Position numbers and translations under genes: made by a program
The notes under the pieces: model-generated
Told to the model about the DNA's origin: nothing
Databases searched by the model: none
The model's input: only the letters and a program-made list of their open reading frames with translations
Shown: piece by piece, positions 1 through 64,000 of the stretch
How positions within the stretch are numbered: the first letter of the stretch is position 1
Layout of the letters: every line of letters begins with the position of its first letter
Origin: Gammaproteobacteria bacterium
Lineage (GTDB): Bacteria > Pseudomonadota > Gammaproteobacteria > JAKEHO01
Direction: 5' to 3'
Assembly (NCBI GenBank): GCA_022614965.1
Contig: JAKEHO010000082.1
Coordinates: 12,069 to 76,068 of the forward strand
Length of the DNA: 64,000 nt

Positions 1-36
1 GTTAAACCATTTAACGGTACCTTGTGACGTACTCAT
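1..36 (-). CDS. cold-shock protein (CspA family), 5' end only; continues beyond window start
   Basis: Reverse strand from nt 36 reads ATG AGT ACG TCA CAA GGT ACC GTT AAA TGG TTT AAC = MSTSQGTVKWFN, the canonical CspA-family N-terminus. Truncated by the window edge. Confidence 0.6.
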   Translation of the reverse strand, partial: MSTSQGTVKWFN

Positions 37-629
37 GTTGGGTGCCTCAATGTGGGAACTTTCAAAAATACTTCCTTGGTGTGTTTTCTGATCATAAGCT
101 AGCTAACTGGCGCACGATGTGAAGTAAATAACATCTCTGCCTGATTGGAATTGCAACCATCTTGAAGATCAGGTCTACCGAATCTGTTCCGGTATTCCTG
201 ATGCCTCCTCTCCGGACTCCATCGAAATAAAGCCTATCACAGTTTCGCGACCATGTCTTGACACGGGGGCGTCGAAAGAATCGGTTGAAGAGTGCGGCTC
301 ATCAAGGTCTTAGATTGCATTTTTGTGCTACGAGTTGAGAGGGACTATCCCTCCCTGGAGGAAAAGGCCGTTGCCGATGCTAAGATGTATGGGCCCCATC
401 AAAGGCGTCTAGACCCCGTCTACATCATCGAGGGATCTAAGGGATTTGCATTGTGGAAGACGCACAACTTTGGATCACACCGTTAATCCTGCTACCGGGC
501 GGTGTGTTATTGACTGTGTCAACGTCCGCACGCTCGGTGGAACTCCATAGCAAGGTCCATCCTATCCTCAAGATCCAATCTGAGCCGACATGCTGTTCCC
601 TGCAAAACCTGCTAAAGCGGTCAAAATTA

Positions 630-680
630 CGACGCGATGCGCTGGTCAGACTGCAGCTTCGCGTCGCGGTGTTTTCATTT
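630..680 (+). terminator. candidate intrinsic terminator inside the csp-aceE spacer
   Basis: CGACGCGA (630-637) pairs with TCGCGTCG (659-666), with inner GCTG/CAGC pairing, followed by GTTTTCATTT (671-680). No convincing CDS lies upstream. Confidence 0.35.
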
Positions 681-1021
681 GCCAGTGTATTGAGCTGTCT
701 TGCTAATCTGTGGCATAGGCGCTCCTTTGGATTGCGGTATCGCCCGCATGCATTGGAACAGTGAGCCTGGTATTCGCATCCTTCCGATTGATTCGCGGTT
801 CCTTGCTGTCGATGGAAATCATCAAGGACCATGTCACGGAGCTTGAAGCCCGCAAGCTTTGAGACGTCAAAAGATCCCGGAAGGGCATTCGCCTGCCTTG
901 GCGCGTCCATAGGTGATGCAAAGTTTTGGCGGTATGATCAAATGAAAGGCCGAAGCGATCCCACCGGTAGGTCCCACGGGGCGTGAAGCACAAATGGCCC
1001 GCAGCTCAGATTGATTAAACA

Positions 1022-3676
1022 ATGATCGAAACGAAAGACCTCGACCCGCAAGAAACGCAGGAGTGGATTGAATCACTGGAGGCGATATTGGATGTCGAGG
1101 GGTTAGAGCGCGCGCATTTCCTCCTCGAGAAGCTCATTGACAAGGCGCGACGTTCCGGCGCTTATCTGCCCTACTCGGCCAATACGGCGTACCTTAATAC
1201 AATCCCCTCCTCAAGGGAGGAGCCATCACCAGGCGATGCGGCGCTGGAATGGCGTATCCGTTCGCTGATCCGATGGAACGCCATGGCGATGGTGGTCAAG
1301 GCCAATCAGAAGAACAAGGAATTCGGCGGGCACATCGCGAGCTTTGCCTCTGTTGCCACTTTATATGACGTCGGCTTCAACCACTTCTTCCACGCACCGA
1401 GCGAAAATCACGGCGGGGATCTGGTGTTTTTCCAGGGCCATTCGGCACCCGGTATTTACGCCCGGGCGTATCTCGAGCGCCGTATCAACAGAGAGCAGCT
1501 TCATGCTTTCCGTCAGGAGGTGCTTGGGCAAGGTTTGTCGTCTTATCCACATCCGTGGCTCATGCCGGATTTCTGGCAATTCCCTACCGTCTCCATGGGT
1601 CTCGGTCCCATCATGGCCATCTACCAGGCCCGCTTCATGCGCTACCTCCAGGACAGGGGCATCCTGAATACGGAAGGCCGCAAGGTGTGGGCCTTTGTGG
1701 GTGACGGCGAGATGGACGAGCCCGAGTCGCTTGCCGCGATCGGGCTTGCCGCACGTGAGAAGCTCGATAACCTCATCTTCGTGGTCAACTGCAACCTGCA
1801 GCGACTCGATGGGCCGGTGCGCGGTAACAGCAAGATCATCCAGGAGCTTGAAGCCCATTTCCGAGGCGCTGGCTGGAATGTCATTAAAGTGATTTGGGGT
1901 TCCTACTGGGATCCCTTATTCGCCCGCGACACCAAGGGTTTGCTATTAAAGCGCATGGAGGAAGTTGTCGATGGCGAATACCAGGCCTACAAGGCCAAAG
2001 ACGGCGCCTATGTCCGCGAGCATTTCTTCGGCAAATATCCCGAGCTCAAAGCGATGGTCGCCAATATGACAGATGAAGACGTCTGGCGGCTGAACCGGGG
2101 GGGACACGATCCCCACAAGGTCTATGCAGCATACGCCGCGGCGGTACGGCACACGGGCCAGCCAACCGTCATCCTGGCGAAAACCGTCAAAGGCTACGGC
2201 ATGGGTGAAGCTGGCGAAGGCCAGAACATTACACATCAGCAGAAGAAGATAGGGGTGGAAGCCCTCAAGGCATTTCGCGATCGATTCAATATCCCCATCT
2301 CCGACGACGAGCTATCCGATTTCCCGTTTTACAGACCCCCAGAGGACAGCCCGGAGACCCAATATCTGCAAGCGCGACGCAAGGCGCTCGGCGGATACCT
2401 GCCAGTAAGACGCACCAGTGCACCGCCACTTGAGATACCCAACATACACATCTTCGACACCCTGTTGAAAGGGACAGAGGGTCGGGAGATTTCGACAACC
2501 ATGGCGTTCGTGCGCCTTGTGAGTGCCCTGGTAAAAGACAAGAAGATTGGCAAATTCGTCGTGCCCATTGTTGCCGACGAGGCACGCACTTTTGGCATGG
2601 AAGGCATGTTTCGCCAACTCGGCATCTATTCTTCCGTCGGCCAGTTGTACGAACCGGTGGATAGCGATCAGGTCATGTACTACCGCGAGGACAAGCAAGG
2701 CCAGATCCTGGAAGAAGGCATCAACGAGGCAGGGTCCATGTCCTCATGGATGGCCGCGGGCACGAGCTACAGCAACCACGGCATCTACATGATCCCCTTC
2801 TACATTTTCTACTCGATGTTCGGTTTTCAGCGTGTCGGCGATCTGGCGTGGGCCGCGGGCGATATGCAAGCGAAAGGTTTTCTCCTCGGTGGAACCTCGG
2901 GCCGCACGACATTGGCCGGGGAGGGACTGCAACATCAGGATGGGCACAGCCACCTGCACGCCTCCACCATTCCGAACTGCATCGCCTATGACCCAACATA
3001 CGCTTATGAACTCGCCGTCATCATCCACGACGGCTTGAAGCGCATGTATGAGTTACAGCAGAACATCTTTTACTACATCACCGTGATGAATGAGAACTAC
3101 CCCCACCCGCCGCTGCCCAAAGGCGCGGAGGTAGGCATCCTGAAGGGAATGTACCTGCTTAAAGATGGCGGGCGCAAAAAGTTGAAGGTGCAGTTACTTG
3201 GCTCCGGCACCATCCTCCGCGAGGTCATTGCCGCTGCAGGACTTCTAGAAAAAGACTTTGGTGTGGACGCGGACATCTGGAGCGTAACGAGTTTTACTGA
3301 GCTTCGTCGCGAGGGGCTCGCTGTGCAACGGTGGAACCTATTGCATCCGATGAAAAGACCTAGAGTGAGCTATTTGACATCTTGCCTCAAAGGCAGACAA
3401 GGACCCGTGATAGCGGCCACTGACTACATGAAGATCTATGCCGATCAGATCCGCGAATTTGTGCCAGCGCGCTACCAGGTGCTGGGGACAGACGGCTTTG
3501 GGCGAAGCGATGGGCGGAACAAGCTACGTGAGTTCTTCGAGGTCAACCGATCCTACGTCGCCGTCGCAGCGCTCAAGGCGCTCGCGGACGACGGCCATAT
3601 CGATGTATCCAAGGTCACACAAGCGATTAAGAAATACCAGATCGACCCCGATAAGCCCGATCCGGCGACAAGTTGA
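1022..3676 (+). CDS. aceE: pyruvate dehydrogenase E1 component (homodimeric type)
   Basis: 884-aa ORF with ThDP-binding GDGEMDEPES and the GGHIASFASVATLYDVGFNHFF region typical of AceE. Followed by E2 and E3 genes. Confidence 0.95.
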   Translation: MIETKDLDPQETQEWIESLEAILDVEGLERAHFLLEKLIDKARRSGAYLPYSANTAYLNTIPSSREEPSPGDAALEWRIRSLIRWNAMAMVVKANQKNKEFGGHIASFASVATLYDVGFNHFFHAPSENHGGDLVFFQGHSAPGIYARAYLERRINREQLHAFRQEVLGQGLSSYPHPWLMPDFWQFPTVSMGLGPIMAIYQARFMRYLQDRGILNTEGRKVWAFVGDGEMDEPESLAAIGLAAREKLDNLIFVVNCNLQRLDGPVRGNSKIIQELEAHFRGAGWNVIKVIWGSYWDPLFARDTKGLLLKRMEEVVDGEYQAYKAKDGAYVREHFFGKYPELKAMVANMTDEDVWRLNRGGHDPHKVYAAYAAAVRHTGQPTVILAKTVKGYGMGEAGEGQNITHQQKKIGVEALKAFRDRFNIPISDDELSDFPFYRPPEDSPETQYLQARRKALGGYLPVRRTSAPPLEIPNIHIFDTLLKGTEGREISTTMAFVRLVSALVKDKKIGKFVVPIVADEARTFGMEGMFRQLGIYSSVGQLYEPVDSDQVMYYREDKQGQILEEGINEAGSMSSWMAAGTSYSNHGIYMIPFYIFYSMFGFQRVGDLAWAAGDMQAKGFLLGGTSGRTTLAGEGLQHQDGHSHLHASTIPNCIAYDPTYAYELAVIIHDGLKRMYELQQNIFYYITVMNENYPHPPLPKGAEVGILKGMYLLKDGGRKKLKVQLLGSGTILREVIAAAGLLEKDFGVDADIWSVTSFTELRREGLAVQRWNLLHPMKRPRVSYLTSCLKGRQGPVIAATDYMKIYADQIREFVPARYQVLGTDGFGRSDGRNKLREFFEVNRSYVAVAALKALADDGHIDVSKVTQAIKKYQIDPDKPDPATS

Positions 3677-3787
3677 TTGATGTCAGACGCCGGCGTCTCT
3701 CGTGGGATCCACTCAACAAAGATGCATGGCGGGAATACGCCCTGCAAACATGAGCTGAACCAAGTCCTTGCCGATTGAGGGCAATCC

Positions 3788-5086
3788 GTGGCAGAAGAAA
3801 AAGAGGTTATTGTTCCCGTGCCCGACATCGGCGACTTTGCAGAGGTCGATGTCATTGAAGTCCTGGTTAAGCCGGGCGATCGGGTCAATGTTGAGGATCC
3901 CTTGATCACGCTTGAAAGCGACAAAGCGACGCTGGAGATCCCCTCGCCTAGGGCCGGCATCGTGAAGGCGCTTAAGGTCAAGGTGGGCGATAAGGTCTCC
4001 AAAAATGACCCGATCCTGGTCATGGAAGCAGCAGAACCCGCACCTTCGCCCCACCCCAAAGCCCTCGAAGACAAGGCGCAGCCAGAGCCCACTGAGGCGG
4101 AACGACCGCTGCCGCAGCCACCGCCCCGCACCGCGCCGCCCGTCGTGCCGATTAGTGCCATCACGGTCCGGGGCAGCGCCTCCGCCCGAGCCCACGCCAG
4201 CCCCTCCATCCGCCACCTCGCGCGTGAACTCGGTGTCGATCTCGGCCTCGTGACCGGCACGGGGTCCAAGGGCCGCATCCAGAAGCAAGATGTGGAGCGC
4301 TTCGTCAAGGGAACGCTGGCAGGGGCGGGCGGGATCCCCGTCGGGGGTGCACCGTTGCCTGCGGCGCCCCCGGTTGACTACTCGAAGTTTGGCGAAGTTG
4401 AAACCAAGCAGCTGACCAAAATCAGAAGACTCACCGGTCAGCATGTGCAGCGCAGCTGGCTTACGGTCCCTCAAGTCACACAGTTTGATGAGGCGGATAT
4501 CACCGAGCTCGAGGAGTTTCGAAAGTCCCGGTCGGATGCGGCGGCAAAGAAGAACGTCAAACTCACCCTGTTGAGTTTTTTTCTCAAGGCGGCTGTGGTC
4601 ACACTGGAGAAGTTCCCCGAGTTTAACAGCTCACTTGCGCCCAGCGGAGACGAACTCATTATTAAAAAGTACTTTCATGTCGGGATCGCTGTCGATACAC
4701 CCGATGGCCTCGTAGTCCCCGTCATTAGAGACGTCAATCAAAAGGGGCTCTTTGAGCTTGCGGAAGAGCTGCAAGAAGTGAGCGCCAAGGCGCGGGCAAA
4801 AAAACTGACTCCAGCTGATTTGCAGGGGGGGTCCTTTACCATATCGAGTCTCGGTGGAATAGGGGGTAGTGCATTCACGCCGATTGTTAACGCGCCTGAG
4901 GTGGCCATTCTCGGTATCTCGCGCTCGAGCACAAAACCTGTCTTTCAGGACGGGGAATTCGTGCCGCGCATCATGCTGCCTTTTTCGCTCACCTATGATC
5001 ACAGGGTTATCGACGGCGCCGCCGCCGCGCGCTTTACACAGTTTTTAAGAACCGTCCTATCGGACATACGACAATTATTGTTGTAA
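3788..5086 (+). CDS. aceF: dihydrolipoamide acetyltransferase (PDH E2), single lipoyl domain
   Basis: GTG start with GAGGG 8 nt upstream. Lipoyl motif ESDKATLEIPSP, Ala/Pro linker, E3-binding domain ASPSIRHLARELGVDL, catalytic DHRVIDGA. Confidence 0.93.
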   Translation: MAEEKEVIVPVPDIGDFAEVDVIEVLVKPGDRVNVEDPLITLESDKATLEIPSPRAGIVKALKVKVGDKVSKNDPILVMEAAEPAPSPHPKALEDKAQPEPTEAERPLPQPPPRTAPPVVPISAITVRGSASARAHASPSIRHLARELGVDLGLVTGTGSKGRIQKQDVERFVKGTLAGAGGIPVGGAPLPAAPPVDYSKFGEVETKQLTKIRRLTGQHVQRSWLTVPQVTQFDEADITELEEFRKSRSDAAAKKNVKLTLLSFFLKAAVVTLEKFPEFNSSLAPSGDELIIKKYFHVGIAVDTPDGLVVPVIRDVNQKGLFELAEELQEVSAKARAKKLTPADLQGGSFTISSLGGIGGSAFTPIVNAPEVAILGISRSSTKPVFQDGEFVPRIMLPFSLTYDHRVIDGAAAARFTQFLRTVLSDIRQLLL

Positions 5087-5169
5087 TAGGGGGAATCTAC
5101 GTCGCTGAACGGGCAAGGCGCCTAAAACGAATCAGACGCTACATCTTCATTATCAATTGAGAAAACACT

Positions 5170-6912
5170 ATGGCCAAGATCGTTGATGTGTATATACCGA
5201 ACATCGGTGAATTCGAGAACGTGGACGTGATCGAGGTGTTCGTAAAACCAGGCAGTCAGGTCAAAAAGGAGGACTCCCTCATCACGCTTGAGAGCGACAA
5301 GGCAACTATGGAGATCCCCTCGCCCTACGACGGCAAGGTGAAAGAGCTCAAGGTCGCTGTGGGCAATAAGGTATCGACCGACTCATTGATCCTGACCATG
5401 GAGGTCGCCGAAGGCCAGAGGGCAGCGAAGGTCAAGAAGGCGCCCATTGATAAACCGGCGGCCGGTGCCGCAGCGAGGCGCACTGTACCTACTCGAGAGG
5501 TCCGTTGCGATGTGGCCGTGCTGGGGTCGGGACCCGGCGGATATACCGCGGCATTCCGTGCAGCCGATCTCGGTAAAAAGACCGTCCTGATTGAACGCTA
5601 TCCGAGCCTCGGGGGCGTATGCCTGAACGTGGGCTGCATCCCCTCCAAGGCGCTGCTGCATGTGGCAGGCGTGATCGTCGAGGCAGCCGAGATGGAGAAC
5701 CAAGGGGTTAGCTTCGGCAGGCCCCGCATTGATCACAAGAAGCTTCGGGCATGGACTTCGAGCGTGGTCAGCCAGTTAACGGGTGGGCTGAATGCGCTTG
5801 CTGCCCGGCGTCAGGTCGAGGTGATCCAAGGGACGGGCCAATTCCAATCCAGCCAGCGCATTGACGTCGCGACGTCAGAGGGTCCTGTGGCCGTGCTGTT
5901 CGATCACGCCATCATCGCCGCGGGCTCGCAGGCCGGCAAGATCCCAGGGCTACCATCTGATGATGCGCGTATCATGGATTCGACAACGGCATTGGAACTC
6001 AAAGAGATACCCAAGAGGCTACTCGTGATTGGCGGCGGCATTATCGGCCTTGAGATGGCAGCCGTTTATCACGCTTTGGGCTCGCGAATCACTCTTGTCG
6101 AGATGCTGGATCGGCTGATCGCAGACTGTGATCCAGATATGGTGAAGCCGCTGCAATCAAGGATCAGCAAGCGCTACGAGGCGATTTTCCTGAAGACTCA
6201 GGTCAGCAAGGTTGAATCGCGCAAAGATGGCCTGGTCGTGCATTTCCAGGGCGAGGGTACGCCTGCATCAGAACGCTTTGATAGCATCCTTGTCGCCGTG
6301 GGCAGGCGTCCCAATGGTCATGCCATCGGCGCCGAACATGCGGATGTCCATATCGATCAGTCAGGATTTATTCCGGTCGACGGAGCGCAGCGGACCAACA
6401 TCCCGAATATCTTTGCCGTCGGCGACATTGCGGATCCACCGCTCTTGGCACACAAGGCCTCTCACCAAGGCAAAGTAGCCGCGGAGGTGATCGCGGGCAG
6501 GCGAAGCTCCTTTGAGGAGCGGATCGTGCCAGCCGTCGCCTATACCGATCCCGAGATCGCCTGGACCGGCCTGACCGAATTGGGCGCCAAAAAGCAGGGA
6601 ATTAACTTCGGCAAGGGCGTCTTTCCCTGGGCGGCGAGCGGCCGTGCACTGGCACTGGGAGGCCAGGATGGACTGACGAAGTTATTATTCGATAATGAGT
6701 CGGGTCGAATCATCGGCATGGCCGCGGTGGGGCCCAACGCCGGTGATCTTATCGCCGAGGGAACGCTCGCACTCGAGATGGGCTGCAATGCAGAAGACAT
6801 TGGCCTTACCATCCACCCACATCCGACGTTATCTGAAACCATCGCCATGGCGGCGGAGGCCTTCTCAGGGACGGTCACCGATCTCTACATCCCGAAACGG
6901 GCGAGAAACTGA
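5170..6912 (+). CDS. lpdA: dihydrolipoyl dehydrogenase (E3) with N-terminal lipoyl domain
   Basis: N-terminal ESDKATMEIPSP lipoyl domain fused to a flavoprotein disulfide reductase: GSGPGGY, redox-active GGVCLNVGCIPSK, C-terminal HPHPTLSE. Confidence 0.93.
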   Translation: MAKIVDVYIPNIGEFENVDVIEVFVKPGSQVKKEDSLITLESDKATMEIPSPYDGKVKELKVAVGNKVSTDSLILTMEVAEGQRAAKVKKAPIDKPAAGAAARRTVPTREVRCDVAVLGSGPGGYTAAFRAADLGKKTVLIERYPSLGGVCLNVGCIPSKALLHVAGVIVEAAEMENQGVSFGRPRIDHKKLRAWTSSVVSQLTGGLNALAARRQVEVIQGTGQFQSSQRIDVATSEGPVAVLFDHAIIAAGSQAGKIPGLPSDDARIMDSTTALELKEIPKRLLVIGGGIIGLEMAAVYHALGSRITLVEMLDRLIADCDPDMVKPLQSRISKRYEAIFLKTQVSKVESRKDGLVVHFQGEGTPASERFDSILVAVGRRPNGHAIGAEHADVHIDQSGFIPVDGAQRTNIPNIFAVGDIADPPLLAHKASHQGKVAAEVIAGRRSSFEERIVPAVAYTDPEIAWTGLTELGAKKQGINFGKGVFPWAASGRALALGGQDGLTKLLFDNESGRIIGMAAVGPNAGDLIAEGTLALEMGCNAEDIGLTIHPHPTLSETIAMAAEAFSGTVTDLYIPKRARN

Positions 6913-6918
6913 ACAACT

Positions 6919-7398
6919 ATGTCACGACCCGCGATGGCTTACCGACCGCTCCAGTCGCAGTTTGCGATCAACATCATAGAAGATGAGCGGAACCGAATAT
7001 TGCTGCTCAAACGCCCGGCGGATGCCGCATTTGGGGCAGGGCTCTGGGGTTTCCCCGCCGGGCATATTGAGGACGGTGAGACGCCGGAGCAATGCTCGAT
7101 GCGGGAGATAGAAGAAGAAATCGGTGATGAACATGAGATCAAGTTGCTAAATTCCCTCGGTCCAATACGAGATGCCTTTTACGGCGGGATCTACGAAATC
7201 TATCTGTTTCATTATCGATGGTTGCAAGGTGAAATCGCACTCAATGATGAGCACACGGCCTTTGCTTGGGTCGATCGCGAATCTTACCGTCAGTATGATG
7301 TGATGGATGGCATCGACGAAGACATCGCCTATTTCGACATCTGGCCAACCTCGTTCCTCAATCCAGACAAGTTGCCCCCAGCGGATACCAGCCCATGA
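6919..7398 (+). CDS. NUDIX hydrolase
   Basis: Nudix box GFPAGHIEDGETPEQCSMREIEEEIG. Starts 7 nt after the lpdA stop. Confidence 0.8.
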   Translation: MSRPAMAYRPLQSQFAINIIEDERNRILLLKRPADAAFGAGLWGFPAGHIEDGETPEQCSMREIEEEIGDEHEIKLLNSLGPIRDAFYGGIYEIYLFHYRWLQGEIALNDEHTAFAWVDRESYRQYDVMDGIDEDIAYFDIWPTSFLNPDKLPPADTSP

Positions 7399-7487
7399 TG
7401 GAAGACTGGACTCTGATGGCACGTAAAGGCAAAATTGCGCGCTTTCCAAAGTTCCTGGAATAACTACCGCTGTGCGATAGATTCGAT

Positions 7488-8708
7488 ATGAAGAGTGAAG
7501 GCATCAAAAAGGTCGTGCTGGCGTATTCCGGTGGGCTCGACACCTCGATCATTCTGAAGTGGCTTGAGGAGAACTATCAATGCGAGGTCATTACCTTCAC
7601 CGCCGATATCGGCCAGGGTGAAGAAGTTGCTGTGGCCGCCGAGAAAGCCAAGGCGCTCGGCGTAAAACAGGTCTTTGTTGAAGCCCTCAAGGACGAGTTC
7701 GCGTGGGAGTATGTATTTCCCATGTTCAGGGCAAATGCCGTCTACGAGGGAGAATATTTGCTTGGCACCTCGATCGCACGCCCCTTGATCGCGAAACACC
7801 TCGTGGAAGTCGCCGCTAAAACAGGCGCCGACGCCATCGCCCATGGCGCCACAGGCAAGGGCAATGATCAGGTGCGCTTCGAACTGGGGGCCTATGCGCT
7901 TGCACCGGACATCCGCGTGATCGCGCCGTGGCGGGAATGGAACCTCAACTCCCGGGAAAAACTGGTGGACTATGCTAAAAGCCACGGCATCCCCGTTGAG
8001 GCTCGGCGCGGGAACGAGTCGCCTTATTCCATGGATGCGAATCTCCTGCACATATCCTACGAGGGCGGTCCGCTGGAAGATCCGTGGGTCCCGCCTTCCG
8101 AGGACATGTGGCGCCGGACCGTCTCACCGGAGAAAGCGCCGGACAAGCCCAGATACATCGACCTTACCTTCAGCCAAGGTGATGCGATTGCTGTTGGCGA
8201 TGACATCATGACACCCTCCGAGATCCTTGAATCCCTGAATCGCATCGGAGGGGAAAATGGTATCGGACGCCTTGACATCGTTGAGAACCGGTATGTGGGC
8301 ATGAAGTCCCGGGGTTGCTACGAAACACCCGGTGGCACCATCCTGTTCAAGGCCCACCGGGCGATCGAGTCCATTACCCTTGATCGCGAAATCGCGCATA
8401 TGAAGGACGAGTTGATGCCCCGATATGCTGGCCTTATCTACAATGGCTACTGGTTCAGCCCCGAGCGCAAAATGCTTCAAGAAATGATCGACAGCTCCCA
8501 GGCAAACGTGAACGGTACCGTGCGGTTGAAACTGTACAAAGGCTGCGTGGCCGTCGTCGGCCGGAAATCAGAGAGCGATAGCCTGTTCAACGCAGCGCTC
8601 GCGACGTTTGAGGATGATGCCGGCGCTTACGATCAAAAGGATGCCGAGGGATTTATCAAACTGAACGCGCTGCGTCTCAGGATTGCAAGCCGCATGCGAC
8701 GGCGCTAA
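7488..8708 (+). CDS. argG: argininosuccinate synthase
   Basis: [12 protein letters not shown]-binding motif and [13 protein letters not shown]; 406 aa. Confidence 0.95.
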
Positions 8709-8783
8709 GCAAGGCCGCCGTCCATCGAGTGTCGCTGCGTGCCGTTCGTCAGGTCCGCGCAGCAGATTCCAGATAGTGCACGG

Positions 8784-9992
8784 CTAAAATAAGAGCTTGC
8801 GGATCACCCACCTCATCGTCGTGGTCTGTACAAACAAGGTAAACAGCACGACGCCGTAGGCAATCGACTGGATGGTAAACCAGAAATCAAGCTCGAGCGG
8901 CAAGGACAGGGCCAATGCCAAGGTGACCGCGCCGCGCACACCGCCCCAGGTCAGAACGACCTGATGGCTCATTGGGATCGCCTTCACCCCGGGGAGTCGG
9001 CTCATGGGACCCAAGAAACCAAAGACCAAGGCCGCCCGTGCAATCAGCACAGCGCAAATGCCGATTAACATCGCCAACCACTGGCTTTGAAACATGACCA
9101 CCGTGATGGTCACCCCTGCGAGCAAAAAGATCAGCGCATTGGCAACGTAGCCGGCGAATTCCCACAGATCTTCCACAAAGCGGCTTTCCCTCGATTCGCC
9201 ACTGCGCCGCGCGAGCTCACCCAGGACAAGCCCGGCGGCAAGAACTGCCATGACACCGGAAATCTGCAGCACATCCGCAATAAGATAGGCGAAATACGCA
9301 CACAGCACGGTCATTAGGCCCGCAATCACCGGCTGTCGAAACGCACCCATCAACGCGTAGGTCAGCGAACCGATAAGCGCACCGACGGCCAACCCGCCGA
9401 AAAAGATCAACAGGAACTCGCCGAGTGCCTTGTCCCAAGCCTTTGCTTCCCCAAACCCGAGGGCAAGCGTAACTAACAGACTAAACAAGACGATCGCCGT
9501 GGCATCATTGAACAAGCTCTCGCCTTCAAGAAGGATGTTGATCCGTTCGGTCGCTTTGATCTTCTTCAACAGTGACAGCACTGAGGCAGGGTCTGTCGCG
9601 GACAACAAGGCCCCTGTCAACAGTGCCGCAACCCATGGGAACCCTGACGGATGCGCGATTCCATAATAAACAATGACCGCTGTGATAGCGGCACCGAGTG
9701 CCATCAATGGCAACGACAACATTAGGATAATAAACAGATCCTTTAAAAGTGCCCTGAAATCGAGTCTGAAGGCCGCCTCGAAGATCAATACGGGCAGGAA
9801 GACGTAATAGATCAAGTCACGAAAATTCTCCCATCGCACTCCCGTATCGAAACCCGCACCGATAAGCACCTCTGAGCCGACAAACCCAATGAAGACAAGT
9901 GCCGCACTGAAGGGTATGCGTATTCGCTCTGCTAACGGCTCTACCAGTACCGCAAGGAGCAGCAGCACCATGAAAAATAAAACGGCTTGCAT
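8784..9992 (-). CDS. cation:proton antiporter (CPA1/NhaP-like)
   Basis: 402-aa polytopic membrane ORF with an LLSATDPASVL-type exchanger core motif. Confidence 0.8.
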   Translation of the reverse strand: MQAVLFFMVLLLLAVLVEPLAERIRIPFSAALVFIGFVGSEVLIGAGFDTGVRWENFRDLIYYVFLPVLIFEAAFRLDFRALLKDLFIILMLSLPLMALGAAITAVIVYYGIAHPSGFPWVAALLTGALLSATDPASVLSLLKKIKATERINILLEGESLFNDATAIVLFSLLVTLALGFGEAKAWDKALGEFLLIFFGGLAVGALIGSLTYALMGAFRQPVIAGLMTVLCAYFAYLIADVLQISGVMAVLAAGLVLGELARRSGESRESRFVEDLWEFAGYVANALIFLLAGVTITVVMFQSQWLAMLIGICAVLIARAALVFGFLGPMSRLPGVKAIPMSHQVVLTWGGVRGAVTLALALSLPLELDFWFTIQSIAYGVVLFTLFVQTTTMRWVIRKLLF

Positions 9993-10021
9993 TGATTCGA
10001 CTTTCGCTTCAGATCTAATCG

Positions 10022-10054
10022 AAAAAAATAGCCGGCCTGCAAATGCAGGCCGGC
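10022..10054 (-). terminator. rho-independent terminator after the DoxX gene
   Basis: Perfect GC-rich inverted repeat GCCGGCCTGCA/TGCAGGCCGGC (10031-10054), followed on the minus strand by a T7 run (A-run 10022-10028 on plus). Lies 5 nt after the CDS stop. Confidence 0.8.
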
Positions 10055-10058
10055 ATCC

Positions 10059-10526
10059 TTACACCGATCGGAAGTAACGGTTAACAATCAAATTGTCGAT
10101 GCTCGCCTTGCCGGGCCCACTCAGCAGCAGAGGGATCAGCATTATCAGAAAGATCAAGGGCAGCTTGTAGCCATTGTCGCAGACGTTATAGCCATTGCCT
10201 GCATGGACGCTTATCCAGGCCACCACGTCGAGGATAATGAGCGCCGCCGCGCTAAACCGTGTCGCCAATCCGATGACCAAGGCGATGCTGCCGATTAGCT
10301 CGGACCACGTTGCAAGCAACCAGTTGATGTCCACCGGTATCTGGTCAAAGGGGAACGGAAATTTGTCCTGGATCTGGGCAAACCAGTTTTCCCCACGGAG
10401 CTTTGTCACACCGGAGTCCCAGAACTCCCACGCCAGCAGCAATCTCAAACCAAGCGGCGACAAATAGTTTCCAAGCAAGTTCAGAAACTGGGTAAATTTG
10501 CACCCCAGAGAAACAAATATGTTCAT
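10059..10526 (-). CDS. DoxX family membrane protein
   Basis: 155-aa, about 4-TM ORF with a DoxX-like N-terminal LRLLLAWEFWDSGVTKL segment. Confidence 0.7.
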   Translation of the reverse strand: MNIFVSLGCKFTQFLNLLGNYLSPLGLRLLLAWEFWDSGVTKLRGENWFAQIQDKFPFPFDQIPVDINWLLATWSELIGSIALVIGLATRFSAAALIILDVVAWISVHAGNGYNVCDNGYKLPLIFLIMLIPLLLSGPGKASIDNLIVNRYFRSV

Positions 10527-10659
10527 AGCAGTCCCCTCCTCTTGACTTTAATTGTTCCTGAATTACTCGCCAGTGTGGTGGCGGGCGGATGATTCGCGTG
10601 ATTAATAGACGCTAAACCCCTTAGCAGGCTGCACCAGCGGCATTGTGGGGATCGTTACG

Positions 10660-12108
10660 CTATAGCGCTTTCGAGCGCAGCACCAACAGCTTCTCTATCT
10701 GCATGTCGCGCATCGTGTACGGGATCCCTCCGACACCCAGGCCGGATTGTTTAATGCCGGCGAATGGCATCCAATCCACCCGAAAGGCCGTGTGATCGTT
10801 GACCATGATAGCGGTACCGTCAAGCCGCGAATAAGCGTGCAAGGCGGTATCGAGATCACGGGTAAATACCGCTGCCTGGAACGCGTAGGGCAGGGCATTG
10901 GCTCTGGAAATCGCCTCATCGATGTCGGCATACGGATAGACACAGACGACCGGCCCGAAGATCTCGAGCACACTTACCTTCGCATCGTCCGGCGGGTCAT
11001 ACAACACCGTTGGCGCGTAGCAAGAACTCGAGAGCTTCTCGCCACCACAGAGCACCCTGGCTCCGGACTCTTCGGCCTCTCTCACCCACTGATGCACACG
11101 GTCGACCTCGCCATGACGGATAAGCGGCCCGAGCTGCGTGTCCGGAAGCGTCGGGTCCCCCACCTTGAGTGCTTTTGCGATGCTTGCAAGGGCCTGTGCG
11201 ACCTCCATGGCAATGGATTGATGTGCAAAGACCCGCTGTACGGAAACGCATACCTGGCCTGCATGATAGAAGCCGCCCTTCGCCAGCAACGGTAGCGTCT
11301 CTTCTTGGTCGGCGTCCTCCGCCATGATCACCGGCGCGGCCCCACCATGCTCCAATGCGCATCGCGTACCCGGTGCAAGCTTCGAACGCAGCATCCAACC
11401 AACCTTGCTACTTCCAATGTAACTAAAGAAGGCGACGCGTTGATCCGTTGCTAACTTCGTCGCGACCTTGAGGTCCTCGACGATGAGCGACTGGCACCAT
11501 TCCTCCGGTAACCCCGCCTCGCGCAGGATCCCGACAAAGCGATAGCAGGATAACGGCGTATCTTCGGCGGGTTTGACGATGACGGGACAGCCCGTTGCCA
11601 CCGCCGGACCTACCTGATGCACAATGAGATTCAATGGATGATTAAATGCGCTGATGGCCACGACGACGCCAATGGGTTCCTTGCGAGTGAAGGCCATGCG
11701 GTGGGCGGACGCGGCGTTGAGATCCATGGGTATTTCTTTCCCCGCGTCAGTTCGCATTACTTGAATACAGACATTCACCCCGTCGATGGCGCGCGCCACC
11801 TCGACTCTCGAATCAATGAGGGGTTTACCCCCTTCTCGAGCCGCCTCGACCGCAAGTTCCTCGGCATGATCGGCCATTAAGGCCGCGGTTTTTTTCAGAA
11901 TGTCCAGCCGCTCCCCGGTGCTTAACCAACGATCACGATCCGAGAAGAGCTCACTCGCGCTCTGCAATGCCTTATCCGCCGCATCCCAATCTGCCGTGTC
12001 TACCGTCGCGATAAGGGATCCGTCATAGGGTGCGGAAACCTTGAGCACACCACCGGTGGTCTTTGCGCCGGGAATCATCATCGGAAAATGGGGGGGTTTG
12101 ATATCCAT
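10660..12108 (-). CDS. NAD(P)-dependent aldehyde dehydrogenase
   Basis: ALDH glutamate motif LEHGGAAP and catalytic-Cys region FYHAGQVCVSVQR. Start placed at ATG 12108 (MDIKPP...) rather than the upstream TTG of the 498-aa track ORF. Confidence 0.88.
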   Translation of the reverse strand: MDIKPPHFPMMIPGAKTTGGVLKVSAPYDGSLIATVDTADWDAADKALQSASELFSDRDRWLSTGERLDILKKTAALMADHAEELAVEAAREGGKPLIDSRVEVARAIDGVNVCIQVMRTDAGKEIPMDLNAASAHRMAFTRKEPIGVVVAISAFNHPLNLIVHQVGPAVATGCPVIVKPAEDTPLSCYRFVGILREAGLPEEWCQSLIVEDLKVATKLATDQRVAFFSYIGSSKVGWMLRSKLAPGTRCALEHGGAAPVIMAEDADQEETLPLLAKGGFYHAGQVCVSVQRVFAHQSIAMEVAQALASIAKALKVGDPTLPDTQLGPLIRHGEVDRVHQWVREAEESGARVLCGGEKLSSSCYAPTVLYDPPDDAKVSVLEIFGPVVCVYPYADIDEAISRANALPYAFQAAVFTRDLDTALHAYSRLDGTAIMVNDHTAFRVDWMPFAGIKQSGLGVGGIPYTMRDMQIEKLLVLRSKAL

Positions 12109-12130
12109 TATCTTTCTTTCACGAGCTTTT

Positions 12131-12500
12131 CTATATCGGACAAACGAGCGCCCCAAGCTGCGTGAGCCTCACCTTTTGGCGCAACTCTACCGGGCAGTCA
12201 ATAACGAGCACCGTGTCGTCTTGAACGGCTTGTGTTAAAGCTGGCAACAACTCCTTAGGCGATTCCAGGTGATTGCATCCGATAACCTTTGGCTCCGAAA
12301 CTCTCCGCGAACTTGACGAAATCCGGCTTGTTGAAGCGGACATCTGAATCATTTCGTGGTGAATCATTGGGCCCGGCGGAACGGACAAACCGCAACGTTG
12401 ATCCCCTCAGTTTATTGGTATTCCTATCCGACTGGGTGATGGGTCCGCCGCTGCGGGACGGCCCATGGTTACAAGGTCAATTGCGCGCCGCCTGAGGACA
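12131..12500 (-). pseudogene. frameshifted 3' remnant of an acetolactate-synthase-like ThDP-dependent enzyme
   Basis: Minus-strand fragments fall in three frames: DLVTMGRPAAADPSP, then FNKPDFVKFAESFGAKGYR, then LESPKELLPALTQAVQDDTVLVIDCPVELRQKVRLTQLG. The last two match the C-terminal tail pattern of AlsS/BudB-type enzymes (DF.K.AESFGAKG..V...EL...L......P.VID.PVDY). No N-terminal two-thirds is present. Confidence 0.55.
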
Positions 12501-12505
12501 GCCCC

Positions 12506-12820
12506 TCAGGCAACCCGCACACCGAGCAGGACATCTTTTGCGCGTAACTCCCGCATGGACTCGAGCCCGCTATCGATGAGCAGCTCCGGCTTTCGATGTT
12601 GGAGTTCTTGGGCTATCGTGTCAAGCAATTCCCGGCCGGGCCATCCAGTCATCTCCTGAATCAGCTCGAGCAGCCGGGCCGCCGCTAAATTGAGCTCGAT
12701 ATATGCCACCTTGTCGCGCCGATCACGGAAGAGCAGCGAATGCGTCGCCTCCTTAGGAGGCTTTCGCGGTTTGTAGTTTGGGCTAATTCGATGGACGGAA
12801 AACGATACTTGAGGAGCCAT
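12506..12820 (-). pseudogene. C-terminal fragment of a DUF2063 (HvfC/BufC-like) RiPP maturation partner
   Basis: The 104-aa ORF matches only the C-terminal half of DUF2063 proteins (..LLFRDRRDKVAYIELNLAAARLLELIQE..GRELLDTIAQEL..). It is in the same frame as the DUF692 fragment upstream, 32 codons after that fragment's TAA. Confidence 0.6.
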
Positions 12821-12916
12821 GCCAGCGGGCTCAGCACTGGGACGCCGGCCAGACAGTGCTCTGGATCCCGAATATGGCGCGTAAATGCGTACTGGATTTA
12901 GGTAAATGTCGCGCGC

Positions 12917-13321
12917 TTATCCATGCTGTTTGATCCGCTCTGCTACGTAATGCGCCGCGTCCTCGGTGAAGGGGATAGGCAATAGATCATAGAGGTGGCC
13001 ATCGTCTGCACAGTAGCTTAAGTGCTCCCTGTAGCAGCGAACAGTGTACTCCACCAGGAATTGCTTGATGCGCTGAAGGTACGCTTCATCCAGCGGCGCT
13101 GGAGCGCCGAGATTCAACGACAGGCCGTGGCATATTAAGGGCCTGCGTTCGGTGATGGCCCGGAATCGACGTCCAAGGCGGCTACCCACATCGATCCTGA
13201 TCTCGGGCGCCACCTCCATAAAACTCACCGGCGAAGGCGCCTCCTCAGCAAGCGGGCCCAATAGGGCCCGCTTGCTGACCGAGATCTGCGCCCGGCACGG
13301 GGTATCGACGCTGCTCCACAA
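12917..13321 (-). pseudogene. N-terminal fragment of a DUF692 multinuclear non-heme iron oxidase (HvfB/BufB-like)
   Basis: FMEVAPE...PLICHGLSLNLGAPAPLDEAYL...YREHLSYCADDGHLYDLLPIPFTEDAAHYVAERIKQ matches the first half of DUF692. It ends at TAA 12917-12919, and similarity continues about 20 codons past the stop (ARDIYLNPVRIYAPYS). TTG start, no SD. Confidence 0.65.
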
Positions 13322-13333
13322 TAAACCGAAAAT

Positions 13334-13690
13334 TTACTCGGAAGACAGGCTTGCGCCGCACTTCCCTTCGCCGCACTTCCCCTCGCCCTTCATCTCGCCG
13401 CCACTACGACCCTCGGACTGCTCGTCACCCTCGGCCTTCTTGCCTTCACCGCACTTCCCCTCGCCGCATTTGCCTTCGTGAGCCTTCCTCTTCTCACCGC
13501 ACTTCCCTTCGCCACACTTTCCTTCTGCACCCTTCTCACCGCCATGCTCCGCTACCATATAGCCATTGGAGAATTGCGTCATGCTAAACGGATTCTCCGC
13601 GGCATTCGCGAGCGGTGCCGCTGCCAGCGATACAGCAAACGTGGTACCGATCGCCGCGGCGATGGGCTTTAACGTTGATCTCCTCGACAT
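13334..13690 (-). CDS. EGKCG-repeat RiPP metallophore precursor (HvfA/oxazolin-type, bufferin-like), with Sec signal peptide
   Basis: AGGAGG lies 9 nt upstream of the ATG. Signal peptide ...AVSLAAAPLANA|AE. The core has six Cys, each within EGKCG and arranged as three EGKCGEGKCG doublets. Directly upstream of the DUF692 fragment. Confidence 0.8.
   Translation of the reverse strand: MSRRSTLKPIAAAIGTTFAVSLAAAPLANAAENPFSMTQFSNGYMVAEHGGEKGAEGKCGEGKCGEKRKAHEGKCGEGKCGEGKKAEGDEQSEGRSGGEMKGEGKCGEGKCGASLSSE
13358..13528 (-). repeat. six copies of a 15-nt coding unit (GGCGAAGGGAAGTGC-like, encoding GEGKC) in three tandem pairs
   Basis: Units at 13358-13372, 13373-13387, 13451-13465, 13466-13480, 13499-13513 and 13514-13528 on the plus strand (GCACTTCCC[T/C]TCGCC and variants). 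Confidence 0.9.
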
Positions 13691-13924
13691 AAGCCTATCC
13701 CTCCTAAGAGTAAGTCAAAAAAATACGCCCAGATCTCGGCGAGGTGGTTGCACGAAACACTTTCCACAACACTGCCTTTGTTGGGTCACCGTAAGTGCCT
13801 GGCTCCCGCTGAGGCACCCGCAACAACTGTGCTCGCTAGAGTCGAAACCACAAGCTCTTTCTATTGACCTGCCATCCCGATGCAAGGTTCCCTCCTAGAG
13901 CAGTCAATTCCCTACAACACGTCC

Positions 13925-15418
13925 TTAGACTGAGTCTTTCGAGCGCATCTGCGGAAACAAAAGCACGTCACGGATCGACGGTGAATCGGTCAGCACCATT
14001 ACCAGCCGATCAATGCCGATTCCTTCGCCTGCGGCAGGCGGCATACCATACTCCAACGCACAGATATAATCCTCATCAAACTCCATCGCCGATTCATCAC
14101 CCGCCTCCCTCTCCTTTAGCTGTTGTCGGAACCGGTCCGCCTGATCATCCGGATCATTCAGCTCAGAGAAACCATTCACAAGCTCCCGGCCGAAGACGAA
14201 ACACTCGAAGCGATCAGCCACAAAACCATCCCGCTCGCTGCGCCTCGCCAGTGGCGAGACCTCCGTGGGAAACGCCGTAATAAACGTTGGTTCCTTAATA
14301 TGTGCTTCCACCGTCTGCTCGAAGATCTCGAGCTGGATCTTGCCGAGGCCCCAGTGATCTTCAAGGGGTATCTCAAGCCGTTTTGCCGCTGCACGCGCGC
14401 GATCCAGGGATTCCAGATCAGATGCGGCCAGAGTAGGATTGAACTTCAGGATCGACTCTTTAACGGTCATGCGGGCAAAGCGCTCGCTGAGATCAACCTG
14501 CTCACCTTGATAGCTCAACGTTGTGCTCCCCAAGACCTCCTTCACGAGGGAGCGCAACATCTCTTCAGTCAGATCCATCAGATCATGGTAATCGGCATAG
14601 GCCTGATAGAGCTCCAACATTGTAAATTCCGGATTGTGCCGAGTTGACAAACCCTCGTTCCGGAAACTGCGATTGATCTCGAAGATCTTTTCCATACCGC
14701 CCACGACGAGACGTTTTAAATAGAGTTCCGGAGCGATTCGGAGAAACAGCTGCATATCCAACTTGTTGTGGTAGGTAATAAATGGACGGGCCGCCGCACC
14801 ACCGGGAATGGGATGCATCATCGGTGTTTCCACCTCAACGAAGTCTTGCTCTGTGAGGAATCGTCTGAGAAAGACGATGAGGGCATGACGCACGCGAAAT
14901 CTCTCGCGCGTTTCTTCGTTCATCACCAGATCAAGGTAGCGCTGGCGGTACCGCGTCTCTTGGTCCGTCAGGCCATGGAACTTCTCTGGAAAAGGCCGTA
15001 AGGCTTTTGTCAATAGACGGATCTCCCTTACCATGACGGAAAGCTCACCGGTCTTGGTCTTAAAGAGGCGGCCTTCCGCCCCGACGATGTCGCCCAGGTC
15101 CCAATGTTTGAAGTTCGCAAAGCGGCCATTTGGCAACTGATCCTGCTTCAGGTAGAGCTGGATTTGACCTGACATGTCCTGGATGTGGGCAAACGCACTC
15201 TTTCCCATGATCCGGCACGTCATCATACGACCGGCAACCTTTACGTGAACTGGCTCTGCCTCAAGCTCCGAGCTGCTTTTCCCTCCAAAGCGGCTATGCA
15301 GCGGCAGAGCCAATGCATCTCGCTTGAAATCATTGGGATAAGCCACGCCCGCTTTTCGCAAAGCAGCAAGCTTGGCTCGGCGTTGAGCTATCTGGTCCTT
15401 TGACTCGTGCTCAGTCAT
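13925..15418 (-). CDS. lysS: lysine--tRNA ligase (class II)
   Basis: 497 aa with FRNEGLSTRHNPEFTMLELY (motif 2 region) and the C-terminal GIGIDRLVM motif. Confidence 0.95.
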   Translation of the reverse strand: MTEHESKDQIAQRRAKLAALRKAGVAYPNDFKRDALALPLHSRFGGKSSSELEAEPVHVKVAGRMMTCRIMGKSAFAHIQDMSGQIQLYLKQDQLPNGRFANFKHWDLGDIVGAEGRLFKTKTGELSVMVREIRLLTKALRPFPEKFHGLTDQETRYRQRYLDLVMNEETRERFRVRHALIVFLRRFLTEQDFVEVETPMMHPIPGGAAARPFITYHNKLDMQLFLRIAPELYLKRLVVGGMEKIFEINRSFRNEGLSTRHNPEFTMLELYQAYADYHDLMDLTEEMLRSLVKEVLGSTTLSYQGEQVDLSERFARMTVKESILKFNPTLAASDLESLDRARAAAKRLEIPLEDHWGLGKIQLEIFEQTVEAHIKEPTFITAFPTEVSPLARRSERDGFVADRFECFVFGRELVNGFSELNDPDDQADRFRQQLKEREAGDESAMEFDEDYICALEYGMPPAAGEGIGIDRLVMVLTDSPSIRDVLLFPQMRSKDSV

Positions 15419-15508
15419 GACGGCAAAAAATCAGAGGTAATTCCCCTTCTGTTGGAATTTTGATTATTGTTTTGAACTACGGTGCGCCAGGCGATGCGAT
15501 CAATAAAA

Positions 15509-16616
15509 CTATACTCCCTCCTTCAAGCTAGCCTCCATGAATCGATCGAGATCTCCATCAAGCACGGCTTGAACATTCCCAGTCTCAACGCCTGTTCTTA
15601 GATCTTTGATACGGGACTGATCCAATACATAGGATCGGATCTGACTACCCCATCCGATATCCGCCTTTGATTCTTCCAATGCTTGTCTCTCCGCATTGCG
15701 TTTCTGCATCTCAATCTCATAGAGTTTTGCCTTTAGCTGTTTCATCGCGTGGGATCGATTCTTGTGCTGTGAGCGGTCACTCTGACATTGCACTACCGCA
15801 TTTGTAGGTAAATGAGTGATACGCACCGCGGAGTCGGTCCTATTTACATGTTGACCGCCCGCACCACTCGCACGGTAGGTATCAATTCGTAGATCGGCAG
15901 GATTGATCTCGATCTCGATATCCTCATCCACTTCAGGTGATACAAATACGGATGCAAATGAAGTATGGCGACGATTGCCTGAATCGAACGGCGATTTACG
16001 CACCAAGCGATGAACCCCAGTCTCAGTACGCAACCAGCCATACGCATAGTCACCGTCCACTTTGACCGTGGCGCTTTTGATCCCAGCCACTTCACCCGGT
16101 GAGACCTCCATGAGCTCCGCATCAAAATCACGCCGTTCCGCCCAGCGCAAGTACATTCGGAGCAGCATATTGGCCCAGTCCTGGGCCTCCGTGCCACCTG
16201 AACCCGCTTGAATCTCGAGGAAGGCGTTCCTCGCATCCATCTCACCGGAGAACATGCGGCGGAATTCAAGCTCGTGAAGCCACTCATCTAATTTTTCGAG
16301 GTCTTGCCGGACCGCCTCCGCCGCGTCTGCATCGTTCTCTTCCTTCGCCAGCTCAAGCAGTCCCATGGCCTCCGCAAGACCGCTTCGCAGACGGTCGACA
16401 GATTTGATCGCATCCTGCAAGGAGGCGCGTTCTTTGCCAAGCTTCTGCGCCTGTTCCGGGTTCTTCCAGATGGCAGGGTCTTCCAACGCGCGATTGACCT
16501 CAGTCAACCGCTGCCGCTTTTCATCATAGTCAAAGATACCCCCTGAGCGCCGTGAAGCGGCCCTGCATTGCCTTCAGGTGTGCAAAGATTGTATTGAGTT
16601 CGACGGTGTTTGACAT
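15509..16616 (-). CDS. prfB: peptide chain release factor 2 (requires programmed +1 frameshift)
   Basis: Frame 0 from ATG 16616 gives [28 protein letters not shown] then TGA. The +1 frame continues [19 protein letters not shown]... through SPF and GGQ ([10 protein letters not shown]) to 15509. Confidence 0.93.
16529..16544 (-). promoter_or_regulatory. prfB: prfB +1 frameshift site with internal SD-like element
   Basis: The minus strand reads AGGGGG TAT CTT TGA C, identical in form to the E. coli autoregulatory site. Confidence 0.88.
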
Positions 16617-16745
16617 GCTACAGCGCTCAGGTGGTCTACCGATTGCCAAAAAATGGTACTACAGAGCTACAACGACATACAGGGGCGCGACGGATGCGTC
16701 CATCGGTTCAGGTGAGACCACGTCATCACCTTATGATCACCTTTG

Positions 16746-18482
16746 CTAGTTGCCGACCGGGTGCATATGGTCGATAACCAGTTGCGGCGACTCTCGTCCC
16801 TGGTAGACATTGACATCCAGCCGATAGGCAATGTGCACACGGCGGGCCTCCTCAGGGCAAGTCTTATCGGATATGTTAAAGGCAATGGCATCCATCGGTC
16901 CGGGTGCACCGTCCGCAGAGAGGCGCAGCTTCAAGTGCCTCCCCCCGACCATGCGACGATCCACGATCTCAAACTCGCCGTCAAATACAGGCTCAGGAAA
17001 CCCCTGGCCCCAGGGACCCGCGTTCCGTATTCTTTCGACGAGCTCAAGATTAATCATGTTGGGTTCGAGCTCTCCGTCACTGTAGATCACGCCTTGCAGC
17101 GCTTCGGCATTCAGATGTTGGCGTACCTCCTCATCGAATGCTGTTTTGAAATCATCAAAAAAATTGCGCTTGAGGCTCAAACCTGCGGCCATGGCATGGC
17201 CCCCGAAGCGGAGAATTAATCCTGGATGACGGGTTGCAACCGCGTCAAGCACATCGCGTATGTGGAGCTCGCGTACGGAGCGCGCAGATCCCTTGAGTTC
17301 ATCTGCACCGTCCAGCGCAAATGCAATGACCGGACGATTCAGTCGATCCTTGATCCGGGATGCAAGAATCCCGATCACGCCCTGGTGCCAACTTTCATCA
17401 AACAGACACATCCCGAAGGGCAACCCGTCTGGCTCATCAAGATCTAATTTCGCCAGGCTCGCGAGTGCCTGATCGTGCATCTGCCCTTCAATTTCACGCC
17501 GTTCCTGATTAAGCGCATCAAGCTGCTGTGCCATTCGCATCGCCGAGGTTTCGTCGTCAGCCAAGAGGCATTCGATCCCCAGCGACATATCGGTGAGCCT
17601 GCCGGCCGCGTTGAGGCGCGGGCCGAGCGCGAACGCCAGATCATTCGCCACTACCCGCGCCCGATCCCGTTTTGACGCCGTCACCAGCGCGCGGATCCCC
17701 GGCTGGCACCGGCCTTTACGGATCCGTTGAACGCCTTGGAATACAAGAATGCGATTGTTGTGATCAAGTGGCACGACATCTGCCACGGTCCCAAGTGCCA
17801 CAAGGTCCAGCAGTTGCGCAAGATTGGGCTCGGCTGTAGCTCGCTTATCGAACCACCCCGTTTGCCGCAGGCGCGCGCGTAACGCCAGTAACATATAAAA
17901 CATCACCCCCACGCCAGCGAGATTCTTACTGGGAAATGCATCACCTGACTGGTTTGGATTAACGATCGCATCCGCTTCAGGCAGCCGCTCGCCGGGCAGG
18001 TGATGATCAGTGATCAATACCTGGATCCCGCGATCTTTGGCCGCGCGGACGCCGTCTATGCTTGAGATCCCGTTGTCCACGGTGATCAGCAGAGAGGGCC
18101 CCTGCTCTGCGGCGACCGCCACGATTTCAGGCGTCAGGCCATATCCGTACTCAAATCGGTTGGGTACCACATAACGGACATCTTGCGCCCCAAGCAATCG
18201 AAGTCCACGTATCGCCACCGCACAACTCGTCGCACCGTCCGCGTCGAAGTCTGCAACAATCAGGATCCGCTGCTGCATCTTAAGAGCACGCGCGAGAAGG
18301 GAGGCGGCGCGATCGATCCCGAACAGCGCTTCATAGGGCGCAAGCCGCAGAAGCGCATAGTCGAGTTCCTCGGCGCTCGCCACGTTGCGCATAGCGTAGA
18401 TGCGCCGTAGCACCGAATGGAGTGAGTCTGGTAACTGTGAATTCGAGGCTGGGCTACGCCGGACGATGGTCTTGTGTATCAA
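16746..18482 (-). CDS. recJ: single-stranded-DNA-specific exonuclease RecJ
   Basis: DHH motif (VLITDHHLP) and DHHA1 motif (FGGHAMAAGLS); 578 aa. Confidence 0.93.
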   Translation of the reverse strand: MIHKTIVRRSPASNSQLPDSLHSVLRRIYAMRNVASAEELDYALLRLAPYEALFGIDRAASLLARALKMQQRILIVADFDADGATSCAVAIRGLRLLGAQDVRYVVPNRFEYGYGLTPEIVAVAAEQGPSLLITVDNGISSIDGVRAAKDRGIQVLITDHHLPGERLPEADAIVNPNQSGDAFPSKNLAGVGVMFYMLLALRARLRQTGWFDKRATAEPNLAQLLDLVALGTVADVVPLDHNNRILVFQGVQRIRKGRCQPGIRALVTASKRDRARVVANDLAFALGPRLNAAGRLTDMSLGIECLLADDETSAMRMAQQLDALNQERREIEGQMHDQALASLAKLDLDEPDGLPFGMCLFDESWHQGVIGILASRIKDRLNRPVIAFALDGADELKGSARSVRELHIRDVLDAVATRHPGLILRFGGHAMAAGLSLKRNFFDDFKTAFDEEVRQHLNAEALQGVIYSDGELEPNMINLELVERIRNAGPWGQGFPEPVFDGEFEIVDRRMVGGRHLKLRLSADGAPGPMDAIAFNISDKTCPEEARRVHIAYRLDVNVYQGRESPQLVIDHMHPVGN

Positions 18483-18542
18483 CGGCCCCCCTTGTCCCCG
18501 CGGATCGGCACCTTACGATGGCAGACCACCCCTATGCACATG

Positions 18543-19625
18543 TCATACCTTGACGTCCTTGCTCGCGAGGCGATAGCGGCCAATCGGTTTTGGCCTCCGC
18601 CACCACCGCCACAGCGCCCGACGGTCGATTTCGAAATCGACAGGATCGCCTGTGCGCACCGTGAGACAAGCAAGCTCTTGGGATTTCAACGCCGCTAACA
18701 AAGGCTGCAACCAGTCCTGTTCCACCCGCACGATAAAATCACGCCAAAGGTCATTATCCGGATAATGACTATACCGAAGGCCTTCAGTCACGGCGACCAG
18801 CACATCGCTTCCCGCAGGCGCCCCCGCCAGGACCGCATCGGCCCCGGTGGGCAGCCCGTCGATCGGCGTGCGAGTGAATATGGCGAGCCCGCGCGCGAGC
18901 GGGTCGTCGCTGTAGAGGTGTGACCATCGCCGTTCGGGGGGCTCCGGTAGCCTTCCGCTGCCCCAAAACCAAAGACTGTTAACGGCAAGCTCGCCGCGGG
19001 CCTCACGTGCTGCATTCACGGCACTTCCATGTAGCACCATCTGCACCTCGTTGATGAGCTGATGCCAGCGCCGTTGATCAGGGCCTGTGGGCATGAAGCC
19101 GTGAATGTCGCGCCCCACGGCCTCCGTCAATGTTCGGGTGTAAACACGCGGGATAACCGATAATGCCAGATACCACTGCGAGGGCGATGCCACTTCAAGT
19201 CTACCCCCAATATCGGCGAAAAGAGCCTGAAGTTCCGCCCCAAGCTCTATGGCCTCGGTTTCCCCGAGCGAAAATGCGGAGGAGTCCAGCAGCAGAACCC
19301 CGTTGCGATCGGGACTCAAATGGACCGGATCCGCCCGCATCCAGATCTCCACCCCGCCCGCGCCCGTACCCGGATCGGACAGCCGGGTCAAGGCGGCAAT
19401 CGGAGGGGCTGACGGCTCGGGCCATGTCACTCCAAAGAGCCCACACAAGGCGTATTCAACCGGCTTTCCAAGCACCGGCACGAGGCGCGCCCGGGCAAAA
19501 AGTAATTGCAATGCAGGAAGCCTCAGTTCCAGATTGAAAGCGCCCTCTTCGCTGGCACTAAGCGGGCCGAAAAGGCCCGGTATGAACAGCGTCAGGCGAC
19601 GTTCGAGTGCGGCCATCGGTGACAC
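18543..19625 (-). CDS. conserved hypothetical protein (resembles proteins annotated as RpfE-type regulatory protein; function unknown)
   Basis: 360-aa ORF filling the recJ-thrC gap in the same orientation, containing an ..NSLWFWGSG.. segment. No catalytic motif recognised. Confidence 0.6.
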   Translation of the reverse strand: MSPMAALERRLTLFIPGLFGPLSASEEGAFNLELRLPALQLLFARARLVPVLGKPVEYALCGLFGVTWPEPSAPPIAALTRLSDPGTGAGGVEIWMRADPVHLSPDRNGVLLLDSSAFSLGETEAIELGAELQALFADIGGRLEVASPSQWYLALSVIPRVYTRTLTEAVGRDIHGFMPTGPDQRRWHQLINEVQMVLHGSAVNAAREARGELAVNSLWFWGSGRLPEPPERRWSHLYSDDPLARGLAIFTRTPIDGLPTGADAVLAGAPAGSDVLVAVTEGLRYSHYPDNDLWRDFIVRVEQDWLQPLLAALKSQELACLTVRTGDPVDFEIDRRALWRWWRRPKPIGRYRLASKDVKV

Positions 19626-19650
19626 ACTCTCACAATCCTATGATCGGGCG

Positions 19651-20793
19651 CTACGCCATATTGCCCAATATGGCGCGCTTGACCTCAGCAAGCGTCGCGT
19701 CCACACGAAGCAGTGGCCCCGTGCTCTGGCGAATGGCGGCGTCCGGATCTTTGAGGCCATGCCCCGTCAACGTGCAGACGATGGTGCTGTTCTCCGCAAT
19801 TTTACCGCCTTCAATGTCGCGCATGGCGCCAGCGAGCGATGTAGCAGAAGCTGGCTCGCAGAAAATCCCTTCCTTCTCAGCCAGCAGCTTTTGCGCTGCC
19901 AGGATCTCGTCATCCGTGCATTCGTCAAACCATCCGCCGGATTCCTCCTGCACCTTCCAAGCCTGCTCCCACGACTGCGGGTGACCTATGCGGATTGCGG
20001 TCGCCACCGTTTCAGGTTGATCCACCATGTGTCCGCGCATAAACGGTGCAGCACCCGTGGCTTGATAACCGACCATGACAGGCCTCTTGTCGCTCACCGC
20101 ATTCCGTGCGTATGGGCATTTGCCGCCGCAAAAGAGGCACGCGCTGGTCAAACACTCACCATGAGCGCCCGCATATTCGCAATAACCGATCCAGTGGGCA
20201 GTAATGTTGCCCGCATTGCCGACTGGTAGACAGTGATAATCAGGCGCCCTGCCAAGATCATCGACGATCTCAAACGCTGCGGTCTTCTGGCCTTGCAGGC
20301 GATAGGGGTTTATGGAATTGACAATGGTCACAGGCGCCTCCTTAACGAGGGCCTTCACAATTCGCAACCCGTCATCGAAGTTTCCTTTGATCTGAATCAC
20401 CACGGCGCCTTCCATCAATGCCTGCGCAAGCTTGCCCTGGGCGATCTTTCCATCCGGGATGACGACAAAGGCAGTCAATCCCGCACGGGCTGCATAGGCA
20501 GCCGCCGATGCCGAGGTGTTACCTGTGGACGCGCAAACAATAGCGCGGCTGCCTTCGGCTACGGCTTTGGTTACCGCGACGGTCATCCCCCGATCCTTAA
20601 AAGACCCCGTGGGATTGAGTCCCTCGTACTTGACGTATAGCTGCACCTCTTTGGCAAGACGACGGGGAATGTTGCGCAGTCGAATGAAGGGCGTGTTGCC
20701 CTCTCGCAGAGTGATGATTTCGGCGTCATCGTCGATGGGTAGTCGATCACGGTAACGCTCAATCAGCCCCGTGTAACGAGCCAAGGGGGACAT
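19651..20793 (-). CDS. thrC: threonine synthase
   Basis: PLP-lysine motif [10 protein letters not shown]; 380 aa; downstream of hom. Confidence 0.93.
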
Positions 20794-20836
20794 GGAATCA
20801 CCTCTCGGGTGTTGCTCGAGTACCCATCAGCTGCGC

Positions 20837-22147
20837 CTAGTCGAGCGGCTCCAGGCGAATGCGCATGACTGACTTATGGATGGTGTGAAGCGCCTCAATA
20901 TCCACAATCGCTTTGTTCATAGACCGTTCCTTTACCCGATGGGTCAGGATAATCACGGGCACGTGTCTTTCGCCCGGAGCAGGCTCCTTCTGGAGAATGG
21001 CCTCAATGCTGATGCCCAGATCTCCGAGGATGCGGGTGATATCCGCCAAGACCCCGGGGCGATCCACGGCGTTCATGCGCAAATAATAGGCCGACTCAAC
21101 CTCTTCCATCGGCACGATGGACACGTCGGATAAGGCATGAGGCTGGAAAGCCAGATGGGGTACGCGGTTTTCTGGATCAGAGGTTAGCGCCCGGACGACA
21201 TCCACCAGATCACCGACGACTGCGGAAGCCGTAGGCTCTGCCCCCGCTCCCGCACCATAGTAGAGTGTCGGACCCACTGCATCGCCTTTCACCAGCACGG
21301 CGTTGAGTACGCCATCCACATTGGCGATCAAGCGTCGCTCCGGTATCAGCGTGGGGTGGACGCGGAGCTCAATGCCTTTTTCTGTGTTACGAGCGATTCC
21401 AAGATGTTTGATGCGGTAGCCGAACTGTTCAGCATAGTTCAGGTCGTCAGGGGTGATCTGGCGGATACCCTCCGTGTAGACCTTATCAAATTGCAGGGGA
21501 ATACCGAACGCAATCGCAGCCAGTATCGTCAGCTTGTGCGCCGCGTCGATCCCCTCAACATCAAAACTCGGATCCGCCTCCGCATAGCCCAAACGTTGCG
21601 CCTCCTTCAGGACCTTGGAGAAATCACGCGCCTGAGCGCGCATCTCGGTGAGGATGAAGTTGGTGGTGCCATTGATGATGCCCACTAGCCATTCAATACG
21701 ATTGCCGGATAACCCCTCCCGAATCGCCTTGATGATAGGGATCCCACCTGCTACGGCGGCCTCAAAGGCCACCATGACCCCCTCGCGGTGGGCGGCCTCG
21801 AAGATTTCGTTCCCATACATGGCGATCAGCATCTTATTTGCGGTCACCACGTGTTTGCCGCGCTCAATGGCCGCCAGCACCAGTTCGCGCGCGGGGTTTA
21901 TGCCACCAATCAACTCGACGACGATCTGTATGTCGGGATTATTTACGACCGCGAATGGGTCGTCGCTGAGCTTGATACCATCCGTCGGGCAAATACGCGG
22001 TTTGCCTAGATCACGCGCACTCGCGTGACTCACCCGTATCCCGCGGCCCGCGCGTCGCGTGATCTCCTCGGCGTTACGGCGCAACACATTGACGGTACCG
22101 CCACCTACGGTACCGAGACCCAGTAATCCAACGTTGACCGGTTCCAA
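20837..22147 (-). CDS. hom: homoserine dehydrogenase
   Basis: N-terminal GLGTVGGG NAD(P) fold, catalytic domain and C-terminal ACT domain (..LRMNAVDRPGVLADITRILG..). Confidence 0.93.
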   Translation of the reverse strand: MEPVNVGLLGLGTVGGGTVNVLRRNAEEITRRAGRGIRVSHASARDLGKPRICPTDGIKLSDDPFAVVNNPDIQIVVELIGGINPARELVLAAIERGKHVVTANKMLIAMYGNEIFEAAHREGVMVAFEAAVAGGIPIIKAIREGLSGNRIEWLVGIINGTTNFILTEMRAQARDFSKVLKEAQRLGYAEADPSFDVEGIDAAHKLTILAAIAFGIPLQFDKVYTEGIRQITPDDLNYAEQFGYRIKHLGIARNTEKGIELRVHPTLIPERRLIANVDGVLNAVLVKGDAVGPTLYYGAGAGAEPTASAVVGDLVDVVRALTSDPENRVPHLAFQPHALSDVSIVPMEEVESAYYLRMNAVDRPGVLADITRILGDLGISIEAILQKEPAPGERHVPVIILTHRVKERSMNKAIVDIEALHTIHKSVMRIRLEPLD

Positions 22148-22159
22148 ATGATGCGGCTC

Positions 22160-23350
22160 TTATAGCAAGCTGTTGTCCCGTCGAAACATCTCACGAATTC
22201 CGCGCATTGCCTGACGAGTACGATGTTTATTTTCGATCAATGCAAAACGGACATGCCCGTCGCCATATTCCCCAAAACCCACCCCTGGCGATGCTGCGAC
22301 TTTCGCCTCCATGAGCAGTTTCTTCGAAAACTCCAGCGAGCCCATTTCCCGATACCGTTCGGGGATCGGCGCCCAAACGAACATCGTGGCTAGCGGCTTT
22401 TTCACCTGCCAGCCCAGGGCATTCAGACCATCACAAAGCACGTCCCGTCGTTCTCTATAGAGCGTGCGGATCTCTTCGACGCAGTCCTGTGGGCCATTCA
22501 GAGCGGCGATCGCGGCCACTTGGATAGGCGTAAACATGCCGTAATCCAAATAGGACTTTAATCGGGCCAATGCAGACACGAGGTGCACATTGCCGACCAT
22601 GAAACCGACCCGCCAGCCCGGCATATTGTAGCTCTTGGAGAGTGAAAAGAACTCCACCGCGACTTCTTTTGCCCCGGGGATCTGCATAATGGAGGGTGCC
22701 GAATAACCATCAAACACGATATCGGCATAGGTCAAATCCTGAACAACCCAGATGCGGTTTTCGCGGGCGATGTCCACAACTTTTTGGAAGAACGGTAAAT
22801 CGACACATTCGGTCGTGGGATTGCCGGGGAAATTCAGTACCAGCATCTTGGGACGCGGCCATGAATCCTTAATCGCCTTCTCCAGCTCTGCGAAAAAATC
22901 GAGGCTAGGGACAAGCGGCACGTGTCGAATATCAGCACCGGCAATGATAAAACCATAAGGGTGGATCGGATAAGCAGGGCTTTGTACCAGTACCGCATCG
23001 CCACGATCGACGGTCCCCATGGCAAGATGGGCGATGCCTTCCTTCGAACCAAGGGTAACAATCGCCTCGGTGTCCGGATCAAGATCCACACCGTAGCGCC
23101 GCTTGTACCAGTCACAAATAGCGACTCTGAGTCGCGGAATGCCGCGGGATACGGAGTAGCGGTGTGTGTCGGGGCGCTGGGCCACTTCGATCAGCTTGTC
23201 GATGACATGCCGGGGCGCGGGCTGATCGGGATTGCCCATACCAAAGTCGATAATGTCCTCACCGCGCCGGCGGGCCGCAAGCTTGAGGTCATTCACGATG
23301 TTGAAGACATAGGGCGGCAGGCGCTGTATTCTTGAAAATTCTTTGTTCAA
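22160..23350 (-). CDS. alaC: PLP-dependent aminotransferase (AlaC-type glutamate-pyruvate aminotransferase)
   Basis: Colinear with E. coli AlaC as I remember it (RLPPYVFN.., [33 protein letters not shown]-Lys, HVRFALIEN). Confidence 0.85.
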
Positions 23351-23667
23351 CTCGGTACAGTTAACAGTTGAGAAATTAAGTGGGCGGGGCGCTCAGTTGC
23401 CTTGTGGGAGTGTCCCTGCATTAATCGAGTCCATATCGTTGTGAGGATGCAAGGCCAAACACGGCGCTAGACATTACCTATGCGACAGATGCGTGTCAAA
23501 CGCCACTCGAAGGCGGTCCCGTCAGCCTGCTTGATGATGCCTCGTCACCATGAAGCGTTTCTATCCAGCCTCCCAGAAGGGAAATCGGACGAGGCGCTTT
23601 GTGATAAAGCCAGGCCTCGGCACGGCTTGCTGAGTGCCTTCGTGCCAAGCTTAAGCGAGCTGACTTG

Positions 23668-24486
23668 ATGACCCGGGTCGCTGCAATACAGATGGTCTCC
23701 GCTCCTGAAGTGAGCGAAAATCTGCGGACGGCGAAGGAATTGATCGAACGGGCGGTCGCAGAGGGCGCACAACTCATCGTGCTACCTGAAAACTTTGCGT
23801 GCGTCGGCGTGCACGAAAAGGACAAGCTCAAGGTCAAAGAAGACTACGGCAACGGACCCATTCAGGCGTTCCTCTCGAACGAGGCAGCTCGCCACGGGAT
23901 CTGGCTCGTTGGTGGCACTATCCCCATCGTGTCCATCGACAAAGACAAAGTGCATGGGACCTGCCTTTTGTACGATGCCATGGGGCGGTGCGTCGCCCGC
24001 TATGACAAGATCCACCTGTTCGACGTGCAGCTTGGGGAAGAGGACGCCCAGCATTATCAAGAGTCCGCTACCATAGAACCGGGTGAGGATGTGGTCGTCG
24101 CTGAGACGCCCTTCGGGCCCGTTGGGCTCGCCGTGTGTTATGACCTCCGTTTCCCGGAACTCTTCCGACGCATGCTTGATAAAGGTTTGGAGGTAATTGC
24201 CCTGCCTTCGGCCTTCACGTACACCACAGGGAAAGCCCATTGGGAACCGCTACTTAGAGCGCGCGCGGTGGAGAACTTGTGCTACGTTATTGCATCCAAT
24301 CAAGGAGGTCATCATGCAAACGGGCGCGATACCTTCGGCCACACCATGATCGTTACCCCTTGGGGCGAGATTTCGGCAATTCTCGCCAACGGGCCAGGTG
24401 TGATCCTTGCAGACATCGACCATAAAGCGTTGCATGATACCAGGCGGAGCTTCCCTTCAATTGAGCATCGAAGGCTGACAGACTAA
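23668..24486 (+). CDS. carbon-nitrogen hydrolase (nitrilase superfamily)
   Basis: Glu-Lys-Cys triad contexts VLPENF, YDKIHLFD and AVCYDLRFPE. The ATG at 23668 is preferred to the TTG at 23665. Confidence 0.85.
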   Translation: MTRVAAIQMVSAPEVSENLRTAKELIERAVAEGAQLIVLPENFACVGVHEKDKLKVKEDYGNGPIQAFLSNEAARHGIWLVGGTIPIVSIDKDKVHGTCLLYDAMGRCVARYDKIHLFDVQLGEEDAQHYQESATIEPGEDVVVAETPFGPVGLAVCYDLRFPELFRRMLDKGLEVIALPSAFTYTTGKAHWEPLLRARAVENLCYVIASNQGGHHANGRDTFGHTMIVTPWGEISAILANGPGVILADIDHKALHDTRRSFPSIEHRRLTD

Positions 24487-24492
24487 GGCCCC

Positions 24493-25935
24493 ATGAGCAC
24501 TGCACTCGACATTGCGAAGACCAATCTTCTCTCCCCAGGCGGGGTGGGAGAACAGGAGATCCAGAAAGTTCTCGATCAGTTGCTCGCGCATCAGGTGGAG
24601 GAGGCAGATCTGTACTTTGAGTCGACACGCTCAGAAGGCTGGGTGCTGGAGGATGGCATCGTTAAGGAGGGCGCCCACGGTATCGATCAGGGGGTTGGAG
24701 TACGGGCCATCAGTGGCGAAAAGACTGCGCTGGCCTACTCCGACGAAATCGTATTACCGGCATTGACGCATGCCGCCCAAGCGGCCCGTGCGATCGCAAC
24801 GAGTGGCGGGCAGGGCAAGCTTAAAGCGTGGCAGAAGGAGAAAGGGCTACGACTCTACCCGCCCATCGACCCACTGCCGACCTTGGGCGAGAAGGACAAG
24901 GTTCAGCTGTTGCAACGCCTGGACGCTGAGGCGAGGCGTCTGGACCCGCGTGTAAAAGAAGTCATCGTAGGACTCAATGGGGTCAATACCGTGATGCTGG
25001 TCGCGGGCAGCGACGGCACCTTCTGCGCGGACGTAAGACCACTGGTCCATCTCAATGTCAGCGTCATCGTTGAAGAAGGCGGCAGGCGGGAACACGGCAG
25101 TGCGGGTGGCGGTGGACGGTTTGGTTACAAGTGGTTCCTTGATGAGGACCGGGCGCTGGGCTACGCGCGCGAGGCAGTGCGCCAAGCGCTCGTGAACCTG
25201 GAAGCCGTCAGCGCACCGGCCGGCACGATGACTGTGGTACTCGGACCTGGTTGGCCGGGGGTCCTGTTGCACGAGGCTATCGGCCACGGACTCGAGGGCG
25301 ATTTCAACCGCAAGGGCACGTCTGCTTTTGCAGGGCGTATTGGGGAACGCGTCGCAACGCCAGTTTGCACCGTGGTCGACGACGGCACGATCGCAAATCG
25401 GCGCGGTTCACTGAATATCGATGATGAAGGGACGCCCCCGCAATGTACGGTGCTCATCGACCGAGGGATCCTCACGGGTTACATGCAAGATAAACACAAC
25501 GCACGATTGATGGGAATGAAATCCACCGGCAATGGGCGACGGGAGTCTTTTGCGCACCTCCCCATGCCACGCATGACGAATACCTACATGCTGGCGGGCA
25601 AACATTCACCTGAGGAGATTATCACCTCTGTCGATAGGGGCCTTTATGCGGCAAATTTCGGCGGTGGGGAGGTGGATATCACCAACGGAAAGTTCGTGTT
25701 CAGCACCAGTGAAGCTTACCGCATTGAAAAAGGTAAGATTACGCAGCCGGTCAAGGGCGCCACGCTGATCGGTAACGGCCCTGATGTGCTCACACGCGTT
25801 ACCATGGTCGGGAACGATTTCCAGCTCGACCCGGGTGTGGGAACCTGCGGCAAGGAGGGACAGACGGTGCCCGTCGGCGTTGGACAGCCGACGCTGCGCA
25901 TCGACGGCCTCACCGTGGGAGGAACCGCCACCTGA
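24493..25935 (+). CDS. tldD: metalloprotease TldD
   Basis: [11 protein letters not shown] zinc motif; 480 aa. Confidence 0.92.
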
Positions 25936-26004
25936 GGAGAGAATGACGGAGCCGCGTCCCGCGGAGGGATTACGCTATCCTCCACAACGAATTCCCCGGA
26001 CTCT

Positions 26005-27156
26005 TTATCCCTCTGTGCGGACCCAGCGCCAGGCCACCCCAAGACCCACAAGGCTCAACAGCGCCGCGAACGCGTAGGTCCGCTCCGGGCCAAAGCTCGC
26101 CCAGGTGAATCCACTCAGCAGACTCCCCACCGCCAGCCCGGCGCCGAAGCTCGTGCTGCTGTAGAGCGCTTGCCCCCGGCCCTGATGACGCCCCACAAAA
26201 TAACGATGAATCAGCTGAATCGCCATCGCGTGATAGACCCCAAACGTCGCCGCATGCAGGAGCTGCGCAACCGTGAGAACCGGTAGACTGTCCACATAGA
26301 AGCCAATGAGTAACCAGCGCAATGTCGCTAAACCAAGGCTTGCAAGTAGCAGGGTTCTAAGACCCCATTTCCGCAAGAGCCGGTGCATGGCGAGAAATAC
26401 GCCGACCTCGGCCAGAACTCCAAGTGCCCAGAGCTCACCAATCAGCGTCGGGGAGTACCCATGATCAGCGAGGTAGATTGAGTAGAAGGCGTAATAAGGC
26501 CCATGGCTCGCTTGCATAAGAAAACAGACAATAAGCAGCGCGAGAACTTTGGGCCTCGCAAGCACTTTGCGAAGTGGTTCCTGGGATAGCGGAAGATGGC
26601 CCGCCGCCTCTTCCGGCACCAGTAGGCTTGTAAGCCAGATCATTCCCATCAACGCCACAATGATCTGGGGTAAAAAGTGCACGCCGTAGCGATCAAAAAT
26701 CCAGCCCAACATCCAAACGCTCACGATAAATCCGACCGAACCCCACACTCGGATTTGGGTGTACGCATGAACTGAGTCACCGAGATGCGTGAGCGTGGTC
26801 GCTTCAAACTGTGGCAGCGCGGCATTCCAGAAAAACCCGAACACCACCATCACGAGCGCCAGCCAAATGAAAGTACTTGCGAGCAACACAGCGGCAAACG
26901 CGATACAAGCGAGCAGACAGGCAAGCCGGATGATCGCCATACGTCGACCACGGTGATCAGCGAGCCAGCCCCAGACATTAGGCGCCACGATCTTGGTGGC
27001 GACGAGAATGGCCACTAACTCCCCAATCTCCACCGCGCCAAAGCCCAGAGACTGGAGGTAGGGCGACCAGTACGGAAGCAACGCACCGAGAGTGGAGAAG
27101 TAGAATAGATAGAACCCCGACAGACGCCAATACGGCACCTGCACGCGGGGGAACAT
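26005..27156 (-). CDS. MFS transporter (HcaT/MFS_1-like)
   Basis: 12-TM ORF. Start set at MFPRVQVPYWRLSGFYLFYFS (ATG 27156), one nt from the aroC stop. The longer track ORF would overlap aroC. Confidence 0.8.
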   Translation of the reverse strand: MFPRVQVPYWRLSGFYLFYFSTLGALLPYWSPYLQSLGFGAVEIGELVAILVATKIVAPNVWGWLADHRGRRMAIIRLACLLACIAFAAVLLASTFIWLALVMVVFGFFWNAALPQFEATTLTHLGDSVHAYTQIRVWGSVGFIVSVWMLGWIFDRYGVHFLPQIIVALMGMIWLTSLLVPEEAAGHLPLSQEPLRKVLARPKVLALLIVCFLMQASHGPYYAFYSIYLADHGYSPTLIGELWALGVLAEVGVFLAMHRLLRKWGLRTLLLASLGLATLRWLLIGFYVDSLPVLTVAQLLHAATFGVYHAMAIQLIHRYFVGRHQGRGQALYSSTSFGAGLAVGSLLSGFTWASFGPERTYAFAALLSLVGLGVAWRWVRTEG

Positions 27157-27157
27157 G

Positions 27158-28255
27158 TCAGGCGGTAGCGGGAATGACAGGGGTTTCAGATGACACGTCC
27201 ATGTTCTGAGCACGGTGCCGCAGTACATGATCCATCAGCACCAGAGCCATCATGGCCTCTGCAATGGGGGTTGCGCGGATGCCGACACAGGGATCGTGAC
27301 GGCCATGTGTCGCGATTTCGGCCGCCTCACCTTTAACATTCACCGTGCGCCCGGGTAAGCGGATGCTGGATGTCGGTTTCAGCGCCATACTGGCGACGAT
27401 GTCCTGGCCAGTGGAGATGCCTCCCAAGATGCCGCCAGCGTGATTGCTGAGAAATCCCCTTGGCGTCATTTCGTCGCGGTGCTCCGTCCCCTTTTGCTCG
27501 ACTGCTGCAAATCCGGCACCGACCTCGACACCCTTCACGGCATTAATACTCATCAACGCCTTAGCGATATCTGCATCGAGTCGATCAAAGACCGGTTCAC
27601 CTAGGCCGGGCGGTACATGGGACGCAACGACATTTAGGCGCGCGCCGATGGAGTTGCCCTCCTTACGCAGATTGTCCATGTAGGCCTCAAGCTCTGGCAC
27701 TGCGGCCGCGTCGGGGCAGAAAAATGGATTGTTTTCAACTTCGTCCCAATTAATTCGTTCAATCTTGATTGGGCCTAACTGGGCAAGGTATCCACGAATG
27801 ACGATCCCATAACGTTCCCACAGGTACTTTTTAGCGATCCCACCGGCCGCAACTCGCATGCAGGTTTCTCTCGCGGACGCCCGACCGCCGCCGCGGTAGT
27901 CGCGGATACCGTACTTCTGTTGATAGGTGTAATCCGCGTGTCCAGGACGAAACACATCCTGAATCTTGTCGTAGTCCTTCGGTCTGGCATCGGTGTTTTC
28001 AATCAAGAGCCCGATCGGTGTACCCAGGGTGCGCCCCTCAAAGACCCCGGAGAGGATCCGAACCTGATCTTCTTCCCGGCGTTGACTGGTGTGGCGGGAA
28101 GTGCCCGGTCGACGCCGATCGAGGTCTTTCTGCAGATCCTTTTCCGACAGCTCCAAATCCGGCGGACAGCCATCAACGACACAACCATATGCAGGACCGT
28201 GGCTTTCACCGAAGGTGGTGATCGTGAAAAGTTGCCCAAATGTGTTACCTGACAT
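27158..28255 (-). CDS. aroC: chorismate synthase
   Basis: Canonical N-terminus [20 protein letters not shown] at ATG 28255. The upstream 75 codons of the track ORF are Arg/Gly-rich non-homologous extension. Confidence 0.93.
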
Positions 28256-28338
28256 GGAGCGTATTGTACCGAGGAAAGGCACCCCCGTCCCGTGGAGCGA
28301 GGATGAGTCCCGTCCCAGTTTGAGCTCTGCTCCGGAAG

Positions 28339-29250
28339 TTACCGGGTGGAAAAGTGGGCGCGGAGTTCTTCCGCTGTGAGCAGAAATACGCCCTCGCCAC
28401 CTCGTCGGAACTCGAGCCACAGGAACGGCATTTTCGGATAGCGCCCCAGAAGCCTCCCATGCGCCTCCCCTACCTCGCAAACTAAGACGCCCCCGTCATT
28501 GAGATGCGCTCCTGCTTCTCTCAGCACACGATTGACGACCGTAAGGCCCCCTTCTCCTCCCCTAAGTCCCACCGCCGGTTCGTGTTGGTACTCATCGGGT
28601 AGTCTCGCCAGCTCCTTGCTATCCACATAAGGCGGATTACAGACGATGAGATCGTATCGATGCCTCGCTAGCGCTTTGAAGAGATCGGAGTGTATTGCGC
28701 GAACCTGCGCTCCAACCCCGTGTTGTTCGATATTCTTCTTGGCCACATCAAGCGCATCGTGCGAGATGTCCACAGCATCCACCTTGGCGCCAGCAAAGGC
28801 CAGCGCGCAGGCGATCGCGATGCACCCGCTGCCGGTGCCGAGGTCAAGGACACAATGAACATGCTCCTCTTTAACCCAGGGGGCGAAGCGTTCCTCGATC
28901 AGCTCGGCGATGGGTGAGCGGGGGACGAGTACCCGCTCATCCACGTAGAACGGCAAACCGGCGAACCAGGCCTTGTGGGTGAGGTAGGCCGAAGGTTTCC
29001 GGCTGCGAATGCGTTCCTGCAAGATGGCCACCGCACGCTGTTTCTCGGTATGAGTTAACACGCGGTCTAACTTCTCATCCGGGCCATCCCAGGCCAATCC
29101 CAACGCATGGAACACCAGCAAGACCGCCTCGTCCCTTGCATTGTCCGCACCGTGCCCGAAGCAAAGCTTGGCGTCTTCGAACTGCCTCATGCCCCAGTAC
29201 ACCAGCTCACGGGGCGTACGCACCGCACTTAAGTTGCTTGGCTCAGTCAT
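28339..29250 (-). CDS. prmB: ribosomal protein L3 glutamine methyltransferase
   Basis: SAM motif [10 protein letters not shown] and NPPY (VCNPPYV). Adjacent to aroC as in E. coli. Confidence 0.85.
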
Positions 29251-29340
29251 GAAGTAAGGCGGACGCCGACATTCGGCGTCGCCGCGATGCCGATCAGCGC
29301 CCCACCATTAGGATCGATGCACAAATAGAAACGTCACGTA

Positions 29341-30990
29341 CTAGGCACTTCGCTCCTCTTCGGAAGGCGTGTATCCCGGGATCTTGGTGAGGTCCACTTC
29401 AGCAATCTCTCGTACATCAAGGTATTGTTCTGCGTACTTGGCGTACACCTTCTCACGCAGGAAAATATCGAAAAGGTCCGCATCAATATGATTGCTTTGT
29501 TTCATGCGGCCCATGATGACCAAGGCCTCCGAGAGTGACATTGCCTTCTTGTAGGGTCGATCGCTGGCCGTGAGTGCCTCGAACACATCTGCAATCGCGA
29601 CCATCCTTGCTGGAATGGACATCTGATCTCGGGTAAGGCGATTTGGATAACCCGTGCCATCCATGCGCTCATGGTGGCCACCTGCATATTCCGGCACCCG
29701 TTGAAGATGTTTGGGATAGGGAAGCGCCTTCAACATCTTGATGGTAACGACGACGTGATTGTTAATGATCTCCCTCTCTTCCTGCGTCAACGTACCACGG
29801 CTGATGTGCAGGTTATAAATCTCATCCTCGGTCAAAAAATTTGTTTCCTTGCCGCTTGTGTCAACCCATCGATACTTGCCAATCTGATTCACTCGTTCTC
29901 TGCCTTCATCCGACATGGACTCACCGCCAATATTGCATCGCCTTAGGAAGACGCGATCATCGTCCAACTGCATAAGTTGTTGCTGATACGCATCATCATT
30001 TGACAGGTCCAAGTCTGAGGGATCATCTTCACTGTCTTTCAATTTACGGCGCAACACCGCGATCTCGGCGTTACGCTTCAACACCTCAAAACGCGTGTCT
30101 ATCAGATGTACCCGATCAAATGTGGTCGAAAGCTTTGTCGGCTTGTCCACGACGTACTCCGGCGTGGTGATTTTCCCGCAGTCATGCAGCCAGGCCGCTA
30201 CACTCAGCTCGTAGCGTTCCTCCTCAGTCATATCAAAATCTTTCAGCGGACCAGCCTTTGTTTGACATGCAGCATCCGCGAGCATCTCAGTCAATACAGG
30301 CACACGCCGGCAGTGTCCTGCCGTATAGGGAGACTTTTCGTCAATCGCGTCGGCGATTAACTGAATAAGGGAATCAAACAGCTTGCGTTGCGCGTCGATC
30401 AACGACTTTTTGGTGATTGCCACCGCGGCTTGTGAGGCCAGCGACTCCACCAGCTGCTGATCGAGCAAGGAAAACGTCGTGACCGCGCCTGTCTTTGGAT
30501 CCTTTGCATTCAACAGTTGCAACACGCCGATGATCTCACTTTCATGATTAGTCATCGGAACGGTGAGAAACGATTTAGAGCGGTATCTAGTCCGTTCGTC
30601 AAACCTGCGTGTGCCGGAAAAATCAAATTCCTCGCTGGTGTACGCATCGGGAATATTGATTGTCTTTCCGCTCAATGCAGCACACGCCGCCACCATTTGA
30701 TTGTTCGGGCGCCCCTCCTCATCGTATAGGGGCAACGGTGCGTATGGGATCCGCGTGCCGCTGGTACCCCCCATCCTGATCCCAAGTGACTCCGTAAGCA
30801 TAATTTCAAATTTCAGATGGTCATCTTCGGTCCGTGAATAGAGCGTTCCCCCGTCAGCATTCGTGATTTCTTTTGCCCGCACCAGAATCATCTCCAACAG
30901 CCGGTTATGATCCTGCTCAGCGGAGAGTGCGATGCCGATTGCGTTGAGTTCTTGAAGAAGCTTTAGAAGATCGGGGCTCGATGGATCCAT
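29341..30990 (-). CDS. GAF domain-containing HD-GYP phosphodiesterase
   Basis: N-terminal GAF-like region, then the HD (WLHDCGK) and HHERMDGTGYP motifs. Confidence 0.85.
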   Translation of the reverse strand: MDPSSPDLLKLLQELNAIGIALSAEQDHNRLLEMILVRAKEITNADGGTLYSRTEDDHLKFEIMLTESLGIRMGGTSGTRIPYAPLPLYDEEGRPNNQMVAACAALSGKTINIPDAYTSEEFDFSGTRRFDERTRYRSKSFLTVPMTNHESEIIGVLQLLNAKDPKTGAVTTFSLLDQQLVESLASQAAVAITKKSLIDAQRKLFDSLIQLIADAIDEKSPYTAGHCRRVPVLTEMLADAACQTKAGPLKDFDMTEEERYELSVAAWLHDCGKITTPEYVVDKPTKLSTTFDRVHLIDTRFEVLKRNAEIAVLRRKLKDSEDDPSDLDLSNDDAYQQQLMQLDDDRVFLRRCNIGGESMSDEGRERVNQIGKYRWVDTSGKETNFLTEDEIYNLHISRGTLTQEEREIINNHVVVTIKMLKALPYPKHLQRVPEYAGGHHERMDGTGYPNRLTRDQMSIPARMVAIADVFEALTASDRPYKKAMSLSEALVIMGRMKQSNHIDADLFDIFLREKVYAKYAEQYLDVREIAEVDLTKIPGYTPSEEERSA

Positions 30991-31068
30991 ACGGGAATGC
31001 CGTTCACCGTAGTACCGGGCCGATTCTAATAGATTGACGCGCTAGGGGATAGAGCGAATATGGCTTTT

Positions 31069-32967
31069 TTAACTCTTGACCTGTGCTCCGCTAATGACAA
31101 GGAACATCTCGTTAAGCCGATGGACGAAACCCGCCGGATCATCCAGCTGGCCGCCTTCGCTCAGAAGCGCCTGATCAAAAAGGATACGCGACCAATCAGC
31201 TACGCGTTTCTCGTCTTTTTCTTCGTTAAGCCGGACGACGATGGGATGTTCCGGATTGATCTCGAGTATCGGCTTGGAGGTCTTGACAGTTTGTCCGGTG
31301 GCCTTTAACAGGCGTTGAAGATGAGCACCCATCTCGTATTCATCTGTAACCAAACATGCTGGCGAGGACGTCAAGCGATGCGTTATGCGTACCTCTTTGA
31401 CCTTATCGTCCAATGCGGTTTTTATGCGTCCCAACAAGTCCTTAAACTTGCTGCTCGCCTCACCAATCTTCTGCTTCTCATCCTTGTCCTGGATTTCGCC
31501 GAGATCAAGCTCGCCCTTGGCCACCGATTGCAGTTTCTTTCCGTCGAACTCCGTCAAATAGGACATCACCCATTCGTCAACTGGGTCCGCCAAGACCAAG
31601 GCCTCGATCCCTTTCTTGCGGAAAATCTCGAGGTGAGGGCTGTTCTTCGCCGTATCAAAATCTTCCGCAATGACGTAATAGATATACTTCTGATTCGCCT
31701 GCATACGGCCAACATAGTCGGCAAGTGACACGGCCTGCGTTGCCTTGTCATCGTGCGTCGATGCAATTCGCAGTAACTTGGCGATCCGATCGCGATTATC
31801 TGGATCTTCCACTATCCCTTCCTTGAATACGCGGCCGAACTCCTTCCAGAACTTCGCGTACTTTTCCGGATCCTTCTTGGCCATGTCCTCGAGCAGCCCC
31901 AGTATCTTCTTTACAGATGCACCTCGAATGGTATCGATTGCCCTGTTACGCTGGAGCATCTCCCGAGAAACATTGAGCGGAAGGTCATTCGAGTCGACCA
32001 CGCCGCGCGCAAAGCGCAGATAGGCCGGCATAAGCTGTTCAGCATCATCCATAATGAAAATACGGCGTACGTAGAGCTTTATCCCGTGGCGATGCTCACG
32101 ATCCCACAGGTCGAACGGGGCCCGCGATGGAATAAACAGCAGGCTCGTGTATTCCATTTTCCCTTCCACCTTATTATGTACATAGGCCAGCGGCGCCTCG
32201 AAATCGTGCGCCACGTGCTTGTAAAACTCGTTGTACTCTTCTTCAGTGATTTCTTTTTTTGAGCGGGCCCATAGTGCCGTGGCCGCATTTACCGTCTCCT
32301 CTCCGGTTTTGTCCTTATCTTCCTTGGGCATCAGGATAGGCATCGAGATATGGTCTGAGTATCTGCGGATGACGGCGCGCAGGCGATGACCGTCCAAAAA
32401 GTCATCCACGCCCTTGCGAAGGTGCAGCACGACTTCCGTACCGCGCTCTGGCCGTTCTAATGATTCTACCGTGTACTCCCCCGTACCTTCCGATTCCCAT
32501 CGCACGCCTTCGCTATGCAAGGATCCTGCACGACGCGTGGTCAAAACCACCTTCTTGGCCACGATGAATGATGAGTAAAACCCGACACCGAACTCACCGA
32601 TCAACCGGGCGTCTTTGGCCTGGTCACCGGTTAACGAGTCAAGGAACTGGCGGGTGCCCGACTTGGCAATGGTACCGATGCCGTCCACGACCTCCTGGCG
32701 CGACATGCCAACGCCGTTGTCCCGAACGGTAATGGTCTTTTTCTTCTTATCGTAGTCAACATGAATCTTCAGCGCTGGATCGCCCTCATAGAGGGCATCA
32801 TTGGACAACGCCTCGAAGCGTAACCTGTCGCAGGCATCCGAGGCGTTGGAGATCAGCTCCCTTAAGAAGATCTCTTTTTCGCTATAGAGCGAATGGATCA
32901 TCAGATCCAGGAGTTTCCGGACCTCCGCCTGAAACCCCAGTGTTTCCTTGTTCGTATCAACACTCAT
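31069..32967 (-). CDS. htpG: molecular chaperone HtpG (Hsp90)
   Basis: [38 protein letters not shown]. Start placed at ATG 32967. Confidence 0.95.
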
Positions 32968-33036
32968 GGCAGCGATCACTCCTTCACGAAGGGTAGCGCG
33001 GGGGCTGCGCCAAGAAGCTAGGATCCATACATCCCT

Positions 33037-33065
33037 GTATGGGACTTTTCGCGCGATATTTCAAG
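33037..33065 (-). promoter_or_regulatory. sigma32 (RpoH)-type heat-shock promoter for htpG
   Basis: The minus strand reads CTTGAAA, a 14-nt spacer, then TCCCATAC (consensus CTTGAAA-N13-15-CCCCATNT), about 70 nt upstream of the htpG ATG. Confidence 0.5.
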
Positions 33066-33110
33066 TCACGGCCCATAGTCGTGCCTGCCTGCTTTCGTTA
33101 CACTTCGCGC

Positions 33111-35678
33111 ATGTCCGCGTCCGTGAAGACAGAGCCACAACACACCCCGGTGATGCAACAATACCTCCGCATCAAGGCGGAGCATCCCGATAAACTGCTC
33201 TTCTATCACATGGGCGACTTTTACGAATTGTTCTACGAAGATGCCCGCAAGGCCGCCCGGCTTCTCGACATCGCGCTCACGGCACGGGGGCAGTCAGCCG
33301 GGGAGCCGATCCCAATGGCCGGTGTGCCGGTGCACGCCCTAGACGCGTATCTCGCCAAGCTGGTGCGCTTGGGCGAGGCCGTAGTCATTTGTGAGCAGAT
33401 CGGCGATCCCGCAACCAGCAAAGGTCCCATAGAGCGCAAGGTGGTTCGCATTGTCACCCCGGGAACCATCACCGACGAGGCATTGCTTGACGATCGCGAG
33501 GACAACCTTCTAGCGGCAGTGGCTGTTGCAGGCGAGACCTTCGGTATCGCCGCCCTTGAACTCAGTAGCGGGCAGTTTCGTGTCATGGAAGTGCAAGGAA
33601 AAGAAGCGCTTAAGGGCGAACTCGAGCGCCTGCATCCCGTCGAACTCCTCATCAGTGAAGATCGGCGACACCTGGAGGACCTGAATTCCAGGCCGGGGCT
33701 GCGCCTCCAGCCACCCTGGTATTTCGACATCGACACGGCCCGGCGCACCCTGATCCGCCAGTTTGGAGTGCACGATCTATCAGGCTTTGGTTGTGAGTCG
33801 ATGAGCCTTGCGATTGGCGCGGCTGGCTGCCTGTTACAGTACGCCCTCAATACTCAGCAGACAGAACTCCCTCACATTCAGGGCCTGCGCGTGGAACGCC
33901 CAGACGAGGGCATCATCCTGGACGCAACGAGCCGCCGAAATCTTGAGCTCGATCGAAGCCTCATGGGGAGTGACCAGAATTCGCTTCGGAAGATCATGGA
34001 TACGACAGCGACGGCCATGGGCAGCCGGATGCTCCGGCGTTGGCTGAACCGCCCGCTGAGGGACCGGCAAACACTCCGGCTTCGACACCATGCCCTCGGC
34101 GCGCTCATGCCCGGGCAGCGTTACCAGGCCCTGCACCGGAACATCGATGCGGTGGGCGATATGGAACGGATACTCGCACGCATCGCGCTCAAGTCTGCTC
34201 GTCCACGCGATCTGGCCCAGCTCAGGAACTCACTTGGTGCGTTACCTCAACTCTGTGCGCTCTTAGGTGACATCGATAGCCCCTTGATCCAGTCGTTAGC
34301 AAATCAGGCGCGTGAATTCCCGGATCTCCATCGCCTTCTTACCGAGGCCATCGTCGAGACACCGCCCGTGCTGCTGCGCGATGGAGGCGTGATTGCATCG
34401 GGCTTCGACGCGGAGCTGGACGAGCTCCGTGAGCTTGCGAACGAGACCGGGACTGCGCTGGTCGCGCTGGAAGCCCGCGAGCGCGAACGCACAGGGATCG
34501 CCAACCTCAAGGTCGGTTACAACCGTGTACACGGCTATTACATCGAGGTGAGTCGCAGCCAGAGTCACCGAATGCCCCCTACACACACCCGCCGCCAGAC
34601 ACTCAAAGGTGCAGAACGATTCATCACGCCGGAGCTCAAGGCGTTTGAAGACAAAGTATTAAGTGCCCGTGAGCGCGCATTGGCCAAAGAAAAGTTCCTT
34701 TATGACGATCTTCTTGATCGCTTGATTCAACACCTGTCCACCCTGCAGGCATGTAGCGCCGCTCTGTCAGAACTGGATGTCCTGGTCGCCTTTGCGGAAC
34801 GGGCAGACACATTGAACCTCATTCCACCCGAGCTGACCCTGAGCCCGGGCCATTACATCGAGGCTGGCCGTCACCTGGTGGTAGAACACGGGTTGGGCGA
34901 GCCCTTCGTACCCAATGATCTGGAACTCACCGATGGGCGGCGAATGCTCATCATCACCGGCCCAAACATGGGGGGCAAGTCAACCTATATGCGCCAGGCT
35001 GCCCTCATCATGATACTCGCCCACATCGGGAGTTATGTCCCTGCTAGAAAGGCCATTATTGGTCCGGTAGACCGGATCTTCACCCGTATCGGGGCACTCG
35101 ACGATCTCGCGGGCGGGCGCTCCACTTTCATGGTCGAGATGACGGAGACGGCTAACATTCTTCACAACGCAACGCCTGAAAGCCTGGTGCTGATGGACGA
35201 GGTCGGCCGCGGGACCAGTACCTTTGACGGTCTGGCACTCGCCTGGGCCTCAGCTGAGTATTTGGCAAAGCAAGTCGGTGCCTTCACGCTCTTCGCAACC
35301 CATTACTTCGAACTGACGGCGTTGCCGACATTCGCTGACAATGTGGCAAATGTCCACCTGGATGCGATCGAACACGGCGATAAAATCGTGTTCTTACATG
35401 CAGTCAAGGAAGGTCCGGCCAACCGCAGCTACGGCTTGCAAGTGGCATTACTCGCGGGGCTGCCGCGCCCAGTTGTGGACCGTGCCAGGCGACGCCTGGA
35501 TGACCTGGAAGCGCGACAAGCGGTGCTGACCGAACCGGCGGAGGAGCGCCCAACCGATCTGTTCTCCCCTCGTGAACAAAATCCTGTCGCCGATGCGCTC
35601 AAACTGATCGATCCGAATTACCTCACGCCGTTTGAGGCGCTGGAGGCACTGTATCGGCTGCGCTCAATGCTAAAGTGA
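33111..35678 (+). CDS. mutS: DNA mismatch repair protein MutS
   Basis: [28 protein letters not shown]-terminus and Walker [13 protein letters not shown] 33111 is preferred to the track start at 33039. Confidence 0.95.
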
Positions 35679-35785
35679 TAAGGCCACCGGGCCCGTTACA
35701 TCGCGCCTGGGGTGGCTCGCTAAATCTCCTAAAGCGGCATAAAATGGAAAACAAAAGATGATGATAGGCTTAGGAAACTCGAGCA

Positions 35786-36109
35786 ATGACCTTTGTAGTA
35801 AAGGAAGCCTGCATTAAATGCAAATATACGGATTGCGTGGAAGTCTGCCCGGTTGATTGCTTTCACGAAGGCCCCAACATGCTGGTGATCGACCCCGATG
35901 AATGCATTGACTGCACACTTTGCGAGCCGGAATGTCCTGTCGATGCCATCTGTTCACAGGATGATTTAACCGAAGCCGAACAGCAGTTCCTGACGTTGAA
36001 TGCGGAACTCGCCAAGATCTGGCCAGGGATCAATCAGATGAAAGCCGCACCGCCGGACGCCGACGAATGGAAGGACGTTAAGGATAAGCTCCAGCACCTG
36101 CAGCGTTAA
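35786..36109 (+). CDS. fdxA: ferredoxin, FdxA type (7Fe)
   Basis: Cluster motifs [14 protein letters not shown] and [12 protein letters not shown]; 107 aa. Confidence 0.9.
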
Positions 36110-36181
36110 ACAACAACGCCTGACAGCGCACGAGAATGTGGGCCGTGCAACCCCCGCAACGGTTTTCATGGGTGGTCTCTG

Positions 36182-36694
36182 ATGCCAATTCAGACATGTT
36201 CAGTTCGGGTTCAGCACGGTGGGGGAAGTTGGGACGCGGGTCGTCCGGTAAACCGCCTACTCATTGTACTTGCCTTCTGTACAGGCTGTAGCGCCGTTTT
36301 GGCTGAGGACGTCCCTGTCTATAAGTGGGTTGACGAAAATGGCACCGTGCATTACGGCGATCGCCCCAAGGATACCGACGCCGAAAAGCTGGAGCTGGAT
36401 GCCGCTCCGGCCCCGGACGATGCGCTGAGTGCGCGAAGGGCGAAACAAGAGAAGCTCCTACGGATCATGGAAGAAGAGCGCCAGAGGGAAAGTGACAAGG
36501 CTGTCCAAGCGAAAGCAGAACAAGAGCAACAGAAGCAAATGTGCGCGACTGCAAAGGAGCGCCTTTCCCAATATGAGAACTCGCGGTATCTCTTTGAGGA
36601 AGATAAAGACGGCAATCGCCGCCGCCTGAGCTACGAGGAGCGGCAGCAGTTGGAGGACAACGCGAGGACTGCCATCGCTCGGTATTGCAAATAG
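36182..36694 (+). CDS. DUF4124 domain-containing periplasmic protein
   Basis: Signal-like LLIVLAFCTGCSAVLA, then VYKWVDENGTVHYGDRP (DUF4124 signature) and a charged coiled-coil tail. The exact start is uncertain. Confidence 0.65.
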   Translation: MPIQTCSVRVQHGGGSWDAGRPVNRLLIVLAFCTGCSAVLAEDVPVYKWVDENGTVHYGDRPKDTDAEKLELDAAPAPDDALSARRAKQEKLLRIMEEERQRESDKAVQAKAEQEQQKQMCATAKERLSQYENSRYLFEEDKDGNRRRLSYEERQQLEDNARTAIARYCK

Positions 36695-36757
36695 ACAATT
36701 TCCGCGGTGCCAGTATAGTATGGCTAACATCAGAAATTCATAAGAGTTTTACGCCTT

Positions 36758-39289
36758 ATGAAACGGACATTCTGGCAGCGTGACTGGTTTGCCGGTCTGG
36801 CTATCTCGATTGTTTTCCTGTTCATCGCCAACACCGGTTTCATCCGAAGCCTCGAACGTACGGCATATGACCTTGGCATTCGAGCGTCCTCGCATGATCC
36901 AGGGGACAAAGTCGCCATCATCGCAATCGATGATGAAAGCGTCGCCAATATTGGGCGATGGCCGTGGTCCCGTGATGTACTCGCCAAGATGATCGATGAG
37001 CTCGCAGGCAGCGGCGCAAAAGTGATTGGCAACACGGTGTTTATGTCTGAGCCGCAGATCGATCCTGGGCTTACCTACATTAATCAACTGATCGATTTTT
37101 ATACATCGTCCGGCCTCGCAAACGAACCGATTGAGCAGCTCGGGGAGATGGGAACCCTGTTGAACGATGCCCAAAGCGCACTGAACACAGACAAAAAACT
37201 CGCTGTTAGTATGAGAGAGGCGGGCGACGTCATCATGGCGATGCAATTCGTGCTCGGCCAACCACTCGGTAATCCCGACAAGGAGCTACCAGAGTTTGTC
37301 ACAAAATATGCGCTTCGGAACATCAGCTCCGGAAGCGGTGTCGGGCCGCGACCTGCATTAGCCGCCACCCCGCCTATCCAAGAACTCGGTAATGAAGCGA
37401 TCGGTATTGGCCATATCACCTTTCCTCTCGACTTTGATGGAGGTGTGCGCACGGAATCACTGGTGCTCGACTACTACGACCGTTTTTTCCCCTCCTTTTC
37501 ACTGTTGCTTGCGGCACAGAGTCTCAATCTAGGAATTGATGACATTCAGGTAACGCTCGGAGAGGGTATCAAACTCGGAAAGCTCAGTATCAAGACCGAT
37601 CCTTACTTGCAAATGAGACCCTTTTTCTACACCGATCGCGGGGATAAACCGGCGTTTCATGTGGATTCCTTTTTCGACGTGTACACCGACAAGATCCCGG
37701 CTGAGAAGTACCGGGATAAGATCGTGCTCATCGGCGCGACGGCCTTTGGCCTGGGTTCTCCGCAACTAACCCCTGTTAATTCTGCTATGGAGCCGGTTGT
37801 CACACTGGCCCACACCATCGCCAGCATCCTAAATGAAGATTTCTTCATCATCCCGGACTGGGGAGGGTTGGCGCGGATGGGGGCCTTCCTGGTGATTGCC
37901 TTGTATCTCATGTTCTTATTGCCAAGCCTCCGCGCAGGGATGGCAGCCGGGATCACCGCGGTGCTGCTCATCGCTCTTGTGCTCGGCGAGACCACATTTA
38001 TGGTTCGCGACGCCATGTGGTTAGAGCTGATGTGGCCTGCTAGTTTACTCTTCTTCGGGTATCTGCTGCTGACCACCAAACGCTATCTTGTCACGGAAAA
38101 GGGCAAGCTCCGCTCCGAGGCTGAATCGGCCGAGAGTAACCGGATGCTCGGCCTTGCCTTCCAGCAACAGGGCCAGCTGGATATGGCCTTTGAAAAATTC
38201 CGTAAATGTCCCCTTGACGACTCGATCATGGACCCACTGTACAACTTGGCGCTGGACTACGAGCGAAAGCGCCAGTTCAGCAAGGCCAACGCGACGTACA
38301 ACTACATGTCCCAATACGACCCCAATTTCCGAGACGTCAAGGAGCGAAGCCCTCGAGCAAAGGCGATGGAGGAGACCATCATGCTCGGCGGGCCGGGCTC
38401 CGGCCCAGCGGCTGGTACCCTGGTGCTGGATGTCGCCGGCGGCGTCGAAAAGCCCATGCTCGGCCGCTATCAAATCGAAAGGGAGCTCGGTAAAGGGGCC
38501 ATGGGGACCGTCTACCAGGGCAGGGACCCGAAGATCAACCGCGTCGTGGCGATTAAGACCCTGCCGCTCTCCCAGGAGTTTGAGGAAAATGAATTGGAGG
38601 CGGTGAAAACGCGTTTCTTCCGCGAGGCGGAGACGGCGGGTCGCCTGACGCATCCCCACATCGTGACGATTTACGATGCCGGCGAGGAGCACGATCTGGC
38701 CTATATTGCCATGGAGTTCCTCAAGGGCGAGGATTTGAGGCCATACACTAGTCGAGACAATCTGCTCCCCTTACGCACGGTCATCGATATCACCATCCAA
38801 GCGGCAGACGCACTGCATTACGCGCACTCGCAGAACGTGGTGCACCGTGATATAAAACCGGGCAACGTCATGTGGGAACGCGACACGGGAAACATCAAGC
38901 TAACGGATTTCGGCATCGCCCGGATTACCGACGCCAGCAAGACAAAGACCGGAATGGTCTTTGGCACCCCCTCCTACATGTCACCCGAGCAGCTTTCCGG
39001 CCAAAAGGTCGACGGGCGTTCAGATCTATTTTCGCTCGGCGTGATGCTATACCAGCTGATCTGTGGTTCGTTGCCATTTCAAGGTGATTCCATGGCGACA
39101 CTCATGTATAAGATCACGAATGAGCCGCATCCGAACATCGTGAACCGGCGACCCGAACTGGGCCAAGAAGCACCGCTCTTGGTACCCATTATCAATAAGG
39201 CGTTACAAAAGGCAGTGGAAGCACGCTACCAAACCGGTGGTGAACTGGCGAGGCACATGCGGACCTGCCTGCAGTCACTCACAAAGTGA
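36758..39289 (+). CDS. CHASE2 sensor domain-containing Hanks-type Ser/Thr protein kinase (CHASE2 - TM - TPR - kinase)
   Basis: N-terminal TM plus CHASE2 (IIAIDDESVANIGRWPWSRD), a TM cluster around aa 355-445, a TPR-like segment, and a C-terminal kinase (GAMGTVY..VAIK, HRDIKPGN, DFGIAR, GTPSYMSPEQ). Confidence 0.88.
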   Translation: MKRTFWQRDWFAGLAISIVFLFIANTGFIRSLERTAYDLGIRASSHDPGDKVAIIAIDDESVANIGRWPWSRDVLAKMIDELAGSGAKVIGNTVFMSEPQIDPGLTYINQLIDFYTSSGLANEPIEQLGEMGTLLNDAQSALNTDKKLAVSMREAGDVIMAMQFVLGQPLGNPDKELPEFVTKYALRNISSGSGVGPRPALAATPPIQELGNEAIGIGHITFPLDFDGGVRTESLVLDYYDRFFPSFSLLLAAQSLNLGIDDIQVTLGEGIKLGKLSIKTDPYLQMRPFFYTDRGDKPAFHVDSFFDVYTDKIPAEKYRDKIVLIGATAFGLGSPQLTPVNSAMEPVVTLAHTIASILNEDFFIIPDWGGLARMGAFLVIALYLMFLLPSLRAGMAAGITAVLLIALVLGETTFMVRDAMWLELMWPASLLFFGYLLLTTKRYLVTEKGKLRSEAESAESNRMLGLAFQQQGQLDMAFEKFRKCPLDDSIMDPLYNLALDYERKRQFSKANATYNYMSQYDPNFRDVKERSPRAKAMEETIMLGGPGSGPAAGTLVLDVAGGVEKPMLGRYQIERELGKGAMGTVYQGRDPKINRVVAIKTLPLSQEFEENELEAVKTRFFREAETAGRLTHPHIVTIYDAGEEHDLAYIAMEFLKGEDLRPYTSRDNLLPLRTVIDITIQAADALHYAHSQNVVHRDIKPGNVMWERDTGNIKLTDFGIARITDASKTKTGMVFGTPSYMSPEQLSGQKVDGRSDLFSLGVMLYQLICGSLPFQGDSMATLMYKITNEPHPNIVNRRPELGQEAPLLVPIINKALQKAVEARYQTGGELARHMRTCLQSLTK

Positions 39290-39295
39290 TTGGCT

Positions 39296-40120
39296 ATGGA
39301 CCTGACTAGCAAGCTTGAAATCGCGAACATCTCTCATGTCGGCAAGAAACGCCGGCATAACGAGGACAGCACGGTGAGCGACCCGAGTCTCGGACTGCTT
39401 GTGCTCGCAGATGGCATGGGGGGATATAGAGCGGGCGAGGTGGCAAGCAGCATTGCCGTGACGTCGATCATGAATGCCGTCAAAGGCCAGGTTGGAAATC
39501 TAAGACCCAATCGGCGGAGTGGCCCGGCCGGTTCGCACCCGGAATCTCTGCTGATCAAAGACGCCATCAGCCAGGCAAACTGGAATATCTACAAGATCGC
39601 CCGGGACGAACCACAGTGCCAAGGCATGGGAACGACGGTGGTGGTCAGCCTCTTCTATAATGATGAGATTACGATTGCCCATGTGGGCGATTCGAGGCTC
39701 TACCGGCTGCGTGGGGGCAAACTCCAGCAACTCACGACTGACCACTCGCTAATTCAAGAGCTTATCGACCGGGGCATGTTTACGCCTGAGGAAGCCGAGG
39801 TGTCGATGCCTAAGAATCTGGTCACCCGGGCGCTCGGGGTCAGAGCGGACGTCCAGGTGGACATTCAGAAGGGTCATGTCAGCCCCGGGGACATCTACCT
39901 GCTGTGTTCGGACGGCCTCAATGATATGGTAACTGATGAAGAAATTCGCTTAACCCTAAGTAAATATAGTGCTAATCTTGTACAGGCGGCAGGGGAATTG
40001 GTACAGCAAGCAAACGAAAAAGGAGGCAATGACAACATCTCCGTGATACTGGCGCGCCCCCTGGACCACTTTCCAGCACCGAGCAGCTTGTATCAGAGGG
40101 TATTTGGGCTATTCAGTTGA
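39296..40120 (+). CDS. PP2C-family Ser/Thr phosphatase
   Basis: LADGMGG, GTTVV, LLCSDGL and GGNDNIS motifs. Starts 6 nt after the kinase stop. Confidence 0.88.
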   Translation: MDLTSKLEIANISHVGKKRRHNEDSTVSDPSLGLLVLADGMGGYRAGEVASSIAVTSIMNAVKGQVGNLRPNRRSGPAGSHPESLLIKDAISQANWNIYKIARDEPQCQGMGTTVVVSLFYNDEITIAHVGDSRLYRLRGGKLQQLTTDHSLIQELIDRGMFTPEEAEVSMPKNLVTRALGVRADVQVDIQKGHVSPGDIYLLCSDGLNDMVTDEEIRLTLSKYSANLVQAAGELVQQANEKGGNDNISVILARPLDHFPAPSSLYQRVFGLFS

Positions 40121-40142
40121 CGTCAGTCGATAGGACAGTTCT

Positions 40143-40865
40143 ATGGCGAAGCTTATTCTGAGCCTGAATGGTGTGGTTCAAGGGGAGTTCGCGCTCGAGA
40201 AGGAACGCACCACAGTTGGGCGACGTCCCGATAACGACATCCAAATTGATAATTTGGCAGTTAGCGGAAAACACGCGCTGATCATTACGATCCTAGACGA
40301 CTCCTTCCTTGAAGACCTTGGCAGCACGAATGGCACCTATGTCAATGGGAAACTGATAAAGAAGCAGGCGCTGCGAAACGGTGACATACTCACCATTGGC
40401 AAGCATGAGCTTAAATATATAAACGAACACGCAACGGCAGATGACGAGCAGTTCGAAAAGACTCTGATCATTCGGCCGAGCTCGGTGTCGAGCGCTATTG
40501 CCGCCGCTCAAGCCGCTAAACAGGCTGGTGTGGCTCCAGCACCATCGACACCACCAGAATCAAAATCACAGCACAACGCTTCCATCATGCCGTTGGGATC
40601 GCTTACAGTCCTAAATGGCCCCATCGCCGGTAAGGAACTCGAACTCACCAAGGCGCTGATCACATTGGGCAAGCCAGGTGTGCAGGTGGCCGTTATCTCA
40701 CGTCGCCCACAAGGTTACTTCCTGACGCATATCGAAAGTGACGGTGATGGCCAGCGTTATCCCCTGATCAACGGTCAGCCGATTGGCCCCCGGGCCTATG
40801 CGTTGCGCAATAGCGACGTAATCGAATTGGCTGGGATCAAAATGGAATTCTCGCTAAACAAGTAG
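40143..40865 (+). CDS. FHA domain protein (canonical N-terminal FHA plus degenerate C-terminal FHA-like domain)
   Basis: N-terminal TVGRRPDNDIQIDNLAVSGKHALI...GSTNGTYVNG..GDILTIG, an Ala/Pro linker, and a second beta-rich domain lacking the Arg/Ser/His/Asn pThr-binding residues. Confidence 0.85.
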   Translation: MAKLILSLNGVVQGEFALEKERTTVGRRPDNDIQIDNLAVSGKHALIITILDDSFLEDLGSTNGTYVNGKLIKKQALRNGDILTIGKHELKYINEHATADDEQFEKTLIIRPSSVSSAIAAAQAAKQAGVAPAPSTPPESKSQHNASIMPLGSLTVLNGPIAGKELELTKALITLGKPGVQVAVISRRPQGYFLTHIESDGDGQRYPLINGQPIGPRAYALRNSDVIELAGIKMEFSLNK

Positions 40866-40935
40866 CAACAATTACATCGCCTCCGCACCAAAGCCAGCGA
40901 CCTGATCTCCTTACCGTCTTACTACACGAGACGGG

Positions 40936-43185
40936 CTAACCTTTGGTCGTGTAGGTAAACACGCCATTCCAGGCTACCTCAGGCGGATGTCTCCGAAAAT
41001 GGGCAACGCGTTTGATGTATAAGCTGTACAGGCCACGCTCAGGCGCTATCTTTTGTAAATTGAGAAACTGCAACTCGGCCCTATCCCAGTCCTCGGCACG
41101 GTAGTATTTCAAAGCCTGCGCATACAGGGTCATTTCATCGAGTGTGGTCTTGTCGATGTCGTTAATGAGCCCAATGGGCTCAAAGATCGCCACCGGCTCA
41201 TCCTTACCCATCACCCGCACCCGGTCGAGCTCGCGGTAGAAGTACTCCGGCACCGCCCCCTTGGTCGACGCGCTCACAATCAGCGGGACACCGTATTCTT
41301 TCGTGAGCCCTTCCAAGCGCGACCCCAAATTGACAGCATCTCCGATCACCGTATAGGCCATTCGAAACGCCGATCCCATGTTGCCTACGCGCATTACGCC
41401 CGTATTAATCCCGACCCCCACCCTGAGTGGAGGCCAGCCACGGGATCGGAATTCGTTCTGTAAGGAGTATGTGCGCTCAAGCAGCTCCATTCCAGCCATT
41501 AATGCGTGTCGCGCGTGCTCTGGATCTTCCACCGGAGCACCCCAGAATGCCATGATGGCATCGCCCATGTACTTATCAATAGTGCCCCGGTGTTTGTGGA
41601 TGATCTGGGTCATCGGCGTCAGAAACTCATTCATGAGCTGGGATAGATCCTTCGGAGTAAGGCCTTCAGAGAGGTTCGTAAAGTCGCGTACATCGGAAAA
41701 TAAAACGGTCAGTTCCCGGCTCTCCGCTTCGACTGAATAGGATGCCGGATCCCTACTCATCTCGTTGACCAGTTCCGGTGGTACGTATTGGCCAAAGAGC
41801 CCCATGATTTGGCGTTCCCTTCGTGTCTCCACGAAGAAACCATACGTCATATTGAGTAGGTACATCACGAGGATCATGATGACGCCCGAGGCGATCGGCA
41901 GGACCAGATTGGCATAGTGCCAAATTGCAAAATTGAAGCCGATGGAAATCACGGTCACGAGCAGTGTGACCAGCGTGGCCCAAAGAGGCGTCAATAGCGG
42001 CAGTATCAACGCCATCACGAGCCCGATGATGAGCAGGAGTATGAACTCCGCACCCAAGGTGTAGGCAGGCTTTTCTTTAATCGTCTGATCCAGTATCCCG
42101 GAGATGAGATTGGCATGGATCTCAACCCCAGGAAAGGCTTTCTGCACCGGGGTCGCCCTTAGATCCAGCAAGCCTGGAGCAGTGGCACCAACCAGTACGA
42201 CCGCGTTTTTTAGGATCTCGGGGGCTACACGCCCGTTCAGCACATCGGCTGCGGAGGCATAGGGAAAGCTTCCCTGCCTACCGCGATAGGGTACCAATGT
42301 CCGTATACGCCCATCGACGGGTACCAAGTGGTGACCGAGCTTTAGCCACTCAAGTCCTGGGTAGCGCTTATCCCATGGAAGGGTGTAGGCATACTGGGGC
42401 TCAACTTGGGCCACTCCAAGTATCACCCGCGCGACTTCAAGTGACAGGGAAGCGTAATAGGCGCCATCGTATTCGACGAGCATTGGCACCCGTCGGACGG
42501 TACCGTCCTCATCCACCCACGGATTGAAATGCCCCCCGCCGATGGCATTCAGTTGGAACTCGGCCAGGTTTCCTCCATAGCCTCCCGCCCTGATGAAGTC
42601 AATCTTTCTTCCTTTGAAACCGCCCTGCACAAATGTGGGGGACGGCAACGCACCACTCTTGGACACCTCTCCAGTGTCGTTCGGTTCGTTGTAATAGAAA
42701 CCCAGTATGACGGGCCGTCCCTTGATGCCCCCTGCAAACAGCCTGTCGTAATCGAGCTTTGGCCGAATACTTTCCAGCCGTGCGCGGTACTCCGGCAAAT
42801 CGCTAAATCTGTCGTTCGCAAGACCCTCGAGTACGTCTAGCCCTGAACTCCTGTCTGGCTCCGCGAAGACCAAGTCAAATGCCACAAGGGCGACGTGATA
42901 GTGATTAAAGAGCTGATCCAGGAAGCGCGCCATGCGGTCCCTGCTCCAGGGCCAGCGCCCTTCCTCGGCCAGACTCTTCTCATTGATGTCGACAATGACG
43001 ATACGGGGATCCTGTGAGTTAGGCATCGTAAATACGAGGCGCGCATCATAGGCGATGTTTTCCATGCGATCGATTAAGCGCCAGTGCAGCAGGCCGGACA
43101 CATGGAGGAGAAACATGACCACCACGAGGAGACCGATGATCACACGCACCAAGTGGCGCTTGAGGAGTTGCAGGAAGGTCTTCAT
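40936..43185 (-). CDS. CHASE2 sensor domain-containing class III adenylate/guanylate cyclase
   Basis: N-terminal TM plus CHASE2 (VIVDINEKSLAEEGRWPWSRD), a TM cluster, and a cyclase domain (LFSDVRDFT, KYMGDAIMAFWGAP, VIGDAVNLGSRLE). Confidence 0.9.
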   Translation of the reverse strand: MKTFLQLLKRHLVRVIIGLLVVVMFLLHVSGLLHWRLIDRMENIAYDARLVFTMPNSQDPRIVIVDINEKSLAEEGRWPWSRDRMARFLDQLFNHYHVALVAFDLVFAEPDRSSGLDVLEGLANDRFSDLPEYRARLESIRPKLDYDRLFAGGIKGRPVILGFYYNEPNDTGEVSKSGALPSPTFVQGGFKGRKIDFIRAGGYGGNLAEFQLNAIGGGHFNPWVDEDGTVRRVPMLVEYDGAYYASLSLEVARVILGVAQVEPQYAYTLPWDKRYPGLEWLKLGHHLVPVDGRIRTLVPYRGRQGSFPYASAADVLNGRVAPEILKNAVVLVGATAPGLLDLRATPVQKAFPGVEIHANLISGILDQTIKEKPAYTLGAEFILLLIIGLVMALILPLLTPLWATLVTLLVTVISIGFNFAIWHYANLVLPIASGVIMILVMYLLNMTYGFFVETRRERQIMGLFGQYVPPELVNEMSRDPASYSVEAESRELTVLFSDVRDFTNLSEGLTPKDLSQLMNEFLTPMTQIIHKHRGTIDKYMGDAIMAFWGAPVEDPEHARHALMAGMELLERTYSLQNEFRSRGWPPLRVGVGINTGVMRVGNMGSAFRMAYTVIGDAVNLGSRLEGLTKEYGVPLIVSASTKGAVPEYFYRELDRVRVMGKDEPVAIFEPIGLINDIDKTTLDEMTLYAQALKYYRAEDWDRAELQFLNLQKIAPERGLYSLYIKRVAHFRRHPPEVAWNGVFTYTTKG

Positions 43186-43285
43186 TCTTTTTTATTAGTT
43201 TGAGAAGCGCGCGAATCCGCTAACCCACCGGTTGAGGCACAATGCATCGCCTGCACCCGCGTAGCTCACACCTGTCAAATACAGC

Positions 43286-43891
43286 TTATTGCGACGGGCT
43301 GACTGCACGTTGTGCAACGGTCAGAAATTCGTCGAATAACTGCAGCAACGCTTTATTGAACGCTCTCACTGTCGCCTCGAATGAGTCACCGTCGACCGCG
43401 ACTTGCGTAGAGTAACGGTTCAACAATATGGGTCGATCTCCGCCTGGACGATCTACGCGGAGCTCCAAGGCCACAGCCACTTGTATGCTATCAGGCCGTT
43501 TACGTTGCTCGAATTGTGTGATCTTACCTGATATGACTAATTCAGCCGCAGCATTATTCTCAGTGGCAACGACGGCCGCGGCGTTGGCATCTCTGAGGTA
43601 GGAAACGAGATGATCCCGCACGAGGCGGCCTGGACTGTCTTGCCAAAAATGGTAACGGTACTGCTGCAGTTCCACCGACTGCGCATCATTTGTAAAGAGC
43701 ATTGCCCGCTCGATGTACACCCCATTGGCATTAAATTGCTTCACGAGCACCATCTCTTCCGCGAGTGGTGTACTCATCACATGAACAGCTTGCGGCTCGG
43801 GCAAGCGATAGAAATGATCAGCGGGCACTGGCGATTGCCGCGCGCAAGCACTGAGGCCCGCAGTCAGAACGACGAGCATCCAGCTGCGCAC
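43286..43891 (-). CDS. ABC-transport auxiliary lipoprotein (DUF330/PqiC-like)
   Basis: Lipobox LTAGLSAC; about 200 aa; overlaps the MlaD-like stop by 1 nt (GTG start). Confidence 0.7.
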   Translation of the reverse strand: MRSWMLVVLTAGLSACARQSPVPADHFYRLPEPQAVHVMSTPLAEEMVLVKQFNANGVYIERAMLFTNDAQSVELQQYRYHFWQDSPGRLVRDHLVSYLRDANAAAVVATENNAAAELVISGKITQFEQRKRPDSIQVAVALELRVDRPGGDRPILLNRYSTQVAVDGDSFEATVRAFNKALLQLFDEFLTVAQRAVSPSQ

Positions 43892-44904
43892 TACTCCCTG
43901 CCCCCTTCTTCCGGGGCGCCTCCTTCAGCCGGTGGTGCCGCACCGCGGAGCAACAGTGCCGGATCCTCTCTGATCTCACGGGTGAACTCATGGACATTCC
44001 GGGCACTGCCTTCCAGGTGGTATGCCACAGCATCAATATGTTCAGACACAACTTGCAGTGATTTCTGTAGATCAGCCACGGACTGTCGAATGTCATCCTG
44101 GTTCTCAGTTACCAGTGCGTCCATATCCAACAACAACTTATCCATGAGCGCCCTTGTGCCGTTAATCTGCGCCATCAGGCCACTGAGTTCCCTCGATGCG
44201 CCCTCGATATTCTTCAGAACCTCTGCCACCTGTTCCCGGTTCTCCTCACTGAGCAGCTCCTTCAACCTATCGGCGCTGTTGTTGAGCTTAACCAGCAACG
44301 AGCGCGTATCCTCGATGAGTTCGGGATGGTCCGCCAGCGCATTCAGCTTATCGAAAAAAGGACGTACGCTGTCGTCAATGAGCGCGCTAAGTTCCTCGGC
44401 AAGCCCGTTAATGCGTCCATTCAAGTTCTCGAGTACCGGCTCGATCCCCTTCTGCGAGAGCTGATGAAAGTCGTCTGCGATCTCAGCAACTGCATCAAAT
44501 AGGCTAACGCCTTCTTGCCCTCGGATCGCATCACCTGGACTAAGCAATGTCTCGCTCTTGCCTTCGCGGATGTTGATGGAGACCGCAGATATCAGGCCTG
44601 ATGCCACGATCCTCGCGACGCTGTCCGTCGGGATGTGCCAATCTTTACGTACGCTGACTTCGACCCGATAGTTTGTCTTACCCCCGCTCCGCCCGGGGAT
44701 AATGTCCTCCACCTGCCCAATCTGAAAGCCTTCGTAGAAAACAGGCGTCCCTTGCTTGATGCCGGATACATTGCTGTAGTTGACAAAGTACGTGTCGGTG
44801 GGCCCCGCCCGTCCGGTGATCTGGTACAGCAAAACCAGCAAGGCCACTGCCATCGCCAGCACAAAGACCCCTACCACCAAATAGTTAATATGTTCGCGTT
44901 TCAT
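43891..44904 (-). CDS. MCE/MlaD-family substrate-binding protein
   Basis: N-terminal TM (INYLVVGVFVLAMAVALLVLL), an MCE domain (..VSGIKQGTPVFYEGFQIGQVEDI..) and a long helical C-terminus. Start set at ATG 44904. Confidence 0.8.
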   Translation of the reverse strand: MKREHINYLVVGVFVLAMAVALLVLLYQITGRAGPTDTYFVNYSNVSGIKQGTPVFYEGFQIGQVEDIIPGRSGGKTNYRVEVSVRKDWHIPTDSVARIVASGLISAVSINIREGKSETLLSPGDAIRGQEGVSLFDAVAEIADDFHQLSQKGIEPVLENLNGRINGLAEELSALIDDSVRPFFDKLNALADHPELIEDTRSLLVKLNNSADRLKELLSEENREQVAEVLKNIEGASRELSGLMAQINGTRALMDKLLLDMDALVTENQDDIRQSVADLQKSLQVVSEHIDAVAYHLEGSARNVHEFTREIREDPALLLRGAAPPAEGGAPEEGGRE

Positions 44905-44914
44905 CGCCCTGTGC

Positions 44915-45724
44915 CTAGTCCCGGGTGAGGCGTTGCAGGTAGTCGTCAGGGTCGATTTCTTTCGTGCCTGGCCGGCGATGGAGCATCGCCTGAATGCGCT
45001 CATTCTCCGAGTTGCGAACTTCATCAACAGTTCCCGTCATGAGTACGCATCCCTTTTCCAAAATCATGATCCTGTCCGCAATCTTACAAGCGCTGCTCAG
45101 CTCATGAGTCACCACAACGATGGTCATTTGCAGTGCATCCCTGAGGCGCAAGATTAGCTCATCCAGCTCCGCAGCCACGACCGGGTCGAGCCCGGCTGAC
45201 GGCTCATCGAAAAACAGCAGTTTCGGATCCATTATGATGGCGCGCGCTAGCGCCGCCCTCTTCAGCATGCCACCGGACAATTGCGACGGCATGAGATGCT
45301 CGAAGCCTCCGAGATTCACGAGCTCCAGTTTCATCCGCGTCATGATTTGCATCGTCTTCTCATCTAATTTGGTATGCTCGCGTAACGGGAGCCGGATATT
45401 CTCACCCACGGTCATGGAGCTAAACATTGCGCCGCCCTGAAATGCGACCCCGATGTTCTTGCGCAACTCGTGCAGTTCTGCGGCGCTTGCCCGGGCGATG
45501 TCCAATCCTAACAGCCGGACGCATCCGCTGGTTGGGCGATGCAACCCCAGTAGGTAACTTAACAAAGTGCTTTTCCCCGAGCCGCTGCGGCCCATGATGG
45601 CCATGATCTCGCCCGGACTTACAGTCATGTTCACTCCACGCAAGATCTGAACCGCGCCATAATGCGTTACTAAGTCTTGTACCTCCATGACGGGATCATC
45701 TACGCTTGTAAGGACGGAGGCCAT
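44915..45724 (-). CDS. ABC transporter ATP-binding protein (MlaF-like)
   Basis: Walker A GRSGSGKST, signature LSGGMLKRAALARA, Walker B LLFFDEP. Confidence 0.9.
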   Translation of the reverse strand: MASVLTSVDDPVMEVQDLVTHYGAVQILRGVNMTVSPGEIMAIMGRSGSGKSTLLSYLLGLHRPTSGCVRLLGLDIARASAAELHELRKNIGVAFQGGAMFSSMTVGENIRLPLREHTKLDEKTMQIMTRMKLELVNLGGFEHLMPSQLSGGMLKRAALARAIIMDPKLLFFDEPSAGLDPVVAAELDELILRLRDALQMTIVVVTHELSSACKIADRIMILEKGCVLMTGTVDEVRNSENERIQAMLHRRPGTKEIDPDDYLQRLTRD

Positions 45725-45727
45725 GTT

Positions 45728-46540
45728 TCAACGATTAAGAAAGTACGTAAATACCATGTCGGCGAGTACGATATAAGAGATGGATAACACAACGGCTCGA
45801 GTGGTTGCCCGCCCAACACCCTCCGCCCCACCAGTCACACTGAACCCATTGCTTACGCCAACCAGTGCAATGATGCCAGCAAACACAACACTCTTGATGA
45901 GCCCTTGCATGATGTCATCCGCCGCCAATACGTCCAGCGTTTGCTGCAGGTATGCCTCGACACCGAGCCCGAGCTCAACGGTGCTGTAGACCGCCCCACC
46001 AAATAAGGCGGCGAGATCCGAGAAAAAGGTTAACGTTGGCACCATAATTAACATGGCCAGCAACGCCGGCGACACCAGATAACGCACAGGATTAATCCCC
46101 ATTACACGCAGCGCATCGATCTCCTGTGAGACTTGCATGGTTCCGATCTGCGCCGCCAACGCAGAACCCGACCGGCCGGCTATAAGCACGCCAGTAATTA
46201 ATGGACCAAACTCACGGGTCACTGAGAGCGCGATCCCGATCACTACCTGAGACTCGGCACCAAATATTCTCAGCGTATGGATCCCTTGGATCGCCAACAT
46301 CACGCCGACAGCAAACGATAATACGAACACGATAGGTATCGCCCCGATTCCTATCGTCATCATTTGGGAGAAGATGCTGGGTAGCCGGACCGGCTGGTGT
46401 CTCACGGATCCAAAGACGACCCAATAAAGGCTCTCTACAAGCAGCGCGGCAACATAGCCGCATTCCTCAACGGCCTGGACTGCGGTACGGCCCAGTTGTT
46501 GTACAGACAACAGCGGATGCTTGAGCTCTGGGCTAGCCAT
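45728..46540 (-). CDS. ABC transporter permease (MlaE-like)
   Basis: Polytopic MlaE-type permease. Start set at ATG 46540 (MASPELKHP..), which overlaps the STAS gene stop by 8 nt. Confidence 0.85.
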   Translation of the reverse strand: MASPELKHPLLSVQQLGRTAVQAVEECGYVAALLVESLYWVVFGSVRHQPVRLPSIFSQMMTIGIGAIPIVFVLSFAVGVMLAIQGIHTLRIFGAESQVVIGIALSVTREFGPLITGVLIAGRSGSALAAQIGTMQVSQEIDALRVMGINPVRYLVSPALLAMLIMVPTLTFFSDLAALFGGAVYSTVELGLGVEAYLQQTLDVLAADDIMQGLIKSVVFAGIIALVGVSNGFSVTGGAEGVGRATTRAVVLSISYIVLADMVFTYFLNR

Positions 46541-46871
46541 CCTCCCGAAGTCGCTCCTCGACGGTGGCGTGGATGGGGAACACCTTATCGAGACGCGCGA
46601 GCTGGATGACACTCAAGGCGGCATCACTGACCCCGACGAGACCGAATTTCAATTCTTTCTTCCTGGCAGTCTGATAACCTTCTACCAGACTCGCCACACC
46701 GGAACTATCGATGTAGGTCACTTGAGAGAGTTCAACGAGCACATTACGACCACCCTTCAAGAACTCCAATATAACCTTACGTGCATCAACCGAACACGAC
46801 AGATCCACATCCCCCATCAACTCCACGACCGTGTAGCGCCCTTCTTTGCGTGTCTTGTATTTCATAGCCAT
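46533..46871 (-). CDS. STAS domain protein, RsbV/SpoIIAA-type anti-sigma-factor antagonist
   Basis: 112 aa with the phosphorylatable-serine motif YIDSSGVASL. SD GAAGGA lies upstream. Confidence 0.85.
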   Translation of the reverse strand: MAMKYKTRKEGRYTVVELMGDVDLSCSVDARKVILEFLKGGRNVLVELSQVTYIDSSGVASLVEGYQTARKKELKFGLVGVSDAALSVIQLARLDKVFPIHATVEERLREDG

Positions 46872-46882
46872 TGTTCCTTCTG

Positions 46883-47299
46883 TTACTCTATCTTCTTCAC
46901 CATCTCCAGGCAGTTGCCGCTGCCATCGGCGAGTTGCCCAAATGAACAGTCGTCCATGATCTCGCGCATGAAATAGGTTCCCAAACCACCTGGACGAACG
47001 TCGCTTAAATCCCGCGGCTTGATTCTGGCTGGATCAACTGGTTTGGCAAAGTCGGTCAAGCGAAAAATAATATCTTTGCCATTATTGAGTATTTCCAGGA
47101 CAATTTCACCCGACGGATCTCCTCTATATGCGTGTTGAATAATGTTTGTACACGCCTCGTTGACTGCGATCACAAGCTGAGATGTCACTGTGGAACAGCA
47201 TCCGACCCTCTCGGCAGCATTTCTAACCTCCGCGCGCACCGTAGCCAGCCTAGTTGGATCAGCAGGGAAACGGAGCTCCAGCAGGCGTTCTTCGCTCAT
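46883..47299 (-). CDS. RsbW/SpoIIAB-type anti-sigma regulatory serine kinase (HATPase_c)
   Basis: N-box NEACTNIIQHAY and G-box RPGGLGTYFMREIMD; 138 aa; 11 nt upstream of the STAS gene. Confidence 0.8.
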   Translation of the reverse strand: MSEERLLELRFPADPTRLATVRAEVRNAAERVGCCSTVTSQLVIAVNEACTNIIQHAYRGDPSGEIVLEILNNGKDIIFRLTDFAKPVDPARIKPRDLSDVRPGGLGTYFMREIMDDCSFGQLADGSGNCLEMVKKIE

Positions 47300-47373
47300 T
47301 GTGGCTCATCGTCGAACAAAGCCAAGGTGAATGGGGACGCAGTTAAGTGTTCTCCATTCCGATCGATGGCGCA

Positions 47374-47814
47374 TCAGGCGATCCTCTTCACACACTCTAA
47401 ATAAGCTGTCTCATCCGGCATGCTCTCCCCGCGCTCGGCCGCCCATAATACGTCCGCAAGGCACTCCATCATTCGGTGCTCAAGGTCTTGGGGACTCGAA
47501 AACCTAGGCAGAAGTGAATGATAGATCGCCACAATTCCTGGTGGCCGGTCTGTGGCCAACTGCTCGTGCACAGCAATATGCATACTCATGTGCAAAAACG
47601 GGTTTGGTTCGCCACGCTCGGGTGGAAAATCCTCTCGCAACGCATGCTCTTCGTCTTCCAGCAGGCTATGATACTCGGGATGCTCTCGAATGATCCCCGC
47701 AACCACTTGCTCCAATGGCTCCATCGGCCCACGTTCCTTCTGTTTCTTCCAGACCTCTAAGAAAAAACGCCGAGCGGACTCGCGATCCTGTACAAACACC
47801 CTGTTGCCCTTCAA
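47374..47814 (-). CDS. DUF1841 family protein
   Basis: ..PMEPLEQVVAGIIREHPEYHSLLED..NPFLHMSMHIAVHEQL..HRMMECL.. matches the DUF1841 pattern as I recall it. Confidence 0.7.
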   Translation of the reverse strand: MKGNRVFVQDRESARRFFLEVWKKQKERGPMEPLEQVVAGIIREHPEYHSLLEDEEHALREDFPPERGEPNPFLHMSMHIAVHEQLATDRPPGIVAIYHSLLPRFSSPQDLEHRMMECLADVLWAAERGESMPDETAYLECVKRIA

Positions 47815-47875
47815 ACCAGATTCTTAGAACAAATTCCCTGCAAACACAACCGAAACGCCGGCTTAACCTCTGCGG

Positions 47876-48514
47876 CTATCCAATCACTTTGTGCCGATAC
47901 TCGCACAAATCAACGATCACACAGTGATCACAATGAGGCTTGCGCGCGGTACAAGTATAACGTCCGTGGAGAATTAACCAGTGGTGCGCATCTTTCTTGA
48001 ATTCATCGGGCACTGTCTTGAGTAACTTCCTTTCTACCTCTAGTACATTCCGGGCGCCCGCTGCAAGGCCTGTCCGTCGAGCGACCCTAAAGACGTGCGT
48101 ATCAACAGCGATGGTAGGCTGACCAAACGCCGTGTTAAGAATCACGCTGGCTGTCTTTCTTCCCACACCCGGTAAACCCTCCAGGGCTTGACGGATGTCA
48201 GGTACTTCCCCGCCATAGTCATTAACGAGCATGGCACAGGTCCTGATGAGGTTTCGTGCCTTAGTTTTATAGAGGCCGATGCTCTTTATGTATCGCCGCA
48301 AACCGGCTTCTCCGAGGGCAAGCATCTTCTCGGGTGTGTTCGCCACCTTGAACAATTTGGCCGTCACCTTGTTAACACCGACATCCGTCGCCTGGGCTGA
48401 GAGGATCACCGCGACCAAAAGTTCAAAGGGGTTTCTGTAGCGCAACTCCGTAAGTGGATGCGGCTTTTGCGCTTTCAGCCGCTCAAATATTGCCTTGCGC
48501 TTTTCTCGATTCAA
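47876..48514 (-). CDS. nth: endonuclease III
   Basis: HhH-GPD (LPGVGRKTA) and a C-terminal 4Fe-4S loop CTARKPHCDHCVIVDLC. Confidence 0.93.
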   Translation of the reverse strand: MNREKRKAIFERLKAQKPHPLTELRYRNPFELLVAVILSAQATDVGVNKVTAKLFKVANTPEKMLALGEAGLRRYIKSIGLYKTKARNLIRTCAMLVNDYGGEVPDIRQALEGLPGVGRKTASVILNTAFGQPTIAVDTHVFRVARRTGLAAGARNVLEVERKLLKTVPDEFKKDAHHWLILHGRYTCTARKPHCDHCVIVDLCEYRHKVIG

Positions 48515-48559
48515 ACCGGCGACAGCAACATTGAGGCTCGGCGGGGCCTCTTACAGTCC

Positions 48560-49261
48560 TCATGCGGGGGCATGGCCCATCGAGTCATTGACTGAGGCAT
48601 GTTCGCCTTTTAGCGCTTCCGCGGTTCCCCGGGTATCAAGCGCTCGCCGCAGAGCAATCAACAACCCCAAAATGAAAAAGGCGCCCGCTGGCAGCCTGAC
48701 GAGATGCATGCCTGGATAATGCGCATCCAGCGATATCTCAAGGCCACCTGCTCGCTCGCCGAACAAAAGTGCCGCGTCTCTCAACAGCGTGCCATAACCC
48801 AACATTTCTCGGAGCGTCCCTAAGGCGGCGAGGGCGAGCAAGAACCCGAGCCCCGTTGCCAATCCGTCGAATAGCGAGAGTCTTACCTCACTGCAGGCAG
48901 CAAACTCCTCTGCACGGGCAATGATCATGCAGTTGACAGCGATCAGAGGGACGAAGATTGAAAGAACCTCACTCAACTCATAAAAATAGGCCTTTAACCC
49001 TAAATCGATGATGGTTACGAACGATGCAAGCAATAGCACGATCGCGGGGACGCGGACCTCGTGGGGGACCAAGTAACGCAGCGCGGACACTGTGACACTC
49101 GTGGCGAGAACGGCGAGCAAGGTGGCAAGACCCAATGCGAACCCCTTGATGAACGTATCCGAGACTGCCAGGAGTGGACACAATCCGAGTAGCTGGACGA
49201 GTGCCGGATTAGTGTCCCAAACCCTGTCCTGCAGGATCACTAAGTCAGGATGCCGTGACAT
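48560..49261 (-). CDS. rnfE: electron transport complex subunit E
   Basis: ..NPALVQLLGLCPLLAVS.. N-terminus; 233-aa polytopic protein; followed by nth as in rsxE-nth of E. coli. Confidence 0.9.
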   Translation of the reverse strand: MSRHPDLVILQDRVWDTNPALVQLLGLCPLLAVSDTFIKGFALGLATLLAVLATSVTVSALRYLVPHEVRVPAIVLLLASFVTIIDLGLKAYFYELSEVLSIFVPLIAVNCMIIARAEEFAACSEVRLSLFDGLATGLGFLLALAALGTLREMLGYGTLLRDAALLFGERAGGLEISLDAHYPGMHLVRLPAGAFFILGLLIALRRALDTRGTAEALKGEHASVNDSMGHAPA

Positions 49262-49457
49262 GGCCCTTCAATAAAGAACGTGGCGACACTGCGCATCATA
49301 CGTAATTTACCGCCTTAGCTCTAATGCAAAATACACCGCCCAGCAAGGCCGCGATGGGGTTACGGGTTTCAATCCCTGCGCAATTGTGGTCCCGCCCCTT
49401 ACCTCCCGCACGGATTGGTCCTTATACTAGGCGCTTGTTGCCACAGTGCCTCGATCG

Positions 49458-50669
49458 ATGAATCCCCTCACGCCCGCCATGAAACTCCCGCCGCTCTGTT
49501 TGAAGAAAGGAGAGGACCGGCGACTTCGCGCCGGCCATCAGTGGGTGTTCAGTAACGAGGTCGACACCGAGAAGACATCTCTCACCCAGTTTACGCCAGG
49601 CGAGCCCATTATCATCACGACGAACAATGGCAAGGAATTAGGTACCGGCTACGTCAACCCGCATTCGCTCATCTGTGCCAGACTTGTGTCCCGTGATCCA
49701 TCACAAGTGCTCGGAACGCCACTGATCGAGAAGCGGCTCGCAACGGCGTTGGCGCTTCGTGAGCGGCTCTTTGACTCGCCTTTCTATCGCCTGGCATACG
49801 GGGAAAGCGACGGACTGCCCGGCCTTGTCGTCGACCGTTATGGGGAGGTTCTCGTCGCGCAGATCGCAACTGCCGGTATGGAAATGCTCAAGAACGAGAT
49901 CGTAAGTTGCCTAATTGAGGTGGTTAAACCTGCCGCGATCCTGCTTCGCAATGATATGACATCTCGCACGATGGAAGGTCTCAACTGTTACGTCCAAACA
50001 GCCTTCGGGACAGTGCCTTCCGAAGTGTCGCTCATTGAGAATGGCGCCCGCTTCGACGTTCCAATGCTCGATGGCCAAAAGACAGGATGGTATTACGATC
50101 ACACACTCAACCGCGCGCGCATGCAGCGCTATGTAAAAGGCGGCCGTGTCTTGGATGTGTTCAGTTACCTGGGGGCCTGGGGCCTCCAGGCCGCTGTTGC
50201 GGGCGCCCGTGAGATCACATGTGTCGATGCCTCAGAGAAGGCCATTGACTACGTGCGGCGTAATGCGGCGCTCAATCAACTTGACAATGTAGAGGTCCAA
50301 ACCGGCGATGCATTTAGCACTCTCAAGAATTTCCGAAACACTAATAAGCAATTCGATATCATCATCCTGGATCCACCTGCCCTAATTAAACGGAAGAAGG
50401 ACGCAAAAGCGGGCTTGACGGCGTACCTGCGACTCAATCAAGCCGCCATGCAGCTGCTTGGTGAGGACGGCATTCTGATCTCCTCCTCGTGCTCTACCCA
50501 CCTTCAACGCGAGGTCTTTCTTGACATGATCCGCCGAACGGCCCGCCGCCTGAAGCGACGGGTGCAAATCATCGAGCAGGGTCACCAAGCACCCGACCAC
50601 CCGATTCACCCGGCGATCCCGGAGACTGAATATCTCAAACTGGCCATATGCCGCGTCTGCGAGACATGA
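49458..50669 (+). CDS. class I SAM-dependent rRNA (cytosine-C5) methyltransferase, RlmI-like
   Basis: PUA-like N-terminus (..RRLRAGHQWVFSNEV..), SAM fold (VLDVFSYLGAWG) and ILDPP. The start is ambiguous (GTG 49446, ATG 49458 or ATG 49479). Confidence 0.8.
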   Translation: MNPLTPAMKLPPLCLKKGEDRRLRAGHQWVFSNEVDTEKTSLTQFTPGEPIIITTNNGKELGTGYVNPHSLICARLVSRDPSQVLGTPLIEKRLATALALRERLFDSPFYRLAYGESDGLPGLVVDRYGEVLVAQIATAGMEMLKNEIVSCLIEVVKPAAILLRNDMTSRTMEGLNCYVQTAFGTVPSEVSLIENGARFDVPMLDGQKTGWYYDHTLNRARMQRYVKGGRVLDVFSYLGAWGLQAAVAGAREITCVDASEKAIDYVRRNAALNQLDNVEVQTGDAFSTLKNFRNTNKQFDIIILDPPALIKRKKDAKAGLTAYLRLNQAAMQLLGEDGILISSSCSTHLQREVFLDMIRRTARRLKRRVQIIEQGHQAPDHPIHPAIPETEYLKLAICRVCET

Positions 50670-50695
50670 TAGGCATGGAGCGACACCCTCGCTTC

Positions 50696-51316
50696 TCAAT
50701 CTTTAGTTAAAAGGTCTCTATTGGCCGCATAATACTGCAAGGCGGTGTGCACCACCTCAATAATTGCCCGCACGCTGACTGTCGCACCGCTTAATCCGTC
50801 GAATGCCCCGCCGTCACGTTTCAGCCGCCAGCCTTCGCTCGTGGGATCTTGCAGCGAGCGGCCTGTGAATCCTTGGATCCAGTTGGATCGCTTTTGATCA
50901 ACCCCATCGCCTAGGCCCTCTGTTTCGTGCTGCTCCAGTACCCTGACACCACAGAGCGTTCCGTCGGCGGCGATGCCGACGATGAGCGGGATCGGGCCAT
51001 TGTGGCCATCCGCCGTCACGGGCACGAGTACGACGCCGACCAGCTTGCCGGCAAGGCGCGCGCGATACACTGTGACCGGCCCATCGGTTCCCAGATACTC
51101 CGTGGCATTGACCACGACGGCGTCCTCATAGATGTCATTATCGTAGTGTAAGGGCATGACAGTCGCGACATCACGCAGCGCCGCCCGCTGTTCGCGCTGC
51201 GCGATACGCTCCTGCATGAGCTGATAGCTGAAGGCAACCGCCGTCGTGCCAAGGATCGCAATTATAAGGATTGGTACAGCCGCGCGGATCATGCGCGCAA
51301 GAAGCGCTTGCGTCAC
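50696..51316 (-). CDS. rnfG: electron transport complex subunit G
   Basis: N-terminal TM and FMN-attachment context DGLSGATVSVRA. Overlaps the rnfD stop. Confidence 0.85.
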   Translation of the reverse strand: MTQALLARMIRAAVPILIIAILGTTAVAFSYQLMQERIAQREQRAALRDVATVMPLHYDNDIYEDAVVVNATEYLGTDGPVTVYRARLAGKLVGVVLVPVTADGHNGPIPLIVGIAADGTLCGVRVLEQHETEGLGDGVDQKRSNWIQGFTGRSLQDPTSEGWRLKRDGGAFDGLSGATVSVRAIIEVVHTALQYYAANRDLLTKD

Positions 51317-52347
51317 TGTCTGCCCTCACCAAGGATCCGTGGCTGCGTGTAATGATCAATGGTAGGAGCGGCTGCATTCATGAGCAGCACGGCAAATGCA
51401 AGACCGTCGGGATATGCCGCCCATGCGCGTATGACATAGGTCAAGATTCCAATCCCTGCGCCGAAGATGATGCGTCCTAATGGCGTCGTCGCAGCGGTCA
51501 CTGGATCCGTCGCAATAAAAAACGCACCGAGCATGGTCGCGCCGCTGAACAGATGAAACACGGGCGACAGATAGATTTCGGGATCACTGAGATAAAAAAC
51601 TACTGCCATAATAAAGAGCCCCGCAAGCATGCTGACCGGGATTTGCCACTTGATAATTTTCTTGTATAAGAGCCATACGCCACCTAATAAATAGCCCAGG
51701 CTCAACCATTCCCAACCCTTGCCACCTAACATGCCAAAAATAGGCGCACCAACAGCCTCAGACACCATACGCATATTACCAAGCTCGGATTTGACATGCG
51801 CCAATGGCGTAGCGCCAGTCAAGGCATCCAATTTCAGTGCCCCTGTCGGCTGATCTGCAAAGATGATCATCGCACTGTCAATGAAACCGGGACGCATCTC
51901 ACTCAACATATGCGGCAGAGGCCAAGTCGTCATCTCAGCGGGGAAAGAGATCAACACCAATGCGTACCCGGCCATCGCCGGGTTAAAGGGGTTATAGCCC
52001 AAACCGCCATACAGGTGTTTCGCGATAACAATGGCAAAGATGGCGGCAATGGATGTCACCCACCACGGCGCATAGGGAGGCATCGCCAAGGCTAGCAGCA
52101 CGGCTGTCACAACAGCGCTTCCGTCCGTGAGAAAGGGCGTGACTGGCCGCTTGCGAAGCCTAAGCATGATGCCCTCCGAGACGAGGGCTACGCTCGTCGC
52201 GAGTAGGCAATTAATTACAATACCAAAGCCGAAGAACCACACGTAGAGCGCAATGCCCGGCACAAGGGCATAAAGCACCTGGCGCATGATCGAGGAGACG
52301 GAGTGCGGCTCTGAGTCAGGTGCAAAGCCAGGCATGCTAGAGGTCAT
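51313..52347 (-). CDS. rnfD: electron transport complex subunit D
   Basis: 344-aa polytopic NqrB/RnfD-type protein, with 4-nt overlaps to both neighbours. Confidence 0.9.
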   Translation of the reverse strand: MTSSMPGFAPDSEPHSVSSIMRQVLYALVPGIALYVWFFGFGIVINCLLATSVALVSEGIMLRLRKRPVTPFLTDGSAVVTAVLLALAMPPYAPWWVTSIAAIFAIVIAKHLYGGLGYNPFNPAMAGYALVLISFPAEMTTWPLPHMLSEMRPGFIDSAMIIFADQPTGALKLDALTGATPLAHVKSELGNMRMVSEAVGAPIFGMLGGKGWEWLSLGYLLGGVWLLYKKIIKWQIPVSMLAGLFIMAVVFYLSDPEIYLSPVFHLFSGATMLGAFFIATDPVTAATTPLGRIIFGAGIGILTYVIRAWAAYPDGLAFAVLLMNAAAPTIDHYTQPRILGEGRQ

Positions 52348-53924
52348 TCATTGGATTCAGGCGTAGATTTGCGATCAGGACCCACGGTCGCGTTGTCTTT
52401 TGGAGAGCCCTCACGCTCCCGGGCGGTGGCGCGTTTTGCTTTGGTTCTCTCTATGGCCGCTTGGATGTAGGCCTTCTTTTGCCCGCGATCATTCTTTGCA
52501 CGGCTCTCTCCAATATCGCCTTGCTGGAGGTGGCGCGCGCGCTCCGCCTCGTCCTTTGCGAGACGCGCGGTCCGCGACTCGTAGGCCCCGCGCGCGCGAT
52601 CCGCAGATCCCCTCGCCTCTTCTTCAGCTGCGATCTCCGACTTAGCAAAAAAGAAATACTGGACCAGCGGGATGTTACTGGGGCATACCTGCGCACAACA
52701 GCCACAATCAATGCAATCAAACAGATGAAGGTCCTGTGCCGTATCAAAATCCTGCGCGCGGGCATACCAATACAACTGCTGCGGAAGAAGATTGACGGGA
52801 CAGACATCAACACAGTCACCGCATCGGATGCAGGGCATTTGGGGACCTCGTTCCAGGGCATCGGTAACGAGAATGCAGTTAGTGGTCTTAATCACCGGCA
52901 CCCGTTCATCCTGCACGGGGATCCCCATCATCGGCCCGCCCATAATGACTTTCTTAGGTGGACCGTCAGGCCGGCCACACTGGTCAACCAAGTCCCCCAC
53001 AGGAGTCCCCAGCAGCACTTGCATATTGCGGGGCGAAACCACGCTACCGGTCACGGTGACATAGCGTGATACGAGTGGCTCCCCGTAGTGCACAACGCGA
53101 TAGACCGCCGCAGCCGTTGCCACATTGTGCATGACAATGCCGATATGGATAGGCAGGCGCCCGCATGGCACCTCTTTACCGGTCAGCGTGAAGATCAGCT
53201 GTTTCTCACCGCCCGCTGGATAGATGGCCGGCACCTTGGCCAGTTCAATGTCACCGATCAGCACCTTTTCCAGCGCGGCATAAGCGTCGCGCATGTCGTC
53301 CTCCACGGCGACGATGCAACGTTTGGCCTGCACGGTGCGACTGATGAGGCTCGCCCCGGCAATCACCTCGTCGGCCCGCTCACGGATCAGGCGATCGTCG
53401 CAGGTAATATAAGGCTCGCACTCCGCACCGTTGATGATCAGCGTGTCCACAACGTTCTCTACGCCTTCGTTGACCTTGACGTGGGAGGGGAATCCCGCAC
53501 CGCCCAAGCCAACGATCCCAGCATCTCGGATCATGTCATTGACTGCCTTCGGTCCCAGCAAGTCGCATTGCGCTGGCACTCGCCTTTCAACCCAAACGTC
53601 GTCGCCATCGGGTTCGATGACAATGCACCGTGCGTCGACATCCGAAGGATGCGCAACAGGGTAATCGCCAATGTCGATCACCGTGCCCGATGTGCTGGCG
53701 TGAACCGGTACGCTGACGTACCCCTCGGCGGAAGCGATGAGCTGTCCCTTTAATACCTTCTCTCCGATCTTGACGGTGGGTCGAGATGCGATGCCGATAT
53801 GCTGTTGCAGGGGTAAAAACAGGCGTTCGGGGATGGCGGCAGGAATGGATGGTTCCCGATTAGATAGCGCCTTGTGACCGGGTAATTTTAAACCTCCATG
53901 AAATTGCCACAGTGTCTGGCTCAA
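52344..53924 (-). CDS. rnfC: electron transport complex subunit C
   Basis: GLGGAGFP and two 4Fe-4S motifs ([24 protein letters not shown]), plus a charged C-terminal tail. There is no in-frame ATG near the conserved N-terminus. The likely start is TTG at 53924, overlapping the rnfB stop; the track ORF extends to 54017. Confidence 0.85.
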
Positions 53925-54478
53925 AGCCCCATCCTCGGCGCGTCTTGCGGCCTCGGCCAGCGCCAGTTGGACATTCCCTGATCCACAACCCTCATGTCGA
54001 TGCAATCCACTGGGCACGGTTCAACACACAGTTCACACCCCGTACACTCTGACGATACGACCGTGTGCATCTGTTTTGGGGCCCCCAAAATCGCGTCAAC
54101 TGGGCAAGCTAAAATACATTTGAAGCAGCCGATGCACAGGGCCTCGTCGATAAAAGCAACCTGCTTGAGCTTGCTCGTACCGCGGCCAGGATCGAGCGGC
54201 TTGGCATCACGCCCAAGCAACTCCGCAAGCGCGCCGATGGTGAGGGCACCGCCTGGCGGGCACTGATTGATGTCGGCATCACCACGGGCGATGGCCTCGG
54301 CATAGGGTCGACAACCTGGATAACTGCACTGCCCGCATTGGGTTTGCGGAAGCAACGCATCAATCTTGTCCACCAGGGACAGGCGTTCTCTCTGAAACCG
54401 CGCGGCGGCGTAGCCCATCAGCAATGCAGAGGCGAGGGCAAGCGAACCGACCACCAACAGTGCGCTGATTACAGTCAC
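53921..54478 (-). CDS. rnfB: electron transport complex subunit B
   Basis: N-terminal [11 protein letters not shown] cluster, and two ferredoxin motifs [12 protein letters not shown] and [12 protein letters not shown]. Confidence 0.9.
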
Positions 54479-55056
54479 GCTTTCACCAGCCCGGCAAAGC
54501 CCATAAAGGCCATCGACATCAATCCGAGCGTGACCAAGGCGATAGAGGCACCCTGGAACGGTGTCGGCACATCAGCAACTGCAAGGCGCTCACGCAGACT
54601 TGAGAAAAAAATCAACACGACTGAAAAGCCAAGACCCGCACCGAATCCATAGAAGGCGGACTGTGTAAATCCGTGGGGTTGCTGAAGATTTAACAGTGCG
54701 ACGCCCAAAACCGCACAATTGACAGCGGCAAGGGGGAGAAAGATCCCCAATAAATGGTACATAACCGGGCTTACCCCTTCGACCGTCCACCGCGTAAACC
54801 CTGCCACCACCGCAACGACCAGGATAAACAGTATGATGCGCAGATATTCAAGGCCCAAGGGCACCAGTAGGTACGTAAACAGGAGGTAGCTCGCCGCAGA
54901 GGACAATGTCAGCATAAACAGCGTTGCCGACGACATCCCAATGGCCGTTTCCACCTTACGCGACACCGCGTAGAAGGGACACACACCGAGTAACCTGTCG
55001 AGTACCAGATTGTTTACCACTACCGTGCTGGCAAGGATCAACGCGTATTCACTCAC
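54475..55056 (-). CDS. rnfA: electron transport complex subunit A
   Basis: 193-aa 6-TM RnfA/NqrE-type protein (..[14 protein letters not shown]..). Confidence 0.92.
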
Positions 55057-55215
55057 CGGGATGGCGAATCAAGGACCATGGATGCGTTCGGCAAGTATGA
55101 CCATCTGTCGTTGCGGCGACAAGTACGACGGGATCTCGGCAGATCTTCACCCGGTCCACATGACGCAGCCGTACTCCCCGAACGCGGGGGCGCTGCGCCC
55201 TTGGCAGAGCACTTC

Positions 55216-55560
55216 TTATTTGACCTTCATCCCAGGCTGGGCGCCACTGTCCGGATGGAGTAACCAGATCTCCTTGCCTCCGGGGCCAGCCGCCAGCACC
55301 ATACCGCCTGATACACCGAAGCGCATCTTCCGAGGTGCCAGATTGGCTAGCATGACGGTCAACCTGCCTTCAAGCTCCTCGGGCGTATACGCCGCTTTGA
55401 TACCTGCAAAGACAGAGCGCGTCTCATCGCCAAGATCCAACTCAAGGCGCAGCAACTTGTCGGCACCCTCTACGTGTTCAGCCTTAATGATACGTGCAAT
55501 CCGAAGATCCAGCTTGGCAAAATCTTCGTAAGTTATCTGCGCAACAGGTATCTCGCTCAT
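55216..55560 (-). CDS. stand-alone tRNA-binding domain (Trbp111/MetRS C-terminal domain)
   Basis: [36 protein letters not shown]...[25 protein letters not shown] is colinear with the E. coli MetG C-terminal domain. Its ATG overlaps the metG TGA (ATGA). Confidence 0.85.
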
Positions 55561-57260
55561 CTTCGAACGACATCCGGGATTGAGTTATCGTTCGAAGAAC
55601 CCCCTTTCGGATTGCCGAGGTCGGATTTGGAGGCCTCGATCATAGCGGTAACCTGCGAAGCATCGACCCGTGTCATCAGAGGTTCGAACTTGCCAATGGT
55701 GTGATGAGTCAGTGGAGTCGCAATATTACCCCACGTTGATCGCTCAATATTCAAAAACTTTTCAACCTCTGCAGCCATCACCGGCAATACCGGCGCAAGG
55801 TAGCCCATCAGAACGCGGAAAAGATTCAACCCCATCGAACAGATCGCTTGTAGCTCATCCTCTTTGCCCTTCTCCTTTGCAAGCGCCCACGGCTTCTGTT
55901 CGTCAATATATTGATTGGCCTTGTCCGCCAGGGTCATTACCTCACGCGTGGCTCTGTTGTAGTCGCGTGACTCGTAAGCGCTTGCGATGGGCTCCGCAGC
56001 CGCGACAAACGACTCGAAAAGCTGTGGTACGGCAAGTGCATCGGACAGACGCCCGTCAAAACGTTTACTGATGAATCCAGCACAGCGGCTCGCGATGTTC
56101 ACCACCTTACCCACCATATCGGCGTTGACTCGGTGAACAAAGTCCTCCAGGTTCAGATCAATATCGTCGATGCCGCTACCTAACTTACTGGCAAAATAGT
56201 AGCGCAGGTATTCTGGATCCAGGTGTTCAAGATAGGTTCGTGCGGTAACGAAGGTGCCACGCGATTTGGACATCTTCTGCCCATTGACCGTTAGAAACCC
56301 GTGCACAAAGATGGCCGTTGGCTTGCGCAGCCCGGCACCTTCCAGCATTGCCGGCCAAAACAAGGCGTGGAAATAGATAATGTCCTTGCCAATGAAGTGA
56401 ACCATCTCGTTCTTGCTCCCTGGTCCAATAAAGGCATCGAAACTGAGCCCCACCCGATCGCATAGCTGTTTAAAACTGGCAAGATAGCCAATAGGCGCAT
56501 CGAGCCAGACATAAAAATATTTGCCTGGAGCATCCGGGATCTCGAAACCGAAATAGGGTTCATCTCGAGAGATATCCCATTCTTTAAGGCCCGCTTTAAA
56601 CCACTCTGTGAGCTTGTTGACCACCTCCGGTTGTAGATGGCCTGCGTGTGTCCAATCCCTTAACATCGGCTCGAAGCTATCCAGCTTGAAGAAATAGTGC
56701 TCGGACTCATTCTCAACGGGTATTGCGCCAGAGATGGCCGAAACCGGATTTTTCAGATCGACAGGGGAGTAGGTGGCCCCGCAGACTTCACAGCTGTCTC
56801 CGTACTGGTCCGCCGCGCCGCACCTTGGGCACTCACCACGGATGAAGCGATCGGGAAGAAACATCTTCTTCACGGGGTCATACGCCTGGCGAATCGTGCG
56901 ACGAGTAATATGCCCGGCATCGCGCAAACGCGTATATATCGTATTGGCGAGCTCGCGATTCTCGGGCGAGCGCGTCGTGGAGTAATTGTCAAACTGAATG
57001 GCAAACTCCGCGAAATCTGCCCGGTGATCCCGGCCGACACGCTCGATCAATTCCTCCGGGCTGATGCCGTCCTGCTGGGCTCGCAGCATGATCGGCGTGC
57101 CATGCGCGTCATCCGCACAGACGTAATAGCATTCATGCCCACGCATCTTTTGAAAACGCGCCCAGATGTCCGCCTGAATGTATTCGACAAGATGGCCAAT
57201 GTGGATAGGGCCATTCGCGTAGGGCAACGCGCTGGTTACCAGAATCTTTCGGCTCGGCAT
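55557..57260 (-). CDS. metG: methionine--tRNA ligase, catalytic body lacking the C-terminal tRNA-binding domain
   Basis: HIGH (PIHIGH), KMSKS (KMSKSRG) and Zn knuckle [18 protein letters not shown]. 567 aa, ending in the linker region. Confidence 0.93.
55561..55597 (-). other. perfect 10-bp inverted repeat (17-nt loop) abutting the metG stop/start junction
   Basis: CTTCGAACGA (55561-55570) and TCGTTCGAAG (55588-55597). On the mRNA the 3' arm ends immediately 5' of AUGA. Confidence 0.7.
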
Positions 57261-57312
57261 CGATAGGGGCCCTTGTTCTACTGAAAAAAATGCGCGCCTA
57301 AGGTATCACCCT

Positions 57313-57336
57313 GCGTTCACTGGCGCCACTGAACGC
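57313..57336. promoter_or_regulatory. 24-bp near-perfect palindrome in the divergent metG/apbC promoter region
   Basis: GCGTTCACTGGC|GCCACTGAACGC, with 11 of 12 positions self-complementary. Confidence 0.3.
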
Positions 57337-57451
57337 CGCCACTGCCGGGCTCAGCCAAAATCGCACGCGAGGCTGCCCGTTAAGACGCACCAAAGCATTT
57401 ATTGTAAAATGCCTCATCAGAAATCTGCAGCTTGGAGCGATTACTCATCAA

Positions 57452-58543
57452 ATGCCCGAGATTACCCGCCAACAGGTTGAGGCGGCTCTTTCCAAGTACC
57501 AGGAGCCCTATCTGGGGAAAGACCTCGTCTCGGCCAAGGCAGTAAAAAACATTGCCATTGCAGGCCCCAATGTCAATGTGGACGTGGAACTCGGGTACCC
57601 CGCAAAGGGCTATCAGGACAAGCTTGTCGGAGAGCTAAAAGGGATACTCGCAGCGATCCCTGGGATTGGAGAGCTCACTCTTAACCTGCACAGCGCCATT
57701 GCGACCCATGCGGTCCAGCAGGGCGTGACGCCCCTGCCCAACATCAAGAACGTCATCGCGGTTGCGTCGGGTAAGGGCGGTGTCGGCAAGTCCACGATTG
57801 CCGTTAATCTCGCCCTCGCGCTGCAGGCCGAAGGTGCCACGGTGGGCATCCTGGATGCAGATATTTATGGCCCCAGTCTACCGCGCATGCTCGGTTGTCA
57901 CGGTAAGCCTGAGACAACCGACGGTAAGTCCGTGCAGCCTAAAGTCAGCTATCGCGTGCAGTCGATGTCCATCGGCTATCTTATTGACGAAGAGACGCCT
58001 ATGATTTGGCGTGGTCCCATGGTCACTCAGGCGTTGCAGCAACTGCTCACCGATACAAACTGGGACAACGTGGATTATCTTGTGGTCGACCTGCCCCCTG
58101 GCACCGGTGACATTCAACTCACCCTATGCCAGAAGATCCCGGTGAGCGGCGCGGTGATTGTAACTACCCCCCAAGATATTGCTCTGGCGGATGCCCGTAA
58201 GGCGCTAAAGATGTTCGAAAAGGTGAACGTGCCGGTGCTCGGGATCGTCGAAAACATGAGTGTGCATGTATGTAGCCAGTGCGGGCACGAAGAGCATATC
58301 TTTGGCGAGGGGGGTGCCCTGCGGATGGCCAAGCAATATGGTGTCGCGTTGCTAGGCGCCCTGCCACTAGAGACGAGGATACGGGAAGGTGTAGATAGTG
58401 GCCGGCCCACAGTGGCGATGGATCCGGACTCCCGGGCAAGCCAGATTTATCACGAAATTGCCCGGCGGGTTGGGGCGAAGCTTTCATTACAGGCAAAGGA
58501 CTATACGTCCAAGTTCCCCAAGATCGTGATTCAAAAAAACTGA
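57452..58543 (+). CDS. apbC: iron-sulfur cluster carrier ATPase ApbC/Mrp
   Basis: ASGKGGVGKST P-loop and the CSQCGHEEHIFG motif. Divergent from metG as in E. coli. Confidence 0.92.
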   Translation: MPEITRQQVEAALSKYQEPYLGKDLVSAKAVKNIAIAGPNVNVDVELGYPAKGYQDKLVGELKGILAAIPGIGELTLNLHSAIATHAVQQGVTPLPNIKNVIAVASGKGGVGKSTIAVNLALALQAEGATVGILDADIYGPSLPRMLGCHGKPETTDGKSVQPKVSYRVQSMSIGYLIDEETPMIWRGPMVTQALQQLLTDTNWDNVDYLVVDLPPGTGDIQLTLCQKIPVSGAVIVTTPQDIALADARKALKMFEKVNVPVLGIVENMSVHVCSQCGHEEHIFGEGGALRMAKQYGVALLGALPLETRIREGVDSGRPTVAMDPDSRASQIYHEIARRVGAKLSLQAKDYTSKFPKIVIQKN

Positions 58544-58623
58544 GGAACACCACACGTAGCCGGATATAGGCGCACCGTTGCCCATTTTGCATTGATGCCC
58601 TTTAGCAATCAGCGAGTAGGCCC

Positions 58624-59190
58624 TTGAGTGTAAAATCTGATAACTGGATCCGCCGAATGGCGATAGAGCACGGCATGATCGAGCCGTTTGCGCCATCTCA
58701 AGTAAGGCATAACGACAACAGCCGCTTGGTGTCCTATGGCACGTCAAGTTACGGCTACGACGTACGATGCGCCGATGAATTTAAGGTCTTCACGAATATC
58801 AATTCCGCCATAGTCGATCCGAAGAATTTCGACGCCCGCAGCTTCGTTGACATCAAGGCCGACGTCTGCATTATTCCACCGAATTCGTTTGCGCTAGCCC
58901 GCACCGTGGAATATTTCCGTATCCCTCGCAACGTCCTCACCATCTGCGTTGGCAAGTCAACGTATGCCCGTTGCGGAATCATCGTCAATGTCACCCCCCT
59001 TGAACCTGAATGGGAGGGCCACGTCACGCTCGAGATTTCCAACACCACCCCGCTCCCGGCCAAGATCTACGCCAACGAAGGGATCGCCCAAGTAGTCTTT
59101 TTTGAATCGGATGAAGTTTGTGAAACCTCCTACAAAGACAAAGGTGGAAAATACCAGGGGCAGACAGGCGTCACCCTGCCTGAGGCCTGA
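58624..59190 (+). CDS. dcd: dCTP deaminase
   Basis: (M)[22 protein letters not shown]-terminus typical of Dcd. TTG start; 188 aa. Confidence 0.9.
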
Positions 59191-59238
59191 GTCGCTGGGA
59201 TTGAGCCGCGACGCAACACTCCTGCGCCCGCTCCTTTC

Positions 59239-60636
59239 ATGACCTTCCTCCCGGTTTTCTTCAACCTGAAAAAGCGGCCTTGCCTCGTGGTAGGCGGCGG
59301 GGATGTGGCCGCGCGGAAGGTCGCTCGCCTGCTGCTAGGAGAGGCAAAGGTGAGGGTCGTCTCCCCGGCTCTCAACCCAGAGCTTACACAACTACGCAAA
59401 GATCAGCGCATCACTCACGAGCGGAGCGACTTTTCCGACCATCACCTCAATGGTTGTGCGCTCGTCATCGCTGCGACCGATGACGGTGAGCTCAATCGAC
59501 GCGTCTCCGCACTCGCGCAGGCGCGCAACATCCCCGTCAACGTCGTTGACAACCCGGAACTCTGCACAATTATCATGCCGTCGATCGTCGATCGCGCCCC
59601 CGTACAGATCGCGATATCGACGGGCGGTGCCTCACCGGTGCTTGCAAGGCTTCTCCGCGCGCGCCTCGAGACGATGATCCCGGCCTCCTATGGTCGGCTC
59701 GCCACATTGATGGCGGAATTTCGCGGCAAGGTAAAGCAACGCTTCCCCGCGCTACGCGAGCGACGCCACTTCTGGGAGAAGGTCTTGCAGGGGCCTGTCG
59801 CCGAGATGCTCTTCGCCGGACAGGACAAAGCGGCCCTTGCCGCGCTGGAGCGCGAACTGGACCACACAGCCTCGAGTGAACAACCCTTGGGTGAGATCTA
59901 TCTCGTGGGTGGCGGCCCCGGCGATCCGGATCTCCTGACCTTTCGTGCACTCAGGCTAATGCAGCAGGCGGACATCGTATTGTATGACCGTCTGGTCGCC
60001 CCCGCCGTGCTGAAATTGACGCGTAAGGACGCCAAACGGATCTACGTGGGCAAAGAGCGAGACCAGCATGCCATAGGGCAGAACGAGATTAACGAAGTTC
60101 TGGTGCGGCTTGCGAAAGAAGGGAATCGGGTGCTGCGCCTCAAGGGCGGTGATCCGTTCATCTTCGGCCGGGGCGGTGAGGAGATCGAAACGCTATCGGC
60201 GGAAGGCATTCCGTTTCAGGTGGTGCCAGGTATCACCGCCGCCTCCGGCTGTGCATGCTATGCCGGGATCCCGTTGACCCACCGCGATTATGCCCACTCC
60301 TGCATCTTTGTCACGGCACACCTGAAGGATGACTCGATGGACCTGAACTGGGAGGCACTCGTCCAGCCTAAGCAGACCATTGCCGTCTACATGGGTGTCC
60401 ATGGCATTGATGTCCTGTGCCGTGAATTGATCGCCCACGGCATGCCCCCCGGAACTGCCGCAGCCCTGGTTCAGCAGGGTACGACGCAAAAGCAGCGGGT
60501 GTTTACCGGCACGGTACAAACACTGCCCGGGATTATCAAGGAACAGGAGATCCGCCCCCCCAGCATGATCATCGTTGGGGACGTCGTTAAGCTGCACGAA
60601 AAACTCGCCTGGTTCGAGCCGATCGCGTCCGACTGA
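59239..60636 (+). CDS. cysG: siroheme synthase (precorrin-2 dehydrogenase/ferrochelatase + SUMT)
   Basis: N-terminal VVGGGDVAARK Rossmann fold and C-terminal methyltransferase VGGGPGDPDLLT; 465 aa. Confidence 0.92.
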   Translation: MTFLPVFFNLKKRPCLVVGGGDVAARKVARLLLGEAKVRVVSPALNPELTQLRKDQRITHERSDFSDHHLNGCALVIAATDDGELNRRVSALAQARNIPVNVVDNPELCTIIMPSIVDRAPVQIAISTGGASPVLARLLRARLETMIPASYGRLATLMAEFRGKVKQRFPALRERRHFWEKVLQGPVAEMLFAGQDKAALAALERELDHTASSEQPLGEIYLVGGGPGDPDLLTFRALRLMQQADIVLYDRLVAPAVLKLTRKDAKRIYVGKERDQHAIGQNEINEVLVRLAKEGNRVLRLKGGDPFIFGRGGEEIETLSAEGIPFQVVPGITAASGCACYAGIPLTHRDYAHSCIFVTAHLKDDSMDLNWEALVQPKQTIAVYMGVHGIDVLCRELIAHGMPPGTAAALVQQGTTQKQRVFTGTVQTLPGIIKEQEIRPPSMIIVGDVVKLHEKLAWFEPIASD

Positions 60637-60729
60637 CTACCCCTGAATTGCCGGTGTCGGCTTCGACGTTCGCTCGCCAAAATTCCCCAAAAGAGTGCGC
60701 CCCTCCGTCTGCCCGGGAAACCTCAATTC

Positions 60730-61095
60730 TTACGCCGCAACCGTACCGGAGCGTCTGGCCTCGCCCGGCATCAACCGGTCAACCTTTGCAGCGCAGATAA
60801 AATCGTTCTCGGATAATCCCTTGATGGCGTGGGTCGTATAGTGAACCACGCAGCGGTTCCAACCCACCTCCATATCGGGATGATGGTCCTCCTGATGGGC
60901 AATCCAGGCTACCGCGTTTACAAACGCCATCGTCTGATAGTAATTCTTGAAATGGTAGGTCTTGCTGATCTGCGTCCGTGCCTCATTGAGTGCCCAGCCG
61001 TCAAGTTTGCTCTGTAACTCTTGGGCTTTCACCGTGCTTAATGGCTGAATACCCCCTTCACAGGGTTTGCAGCGTCTCATGGCGAGGTCGGTCAT
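60730..61095 (-). CDS. phhB: 4a-hydroxytetrahydrobiopterin dehydratase
   Basis: ..CKPCEGG.. and EDHHPDMEVGWN motifs; about 115-121 aa. Confidence 0.88.
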   Translation of the reverse strand: MTDLAMRRCKPCEGGIQPLSTVKAQELQSKLDGWALNEARTQISKTYHFKNYYQTMAFVNAVAWIAHQEDHHPDMEVGWNRCVVHYTTHAIKGLSENDFICAAKVDRLMPGEARRSGTVAA

Positions 61096-61272
61096 AGGGC
61101 ACGGGGCCTAGGGAGGTGGATCGGCAGTATTTAAATCATACCGCAGTCCCGCCCTGACATTCAAAGCGCCTGGCGGCATCCAACGCTGCGGCCAGCCCAC
61201 GCAGGGCCCAAACATGGTGGCGCCGGATTTATGCCAGTGGCCTGATGGGGATCAAGGCTGGAGTCTTGGAAT

Positions 61273-61330
61273 AAAAAAACGCCCGGTACTGCTCTAGGTG
61301 GGAGGAGGAGGAGGGTAAGAGCAAGTACCG
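61273..61330 (-). terminator. rho-independent terminator with an unusually large CCU-repeat loop
   Basis: On the minus strand, CGGTACTTGCTCT pairs with AGAGCAGTACCG. The loop is the 22-nt TACCCTCCTCCTCCTCCCACCT. GGCG plus a T7 run follows. Confidence 0.6.
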
Positions 61331-61567
61331 AGCAATTTAGATCATCATGGGAGGTTATGATGAGCGGCTGCAAGTCTAATAAAGATCGAGGATCAATACT
61401 GTGAAGTGATTCACAAAAACACTTTTTCATCCCACCGATCGCAAGGCGGATTCATGATGCAATTCACAAAACAAGAAAGTTCTGCGCAAGCGCCTCTATA
61501 AACTCGGCCTCAGCACTGCACTTGGGGAGGAGACGCCAGCTTTCTTTCGGCTGGCCGGAGGGTTAGT

Positions 61568-62014
61568 TCAGGGCACGTCCCTGGTGTGTATGAACGGCGA
61601 TGGCAGCCGAAGGGATTGGCGCACGTCTTGCCGGTATTTTTTCTGGCGGGCGCTCCTTAGCATCCTGAGCACTTCTGTTCGATCGAGGAAATCAGGCTCC
61701 GGGGTGAGGAGCTTAAACGTCAGCACCAGCTCATCGACGCTCATGGCGCCCTGAGTAAGATACTTGTACTCGCCAGATGGCGCGGACTGATCGGACAGAT
61801 CAAACAGATAGCCTGGTCGATCCGTCCCTTCGATGCCGCCCCGCTCCACCAGGGCTTTAAGCGCCTGTGGACTGGTGACGTCGCCGTCAATGGCTGTGTC
61901 CCAAAAGACGGTAACAAACAATTGGAAGCGCTTTGAGTCAAGCGGAGAAAACGTGATCGTAGGAAATTGATTGTAGGGAGGTTGAAAAAATATTGCCTGC
62001 CACGGCACCGGCAC
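61568..62014 (-). CDS. hypothetical protein (possibly the distal part of a TAG-interrupted gene)
   Basis: 148-aa ORF with a GTG start and no recognised motif. It is in frame with the 62048-62251 ORF, separated from it by TAG plus 11 sense codons. Confidence 0.5.
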   Translation of the reverse strand: MPVPWQAIFFQPPYNQFPTITFSPLDSKRFQLFVTVFWDTAIDGDVTSPQALKALVERGGIEGTDRPGYLFDLSDQSAPSGEYKYLTQGAMSVDELVLTFKLLTPEPDFLDRTEVLRMLRSARQKKYRQDVRQSLRLPSPFIHTRDVP

Positions 62015-62047
62015 ATCAAGTGTGAGTGCGCCATGTTCGGGAATGGG

Positions 62048-62251
62048 CTACTCCTCGTTTTTCGTCTCCAACACTTCCGCGCCCTCCGCCACACCGAGCA
62101 GCGCGGAGGGAATTGCCAGCAGTAGCGATAGACCGAGGACTAGAGAACATCCTAGCGCTACCAACCCTTGGGTGGTATCTCGAGCGGCGAGGGTAAGCCT
62201 CGTGGCGCGCTGTGGCAAACGTCCGCCGAAGGCAACTGCATCACACATCAC
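62048..62251 (-). CDS. small membrane-anchor ORF (possible N-terminal part of the interrupted gene)
   Basis: 67 aa with one hydrophobic helix (LVALGCSLVLGLSLLLAIPSALLGVA). Begins 17 nt after the methyltransferase stop. Confidence 0.35.
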   Translation of the reverse strand: MMCDAVAFGGRLPQRATRLTLAARDTTQGLVALGCSLVLGLSLLLAIPSALLGVAEGAEVLETKNEE

Positions 62252-62267
62252 GTCCCACCCCGGCTCT

Positions 62268-63047
62268 TCATGACACTTGCGGTTTGTACGCGAAGGCGAT
62301 CAGGGACTTCCTGCACGAGGGGACGGCGTCCCGTAGCGCCGAGCCCAACGAGCGGAGTCTATGCAGCCCAGTGCGATGCCTCCTGGATTTGAGAAAGGAA
62401 ACCTCGATATTAACGAGACCGGCGCATTCCAGCAGCATATACAGCTCAGCGCGCGTGAACTCCCGGTTGTGGCGCATGGGATAAAAGGAATGTCCCTTGT
62501 AGAGCACCGGCTTTTCATAGAGGTAGTGCTTTTTGTACTCAAAGGTGATGTGCTTGCCGCGCAGTATCCGGCTGCGATTTCGGAAATTGACGACGTTGGG
62601 GACGTCCACCTCGAGGATGCCGCCCGGGCGCAGAACCCGTTTGATCTCGGCCATCGTGCCGAGCGGTGAGTGGCTGAAATGTTCAAGGACCTGACAACAA
62701 GTCACCGCGTCGAAGGAATTATCCCGGAAGGGAAATTCGTCAATTTCGACGTTGCAGTTTCTGAATTCAATGCCCTTCTCCTTGAATATTTCCGGGTAGT
62801 CATCCGGTGTGTCAAACATATCGAGCGCCGTGCAGTCGTGCCCCAGCTCGTGCAGGAACGACAGCAGCACACCGTGCCCCGACCCCACATCGAGCACTTT
62901 CTTGTAGCCCTGCAGGGCCAGGGCGATATCGCAAAAGCGGTCAACGCTGCCACAAAAAAGGTCGTTGAGGATTTCCCTGTTGCGATCGAACAGCCGGCCA
63001 GCGCTCATCAGTTCCACGGCCTTCCTGTAAATCTCCTTCTTATTCAT
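62268..63047 (-). CDS. class I SAM-dependent methyltransferase
   Basis: Motif I VLDVGSGHGVL, an acidic loop ..TALDM, and a post-I/II region LRPGGILEV. ATG 63047 (AGGTGG just upstream) is preferred to the TTG at 63155. Confidence 0.8.
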   Translation of the reverse strand: MNKKEIYRKAVELMSAGRLFDRNREILNDLFCGSVDRFCDIALALQGYKKVLDVGSGHGVLLSFLHELGHDCTALDMFDTPDDYPEIFKEKGIEFRNCNVEIDEFPFRDNSFDAVTCCQVLEHFSHSPLGTMAEIKRVLRPGGILEVDVPNVVNFRNRSRILRGKHITFEYKKHYLYEKPVLYKGHSFYPMRHNREFTRAELYMLLECAGLVNIEVSFLKSRRHRTGLHRLRSLGSALRDAVPSCRKSLIAFAYKPQVS

Positions 63048-63148
63048 AGCCACCTGTAAGGGAGACAAACCCGTGTGTTGTTGCACGGAACTCACCGGCG
63101 GTAAGTCTAGCGAGGTCGCTGTGTCGGATACAGGCGATCCCGGGGCCT

Positions 63149-63556
63149 TCAACAAGGCAGCAATTGGAATCGCAGGAATGCCGCCTCGCCGTACGCCTCG
63201 GCCACGTAGGCGCGCTGAATGGCGTATGCCTCGCGTTCCCTGATGATCTGGTCATCACAACTTCCCGCGTCATACTTGCCGCTCAAGTCCTGGAGGTAGT
63301 GGACAAACTCGTGCACCAGGAGGCTCCTGGTAAAGGAGGTATCCTCGTCGCGCAATCGTTCGTCAATATAGACAACCCCCTTGTTGTCGTACCAGCCGAG
63401 GACCTTGCACTCCTTGCCCCGGCAAGCATTTTCGACAAAAAAGCTATGCGGCGCATACACAACGCTTGGAGGCTCCGCCGGCGCGGGATAACTCGATAAG
63501 TGAACTGCCCAGCTTAAAAGGACAGCGATGGTCTCGGCCATTTCCATGCTAGTCAA
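63149..63556 (-). CDS. hypothetical HExxH-motif protein (putative small metallopeptidase-like)
   Basis: 135 aa with a hydrophobic N-terminus and LLVHEFVHYLQD followed by ..REREAYAIQ... First gene of the minus-strand operon. Confidence 0.5.
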   Translation of the reverse strand: MTSMEMAETIAVLLSWAVHLSSYPAPAEPPSVVYAPHSFFVENACRGKECKVLGWYDNKGVVYIDERLRDEDTSFTRSLLVHEFVHYLQDLSGKYDAGSCDDQIIREREAYAIQRAYVAEAYGEAAFLRFQLLPC

Positions 63557-63859
63557 TTCTCACTGTGTAATCGCCATTTCGACCGATAAACGCCTTGCTG
63601 TCAAAAACATGGAGCGGCCAATTATGACTCGGCTACCAAAAAGCTTAACTTTTTGATGCCCAAAATACTAACGCCCATTTCGTTCCACCTATCGAACGTG
63701 CCCTGCAAGGGCCCGAATGCGAACGACTCATGGAAAAAGATTGAGAATACTAGACGCTTTGCAGGCCCTTGTTCCTTCCATAACTTTTGCTTTGTCCCAC
63801 ATCCCTGCTCCAGCCAGCTAACATTTGAGTATACGGCGCATGCGGTCTTTAATTGCCGC

Positions 63860-64000
63860 TCAAGCGGTCATATTGCAATCTAGCTCAATCTCACTTGTAT
63901 CTTGTAAGGTAACTCTTGTTGCCCCACCGACAATATACCGCTCGTGCGGTTTAACTCTGACGTCAAGAAAACATTCCCGACCCTTTTGCTCGATCACCCT
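63860..64000 (-). CDS. 3' end of an unidentified ORF entering from beyond the window
   Basis: The minus-strand frame is open from nt 64000 for 46 codons (RVIEQKGRECFLDVRVKPHERYIVGGATRVTLQDTSEIELDCNMTA) to TGA 63860-63862. No motif recognised. Confidence 0.3.
   Translation of the reverse strand, partial: RVIEQKGRECFLDVRVKPHERYIVGGATRVTLQDTSEIELDCNMTA

Follow-up and report, generated by a model that had tools for sequence, protein, structure and literature searches.

The open reading frame at 13334–13690 on the minus strand of the window (the whole 64-kb stretch of DNA that was analysed) is very probably a genuine hvfA gene whose maturase genes in cis have decayed. Judged by its sequence, hvfA is intact and unremarkable within HvfA/oxazolin, a known family of RiPP metallophore precursors, and the adjoining hvfB and hvfC genes have been destroyed in this lineage by several independent lesions. 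An earlier note on this DNA had singled the locus out as natural-product-like; the precursor family was correctly recognized, but the biosynthetic locus is no longer functional, its hvfB and hvfC genes being pseudogenes.

The precursor gene is organized as follows:

13334–13690, minus strand: hvfA, intact open reading frame for an HvfA-family (EGKCG/oxazolin-type) precursor (from the listing of open reading frames and NCBIfam NF050137)
13700–13705, minus strand: Shine-Dalgarno sequence AGGAGG, 9 nt 5' of the hvfA ATG
13601–13690, minus strand: predicted Sec signal peptide, residues 1–30, cut after A-N-A (from inspection and conservation in homologues)
13526–13600, minus strand: conserved stretch at the N-terminus of the exported peptide, AENPFSMTQFSNGYMVAEHGGEKGA (an NPF motif comes after the signal peptide in 117 of the best 120 of 6,231 homologues)
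13496–13525, minus strand: EGKCGEGKCG doublet 1, residues 56–65, with Cys59 and Cys64 (from the HvfA sequence)
13448–13477, minus strand: EGKCGEGKCG doublet 2, residues 72–81, with Cys75 and Cys80 (from the HvfA sequence)
13355–13384, minus strand: EGKCGEGKCG doublet 3, residues 103–112, with Cys106 and Cys111 (from the HvfA sequence)

With an ATG start and a TAA stop, hvfA encodes 118 residues, reading MSRRSTLKPIAAAIGTTFAVSLAAAPLANA up to the predicted cleavage site and AENPFSMTQFSNGYMVAEHGGEKGAEGKCGEGKCGEKRKAHEGKCGEGKCGEGKKAEGDEQSEGRSGGEMKGEGKCGEGKCGASLSSE beyond it, so that the mature part begins with AE. Both the 118-residue frame and the strong Shine-Dalgarno sequence described in the earlier note were recovered on the minus strand, and the latter shows no variation across five lineages. 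The N-terminus also has the layout of the Sec signal peptide that had been read there, ending in ANA before AE: by eye, it holds R3, R4, and K8 in the n-region, a hydrophobic core, and A-N-A at −3/−1. Inspection, together with the conservation of the N-terminus in the best 120 of the 6,231 homologues, suggests a signal of the Sec/SPase I type. The stretch SRRSTLK resembles S-R-R-x-F-L-K, and export through the Tat pathway was considered and rejected; a Tat signal is unlikely because an N-terminal RR occurs in just 3 of these 120 homologues. [quoted passage not shown]

Gly, Glu, and Lys abound in the 88 residues following the signal, where all six cysteines fall within exact EGKCG units, which start at residues 56, 61, 72, 77, 103, and 108 and form the three EGKCGEGKCG doublets reported before. 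At the DNA level, the six 15-nt units of the earlier description are near-identical variants of GAR GGN AAR TGY GGY, and Tandem Repeats Finder detects a period of 15 (13354–13387) and a period of 48 (13434–13525) within the gene. This EGKCG pattern is far beyond chance.

The proposed identity as an HvfA/oxazolin-type precursor, for which a profile-HMM comparison had been suggested, is borne out by NCBIfam model NF050137 ('HvfA family oxazolone/thioamide-modified RiPP metallophore', 'KCGExKCG_twice'), which the protein passes with 45.8 bits against a cutoff of 19.5. It fails the H. influenzae equivalog model NF050188 (31.7 bits, cutoff 95), and these scores define it as a family member, not as an equivalog of H. 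influenzae HvfA. The family is also known as Buf_EGKCG/oxazolin and as the Lys-Cys group of the 'captophorins' (PMC12668002). A protein search with HvfA yielded the 6,231 homologues at E ≤ 1e-3, the best of them outside its own population with E = 9e-47. An identical protein has been deposited as 'MAG: hypothetical protein L0Z68_08465 [Gammaproteobacteria bacterium]', and the names found in public records are 'hypothetical protein' or 'low-complexity protein'. These poor annotations, together with a Pfam search in which no model matched the precursor, would suit a chance low-complexity ORF or a mis-called gene rather than a RiPP precursor. The probability of that explanation is nevertheless close to nil: the pass of the curated NCBIfam model, the signal peptide and leader conserved across thousands of homologues, and the recurrent position of hvfA 5' of its two maturase genes from many genomes practically rule it out, and the hvfA dN/dS of 0.14 also argues against it.

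The suggestion that the length, the spacer composition (KRKAH), and the leader of the peptide may define a variant did not hold, since all three recur among the best 120 of the 6,231 homologues, which were taken as the comparison set for its architecture. Within this set, the median length is 111 residues versus 118 here, six is the modal number of EGKCG units (46 of the 120), and the leader is common, while the KRKAH spacer is found again in homologues P0004, P0005, P0006, P0008, and P0025. HvfA falls within the ordinary range of its homologues on each of these points, and there is nothing to suggest a new variant. The locus holds EGKCG doublets, a signal peptide (by inspection), and adjoining hvfB and hvfC genes (as remnants), and, of the family features that can be read from sequence, the only one missing at this locus is a functional cognate maturase pair.

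The relatives of the window lineage show the operon in its complete form. In the sister lineage (L004, L005, and L006), where HvfA is 79% identical (L004) and the DNA approximately 76% identical, the gene order is lysS-hvfA-hvfB (286 aa)-hvfC (255 aa)-TPP enzyme (544 aa)-ALDH (482 aa)-PF01645 (507 aa)-DoxX-Na/H exchanger-argG. The outgroups L007, L008, and L009 keep the synteny between lysS and argG and hold an intact hvfB directly 3' of hvfA; their hvfC is intact in L007 and L009, and the L008 contig ends within this gene. Across sister and outgroup lineages, the intact genes encode 255–286 residues (hvfB) and 255–273 residues (hvfC). The alignment of the window to L004 is collinear over approximately 20 kb, except inside the operon. 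From these gene orders, the ancestral operon between lysS and argG is reconstructed as hvfA-hvfB-hvfC-(TPP enzyme-ALDH-GltS-like)-hvfX. The same association extends well beyond this clade, as a profile scan of 80 species-representative genomes, which took in other species, located HvfC next after HvfB in 78 of them and, in 65, an ORF on the same strand that encodes two or more EGKCG units, nearly all of these ORFs lying directly 5' of hvfB. The DUF692 and DUF2063 partners that the earlier note had assigned to such precursors are thus present in the orthologous loci, where hvfA stands directly 5' of intact genes for HvfB (DUF692/MNIO) and HvfC (DUF2063). Among the things that the note had named as counting against its reading were no match to HvfA or bufferin models and homologues never adjacent to DUF692 genes; the opposite was found for both.

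A conserved motif is located further upstream of the precursor gene:

13866–13891, minus strand: candidate ECF-sigma-type promoter GGAACC-N17-GTC, 201 nt 5' of hvfA (from conservation)

Its −35 and −10 letters are invariant in five lineages, and G[GA]AAC-N15-19-GTC occurs 5' of hvfA at 29 of 56 loci versus 2 of 56 control regions, which suggests that the motif may act as an ECF-sigma promoter. A sigma-70 promoter scan of positions 9900–14100 returned no site.

In the window lineage, the remainder of the operon consists of intact genes interspersed with remnants:

12917–13319, minus strand: hvfB remnant, an MNIO/DUF692 pseudogene (from the HvfB profile and alignment to L004)
12863–12924, minus strand: 5' fragment of hvfC (from alignment to L004)
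12506–12852, minus strand: 3' remnant of hvfC, HvfC_C/NGO1945_C domain only (from NF050145 and PF22106)
12131–12348, minus strand: remnant of a TPP-dependent acetolactate-synthase-like gene (from comparison with the sister lineage)
10660–12108, minus strand: intact aldehyde dehydrogenase gene within the operon, 482 aa (from PF00171)
10557–10648, minus strand: scar of a wholly deleted PF01645 (Glu_synthase-like, GltS-like) gene (from comparison with sister and outgroup lineages)
10059–10526, minus strand: hvfX, intact DoxX-family gene, 155 aa (from NF050144 and PF07681)
10031–10054, minus strand: intrinsic-terminator-like hairpin of 10 bp (9 GC) with a T-run, closing the operon 3' of hvfX

The hvfB remnant bears a +1 frameshift at approximately 13265–13280, the native frame (GTG at 13319) ending after 24 codons, and a 459-bp in-frame deletion with its junction at approximately 12928, through which codons 131–283 have been lost. 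What is left as a 134-aa ORF covers only positions 7–124 of the 264 positions of the HvfB model (NF003818/PF05114), scoring 154 bits against a cutoff of 360, and 72 bits with the BufB model. The deleted half holds the motifs that can be aligned with MNIO 3BWW from H. somni, and includes the equivalents of HvfB residues N175, D242, and H244, each of them indispensable, as single substitutions abolish activity (bioRxiv 10.64898/2026.07.17.739211). The residues RDIYLNPVRIY after the stop of the remnant were examined as a possible continuation of HvfB and rejected, the DNA alignment identifying them as the overlap between the hvfB stop and the hvfC start plus the first ~21 codons of hvfC. The 5' fragment of this second gene keeps its native ATG at 12924 and carries a TAA nonsense codon at codon 9 (12898–12900). 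Approximately 348 bp (~116 codons) of the HvfC_N (DUF2063) domain have been deleted, with the junction at approximately 12853–12862, and the 3' remnant has a −1 frameshift at approximately 12796; its 104-aa ORF matches PF22106 and only positions 144–236 of the 237 positions of NF050145 (78.9 bits, cutoff 142).

The accessory genes have met different fates. From the TPP-enzyme gene, which encodes 544 residues in the sister lineage, the last ~70 codons persist, frameshifted by a 10-nt indel, and the PF01645 GltS-like gene, which encodes 507 residues in the sister and outgroup lineages, is gone. The aldehyde dehydrogenase is 82% identical to its L004 orthologue, with a dN/dS of 0.077, and HvfX, which passes NF050144 with 143.2 bits (cutoff 80), is 84% identical to that of the sister lineage, with a dN/dS of 0.065. 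Altogether, four separate deletions and four small lesions have cost the operon about half of its ancestral 7.5 kb. The decay is confined to the hvf operon, and its flanks are collinear; 20 large ORFs that were scanned in other parts of the window proved to be housekeeping or signalling genes with ordinary domain matches, most of them full-length. Scans of the window for tRNAs and Rfam families found nothing. The search for a second HvfB or HvfC sequence within the 64-kb window was likewise negative.

An assembly artefact was considered as the source of the deletions and discarded, because the locus is 100% identical in the NCBI MAG contig CCZKQX010000023.1 and in the Logan assemblies of SRR16971104 and SRR16971108, that is, the same sequence in three independent assemblies, and no repeats are involved. 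The genome being a MAG, an intact allele may co-exist in the population.

In intact systems, HvfB, a multinuclear non-haem iron oxidase (MNIO) that acts as a mixed-valent diiron enzyme complexed with HvfC, oxidizes each EGKCG cysteine by four electrons. The 5-thiooxazole form of the peptide has an absorbance near 302–305 nm. The oxazolin product was first assigned as oxazolone/thioamide (PMC11252979), and has since been reassigned as 5-thiooxazole, still at −4 Da per Cys (PMC12668002; bioRxiv 10.64898/2026.06.05.730506), so that, of the oxazolone/thioamide chemistry and the −4 Da signature cited in the earlier note, the mass shift stands and the structure does not. The modified, Sec-exported EGKCG peptide binds Cu(I) through the 5-thiooxazole. 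HvfC binds the precursor, and the modification of HvfA needs HvfB and HvfC together (PMC11252979). Because hvfB lacks essential residues, hvfC is broken, and both are required, maturation of HvfA in cis is impossible in the window lineage.

The closest characterized system is the hvfABCX operon of nontypeable H. influenzae (PMC11252979), whose HvfA falls under the same NCBIfam domain model as the protein studied here. Both have an N-terminal signal peptide, of the Sec type there and by inspection here, and cleavage of the H. influenzae signal peptide has been shown experimentally (PMC11252979). Both also hold exactly three xEGKCGEGKCG doublets with six target cysteines (bioRxiv 10.64898/2026.06.05.730506), and the genes follow the same order of precursor, MNIO, DUF2063 partner, and DoxX. 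On the other hand, the extra N-terminal cysteine pair of the H. influenzae protein (the C38/C43 disulfide) is absent from the window HvfA, hvfB and hvfC are pseudogene remnants in the window, and the ancestral operon of this clade adds the TPP enzyme, the ALDH, and the GltS-like gene between hvfC and hvfX. FonA, the fontiphorin precursor from Fontimonas thermophila, and the Lys-Cys/EGKCG captophorins share the EGKCG repeats, a pseudomonadotal origin, and a frequent co-occurrence with DoxX, and are modified at EGKCG by an MNIO-PME1 pair to copper-binding 5-thiooxazoles (PMC12668002). Unlike the window peptide, FonA has seven modification sites and functional, characterized maturases, whereas those of the window are dead.

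More distant are the bufferins BufA1 (DUF2282) and BufA2 (Buf_6/12Cys), which with BufB and BufC represent Sec-exported RiPP precursors with roles in copper stress, whose cysteines are converted to thiooxazoles by closely related MNIOs and DUF2063 partners, and which are also associated with DoxX and ECF sigma factors (PMC12452194). However, they belong to another precursor fold and family, without EGKCG repeats. Methanobactin (MbnA/MbnBC) resembles these systems in that an MNIO oxidizes the cysteines of a ribosomally made peptide to a heterocycle that binds Cu(I), but it has a classical leader peptide instead of a Sec signal, a partner (MbnC) that is not a DUF2063 protein, an oxazolone/thioamide product, and a distantly related MNIO (E = 3e-9 for MbnB versus E = 3e-73 for H. 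somni 3BWW).

Rates of change distinguish the precursor gene from the remnants that follow it. Pairwise dN/dS values between the window and L004 are 0.14 for hvfA, 0.25 for what is left of hvfB, 0.33 for what is left of hvfC, and 0.065–0.10 for hvfX, ALDH, lysS, argG, and nhaP. When amino-acid differences were polarized with outgroup consensus sequences, the ratio of window-specific to sister-specific changes was 7:6 in hvfA, 13:2 in the hvfB remnant, 11:2 in the hvfC remnant (24:4 for both pooled), and 56:38 in the control genes; Fisher tests gave p = 0.012 for the remnants versus the controls and p = 0.049 for hvfA versus the remnants. At sites conserved in at least 90% of the outgroups, the window departs from the consensus at 1 of 50 in HvfA versus 11 of 64 in the remnants (p = 0.012), a count that excludes the frameshifted N-terminal stretch of hvfB; with the same exclusion, the HvfB remnant alone has 6 changes at ~50 conserved sites. 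HvfA, therefore, does not share the accelerated amino-acid change seen in the remnants. This pattern suggests, short of proof, that purifying selection on hvfA has continued after the death of hvfB and hvfC; the counts are low (7 to 13 changes, with p values of 0.01–0.06), and HvfA is a short peptide of low complexity. It is presumably still expressed and exported. The remnants bear three small lesions per ~1 kb, a density at which a 357-nt gene would have escaped by chance with a P(0) of approximately 0.3.

The present state of the peptide could be explained in several ways. The explanation preferred here, which falls somewhat short of an even chance, is that HvfA receives its modification in trans, from a second MNIO/PME1 pair encoded elsewhere in the genome. 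The loss of hvfB and hvfC in cis would then have been tolerated because such a second pair would make them redundant. Genomes with several MNIO clusters are common, and only 67 of 2,583 genomes with EGKCG precursors were without any MNIO (PMC12452194). This rarity is, at the same time, what would be expected if precursors without maturases were transient orphans, and is thus also in line with a young relic, in which the hvf function is being lost and hvfA, merely not yet hit, encodes a peptide without a selected role. The gene is short and adjoins the essential lysS, the lesions have already taken about half of the operon, the chance of escape estimated above is not small, and the modification requires both of the proteins that are broken. 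Against such a relic, which is rather unlikely, stand the lack of an excess of lineage-specific replacements in hvfA and its retention of 49 of 50 conserved positions, when the remnants have lost 11 of 64, as well as the integrity of the six EGKCG units, the Shine-Dalgarno sequence, and the conserved upstream motif, and the strong constraint on hvfX and ALDH.

The same preservation of hvfA and hvfX during the decay of hvfB and hvfC would also fit a genome with no other MNIO/PME1 pair, where HvfA, exported without modification, might act in the periplasm by binding Cu(I) through its six thiolates, perhaps in partnership with HvfX. In vitro, the H. influenzae protein binds ~2–3 Cu(I) when unmodified and ~6–7 when modified (PMC11252979), and a minority of complete genomes hold EGKCG precursors without any MNIO (PMC12452194). 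However, free periplasmic thiols would tend to form disulfides, and unmodified HvfA was isolated ~8 Da light, its mass being restored by DTT (PMC11252979). In addition, the conservation of the presumed HvfC-recognition region would be left without an obvious reason. A function independent of the maturases is unlikely, and it is doubtful that selection keeps hvfA and hvfX/DoxX in a bacterium left without any HvfB/HvfC-type maturase. If it did, this would represent a natural oxazolin-type precursor working without its defining modification, possibly buffering periplasmic Cu(I) through its cysteine thiolates, with DoxX as its partner.

The hvfA gene of the window lacks a proper annotation in public records, yet clearly belongs, by its sequence, to a very widespread and only recently characterized family of copper-binding RiPP precursors. 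The one non-routine side of the locus is evolutionary: a dated, natural knockout has struck the maturase pair and spared the precursor and DoxX. If the genome holds no other MNIO, this would suggest a function of their own for unmodified HvfA and HvfX. If, as preferred here, a second pair exists, the locus would exemplify a loss driven by redundancy and a maturation in trans between hvf/buf clusters, which has been raised as a possibility and not demonstrated (PMC12452194).

A conserved motif of the ECF-sigma promoter type, G(G/A)AAC(T/C)TT-N14-15-GTC, precedes the precursor gene hvfA in 29 of 56 hvf loci, compared with 2 of 56 control regions. Besides the window, the motif-bearing loci comprise the sister lineage L004, the outgroups L007–L009, and 24 more. 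This distribution suggests that hvf operons are under ECF control, and the window retains the motif although its maturases are dead. The features of the window considered here are as follows.

13866–13891, minus strand: ECF-type motif upstream of hvfA
12506–12820, minus strand: 104-aa ORF, the surviving HvfC C-terminal domain
10557–12348: candidate accessory-gene region
16529–16535, minus strand: GGGGGTATCTTTGAC, the classical site of programmed +1 frameshifting in RF2, inside prfB (15509–16600)
36758–43185: four-gene signalling cluster

The ORF of the HvfC remnant is clean, starts with its own ATG, and spans the entire PF22106 domain. A role as an independent domain that binds peptides is conceivable in principle, but changes at 5 of 14 conserved positions and a dN/dS of 0.33 point instead to a pseudogene.

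Further away, the split prfB ORF is due to the RF2 frameshift site, an ordinary feature. The signalling cluster encodes a CHASE2-Ser/Thr protein kinase (843 aa), a PP2C phosphatase, and an FHA-domain protein, together with a CHASE2-adenylate/guanylate cyclase (749 aa) on the opposite strand to the other three.

With regard to gene content, a membrane-anchored, glutamate-synthase-domain-like PF01645 gene adjoins the DoxX-family gene hvfX in 9 of 80 hvf loci, repeatedly accompanied by an aldehyde dehydrogenase (ALDH) gene (5/80) and a TPP enzyme gene (2/80). The loci behind this observation are L004, L009, L012, L045, L049, L053, L067, L072, L081, and L083, as well as the window, where only ALDH, strongly constrained, is left of the three. 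These genes may represent unrecognised hvf-cluster accessory genes in the gammaproteobacterial clade of the window. Some related genomes (L040, L069, L072, and L087) hold two tandem EGKCG-precursor ORFs upstream of a single hvfB; judging from this arrangement, several precursors per maturase pair appear to be common in this clade.

What the first reader, a model, noticed from the sequence alone, without database searches (positions are those of the whole stretch)
36182..47299. An 11-kb supercluster as a candidate integrated envelope-sensing and lipid-transport system
One contiguous block holds two CHASE2 sensors, a Hanks kinase, a PP2C, FHA readers, an RsbW-type kinase, a phosphorylatable STAS protein, an MCE-type ABC transporter with its lipoprotein, and a secreted DUF4124 protein. 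No unrelated genes are interspersed. The block is flanked by housekeeping genes (fdxA on one side; DUF1841 and nth on the other).

PP2C phosphatases are the canonical STAS~P phosphatases in partner-switching networks. FHA domains read pThr written by Hanks kinases.

Inference: these components could form one circuit that tunes outer-membrane lipid trafficking. This is a hypothesis built only from gene adjacency.
Basis: inference. Interest (0 to 1): 0.6.

Follow-up and report, generated by a model that had tools for sequence, protein, structure and literature searches.

The report
Two signalling cassettes, side by side
The 11-kb block is real, but comparison with about 170 related loci shows two separately conserved gene cassettes (a kinase-switched envelope lipid transporter and a CHASE2 kinase/phosphatase/FHA/cAMP-cyclase set) that sit side by side only in one bacterial clade, not one proven circuit.

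Summary
All twelve genes are present as described (Pfam, NCBIfam).

Neighbourhood analysis splits the block into two cassettes:
- A: RsbW-type kinase, phosphorylatable STAS (IDSSG), MlaE, MlaF, long MlaD and a PqiC-like lipoprotein. This is an Mpc/Mla-type transporter with a partner switch.
- B: DUF4124, CHASE2-Hanks kinase, Stp1-type PP2C and an FHA protein, plus the convergent CHASE2 adenylate cyclase.

A and B are adjacent only in one gammaproteobacterial clade (49 distinct loci). There they always lie between nth-DUF1841 and fdxA-mutS, so the adjacency looks inherited. Within that clade the transporter genes, the cyclase and the kinase each come and go independently (at least 5, 6 and 4 changes).

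Outside the clade, 70 A loci carry no CHASE2 gene nearby, and B occurs without A. Genome-level co-occurrence is at background (28% against 22%).

About 9 in 10 A loci carry their own GAF- or HDOD-SpoIIE phosphatase directly upstream of RsbW. This weakens the proposed PP2C-to-STAS link. The window is the only locus of its clade that lacks that gene, so cross-talk here is not excluded.

This scan has noted both cassettes before on other DNA.

The parts
36182..36694 (+). DUF4124 protein with a probable signal peptide (hydrophobic stretch LLIVLAFCTGCSAVLA). It lies between fdxA and the kinase operon.
   Evidence: Pfam PF13511, E=1.2e-11. It is kept in relatives even where the kinase gene is gone.
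36758..39289 (+). CHASE2-TM-TPR-Hanks Ser/Thr kinase (843 aa). Catalytic motifs are intact: VAIK, HRDIKPGN, DFG, GTPSYMSPE.
   Evidence: Pfam Pkinase 2.1e-55 and CHASE2 1.9e-44. Motifs read from the translation.
39290..40120 (+). PP2C phosphatase of the Stp1/IreP family (276 aa). Its start abuts the kinase stop.
   Evidence: NCBIfam NF033484, 255.8 bits against a cut-off of 230. Pfam PP2C_2 2.4e-14; SpoIIE only 24.6 bits, below its cut-off.
40143..40865 (+). FHA protein (240 aa): a canonical N-terminal FHA domain, an Ala/Pro-rich linker, and a conserved all-beta C-terminal domain.
   Evidence: Pfam FHA 9.5e-23. The C-terminal half is invariant at many positions in 26 orthologues. AF2 pLDDT is 70-85 for residues 150-240, and Foldseek matches FHA folds such as GarA/OdhI. 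The model as a whole has low confidence.
40936..43185 (-). CHASE2-TM-class III adenylate cyclase (749 aa), convergent with the FHA gene (70 nt between the stops).
   Evidence: Pfam CHASE2 6.9e-57 and Guanylate_cyc 2.8e-19. The closest solved structures are adenylate cyclases (P. aeruginosa CyaB 3r5g, E=3e-33).
43286..43891 (-). PqiC-like (ABC_trans_aux) outer-membrane lipoprotein with lipobox LSAC.
   Evidence: Pfam PF03886 5.1e-12. NCBIfam pqiC match is weak.
43891..44904 (-). MlaD-like protein (337 aa): one MCE domain and a long helical C-terminal part, as in Mpc-type systems.
   Evidence: Pfam MlaD 6.6e-14 plus coiled-coil-type hits. NCBIfam MCE family. Compare MpcD, 331 aa, in PMC12436622.
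44915..45724 (-). MlaF-like ABC ATPase.
   Evidence: Pfam ABC_tran 1e-32. MlaF is the best NCBIfam match.
45728..46540 (-). MlaE-family permease. Its start overlaps the STAS stop by 8 nt.
   Evidence: Pfam MlaE 6.3e-72. NCBIfam TIGR00056 scores above its cut-off. Junction read.
46533..46871 (-). Single-domain STAS protein (112 aa) with the invariant motif Y53-I-D-S56-S-G58. Ser56 aligns with the phospho-serine of anti-sigma antagonists.
   Evidence: Pfam STAS 5.9e-16. NCBIfam anti-sigma factor antagonist scores above its cut-off. The motif is invariant in 51 orthologues and in alignment A1. PDB matches: TM1442 5.8e-9, MlaB 0.08-0.2.
46883..47299 (-). RsbW-type serine kinase (138 aa). The N-box (NEAxxNxxxHAY) and G2 box (RPGGLG) are conserved. 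The G1 box keeps its Asp but not the glycines (DFAKP).
   Evidence: Pfam HATPase_c_2 3.1e-30. Best PDB match is B. subtilis RsbW 6m36, 1.4e-12. Conservation checked in 53 sequences. It is the only strong HATPase_c_2 hit in the genome.
47300..47373 (.). 74-nt spacer between DUF1841 and RsbW. This is where 47 of 48 assessable loci of the clade carry a gene of about 430 aa for a GAF-SpoIIE phosphatase. The gene is missing here.

Best explanation
The block is two autonomous cassettes that an ancestor of one clade of uncultured Gammaproteobacteria placed side by side. The site lies between rnfE-nth-DUF1841 and fdxA-mutS.

Cassette A (47299 to 43286, minus strand) is an envelope-spanning Mpc/Mla-type lipid ABC transporter: MlaE, MlaF, a long MlaD and a PqiC-like lipoprotein. 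Its MlaB-like STAS subunit is a separate protein paired with an RsbW-type kinase. Inferred mechanism:
- Unphosphorylated STAS binds MlaF and permits transport.
- RsbW phosphorylates Ser56, which releases STAS and shuts the pump.
- In relatives, a GAF- or HDOD-SpoIIE phosphatase encoded just upstream resets the switch.
- In this genome that phosphatase gene has been deleted. The reset enzyme is therefore unknown: it could be one of three SpoIIE-type genes elsewhere in the genome, the neighbouring PP2C, or nothing.

Cassette B has two parts: 36182 to 40865 on the plus strand, and the cyclase at 43185 to 40936 on the minus strand. It is a threonine-phosphorylation triad (CHASE2 Hanks kinase, Stp1-type PP2C, FHA reader) travelling with a paralogous CHASE2 adenylate cyclase. 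Inferred mechanism: a periplasmic or membrane cue sensed by CHASE2 sets both phospho-threonine and cAMP levels.

What is shown: gene content, motif conservation, and the conservation and separability of the cassettes. What is inferred: every biochemical step.
For: (1) Cassette A is a unit.
- RsbW orthologues occur in 56 of 301 sampled genomes of the class.
- Of 119 distinct RsbW+STAS loci, 98 have MlaE or MlaF next to STAS. Four of the rest end at a contig edge.
- In family f32 the whole array, phosphatase through lipoprotein, sits on another contig. The old site keeps nth-DUF1841-cyclase-FHA-PP2C-kinase (L005/L053 against L015/L014).

(2) The cyclase belongs with B. In more distant genomes the order is kinase>PP2C>FHA>cyclase on one strand, with no Mla genes (L024, L026, L028, L029, L031, L032, L036, L037, L042).

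(3) Adjacency of A and B is confined to one clade (SH-aLRT 93; one further full-block locus, L012, falls outside it on a weakly supported branch) and always has the same housekeeping flanks.

(4) The parts are lost independently within that clade.
- Presence/absence patterns (Mla, cyclase, kinase): 1,1,1 in 19 loci; 0,1,1 in 6; 1,0,0 in 5; 0,0,1 in 4. L150 keeps A with no B at all.
- The fewest changes on the tree are 5, 6 and 4.
- Loss of Mla does not track loss of the cyclase or the kinase.

(5) There is no co-occurrence outside the clade. The B-type PP2C orthologue is found in 11 of 40 A-positive genomes and 54 of 247 A-negative genomes, and always on a different contig.

(6) A has its own phosphatase. 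A GAF-SpoIIE or HDOD-SpoIIE gene lies directly upstream of RsbW in 106 of 119 loci, and is sometimes fused in frame with RsbW.

(7) The genome has exactly three STAS domains, one per MlaE paralogue: MlaB in mlaFEDCB, a STAS fused to MlaE in an Mpc-type operon, and this free STAS. This fits a MlaB-like role for the free STAS.

(8) Kolich et al. 2020 (PMC7367683) showed that MlaB binds MlaF through the face that carries Thr52, and that a phosphomimetic weakens binding. They left phosphoregulation as an open question.
Against: - Adjacency has been kept in at least 19 species-level genomes across several families. That could reflect selection rather than inertia.
- In this clade the cyclase gene follows cassette A on the same strand (48-100 nt after the lipoprotein gene). 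It may therefore be co-transcribed with A.
- In 15 loci the transporter genes are gone, yet phosphatase, RsbW and STAS stay intact next to FHA-PP2C. The switch therefore has some use beyond the adjacent pump.
- The window lacks the cognate phosphatase, which leaves a vacancy that the neighbouring PP2C could fill.
- No biochemical evidence exists for any step.
Confidence: 0.7

Rival explanations
1. One integrated circuit. CHASE2-sensed envelope signals act through the Hanks kinase, PP2C and FHA protein on the RsbW/STAS switch. For example, the PP2C would dephosphorylate STAS~P and so tune the lipid transporter. In this genus the link would have become necessary once the cognate GAF-SpoIIE phosphatase was lost.
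For: - The window is the only one of 48 assessable loci of its clade without the GAF-SpoIIE gene. RsbW and STAS nevertheless keep all conserved motifs and an ordinary branch length.
- FHA and PP2C remain next to the switch in every assessable locus that has lost the transporter.
- An earlier, unchecked note of this scan (e1-4949127) reports a CHASE2-fused phosphatase inside the same kind of switch-Mla operon in another phylum.
Against: - The PP2C is an Stp1/IreP-family enzyme by a curated cut-off.
- All other loci with the full block also carry the dedicated SpoIIE phosphatase.
- A and B do not co-occur outside the clade.
- Losses of the Mla genes and of the CHASE2 genes are uncorrelated.
- The genome has three other SpoIIE-type phosphatases that could serve instead.
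Confidence: 0.12
2. In this clade the CHASE2 adenylate cyclase is functionally part of cassette A. It would be transcribed by read-through from the transporter operon, so that cAMP production is tied to expression of the pump or to its switch. The kinase operon would be a mere neighbour.
For: - Same strand and short gaps: 100 nt after the lipoprotein gene here and 48 nt in L011. Where the Mla genes are deleted, the cyclase follows STAS after 76-250 nt.
- No convincing terminator or promoter was found in the 100-nt spacer. The scan was no better than shuffled sequence.
Against: - Where cassette A moved away, the cyclase stayed behind with the kinase operon (L014/L015).
- In distant genomes the cyclase sits downstream of FHA on the kinase strand.
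- The cyclase and the kinase tend to be lost together, though only about 1.8 of 3 independent pairs go the same way, so the test is underpowered.
Confidence: 0.1
3. In this genome the switch is an orphan stuck in one state. Without its phosphatase, STAS is constitutively phosphorylated, or RsbW is inactive, and cassette A is on its way to being lost. The adjacency has no functional meaning.
For: - The phosphatase gene is deleted cleanly and leaves a 74-nt spacer.
- Related lineages show frequent loss of parts of the block.
- The G1 box of the kinase lacks its glycines.
Against: - The G1 variant (DFAxP) is shared by the whole family, so it is not a sign of decay here.
- All ORFs are intact, with translational coupling.
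- The end branch of the window in the RsbW+STAS tree (0.23) is close to the median of 0.19.
- Eight other loci also lack an adjacent phosphatase.
Confidence: 0.08

Closest known systems
Brucella abortus MpcEFDA, the 'chimeric Mla-Pqi' trans-envelope lipid transporter (PMC12436622)
   Same: MlaE-type permease, MlaF-type ATPase, an MCE protein of about 330 aa with a long C-terminal needle, and a PqiC-like lipoprotein as the last gene. A STAS module is attached to the transporter. There is no MlaC or MlaA in the operon.
   Different: In Mpc the STAS domain is fused to the N-terminus of MpcE, and no kinase is described. Here STAS is a free protein with an invariant DSSG phospho-site and an RsbW-type kinase gene in front of it. 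The same genome also has a true Mpc-type operon with a fused STAS on contig C74.
E. coli MlaFEDB with its STAS subunit MlaB (PDB 6XBD, 6XGY; PMC7367683, PMC5016091)
   Same: A STAS protein is encoded together with MlaF and MlaE. MlaB binds MlaF through the face that bears the conserved Ser/Thr, and a phosphomimetic at that position weakens binding.
   Different: MlaB has no known kinase, and its phosphorylation was never shown. By sequence the window's STAS is closer to anti-sigma antagonists (TM1442, 5.8e-9) than to MlaB (0.08-0.2). The transporter here is the bridge type (long MlaD plus a PqiC-like lipoprotein), not the MlaC shuttle type.
Partner-switching modules RsbU/RsbV/RsbW and SpoIIE/SpoIIAA/SpoIIAB of Bacillus subtilis
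   Same: An HATPase_c_2 serine kinase, a STAS substrate with the DSSG serine, and, in relatives, a SpoIIE-family phosphatase with a sensor domain. The gene order is phosphatase-kinase-STAS.
   Different: There is no sigma factor in or next to the module, and the genes that follow are a transporter. In this window the phosphatase gene is missing.
Hanks kinase / PP2C / FHA triads (mycobacterial PknB-PstP-GarA/FhaA; type VI secretion PpkA-PppA-Fha1)
   Same: A membrane Hanks kinase, an Stp1/PstP-type PP2C and an FHA reader lie in one operon. The FHA domain is closest to FhaB/OdhI/GarA.
   Different: The sensor domain is CHASE2, not PASTA or vWA. The FHA protein has a second conserved beta domain. 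The triad travels with a CHASE2 adenylate cyclase, and no substrate is known.
CHASE2 receptor adenylate cyclases (Sinorhizobium meliloti CyaD1/CyaD2/CyaK). It was not checked in a paper here.
   Same: The architecture CHASE2-TM-class III cyclase.
   Different: Here the cyclase is paired with a paralogous CHASE2 kinase operon. The ligand is unknown.

Membership tests
Partner-switching system (RsbW/RsbV/RsbU type) | Serine kinase of the HATPase_c_2 (anti-sigma factor) family | tested here: met
   PF13581 E=3.1e-30. Best PDB match is RsbW 6m36. The N-box and G2 box are conserved in 53 sequences; the G1 box keeps only its Asp.
Partner-switching system (RsbW/RsbV/RsbU type) | Single-domain STAS protein with the conserved phospho-acceptor serine | tested here: met
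   PF01740, and TIGR00377 above its cut-off. I54-D55-S56-S57-G58 is invariant. Phosphorylation itself was not tested.
Partner-switching system (RsbW/RsbV/RsbU type) | Cognate PPM phosphatase of the SpoIIE/RsbU branch encoded with the pair | tested here: not met
   The window has only 74 nt between DUF1841 and RsbW and no remnant of the gene. The feature is met in 106 of 119 related loci, as GAF-SpoIIE or HDOD-SpoIIE.
Partner-switching system (RsbW/RsbV/RsbU type) | A sigma factor, or another defined output protein, bound by the kinase | tested here: not met
   No sigma-factor domain occurs in any gene from 33039 to 50669. The presumed output is MlaF, by inference only.
Mla/Mpc-type MCE lipid ABC transporter | MlaE permease, MlaF ATPase and an MCE-domain protein in one operon | tested here: met
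   PF02405 6.3e-72, PF00005 1e-32 and PF02470 6.6e-14. Spacers are 3 and 10 nt.
Mla/Mpc-type MCE lipid ABC transporter | Mpc subtype: long MCE protein plus a PqiC-like lipoprotein, with no MlaC or MlaA | tested here: met
   The MlaD-like protein is 337 aa with a helical tail. PF03886 lipoprotein with a lipobox. Compared with PMC12436622.
Mla/Mpc-type MCE lipid ABC transporter | STAS partner that binds the ATPase | not testable with these tools
   Only indirect support: each of the three MlaE systems of the genome has exactly one STAS domain. Binding needs an experiment or a multimer model.
Hanks kinase / PP2C / FHA phospho-threonine triad | Active Hanks kinase, Stp1/PstP-type PP2C and FHA protein in one operon | tested here: met
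   PF00069 2.1e-55 with catalytic motifs. NF033484 255.8 bits against a cut-off of 230. PF00498 9.5e-23. Spacers are 0 and 22 nt.
Class III adenylate cyclase with CHASE2 sensor | CHASE2 domain, membrane helices and a cyclase homology domain with metal and substrate residues | tested here: met
   PF05226 6.9e-57 and PF00211 2.8e-19. The nearest solved chains are adenylate cyclases. The Lys (DKYMGD) and Asp (VIGDAVN) typical of adenine specificity were read from the sequence. Activity was not tested.
One functional gene cluster (whole 11-kb block as a unit) | The parts co-occur and stay adjacent in unrelated genomic contexts | tested here: not met
   Adjacency is found only within one clade and one chromosomal frame. 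Seventy A loci have no CHASE2 gene nearby. B occurs without A. Co-occurrence is 28% against 22%.

The most novel reading that the evidence does not exclude
In this genus the dedicated GAF-SpoIIE phosphatase of the STAS switch was lost, and the neighbouring CHASE2-kinase/Stp1-PP2C/FHA set took over control of STAS phosphorylation. A periplasmic CHASE2 signal would then gate an envelope lipid transporter. This would be a natural rewiring between a eukaryote-like Ser/Thr pathway and a partner switch.
Probability: 0.1. Interest if true: 0.75.

Novelty: new variant of a known kind. Interest (0 to 1): 0.4.

Why it matters
Whether Mla-type lipid transporters are switched by phosphorylation of their STAS subunit was raised as an open question in 2020 (PMC7367683). 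Cassette A is a natural system in which that can be tested with four purified proteins.

The present analysis adds three things:
- The apparent 'supercluster' should not be read as one machine. This saves effort on mutant designs that assume so.
- The clade is a natural deletion series: transporter, cyclase, kinase and phosphatase are each missing in some members. It can be used to ask which parts depend on which.
- Two observations are not explained by the simple model. The switch survives without its transporter in 15 loci, and the window has lost the phosphatase.

Neither cassette has been studied experimentally, as far as the searchable literature shows.

Tried and rejected
- Search for relocated MlaEFD genes in the genomes that lack them at the locus: the genome search closed, so this was not done.
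- Whether one of the genome's own SpoIIE-type phosphatases (C30 399 aa, C104 321 aa, C72 320 aa) is the relocated orthologue of the missing gene: rejected. Identity is only about 25%, confined to the catalytic domain.
- Whether the 320-aa 'MEVWGGN' SpoIIE paralogues are the general partner of RsbW: rejected. They occur in only 8 of 301 genomes, although 5 of the 7 other carriers have a detected RsbW.
- Promoter and terminator scan: no more sites than in shuffled sequence, so it was not used.
- Literature: no paper in the library joins CHASE2, FHA and PP2C, or partner switching with Mla. The absence covers this library only.
- AF2 model of the FHA protein: mean pLDDT 59, so only the C-terminal domain is usable. 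The FHA-fold reading of that domain stays tentative.
- The same-genus genome G001 matches the block only from mutS into mlaE and then its contig ends. It says nothing about RsbW, STAS or the phosphatase in the genus.
- The long 'upstream ORFs' in L083 and L065 look like wrong-frame artefacts by their composition and were ignored.

Full report
**1. What is there**

Plus strand, after fdxA (35786-36109):
- DUF4124 (36182-36694)
- an 843-aa CHASE2-TM-TPR-Hanks kinase (36758-39289)
- a 276-aa PP2C that starts right after the kinase stop (39290-40120)
- a 240-aa FHA protein (40143-40865)

Minus strand, after rnfE, nth and DUF1841:
- a 138-aa HATPase_c_2 (RsbW-like) kinase (47299-46883)
- a 112-aa STAS protein (46871-46533)
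- MlaE (46540-45728)
- MlaF (45724-44915)
- a 337-aa MlaD-like MCE protein (44904-43891)
- a PqiC-like lipoprotein (43891-43286)
- after a 100-nt gap, a 749-aa CHASE2-class III cyclase (43185-40936)

The cyclase gene ends 70 nt from the FHA stop. Spacers within RsbW-to-lipoprotein are 11, -8, 3, 10 and -1 nt.

**2. The genome**

The window lies in a 2.3-Mb, 119-contig, 87%-complete assembly.

It has three MlaE paralogues and exactly three STAS domains, one beside each:
- a canonical mlaFEDCB operon with MlaB, next to murA (contig C72)
- an Mpc-type operon whose MlaE carries an N-terminal STAS-like extension (C74)
- the window's free STAS

The window's RsbW is the only strong HATPase_c_2 hit in the genome.

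The transporter type matches the 'chimeric Mla-Pqi' MpcEFDA system of Brucella (PMC12436622): a long MCE protein and a PqiC-like lipoprotein, with no MlaC.

**3. Do the parts travel together?**

I used three samples.

(i) A fixed draw of 301 genomes of the same class was searched with RsbW, the cyclase, the PP2C and the SpoIIE family.

(ii) Neighbourhoods of 13-20 kb were fetched around 40 cyclase orthologues and 45 RsbW orthologues. They were scored by tblastn with all window proteins.

(iii) The best 80 of at least 591 loci in species genomes that encode this STAS subfamily were fetched with 10-kb flanks.
- Almost all are uncultured Gammaproteobacteria.
- Those with a finer name are Thiohalobacter, Thiogranum, Sulfuriflexus, Acidiferrobacteraceae, Ca. 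Thiodiazotropha and Ca. Endoriftia.

After removal of duplicates there are 119 distinct RsbW+STAS loci.

**4. Cassette A**

Outside the window's clade there are 70 distinct loci.
- 64 have MlaE or MlaF directly after STAS.
- 48 also have the MlaD-like and lipoprotein genes.
- 4 of the other 6 stop at a contig end.
- None has a CHASE2 gene in its flanks.

So RsbW-STAS-MlaE-MlaF-MlaD-lipoprotein is a unit. A variant order, RsbW-STAS-MlaF-MlaE, also exists.

The SpoIIE family search showed something the window does not have. A SpoIIE-type phosphatase gene lies immediately upstream of RsbW, on the same strand, in most genomes.
- ORF extraction and Pfam show two architectures: GAF-SpoIIE (about 430 aa) and HDOD-SpoIIE (about 567 aa).
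- In G032, G058, G232 and G270 the phosphatase and RsbW share one open frame.
- Overall, 106 of 119 loci have such a gene.

The canonical cassette is therefore a self-contained partner switch (phosphatase, kinase, STAS) joined to the transporter.

**5. Cassette B**

Full-length cyclase orthologues are common in the class.
- In the more distant ones, the kinase, PP2C and FHA genes lie upstream of the cyclase on the same strand, with no Mla genes (L024, L026, L028, L029, L031, L032, L036, L037, L042).
- Many other cyclase loci have no kinase, PP2C or FHA orthologue within the fetched flanks.
- In family f32 the site reads nth-DUF1841-cyclase-FHA-PP2C-kinase (L014, L015). The complete cassette A sits on another contig (L005, L053).

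The cyclase therefore belongs with the kinase operon, and cassette A moves as one piece.

**6. The juxtaposition**

All but one of the loci in which A and B are neighbours fall in one clade of the RsbW+STAS tree: 48 rows, SH-aLRT 93. One more, L012, falls on a weakly supported branch. All have the same frame, rnfE-nth-DUF1841 ... (DUF4124)-fdxA-mutS.

Of the 49 distinct loci treated as this clade:
- 19 have everything, including the window.
- 6 lack the Mla genes but keep the cyclase and kinase.
- 5 keep Mla but lack both CHASE2 genes.
- 4 lack Mla and the cyclase.
- L150 keeps cassette A and has no cassette B at all.

The deletions are clean. For example, STAS is followed after 71-250 nt by the cyclase gene or by the convergent FHA gene.

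The fewest changes on a careful tree are 5 for Mla, 6 for the cyclase and 4 for the kinase.
- In independent pairs that differ in Mla, the cyclase and the kinase mostly do not differ.
- The cyclase and the kinase tend to go together, but there are few pairs and no significance.

The tree rests on 246 columns and has many weak forks, so these counts are approximate.

**7. Genome-level profile**

Outside the syntenic clade, an orthologue of the B-type PP2C (E below 1e-60) occurs in:
- 11 of 40 genomes with cassette A
- 54 of 247 genomes without it

The odds ratio is 1.36 and Fisher p is 0.42. Related genomes are not independent, so this is descriptive only. In the 11 genomes with both, the two genes lie on different contigs.

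**8. The proposed bridge**

The window's PP2C scores 255.8 bits against NCBIfam's Stp1/IreP equivalog (cut-off 230). It scores below the Pfam SpoIIE cut-off. It is thus the type that partners Hanks kinases. Cassette A normally brings its own SpoIIE enzyme, including in every other locus with the full block.

The window is the exception. It is the only one of 48 assessable loci of its clade without the GAF-SpoIIE gene.
- Only 74 nt separate DUF1841 and RsbW, and there is no remnant of the gene.
- No orthologue exists elsewhere in the assembly. The best match is 25% identity to a TM-SpoIIE protein on C30.
- The genome does have three SpoIIE-type genes.
- RsbW and STAS look healthy.

Who resets STAS~P here is open. 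The neighbouring PP2C is one candidate among several.

**9. Mechanism**

The mechanism is as set out under the best explanation. The extra detail for cassette A is the STAS phospho-site.
- The invariant motif is Y53-I-D-S56-S-G58. It aligns with the phospho-serine motif of the anti-sigma antagonist TM1442.
- Kolich et al. placed the equivalent MlaB residue at the centre of the MlaF interface. They showed that a phosphomimetic weakens binding, and they called phosphoregulation an open question.

The inference follows from this. STAS is the MlaB-like activator of MlaF, RsbW turns it off, and a SpoIIE phosphatase turns it on in response to its GAF or HDOD input.

For cassette B, the nearest solved relatives of the cyclase domain are adenylate cyclases. 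None of the steps in either cassette has been tested.

**10. What remains odd**

The phosphatase-RsbW-STAS trio stays intact and slowly evolving in 15 loci without the adjacent transporter genes. The switch therefore has another use or acts in trans. The only constant neighbours there are FHA and PP2C. This keeps a small probability alive for cross-talk.

**11. Relation to earlier notes of this scan**

After my own analysis, look-ups showed that both cassettes had been noted before on other DNA.
- The switch-Mla operon appears in 24 findings.
- The CHASE2 kinase/PP2C/FHA/cyclase cassette appears in 56 findings.

They agree with what I found independently (preceded them). One note, which I did not check, reports a CHASE2-fused phosphatase inside a switch-Mla operon.

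**12. Verdict**

The two sub-links are supported. The single integrated circuit is not supported by comparative genomics and is at best a minority possibility for this genome.

Novelty is a new variant of known kinds. Interest is moderate, mainly for the natural deletion series and the missing phosphatase.

Noticed in passing
Own genome, contigs C72 (about 15461-18600) and C74 (8713-12391): The genome has three MlaE systems, each with exactly one STAS domain. They are a canonical mlaFEDCB operon next to murA, an Mpc-type operon with STAS fused to MlaE (403-aa ORF), and the window's free STAS with its kinase.
   Followed up: partly
Own genome, C72:35449-36411 (+) and C104:55097-56062 (-): Two paralogous SpoIIE-type phosphatases of about 320 aa, with an N-terminal 'MEVWGGNE' motif and no sensor domain. 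The type is rare in the class (8 of 301 genomes). Five of the seven other carriers have a detected RsbW orthologue. The remaining two are G166 and the same-genus G001, whose contig ends before the switch.
   Followed up: partly
Loci L005 (G032), L013 (G058), L018 (G232), L012 (G270): The GAF-SpoIIE phosphatase and the RsbW kinase lie in one open frame of 569-610 aa. This appears to be a phosphatase-kinase fusion protein.
   Followed up: no
Loci L007, L060, L066, L068, L069, L077, L079, L138, L165: Variant of cassette A with the order RsbW-STAS-MlaF-MlaE. Its MlaE is only about 30-35% identical to the window's, and there is no detectable MlaD or lipoprotein orthologue.
   Followed up: no
window 40590-40862 (FHA protein residues 150-240): The C-terminal half of the FHA protein is as conserved as the FHA domain itself (many invariant positions in 26 orthologues). 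It models as an all-beta domain with FHA-fold matches. It has GK instead of GR and no S-x-x-H motif. The model has low confidence overall.
   Followed up: partly
Locus L126: The CHASE2 cyclase gene sits upstream, between nth and DUF1841, instead of downstream of STAS. This is a local rearrangement within the same frame.
   Followed up: no
Loci L065 and L067: A SpoIIE-type phosphatase gene lies downstream of the lipoprotein gene instead of upstream of RsbW.
   Followed up: no
Earlier notes of this scan say the CHASE2 kinase/cyclase cassette travels with HD-GYP and cNMP-sensor genes in other lineages. I did not examine it.
   Followed up: no

Follow-up and report, generated by a model that had tools for sequence, protein, structure and literature searches.

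At the locus described here, the genes of an RsbW-type serine kinase and an RsbV-type STAS protein stand directly in front of those of a lipid ABC transporter, an arrangement that recurs in hundreds of uncultured bacteria and that suggests a transporter switched by phosphorylation. The explanation that we favour, tentatively, is that the pair was taken over to regulate, from the cytoplasmic side, a trans-envelope lipid transporter of the Mpc type. We found no description of this kinase–STAS–Mla arrangement in the searchable literature, and an earlier reading, made from the sequence alone, likewise knew of no characterised example. The features of the locus are collected in Table 1, in coordinates of the window, i.e., the whole stretch of 64,000 nucleotides that was analysed.

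Table 1. Features of the six-gene locus and its surroundings.
Feature	Coordinates	Strand	Size, domain evidence and remarks
DUF1841 gene	47374..47814	-	Pfam DUF1841 4.2e-53; conserved upstream neighbour
DUF1841-kinase spacer	47300..47373	-	74 nt; site of the GAF-SpoIIE (PP2C) phosphatase in relatives, absent here
RsbW-type Ser kinase (HATPase_c_2)	46883..47299	-	138 aa; Pfam PF13581 3.1e-30
RsbV/SpoIIAA-type single-domain STAS	46533..46871	-	112 aa; Pfam STAS 5.9e-16
MlaE-family permease without N-terminal STAS	45728..46540	-	270 aa; Pfam MlaE 6.3e-72
MlaF-like ABC ATPase	44915..45724	-	269 aa; Pfam ABC_tran 1e-32
Single-MCE protein with long helical C-terminal extension (MpcD-like)	43891..44904	-	337 aa; Pfam MlaD 6.6e-14
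PqiC/MpcA-like lipoprotein (ABC_trans_aux, former DUF330)	43286..43891	-	201 aa; Pfam PF03886 5.1e-12
CHASE2-adenylate/guanylate cyclase	40936..43185	-	Pfam CHASE2 and Guanylate_cyc; 100 nt downstream, co-oriented
PP2C_2 phosphatase	39290..40120	+	Pfam; within CHASE2-Hanks kinase/PP2C/FHA module

The six co-oriented, tightly packed genes that the sequence-only reading placed at 43286-47299 are all present on the minus strand. Its 8-nt overlap between the STAS stop and the MlaE start (ATGGCTAG) is the same in the sequence, and the other junctions, given as 1-10 nt, measure 3 nt between MlaE and MlaF, 10 nt between MlaF and MCE, and a 1-nt overlap between the MCE and lipoprotein genes (true ATGs of MlaE and MCE at 46540 and 44904, ends at 45728 and 43891). 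The 11-nt gap between kinase and STAS stands only if counted from the first ATG of STAS. The more probable start of the STAS protein is the second ATG (46865, 110 aa), which widens the gap to 17 nt; this is the start in the NCBI annotation and in all relatives, and an AAGGA ribosome-binding site lies 9 nt upstream of it, as against 3 nt for the first ATG. No terminator-like site was seen between the DUF1841 gene and the kinase gene, and the two are possibly co-transcribed. On the other side of the operon, the cyclase is often, though not always, found in gamma-lineage loci.

Kinase and STAS are a genuine RsbW/RsbV-type pair, as first proposed. The kinase carries its N-box and G-box (NEACTNIIQHAY, residues 47-58, and RPGGLGTYF, residues 102-110), whose residues are invariant across 29 homologues, and the best match in the PDB of its family profile is B. 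subtilis RsbW (6M36_A, 4.9e-21); its score against the NCBIfam RsbW model is below the cutoff (57.9 vs 145). The STAS protein exceeds the cutoff of the NCBIfam anti-sigma factor antagonist model TIGR00377 (73.1 bits, cutoff 53.45). The SpoIIAA/RsbV phospho-serine motif noticed at the outset, YIDSSGV, occupies residues 53-59 with Ser56 as the predicted phospho-acceptor, and the serine of DSSG does not vary among the roughly 83 sequences or loci compared. An AF2 model (pLDDT 87), with a C-terminal helix at residues 104-111, has TM1442, RsbV and SpoIIAA as top fold matches (TM 0.83-0.88), while MlaB reaches a TM of 0.63. An MlaB-like STAS was considered and ruled out by NCBIfam (mlaB_1, 29.6 bits, cutoff 90), by sequence search of the PDB (MlaB chains, E 0.08-0.2) and by fold search; by sequence and predicted fold, the protein is RsbV-like, not MlaB-like.

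The transporter has the architecture of the Brucella "Mpc" (Mla-Pqi chimeric) system. The permease scores above the cutoff of TIGR00056 and shares 42% identity with the STAS-MlaE fusions of Azospirillum. The best NCBIfam match of the ATPase is MlaF (PRK11831, 2.4e-57, under its cutoff), and its PDB matches include MlaF of A. baumannii, P. aeruginosa and E. coli and the mycobacterial MceG. The MCE protein matches TIGR00996 (1.5e-25) and aligns over 282 residues with a 319-aa Azospirillum MlaD-family protein (E 2e-13), its C-terminal 200 residues giving weak coiled-coil-type Pfam matches. The lipoprotein has the lipobox LSAC, a weak pqiC match (2.9e-5) and a homologue in the Azospirillum auxiliary lipoprotein (E 8e-4). 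Gene order and architecture are those of MpcEFDA of Brucella abortus (PMC12436622) and of operons in Azospirillum, Azoarcus and Ruegeria, i.e., an MlaE-type permease, an MlaF-type ATPase, a helical-extended MCE protein of ~320-440 aa and a PqiC-like ABC_trans_aux lipoprotein; across these operons MlaE is 38-46% identical to that of the locus, and homology of the MCE protein and of the lipoprotein extends along their length. The difference lies at the head of the operon. In the Mpc operons a STAS domain is fused to the permease N-terminus, and kinase and phosphatase are missing: Brucella MpcE is a STAS_2-MlaE fusion (PMC12436622), as are the permeases of all four switch-less four-gene Mpc-like operons examined (two from Azospirillum, one each from Azoarcus and Ruegeria), and these fusions measure 374-387 aa. 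In contrast, switch-linked MlaE has ~270 aa and no STAS, and the position of the fused domain is taken by a separate, unrelated-looking RsbV-type STAS gene and the kinase, joined in relatives by a phosphatase. No similarity was detectable between the STAS protein and the STAS domain that Azospirillum MlaE carries (E 6.9).

A co-occurrence survey, which the sequence-only reading had called for, found STAS followed by MlaE-MlaF-MCE-lipoprotein in 57 of the 76 informative species-level loci, a recurrence far beyond chance. This linkage is kept in Gamma- and Alphaproteobacteria in differing genomic contexts, and it includes alphaproteobacterial loci without any of the genes that surround it in the gamma lineage (nth, DUF1841, cyclase, FHA). 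The translational coupling of STAS to MlaE is conserved as well: the 8-nt overlap is identical in 30 of 58 loci, and in 54 the two genes lie within 26 nt. The remaining 19 of the 76 loci have no Mla genes; kinase and STAS persist there, on as many as ten different branches of a neighbour-joining tree, with dN/dS values (0.035-0.10) as in the Mla-containing loci. The switch therefore has a function for which no adjacent transporter is required, and the transporter cannot be its only partner. No residue separates the STAS proteins of loci with Mla genes from those of loci without them in the aligned relatives.

Of 79 informative related loci, 74 encode a GAF-SpoIIE (PP2C) phosphatase, either in the gene immediately upstream of the kinase gene or in one protein with the kinase; such GAF-SpoIIE-HATPase_c_2 fusions occur in 17 of 80 relatives. 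In the syntenic loci L003-L005 and many others, a GAF-SpoIIE gene for 420-430 aa sits between DUF1841, which abuts it, and the kinase gene; this interval is only 74-75 nt in the window, in L085-87 and in the next lineage, L088-90. No SpoIIE-like ORF was found elsewhere in the window; the cognate phosphatase has been lost in this lineage. The PP2C 7 kb away, earlier named as a candidate for the opposing activity, does exist, but it belongs to a Hanks-kinase/FHA module: its gene starts one base after the end of the CHASE2-Hanks Pkinase gene (39289) and precedes the FHA gene, and the same trio is found in relatives that possess GAF-SpoIIE, their cognate enzyme. In relatives the opposing activity is assigned to GAF-SpoIIE and not to this PP2C.

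Two groups of known systems bear on how such a switch could work. In E. coli MlaFEDB the MlaE/MlaF core also works with a small STAS protein (PMC7367683, PMC5016091). MlaB Thr52, which corresponds structurally to the phospho-serine of SpoIIAA, sits in the middle of the contact surface between MlaF and MlaB, T52E weakens MlaF binding, and phospho-regulation of this residue was named an open question in the MlaFB structure paper (PMC7367683). The differences are that no kinase or phosphatase is known for MlaB, which is of another STAS family than the TIGR00377 protein here, with its modelled C-terminal helix, and that the transporter here combines a long MCE needle with a PqiC-like lipoprotein and has no MlaC in the operon; MlaC and MlaA were not seen in the window. 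The other group is that of the partner switches. As in RsbU/RsbW/RsbV and SpoIIE/SpoIIAB/SpoIIAA of B. subtilis, a HATPase_c_2 Ser kinase and a DSSG STAS protein are encoded side by side, and relatives add a SpoIIE-family PP2C phosphatase; unlike those modules, the operon has no sigma gene and is coupled to a transporter, the window has no cognate phosphatase, and the phosphatase input domain in relatives is GAF. Switches that act on something besides, or instead of, a sigma factor encoded next to them are known from SypE/SypA (Vibrio fischeri), HsbR/HsbA (Pseudomonas: FlgM, RpoS, HsbD), CrsR/CrsA (Shewanella), BtrU/V/W (Bordetella T3SS) and HenR-STAS-glycosyltransferase (Anabaena, PMC13555669), in which STAS itself is the output or the target lies outside the gene cluster. 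PP2C and kinase can be one protein in such switches, as in the fusions found here, which makes a STAS-centred output plausible, as with SypE/SypA; here the input domain is GAF in place of a receiver domain. What sets the locus apart is its candidate output, an MCE-family ABC lipid transporter, for which we found no precedent in the searched literature.

In the mechanism that we propose, the overlap of stop and start codons would tie the synthesis of free STAS to that of MlaE, and free STAS would replace the STAS domain fused to MlaE in switch-less homologues. We infer the protein-protein contacts, the phosphorylation and its sign as follows: unphosphorylated STAS would bind the MlaF-like ATPase in the manner of MlaB and license transport, and the kinase would release it by phosphorylating Ser56 of DSSG, the counterpart of Thr52 in the surface of MlaB that contacts MlaF. 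In nearly all relatives the GAF-SpoIIE phosphatase would then reset the switch on a small-molecule signal. Without that phosphatase, a simple model in which unphosphorylated means on predicts a permanently off transporter in the window, barring further assumptions; in this lineage the switch may run one way, follow the kinase's ATP/ADP state, or rely for its resetting on a phosphatase from another locus. Because a quarter of the related loci keep the switch without transporter genes, STAS and/or kinase must have at least one other partner, the transporter being one output and not the sole one. The original proposal of a transporter STAS under reversible Ser phosphorylation is supported in part: it gains from the genuine pair, the conserved linkage and coupling, and the missing STAS domain of switch-linked MlaE, and loses from the Mla-less loci and from a STAS that is not MlaB-like.

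The most serious competitor, less likely in our judgement though far from negligible, is a conventional partner switch whose true target is a sigma or anti-sigma factor elsewhere, with the Mla genes carried along on the transcript or sharing a stress regulon with the switch, and STAS never touching the transporter. The claim that the window holds no sigma factor is borne out for the sigma-70 family, the scope of the survey: phmmer with RpoH and RpoE against 654 six-frame segments gave a best E of 0.7, and Pfam scans of 38 window ORFs returned none, ~20 further ORFs, obvious housekeeping genes, being identified by eye only. The absence of a nearby sigma gene is weak evidence: HsbR/HsbA and CrsR/CrsA act on RpoS (PMC6482189). 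The rpoS gene is not known to lie in either of these gene clusters. A sigma target would further suit the profile, family-model and fold comparisons, which all place kinase and STAS nearest to RsbW and RsbV, the unchanged purifying selection on the switch and the equal STAS conservation where Mla genes are missing, and the RpoS binding of gammaproteobacterial PP2C-kinase fusions (PMC6482189), to which the GAF-PP2C-kinase fusions of relatives are analogous. It leaves unexplained, however, why STAS always abuts MlaE with a conserved overlap, why the linkage spans Alpha- and Gammaproteobacteria in unrelated contexts, and why exactly the switch-linked MlaE lacks the STAS domain of switch-less homologues.

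Two further explanations seem improbable to us. The switch could be part of the signalling cluster next to it (CHASE2 adenylate cyclase, CHASE2-Hanks kinase, PP2C, FHA) and regulate one of its members, with the Mla operon inserted between them in some lineages: in the gamma lineage it always adjoins FHA/PP2C/Hanks-kinase genes, often the cyclase too, STAS directly abuts those genes once the Mla genes are lost, and GAF could conceivably sense a cyclic nucleotide from the cyclase. Yet phosphatase-kinase-STAS-Mla occurs without such neighbours in alphaproteobacterial and other loci, the cyclase is absent from many gamma loci (e.g., L009, L010, L015, L024), the FHA/PP2C/kinase genes run in the other direction, and the shared 8-nt junction argues for an ancestral Mla presence and not for repeated insertions. 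Alternatively, the window's switch could be a decaying remnant, with STAS inert or a constitutive MlaB-like structural subunit and the kinase silent after phosphatase loss. The cognate gene is indeed missing here and in the nearest lineage, and among 80 GTDB loci none has demonstrable Mla genes without a phosphatase gene (in L057, without phosphatase, the contig stops just past the STAS gene; in L064 the sequence starts only with the kinase). Against decay, all catalytic motifs and DSSG are intact, the clade L069/L075/L080 keeps both kinase and STAS genes without a phosphatase gene, and between the two phosphatase-less lineages dN/dS is 0.057 for the kinase and 0.119 for STAS (dS 0.9-1.7). In the phosphatase-less lineage of the window all six genes are under purifying selection, with dN/dS of 0.04-0.19.

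The six co-oriented genes that the sequence-only reading had reported are all present on the minus strand, as judged from Pfam, NCBIfam, and ORF reading, and they are listed in the table. The motifs on which that reading was built were found as well: NEACTNIIQHAY and RPGGLGTYF correspond to kinase residues 47–58 and 102–110, respectively, and YIDSSGV to residues 53–59 of the STAS protein. The tight packing also stood, with an 8-nt overlap between STAS and MlaE (ATGGCTAG) followed by junctions of 3 nt, 10 nt, and a 1-nt overlap, and only the kinase–STAS gap, given as 11 nt, had to be corrected, as it becomes 17 nt when STAS starts at the second ATG (46865). This second ATG is the start used in all relatives and in the NCBI annotation of an identical protein (P0121), and with it the AAGGA ribosome-binding site lies at a distance of 9 nt, against 3 nt for the first ATG. 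Because the STAS and MlaE genes overlap, their co-transcription is forced; promoter and terminator scans gave no more hits than shuffled sequence did and do not inform the transcript boundaries. The host is an uncultured gammaproteobacterium, and an identical set of STAS, kinase, and MlaE genes is also encoded in the NCBI MAGs GCA_022616165.1 and GCA_973794095.1.

Genes of the kinase–STAS–transporter operon, with coordinates in the window
Gene product	Coordinates	Strand	Length and features
Kinase, HATPase_c_2	46883-47299	-	138 aa; PF13581 3.1e-30, full length
STAS, single domain	46533-46871	-	112 aa
MlaE permease	46540 to 45728, true ATG 46540	-	270 aa; MlaE domain only (Pfam)
MlaF-like ATPase	44915-45724	-	269 aa
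MCE protein	44904 to 43891	-	337 aa; one MlaD domain, then ~200 mostly helical residues
Lipoprotein	43286-43891	-	201 aa; ABC_trans_aux (former DUF330); lipobox LSAC

Regarding the first two genes, the kinase residues N47, E48, H56, D83, and R102–G107 are invariant in 29 homologues, with the N-box and the G-boxes conserved, and the profile of the kinase family has the Bacillus subtilis RsbW structure 6M36 as its top PDB match (4.9e-21). RsbW models are its best NCBIfam matches, at scores far below the curated cutoffs for RsbW (NF003144, 57.9 bits vs 145) and for SpoIIAB (TIGR01925, 33.3 bits vs 135). The STAS protein exceeds the cutoff of the anti-sigma factor antagonist family TIGR00377 (73.1 vs 53.45 bits) and falls short of that of NCBIfam mlaB_1 (29.6 vs 90 bits). 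Residues D55-S56-S57-G58 are invariant in the alignment of its relatives, and the patterns YIDSSG[VI]A.L[VI]E and LARL[DE] are invariant in the STAS proteins of all aligned loci. A PDB sequence search matched it to anti-sigma antagonists (TM1442 at 5.8e-9, along with SpoIIAA and RsbV), and MlaB chains came at E 0.077–0.2. The AlphaFold2 model (pLDDT 87) superposes on TM1442, RsbV, and SpoIIAA with TM 0.83–0.88; MlaB (7CH7_E) appears at rank 37 of the fold search (TM 0.63, E 3e-5), and the model carries an extra C-terminal helix at residues 104–111. These family, PDB, and fold matches therefore identify the two proteins as a genuine RsbW/RsbV-type pair, encoded ahead of a transporter of the Mpc type. 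From the adjacency and the motifs, we infer that the STAS protein would be phosphorylated by the adjacent kinase.

The transporter itself is, by its predicted gene products, of the Mpc type. In the Mpc system, MpcE is an MlaE permease that carries STAS at its N-terminus and is accompanied by MpcF, by the 331-aa MCE protein MpcD, which has a coiled-coil needle, and by the PqiC-like outer-membrane lipoprotein MpcA (PMC12436622). Pfam, NCBIfam, and homology find the same four-gene core in the window, namely MlaE, MlaF, an MCE protein with a long helical extension, and a PqiC-like lipoprotein, whereas the canonical mlaFEDCB operon encodes a short MlaD, the periplasmic MlaC, and MlaB, and the window operon has a long MCE protein, no MlaC gene, and a lipoprotein after the MCE gene. 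A tblastn search of plasmids and chromids with the window MlaE retrieved the same four-gene operon in two species of Azospirillum, in Azoarcus KH32C, and in Ruegeria B32, with permeases of 374–387 aa that combine STAS_2 and MlaE domains (Pfam). The window MCE protein and lipoprotein match their Azospirillum counterparts at E 2e-13 over 282 residues and at E 8e-4, respectively. Unlike the Mpc permease, in which STAS is fused to the N-terminus, the window MlaE lacks a STAS domain, and a free STAS gene stands at the equivalent position. The idea that the free STAS is a split-off copy of the fused domain found no support: BLASTP against the Azospirillum fused domain gave E 6.9, the family and the fold are RsbV-like, and the motifs of the two (VTYIDSSG in the free form, VEALDTVG in the fused one) are in register without significance.

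A kinase alignment was scanned against one genome per GTDB species, which returned at least 582 kinase relatives. The family is a large one, made up of 136–150-aa homologues with 55–85% identity, nearly all of them metagenomic. The best 80 of the at least 582 loci (49–67% identity) were analyzed by phmmer with the window proteins; they come mainly from MAGs of Gammaproteobacteria and Alphaproteobacteria, Methylohalomonas lacus HMT 1 being the sole cultured organism, and the taxonomic labels of the MAGs are unreliable, several loci being named "Enterobacteriaceae" or "Klebsiella". The linkage from which the sequence-only reading had set out, with the pair heading an Mla-type operon, recurs as STAS followed by MlaE–MlaF–MCE–lipoprotein in 57 of the 76 informative loci among these best 80, and breaks down in the other 19, which lack the Mla genes. 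The alphaproteobacterial loci that are linked share none of the gamma-lineage neighbors (nth, DUF1841, CHASE2 cyclase, and FHA/PP2C/Hanks kinase), so that the linkage persists whatever the genomic context. Of 58 loci, 30 share the 8-nt overlap (ATGnnTGA) between the STAS stop and the MlaE start, and 54 have the two within 26 nt of each other, a recurrence that reads as a signature of translational coupling. A tblastn search with STAS against 72,556 plasmids gave no match at 1e-8, and therefore offers no tractable plasmid-borne example.

A third component accompanies the pair in most relatives. A GAF-SpoIIE (PP2C-family) phosphatase occurs with the kinase in 74 of 79 informative loci among the best 80 of at least 582, either as a separate gene of 420–430 aa immediately upstream of the kinase (57 loci) or fused to it as GAF-SpoIIE-HATPase_c_2 (17 loci), and Pfam confirmed GAF-SpoIIE in L033, the M. 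lacus locus, and in L038. The ancestral unit is thus a complete phosphatase–kinase–STAS switch with a GAF input domain. HsbR, CrsR, and SypE are analogous fusions, but with a receiver domain instead of the GAF domain of the relatives. The fused protein, of about 590 aa, is found at 7642–9405 of L038 and in 16 other loci on several tree branches, for example L040, L047, L051, L053–55, L058, L060, L061, L063, L067, L071, L076, L078, and L081. Among relatives, DUF1841 either directly adjoins the beginning of the GAF-SpoIIE gene or overlaps it (L003 6243–7936, L005 7303–9008, and L010 7299–9004; the window copy is at 47374–47814). In the gamma lineage, DUF1841 may therefore also belong to the module; the alphaproteobacterial loci lack it.

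In the window, the phosphatase gene is absent: the spacer between DUF1841 and the kinase measures only 74 nt, and neither a SpoIIE-like ORF anywhere in the window nor a remnant of the phosphatase, in this spacer or elsewhere in the window, was found. This absence is not an assembly artifact, because a spacer of 74–75 nt is also present in three independent assemblies of the same species (L085–87) and in the next lineage (L088–90), whose kinase and STAS are 85% and 81% identical to those of the window. All six genes are under purifying selection between these two phosphatase-less lineages, with dN/dS of 0.057 for the kinase, 0.119 for STAS, 0.043 for MlaE, 0.071 for MlaF, 0.187 for MCE, and 0.188 for the lipoprotein; dS values of 0.9–1.8 are near saturation, so these ratios are approximate. 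The PP2C about 7 kb away, which the sequence-only reading had named as a candidate for the opposing activity, had to be given up: this PP2C_2 gene, at 39290–40120 (+), is the middle member of a CHASE2-Hanks kinase/PP2C/FHA trio, the same trio occurs in relatives that own GAF-SpoIIE, and the gene is no lineage-specific substitute for the lost phosphatase.

The trio belongs to a signaling cluster (36758–43185), in which the CHASE2-Hanks Ser/Thr kinase at 36758–39289 (+) precedes PP2C_2 and the FHA gene lies at 40143–40865 (+), and a CHASE2-adenylate/guanylate cyclase at 40936–43185 (-) faces all three. The trio stands beside the kinase–STAS module throughout the gamma lineage, and the cyclase comes and goes.

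The 19 loci without Mla genes, among them those on OZ244981.1 and CBDEUC010000003.1, all belong to the gamma lineage, and the next gene after STAS is the cyclase or the FHA gene. They fall on up to ten separate branches of a neighbor-joining tree of kinase plus STAS, whose topology is approximate given such short proteins. Among the pairs from Mla-less clades for which dS could be estimated, dN/dS is 0.035–0.054 for the kinase and 0.015–0.10 for STAS, against 0.012–0.15 for Mla-containing pairs, with dS near saturation for several of them. Relaxed selection on the kinase or STAS after the loss was not found in the dN/dS of these estimable pairs, and inspection of the alignment revealed no STAS residues that separate loci with and without Mla genes. 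The switch is not decaying once the transporter is gone, and hence transporter control cannot be the whole story. Possible accounts of its retention are a target transporter elsewhere in the Mla-less genomes and a second output of the module; this repeated loss is a warning that such a second output probably exists.

Two details of individual relatives deserve mention. In the clade of L069, L075, and L080 (possibly with L057), both the phosphatase and the Mla genes are lost, and the kinase and STAS persist between DUF1841 and the cyclase, with somewhat raised dN/dS in these three loci (about 0.16 for the kinase and 0.11–0.17 for STAS) and shortened STAS C-termini. In one relative, L001/L002, the MCE gene is seemingly split (10622–13747) into an MlaD-domain fragment (10622–11017) and a 362-aa remainder (12659–13747) by an inserted ORF of 471 aa that runs on the other strand and matches no Pfam family, an arrangement that may reflect the insertion of a mobile element into the transporter operon.

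How the switch might act on the transporter is suggested by Escherichia coli MlaB, whose Thr52 is the equivalent of the SpoIIAA/RsbV phospho-serine and lies at the center of the MlaF interface; the phosphomimetic T52E weakens MlaF binding, and whether MlaB is phosphorylated "remains to be determined" according to the authors (PMC7367683). We argue that the STAS protein probably acts physically with the transporter because their adjacency is conserved across contexts, because the stop/start overlap with MlaE is conserved, and because the distribution is complementary, Mpc operons without the switch having a built-in STAS and those linked to it lacking one. Following the structural precedent of Thr52, unphosphorylated STAS would dock on the MlaF-like ATPase and license transport, the contact and its sign being conjectural; the kinase would phosphorylate Ser56 and thereby release STAS, and the GAF-SpoIIE phosphatase, where present, would reset it upon a ligand signal. 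The input of the switch may be a cyclic nucleotide from the adjacent CHASE2 cyclase. Without the phosphatase, the simple model in which unphosphorylated means on leaves the window transporter off. As a matter of speculation, newly made STAS might be captured by MlaF before the kinase reaches it, with Ser56 buried in the interface; the kinase might be governed by ATP/ADP, as is SpoIIAB; or a phosphatase encoded elsewhere might act on STAS.

We hold a transporter-coupled switch with an additional partner to be nearly an even prospect, given the gene order and its conservation. Somewhat more tentative is the evolutionary proposal that a phospho-switchable RsbV-type STAS, accompanied by a dedicated RsbW-type kinase and, in the ancestral state, by a GAF-sensor PP2C, displaced the built-in STAS of Mpc transporters. 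The main competitor, rather unlikely in our estimation, is a conventional switch with a sigma or anti-sigma factor from elsewhere in the genome as its target. Such a switch would account for retention in Mla-less loci, and the conserved STAS–MlaE adjacency in the majority of loci is the counterweight to it. The earlier statement that the window holds no sigma factor is borne out for the sigma-70 family: phmmer searches of 654 six-frame segments with RpoH of an Azospirillum locus and with E. coli RpoE gave nothing better than E 0.7, and Pfam scans of 38 window ORFs found no sigma-70-family gene, about 20 more ORFs being judged housekeeping by eye only. The kinase target could be a sigma factor encoded outside the window; rpoS is not known to belong to the HsbR and CrsR gene clusters. 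The missing gene is weak evidence against this competitor because there is a direct gammaproteobacterial precedent for RpoS as the target: HsbR and CrsR, in which PP2C and kinase are fused, bind RpoS, and HsbA alternates between HsbR and FlgM (PMC6482189).

That the switch instead controls the neighboring cyclase/Hanks-kinase cluster is improbable; these genes directly follow STAS in the Mla-less loci, and the linked alphaproteobacterial loci do without them. Just as improbable is that the switch in this window is a remnant, a reading to which the missing phosphatase lends itself; the purifying selection observed between the phosphatase-less lineages speaks otherwise.

For the preferred reading, a switch coupled to the transporter, the case is built on gene neighborhoods and faces one substantial counter-observation, the persistence of the switch without Mla genes. 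Full-text searches on Mla/MCE together with partner switching turned up only the hypothesis of the MlaFB paper and unrelated work, and a review of STAS-only proteins makes no mention of Mla, lipids, or ABC transporters. Partner switches with outputs beyond an adjacent sigma factor reportedly include SypE/SypA, BtrUVW, and the HsbD output of HsbA. In addition, the HenR module of Anabaena acts on a glycosyltransferase (PMC13555669). Both switches without an adjacent sigma factor and STAS subunits of Mla/Mpc transporters are already known; what is new here is their combination and the candidate output, and not a new category. The regulation of lipid traffic between bacterial membranes is largely unknown, and the MlaFB paper leaves phospho-regulation of STAS open (PMC7367683). 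The present loci, with at least 582 kinase relatives among GTDB species genomes, offer a natural system in which STAS stands beside an MlaFE core with a dedicated kinase and phosphatase, and a direct experimental test is within reach because one cultured host, M. lacus HMT 1, has all of these genes. Should the proposed displacement be real, it would represent the first case in nature of an MCE lipid transporter switched on and off post-translationally in response to a signal, and a concrete case of the phospho-regulation hypothesized for MlaB Thr52. It would also extend partner switching from transcription to the direct control of an envelope transporter, and exemplify how a switchable, non-orthologous protein can take the place of a fused regulatory domain.

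Further loci in the window are recorded here as separate observations. The region 12506–13690 (-), with DoxX at 10059–10526 (-), resembles what is left of a bufferin/MNIO-type RiPP cluster: the precursor has 118 aa, a signal peptide, and six "EGKCG" repeats, with no Pfam family match; the ORF after it matches only positions 10–122 of the 263-position MbnB_TglH_ChrH profile, the second half of this MbnB-like gene not being found in other frames; and the next ORF retains only the C-terminal domain (NGO1945_C) of the DUF2063 partner. The locus is either a decayed cluster or the product of an assembly deletion. A 360-aa ORF without a Pfam family at E 1e-6 lies between recJ and thrC, at 18543–19625 (-). 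Finally, 29341–30990 (-) encodes a 549-aa protein with GAF and HD_5 (HD-GYP-like) domains, the only other GAF-domain protein in the window and possibly a component of cyclic-nucleotide or c-di-GMP signaling.
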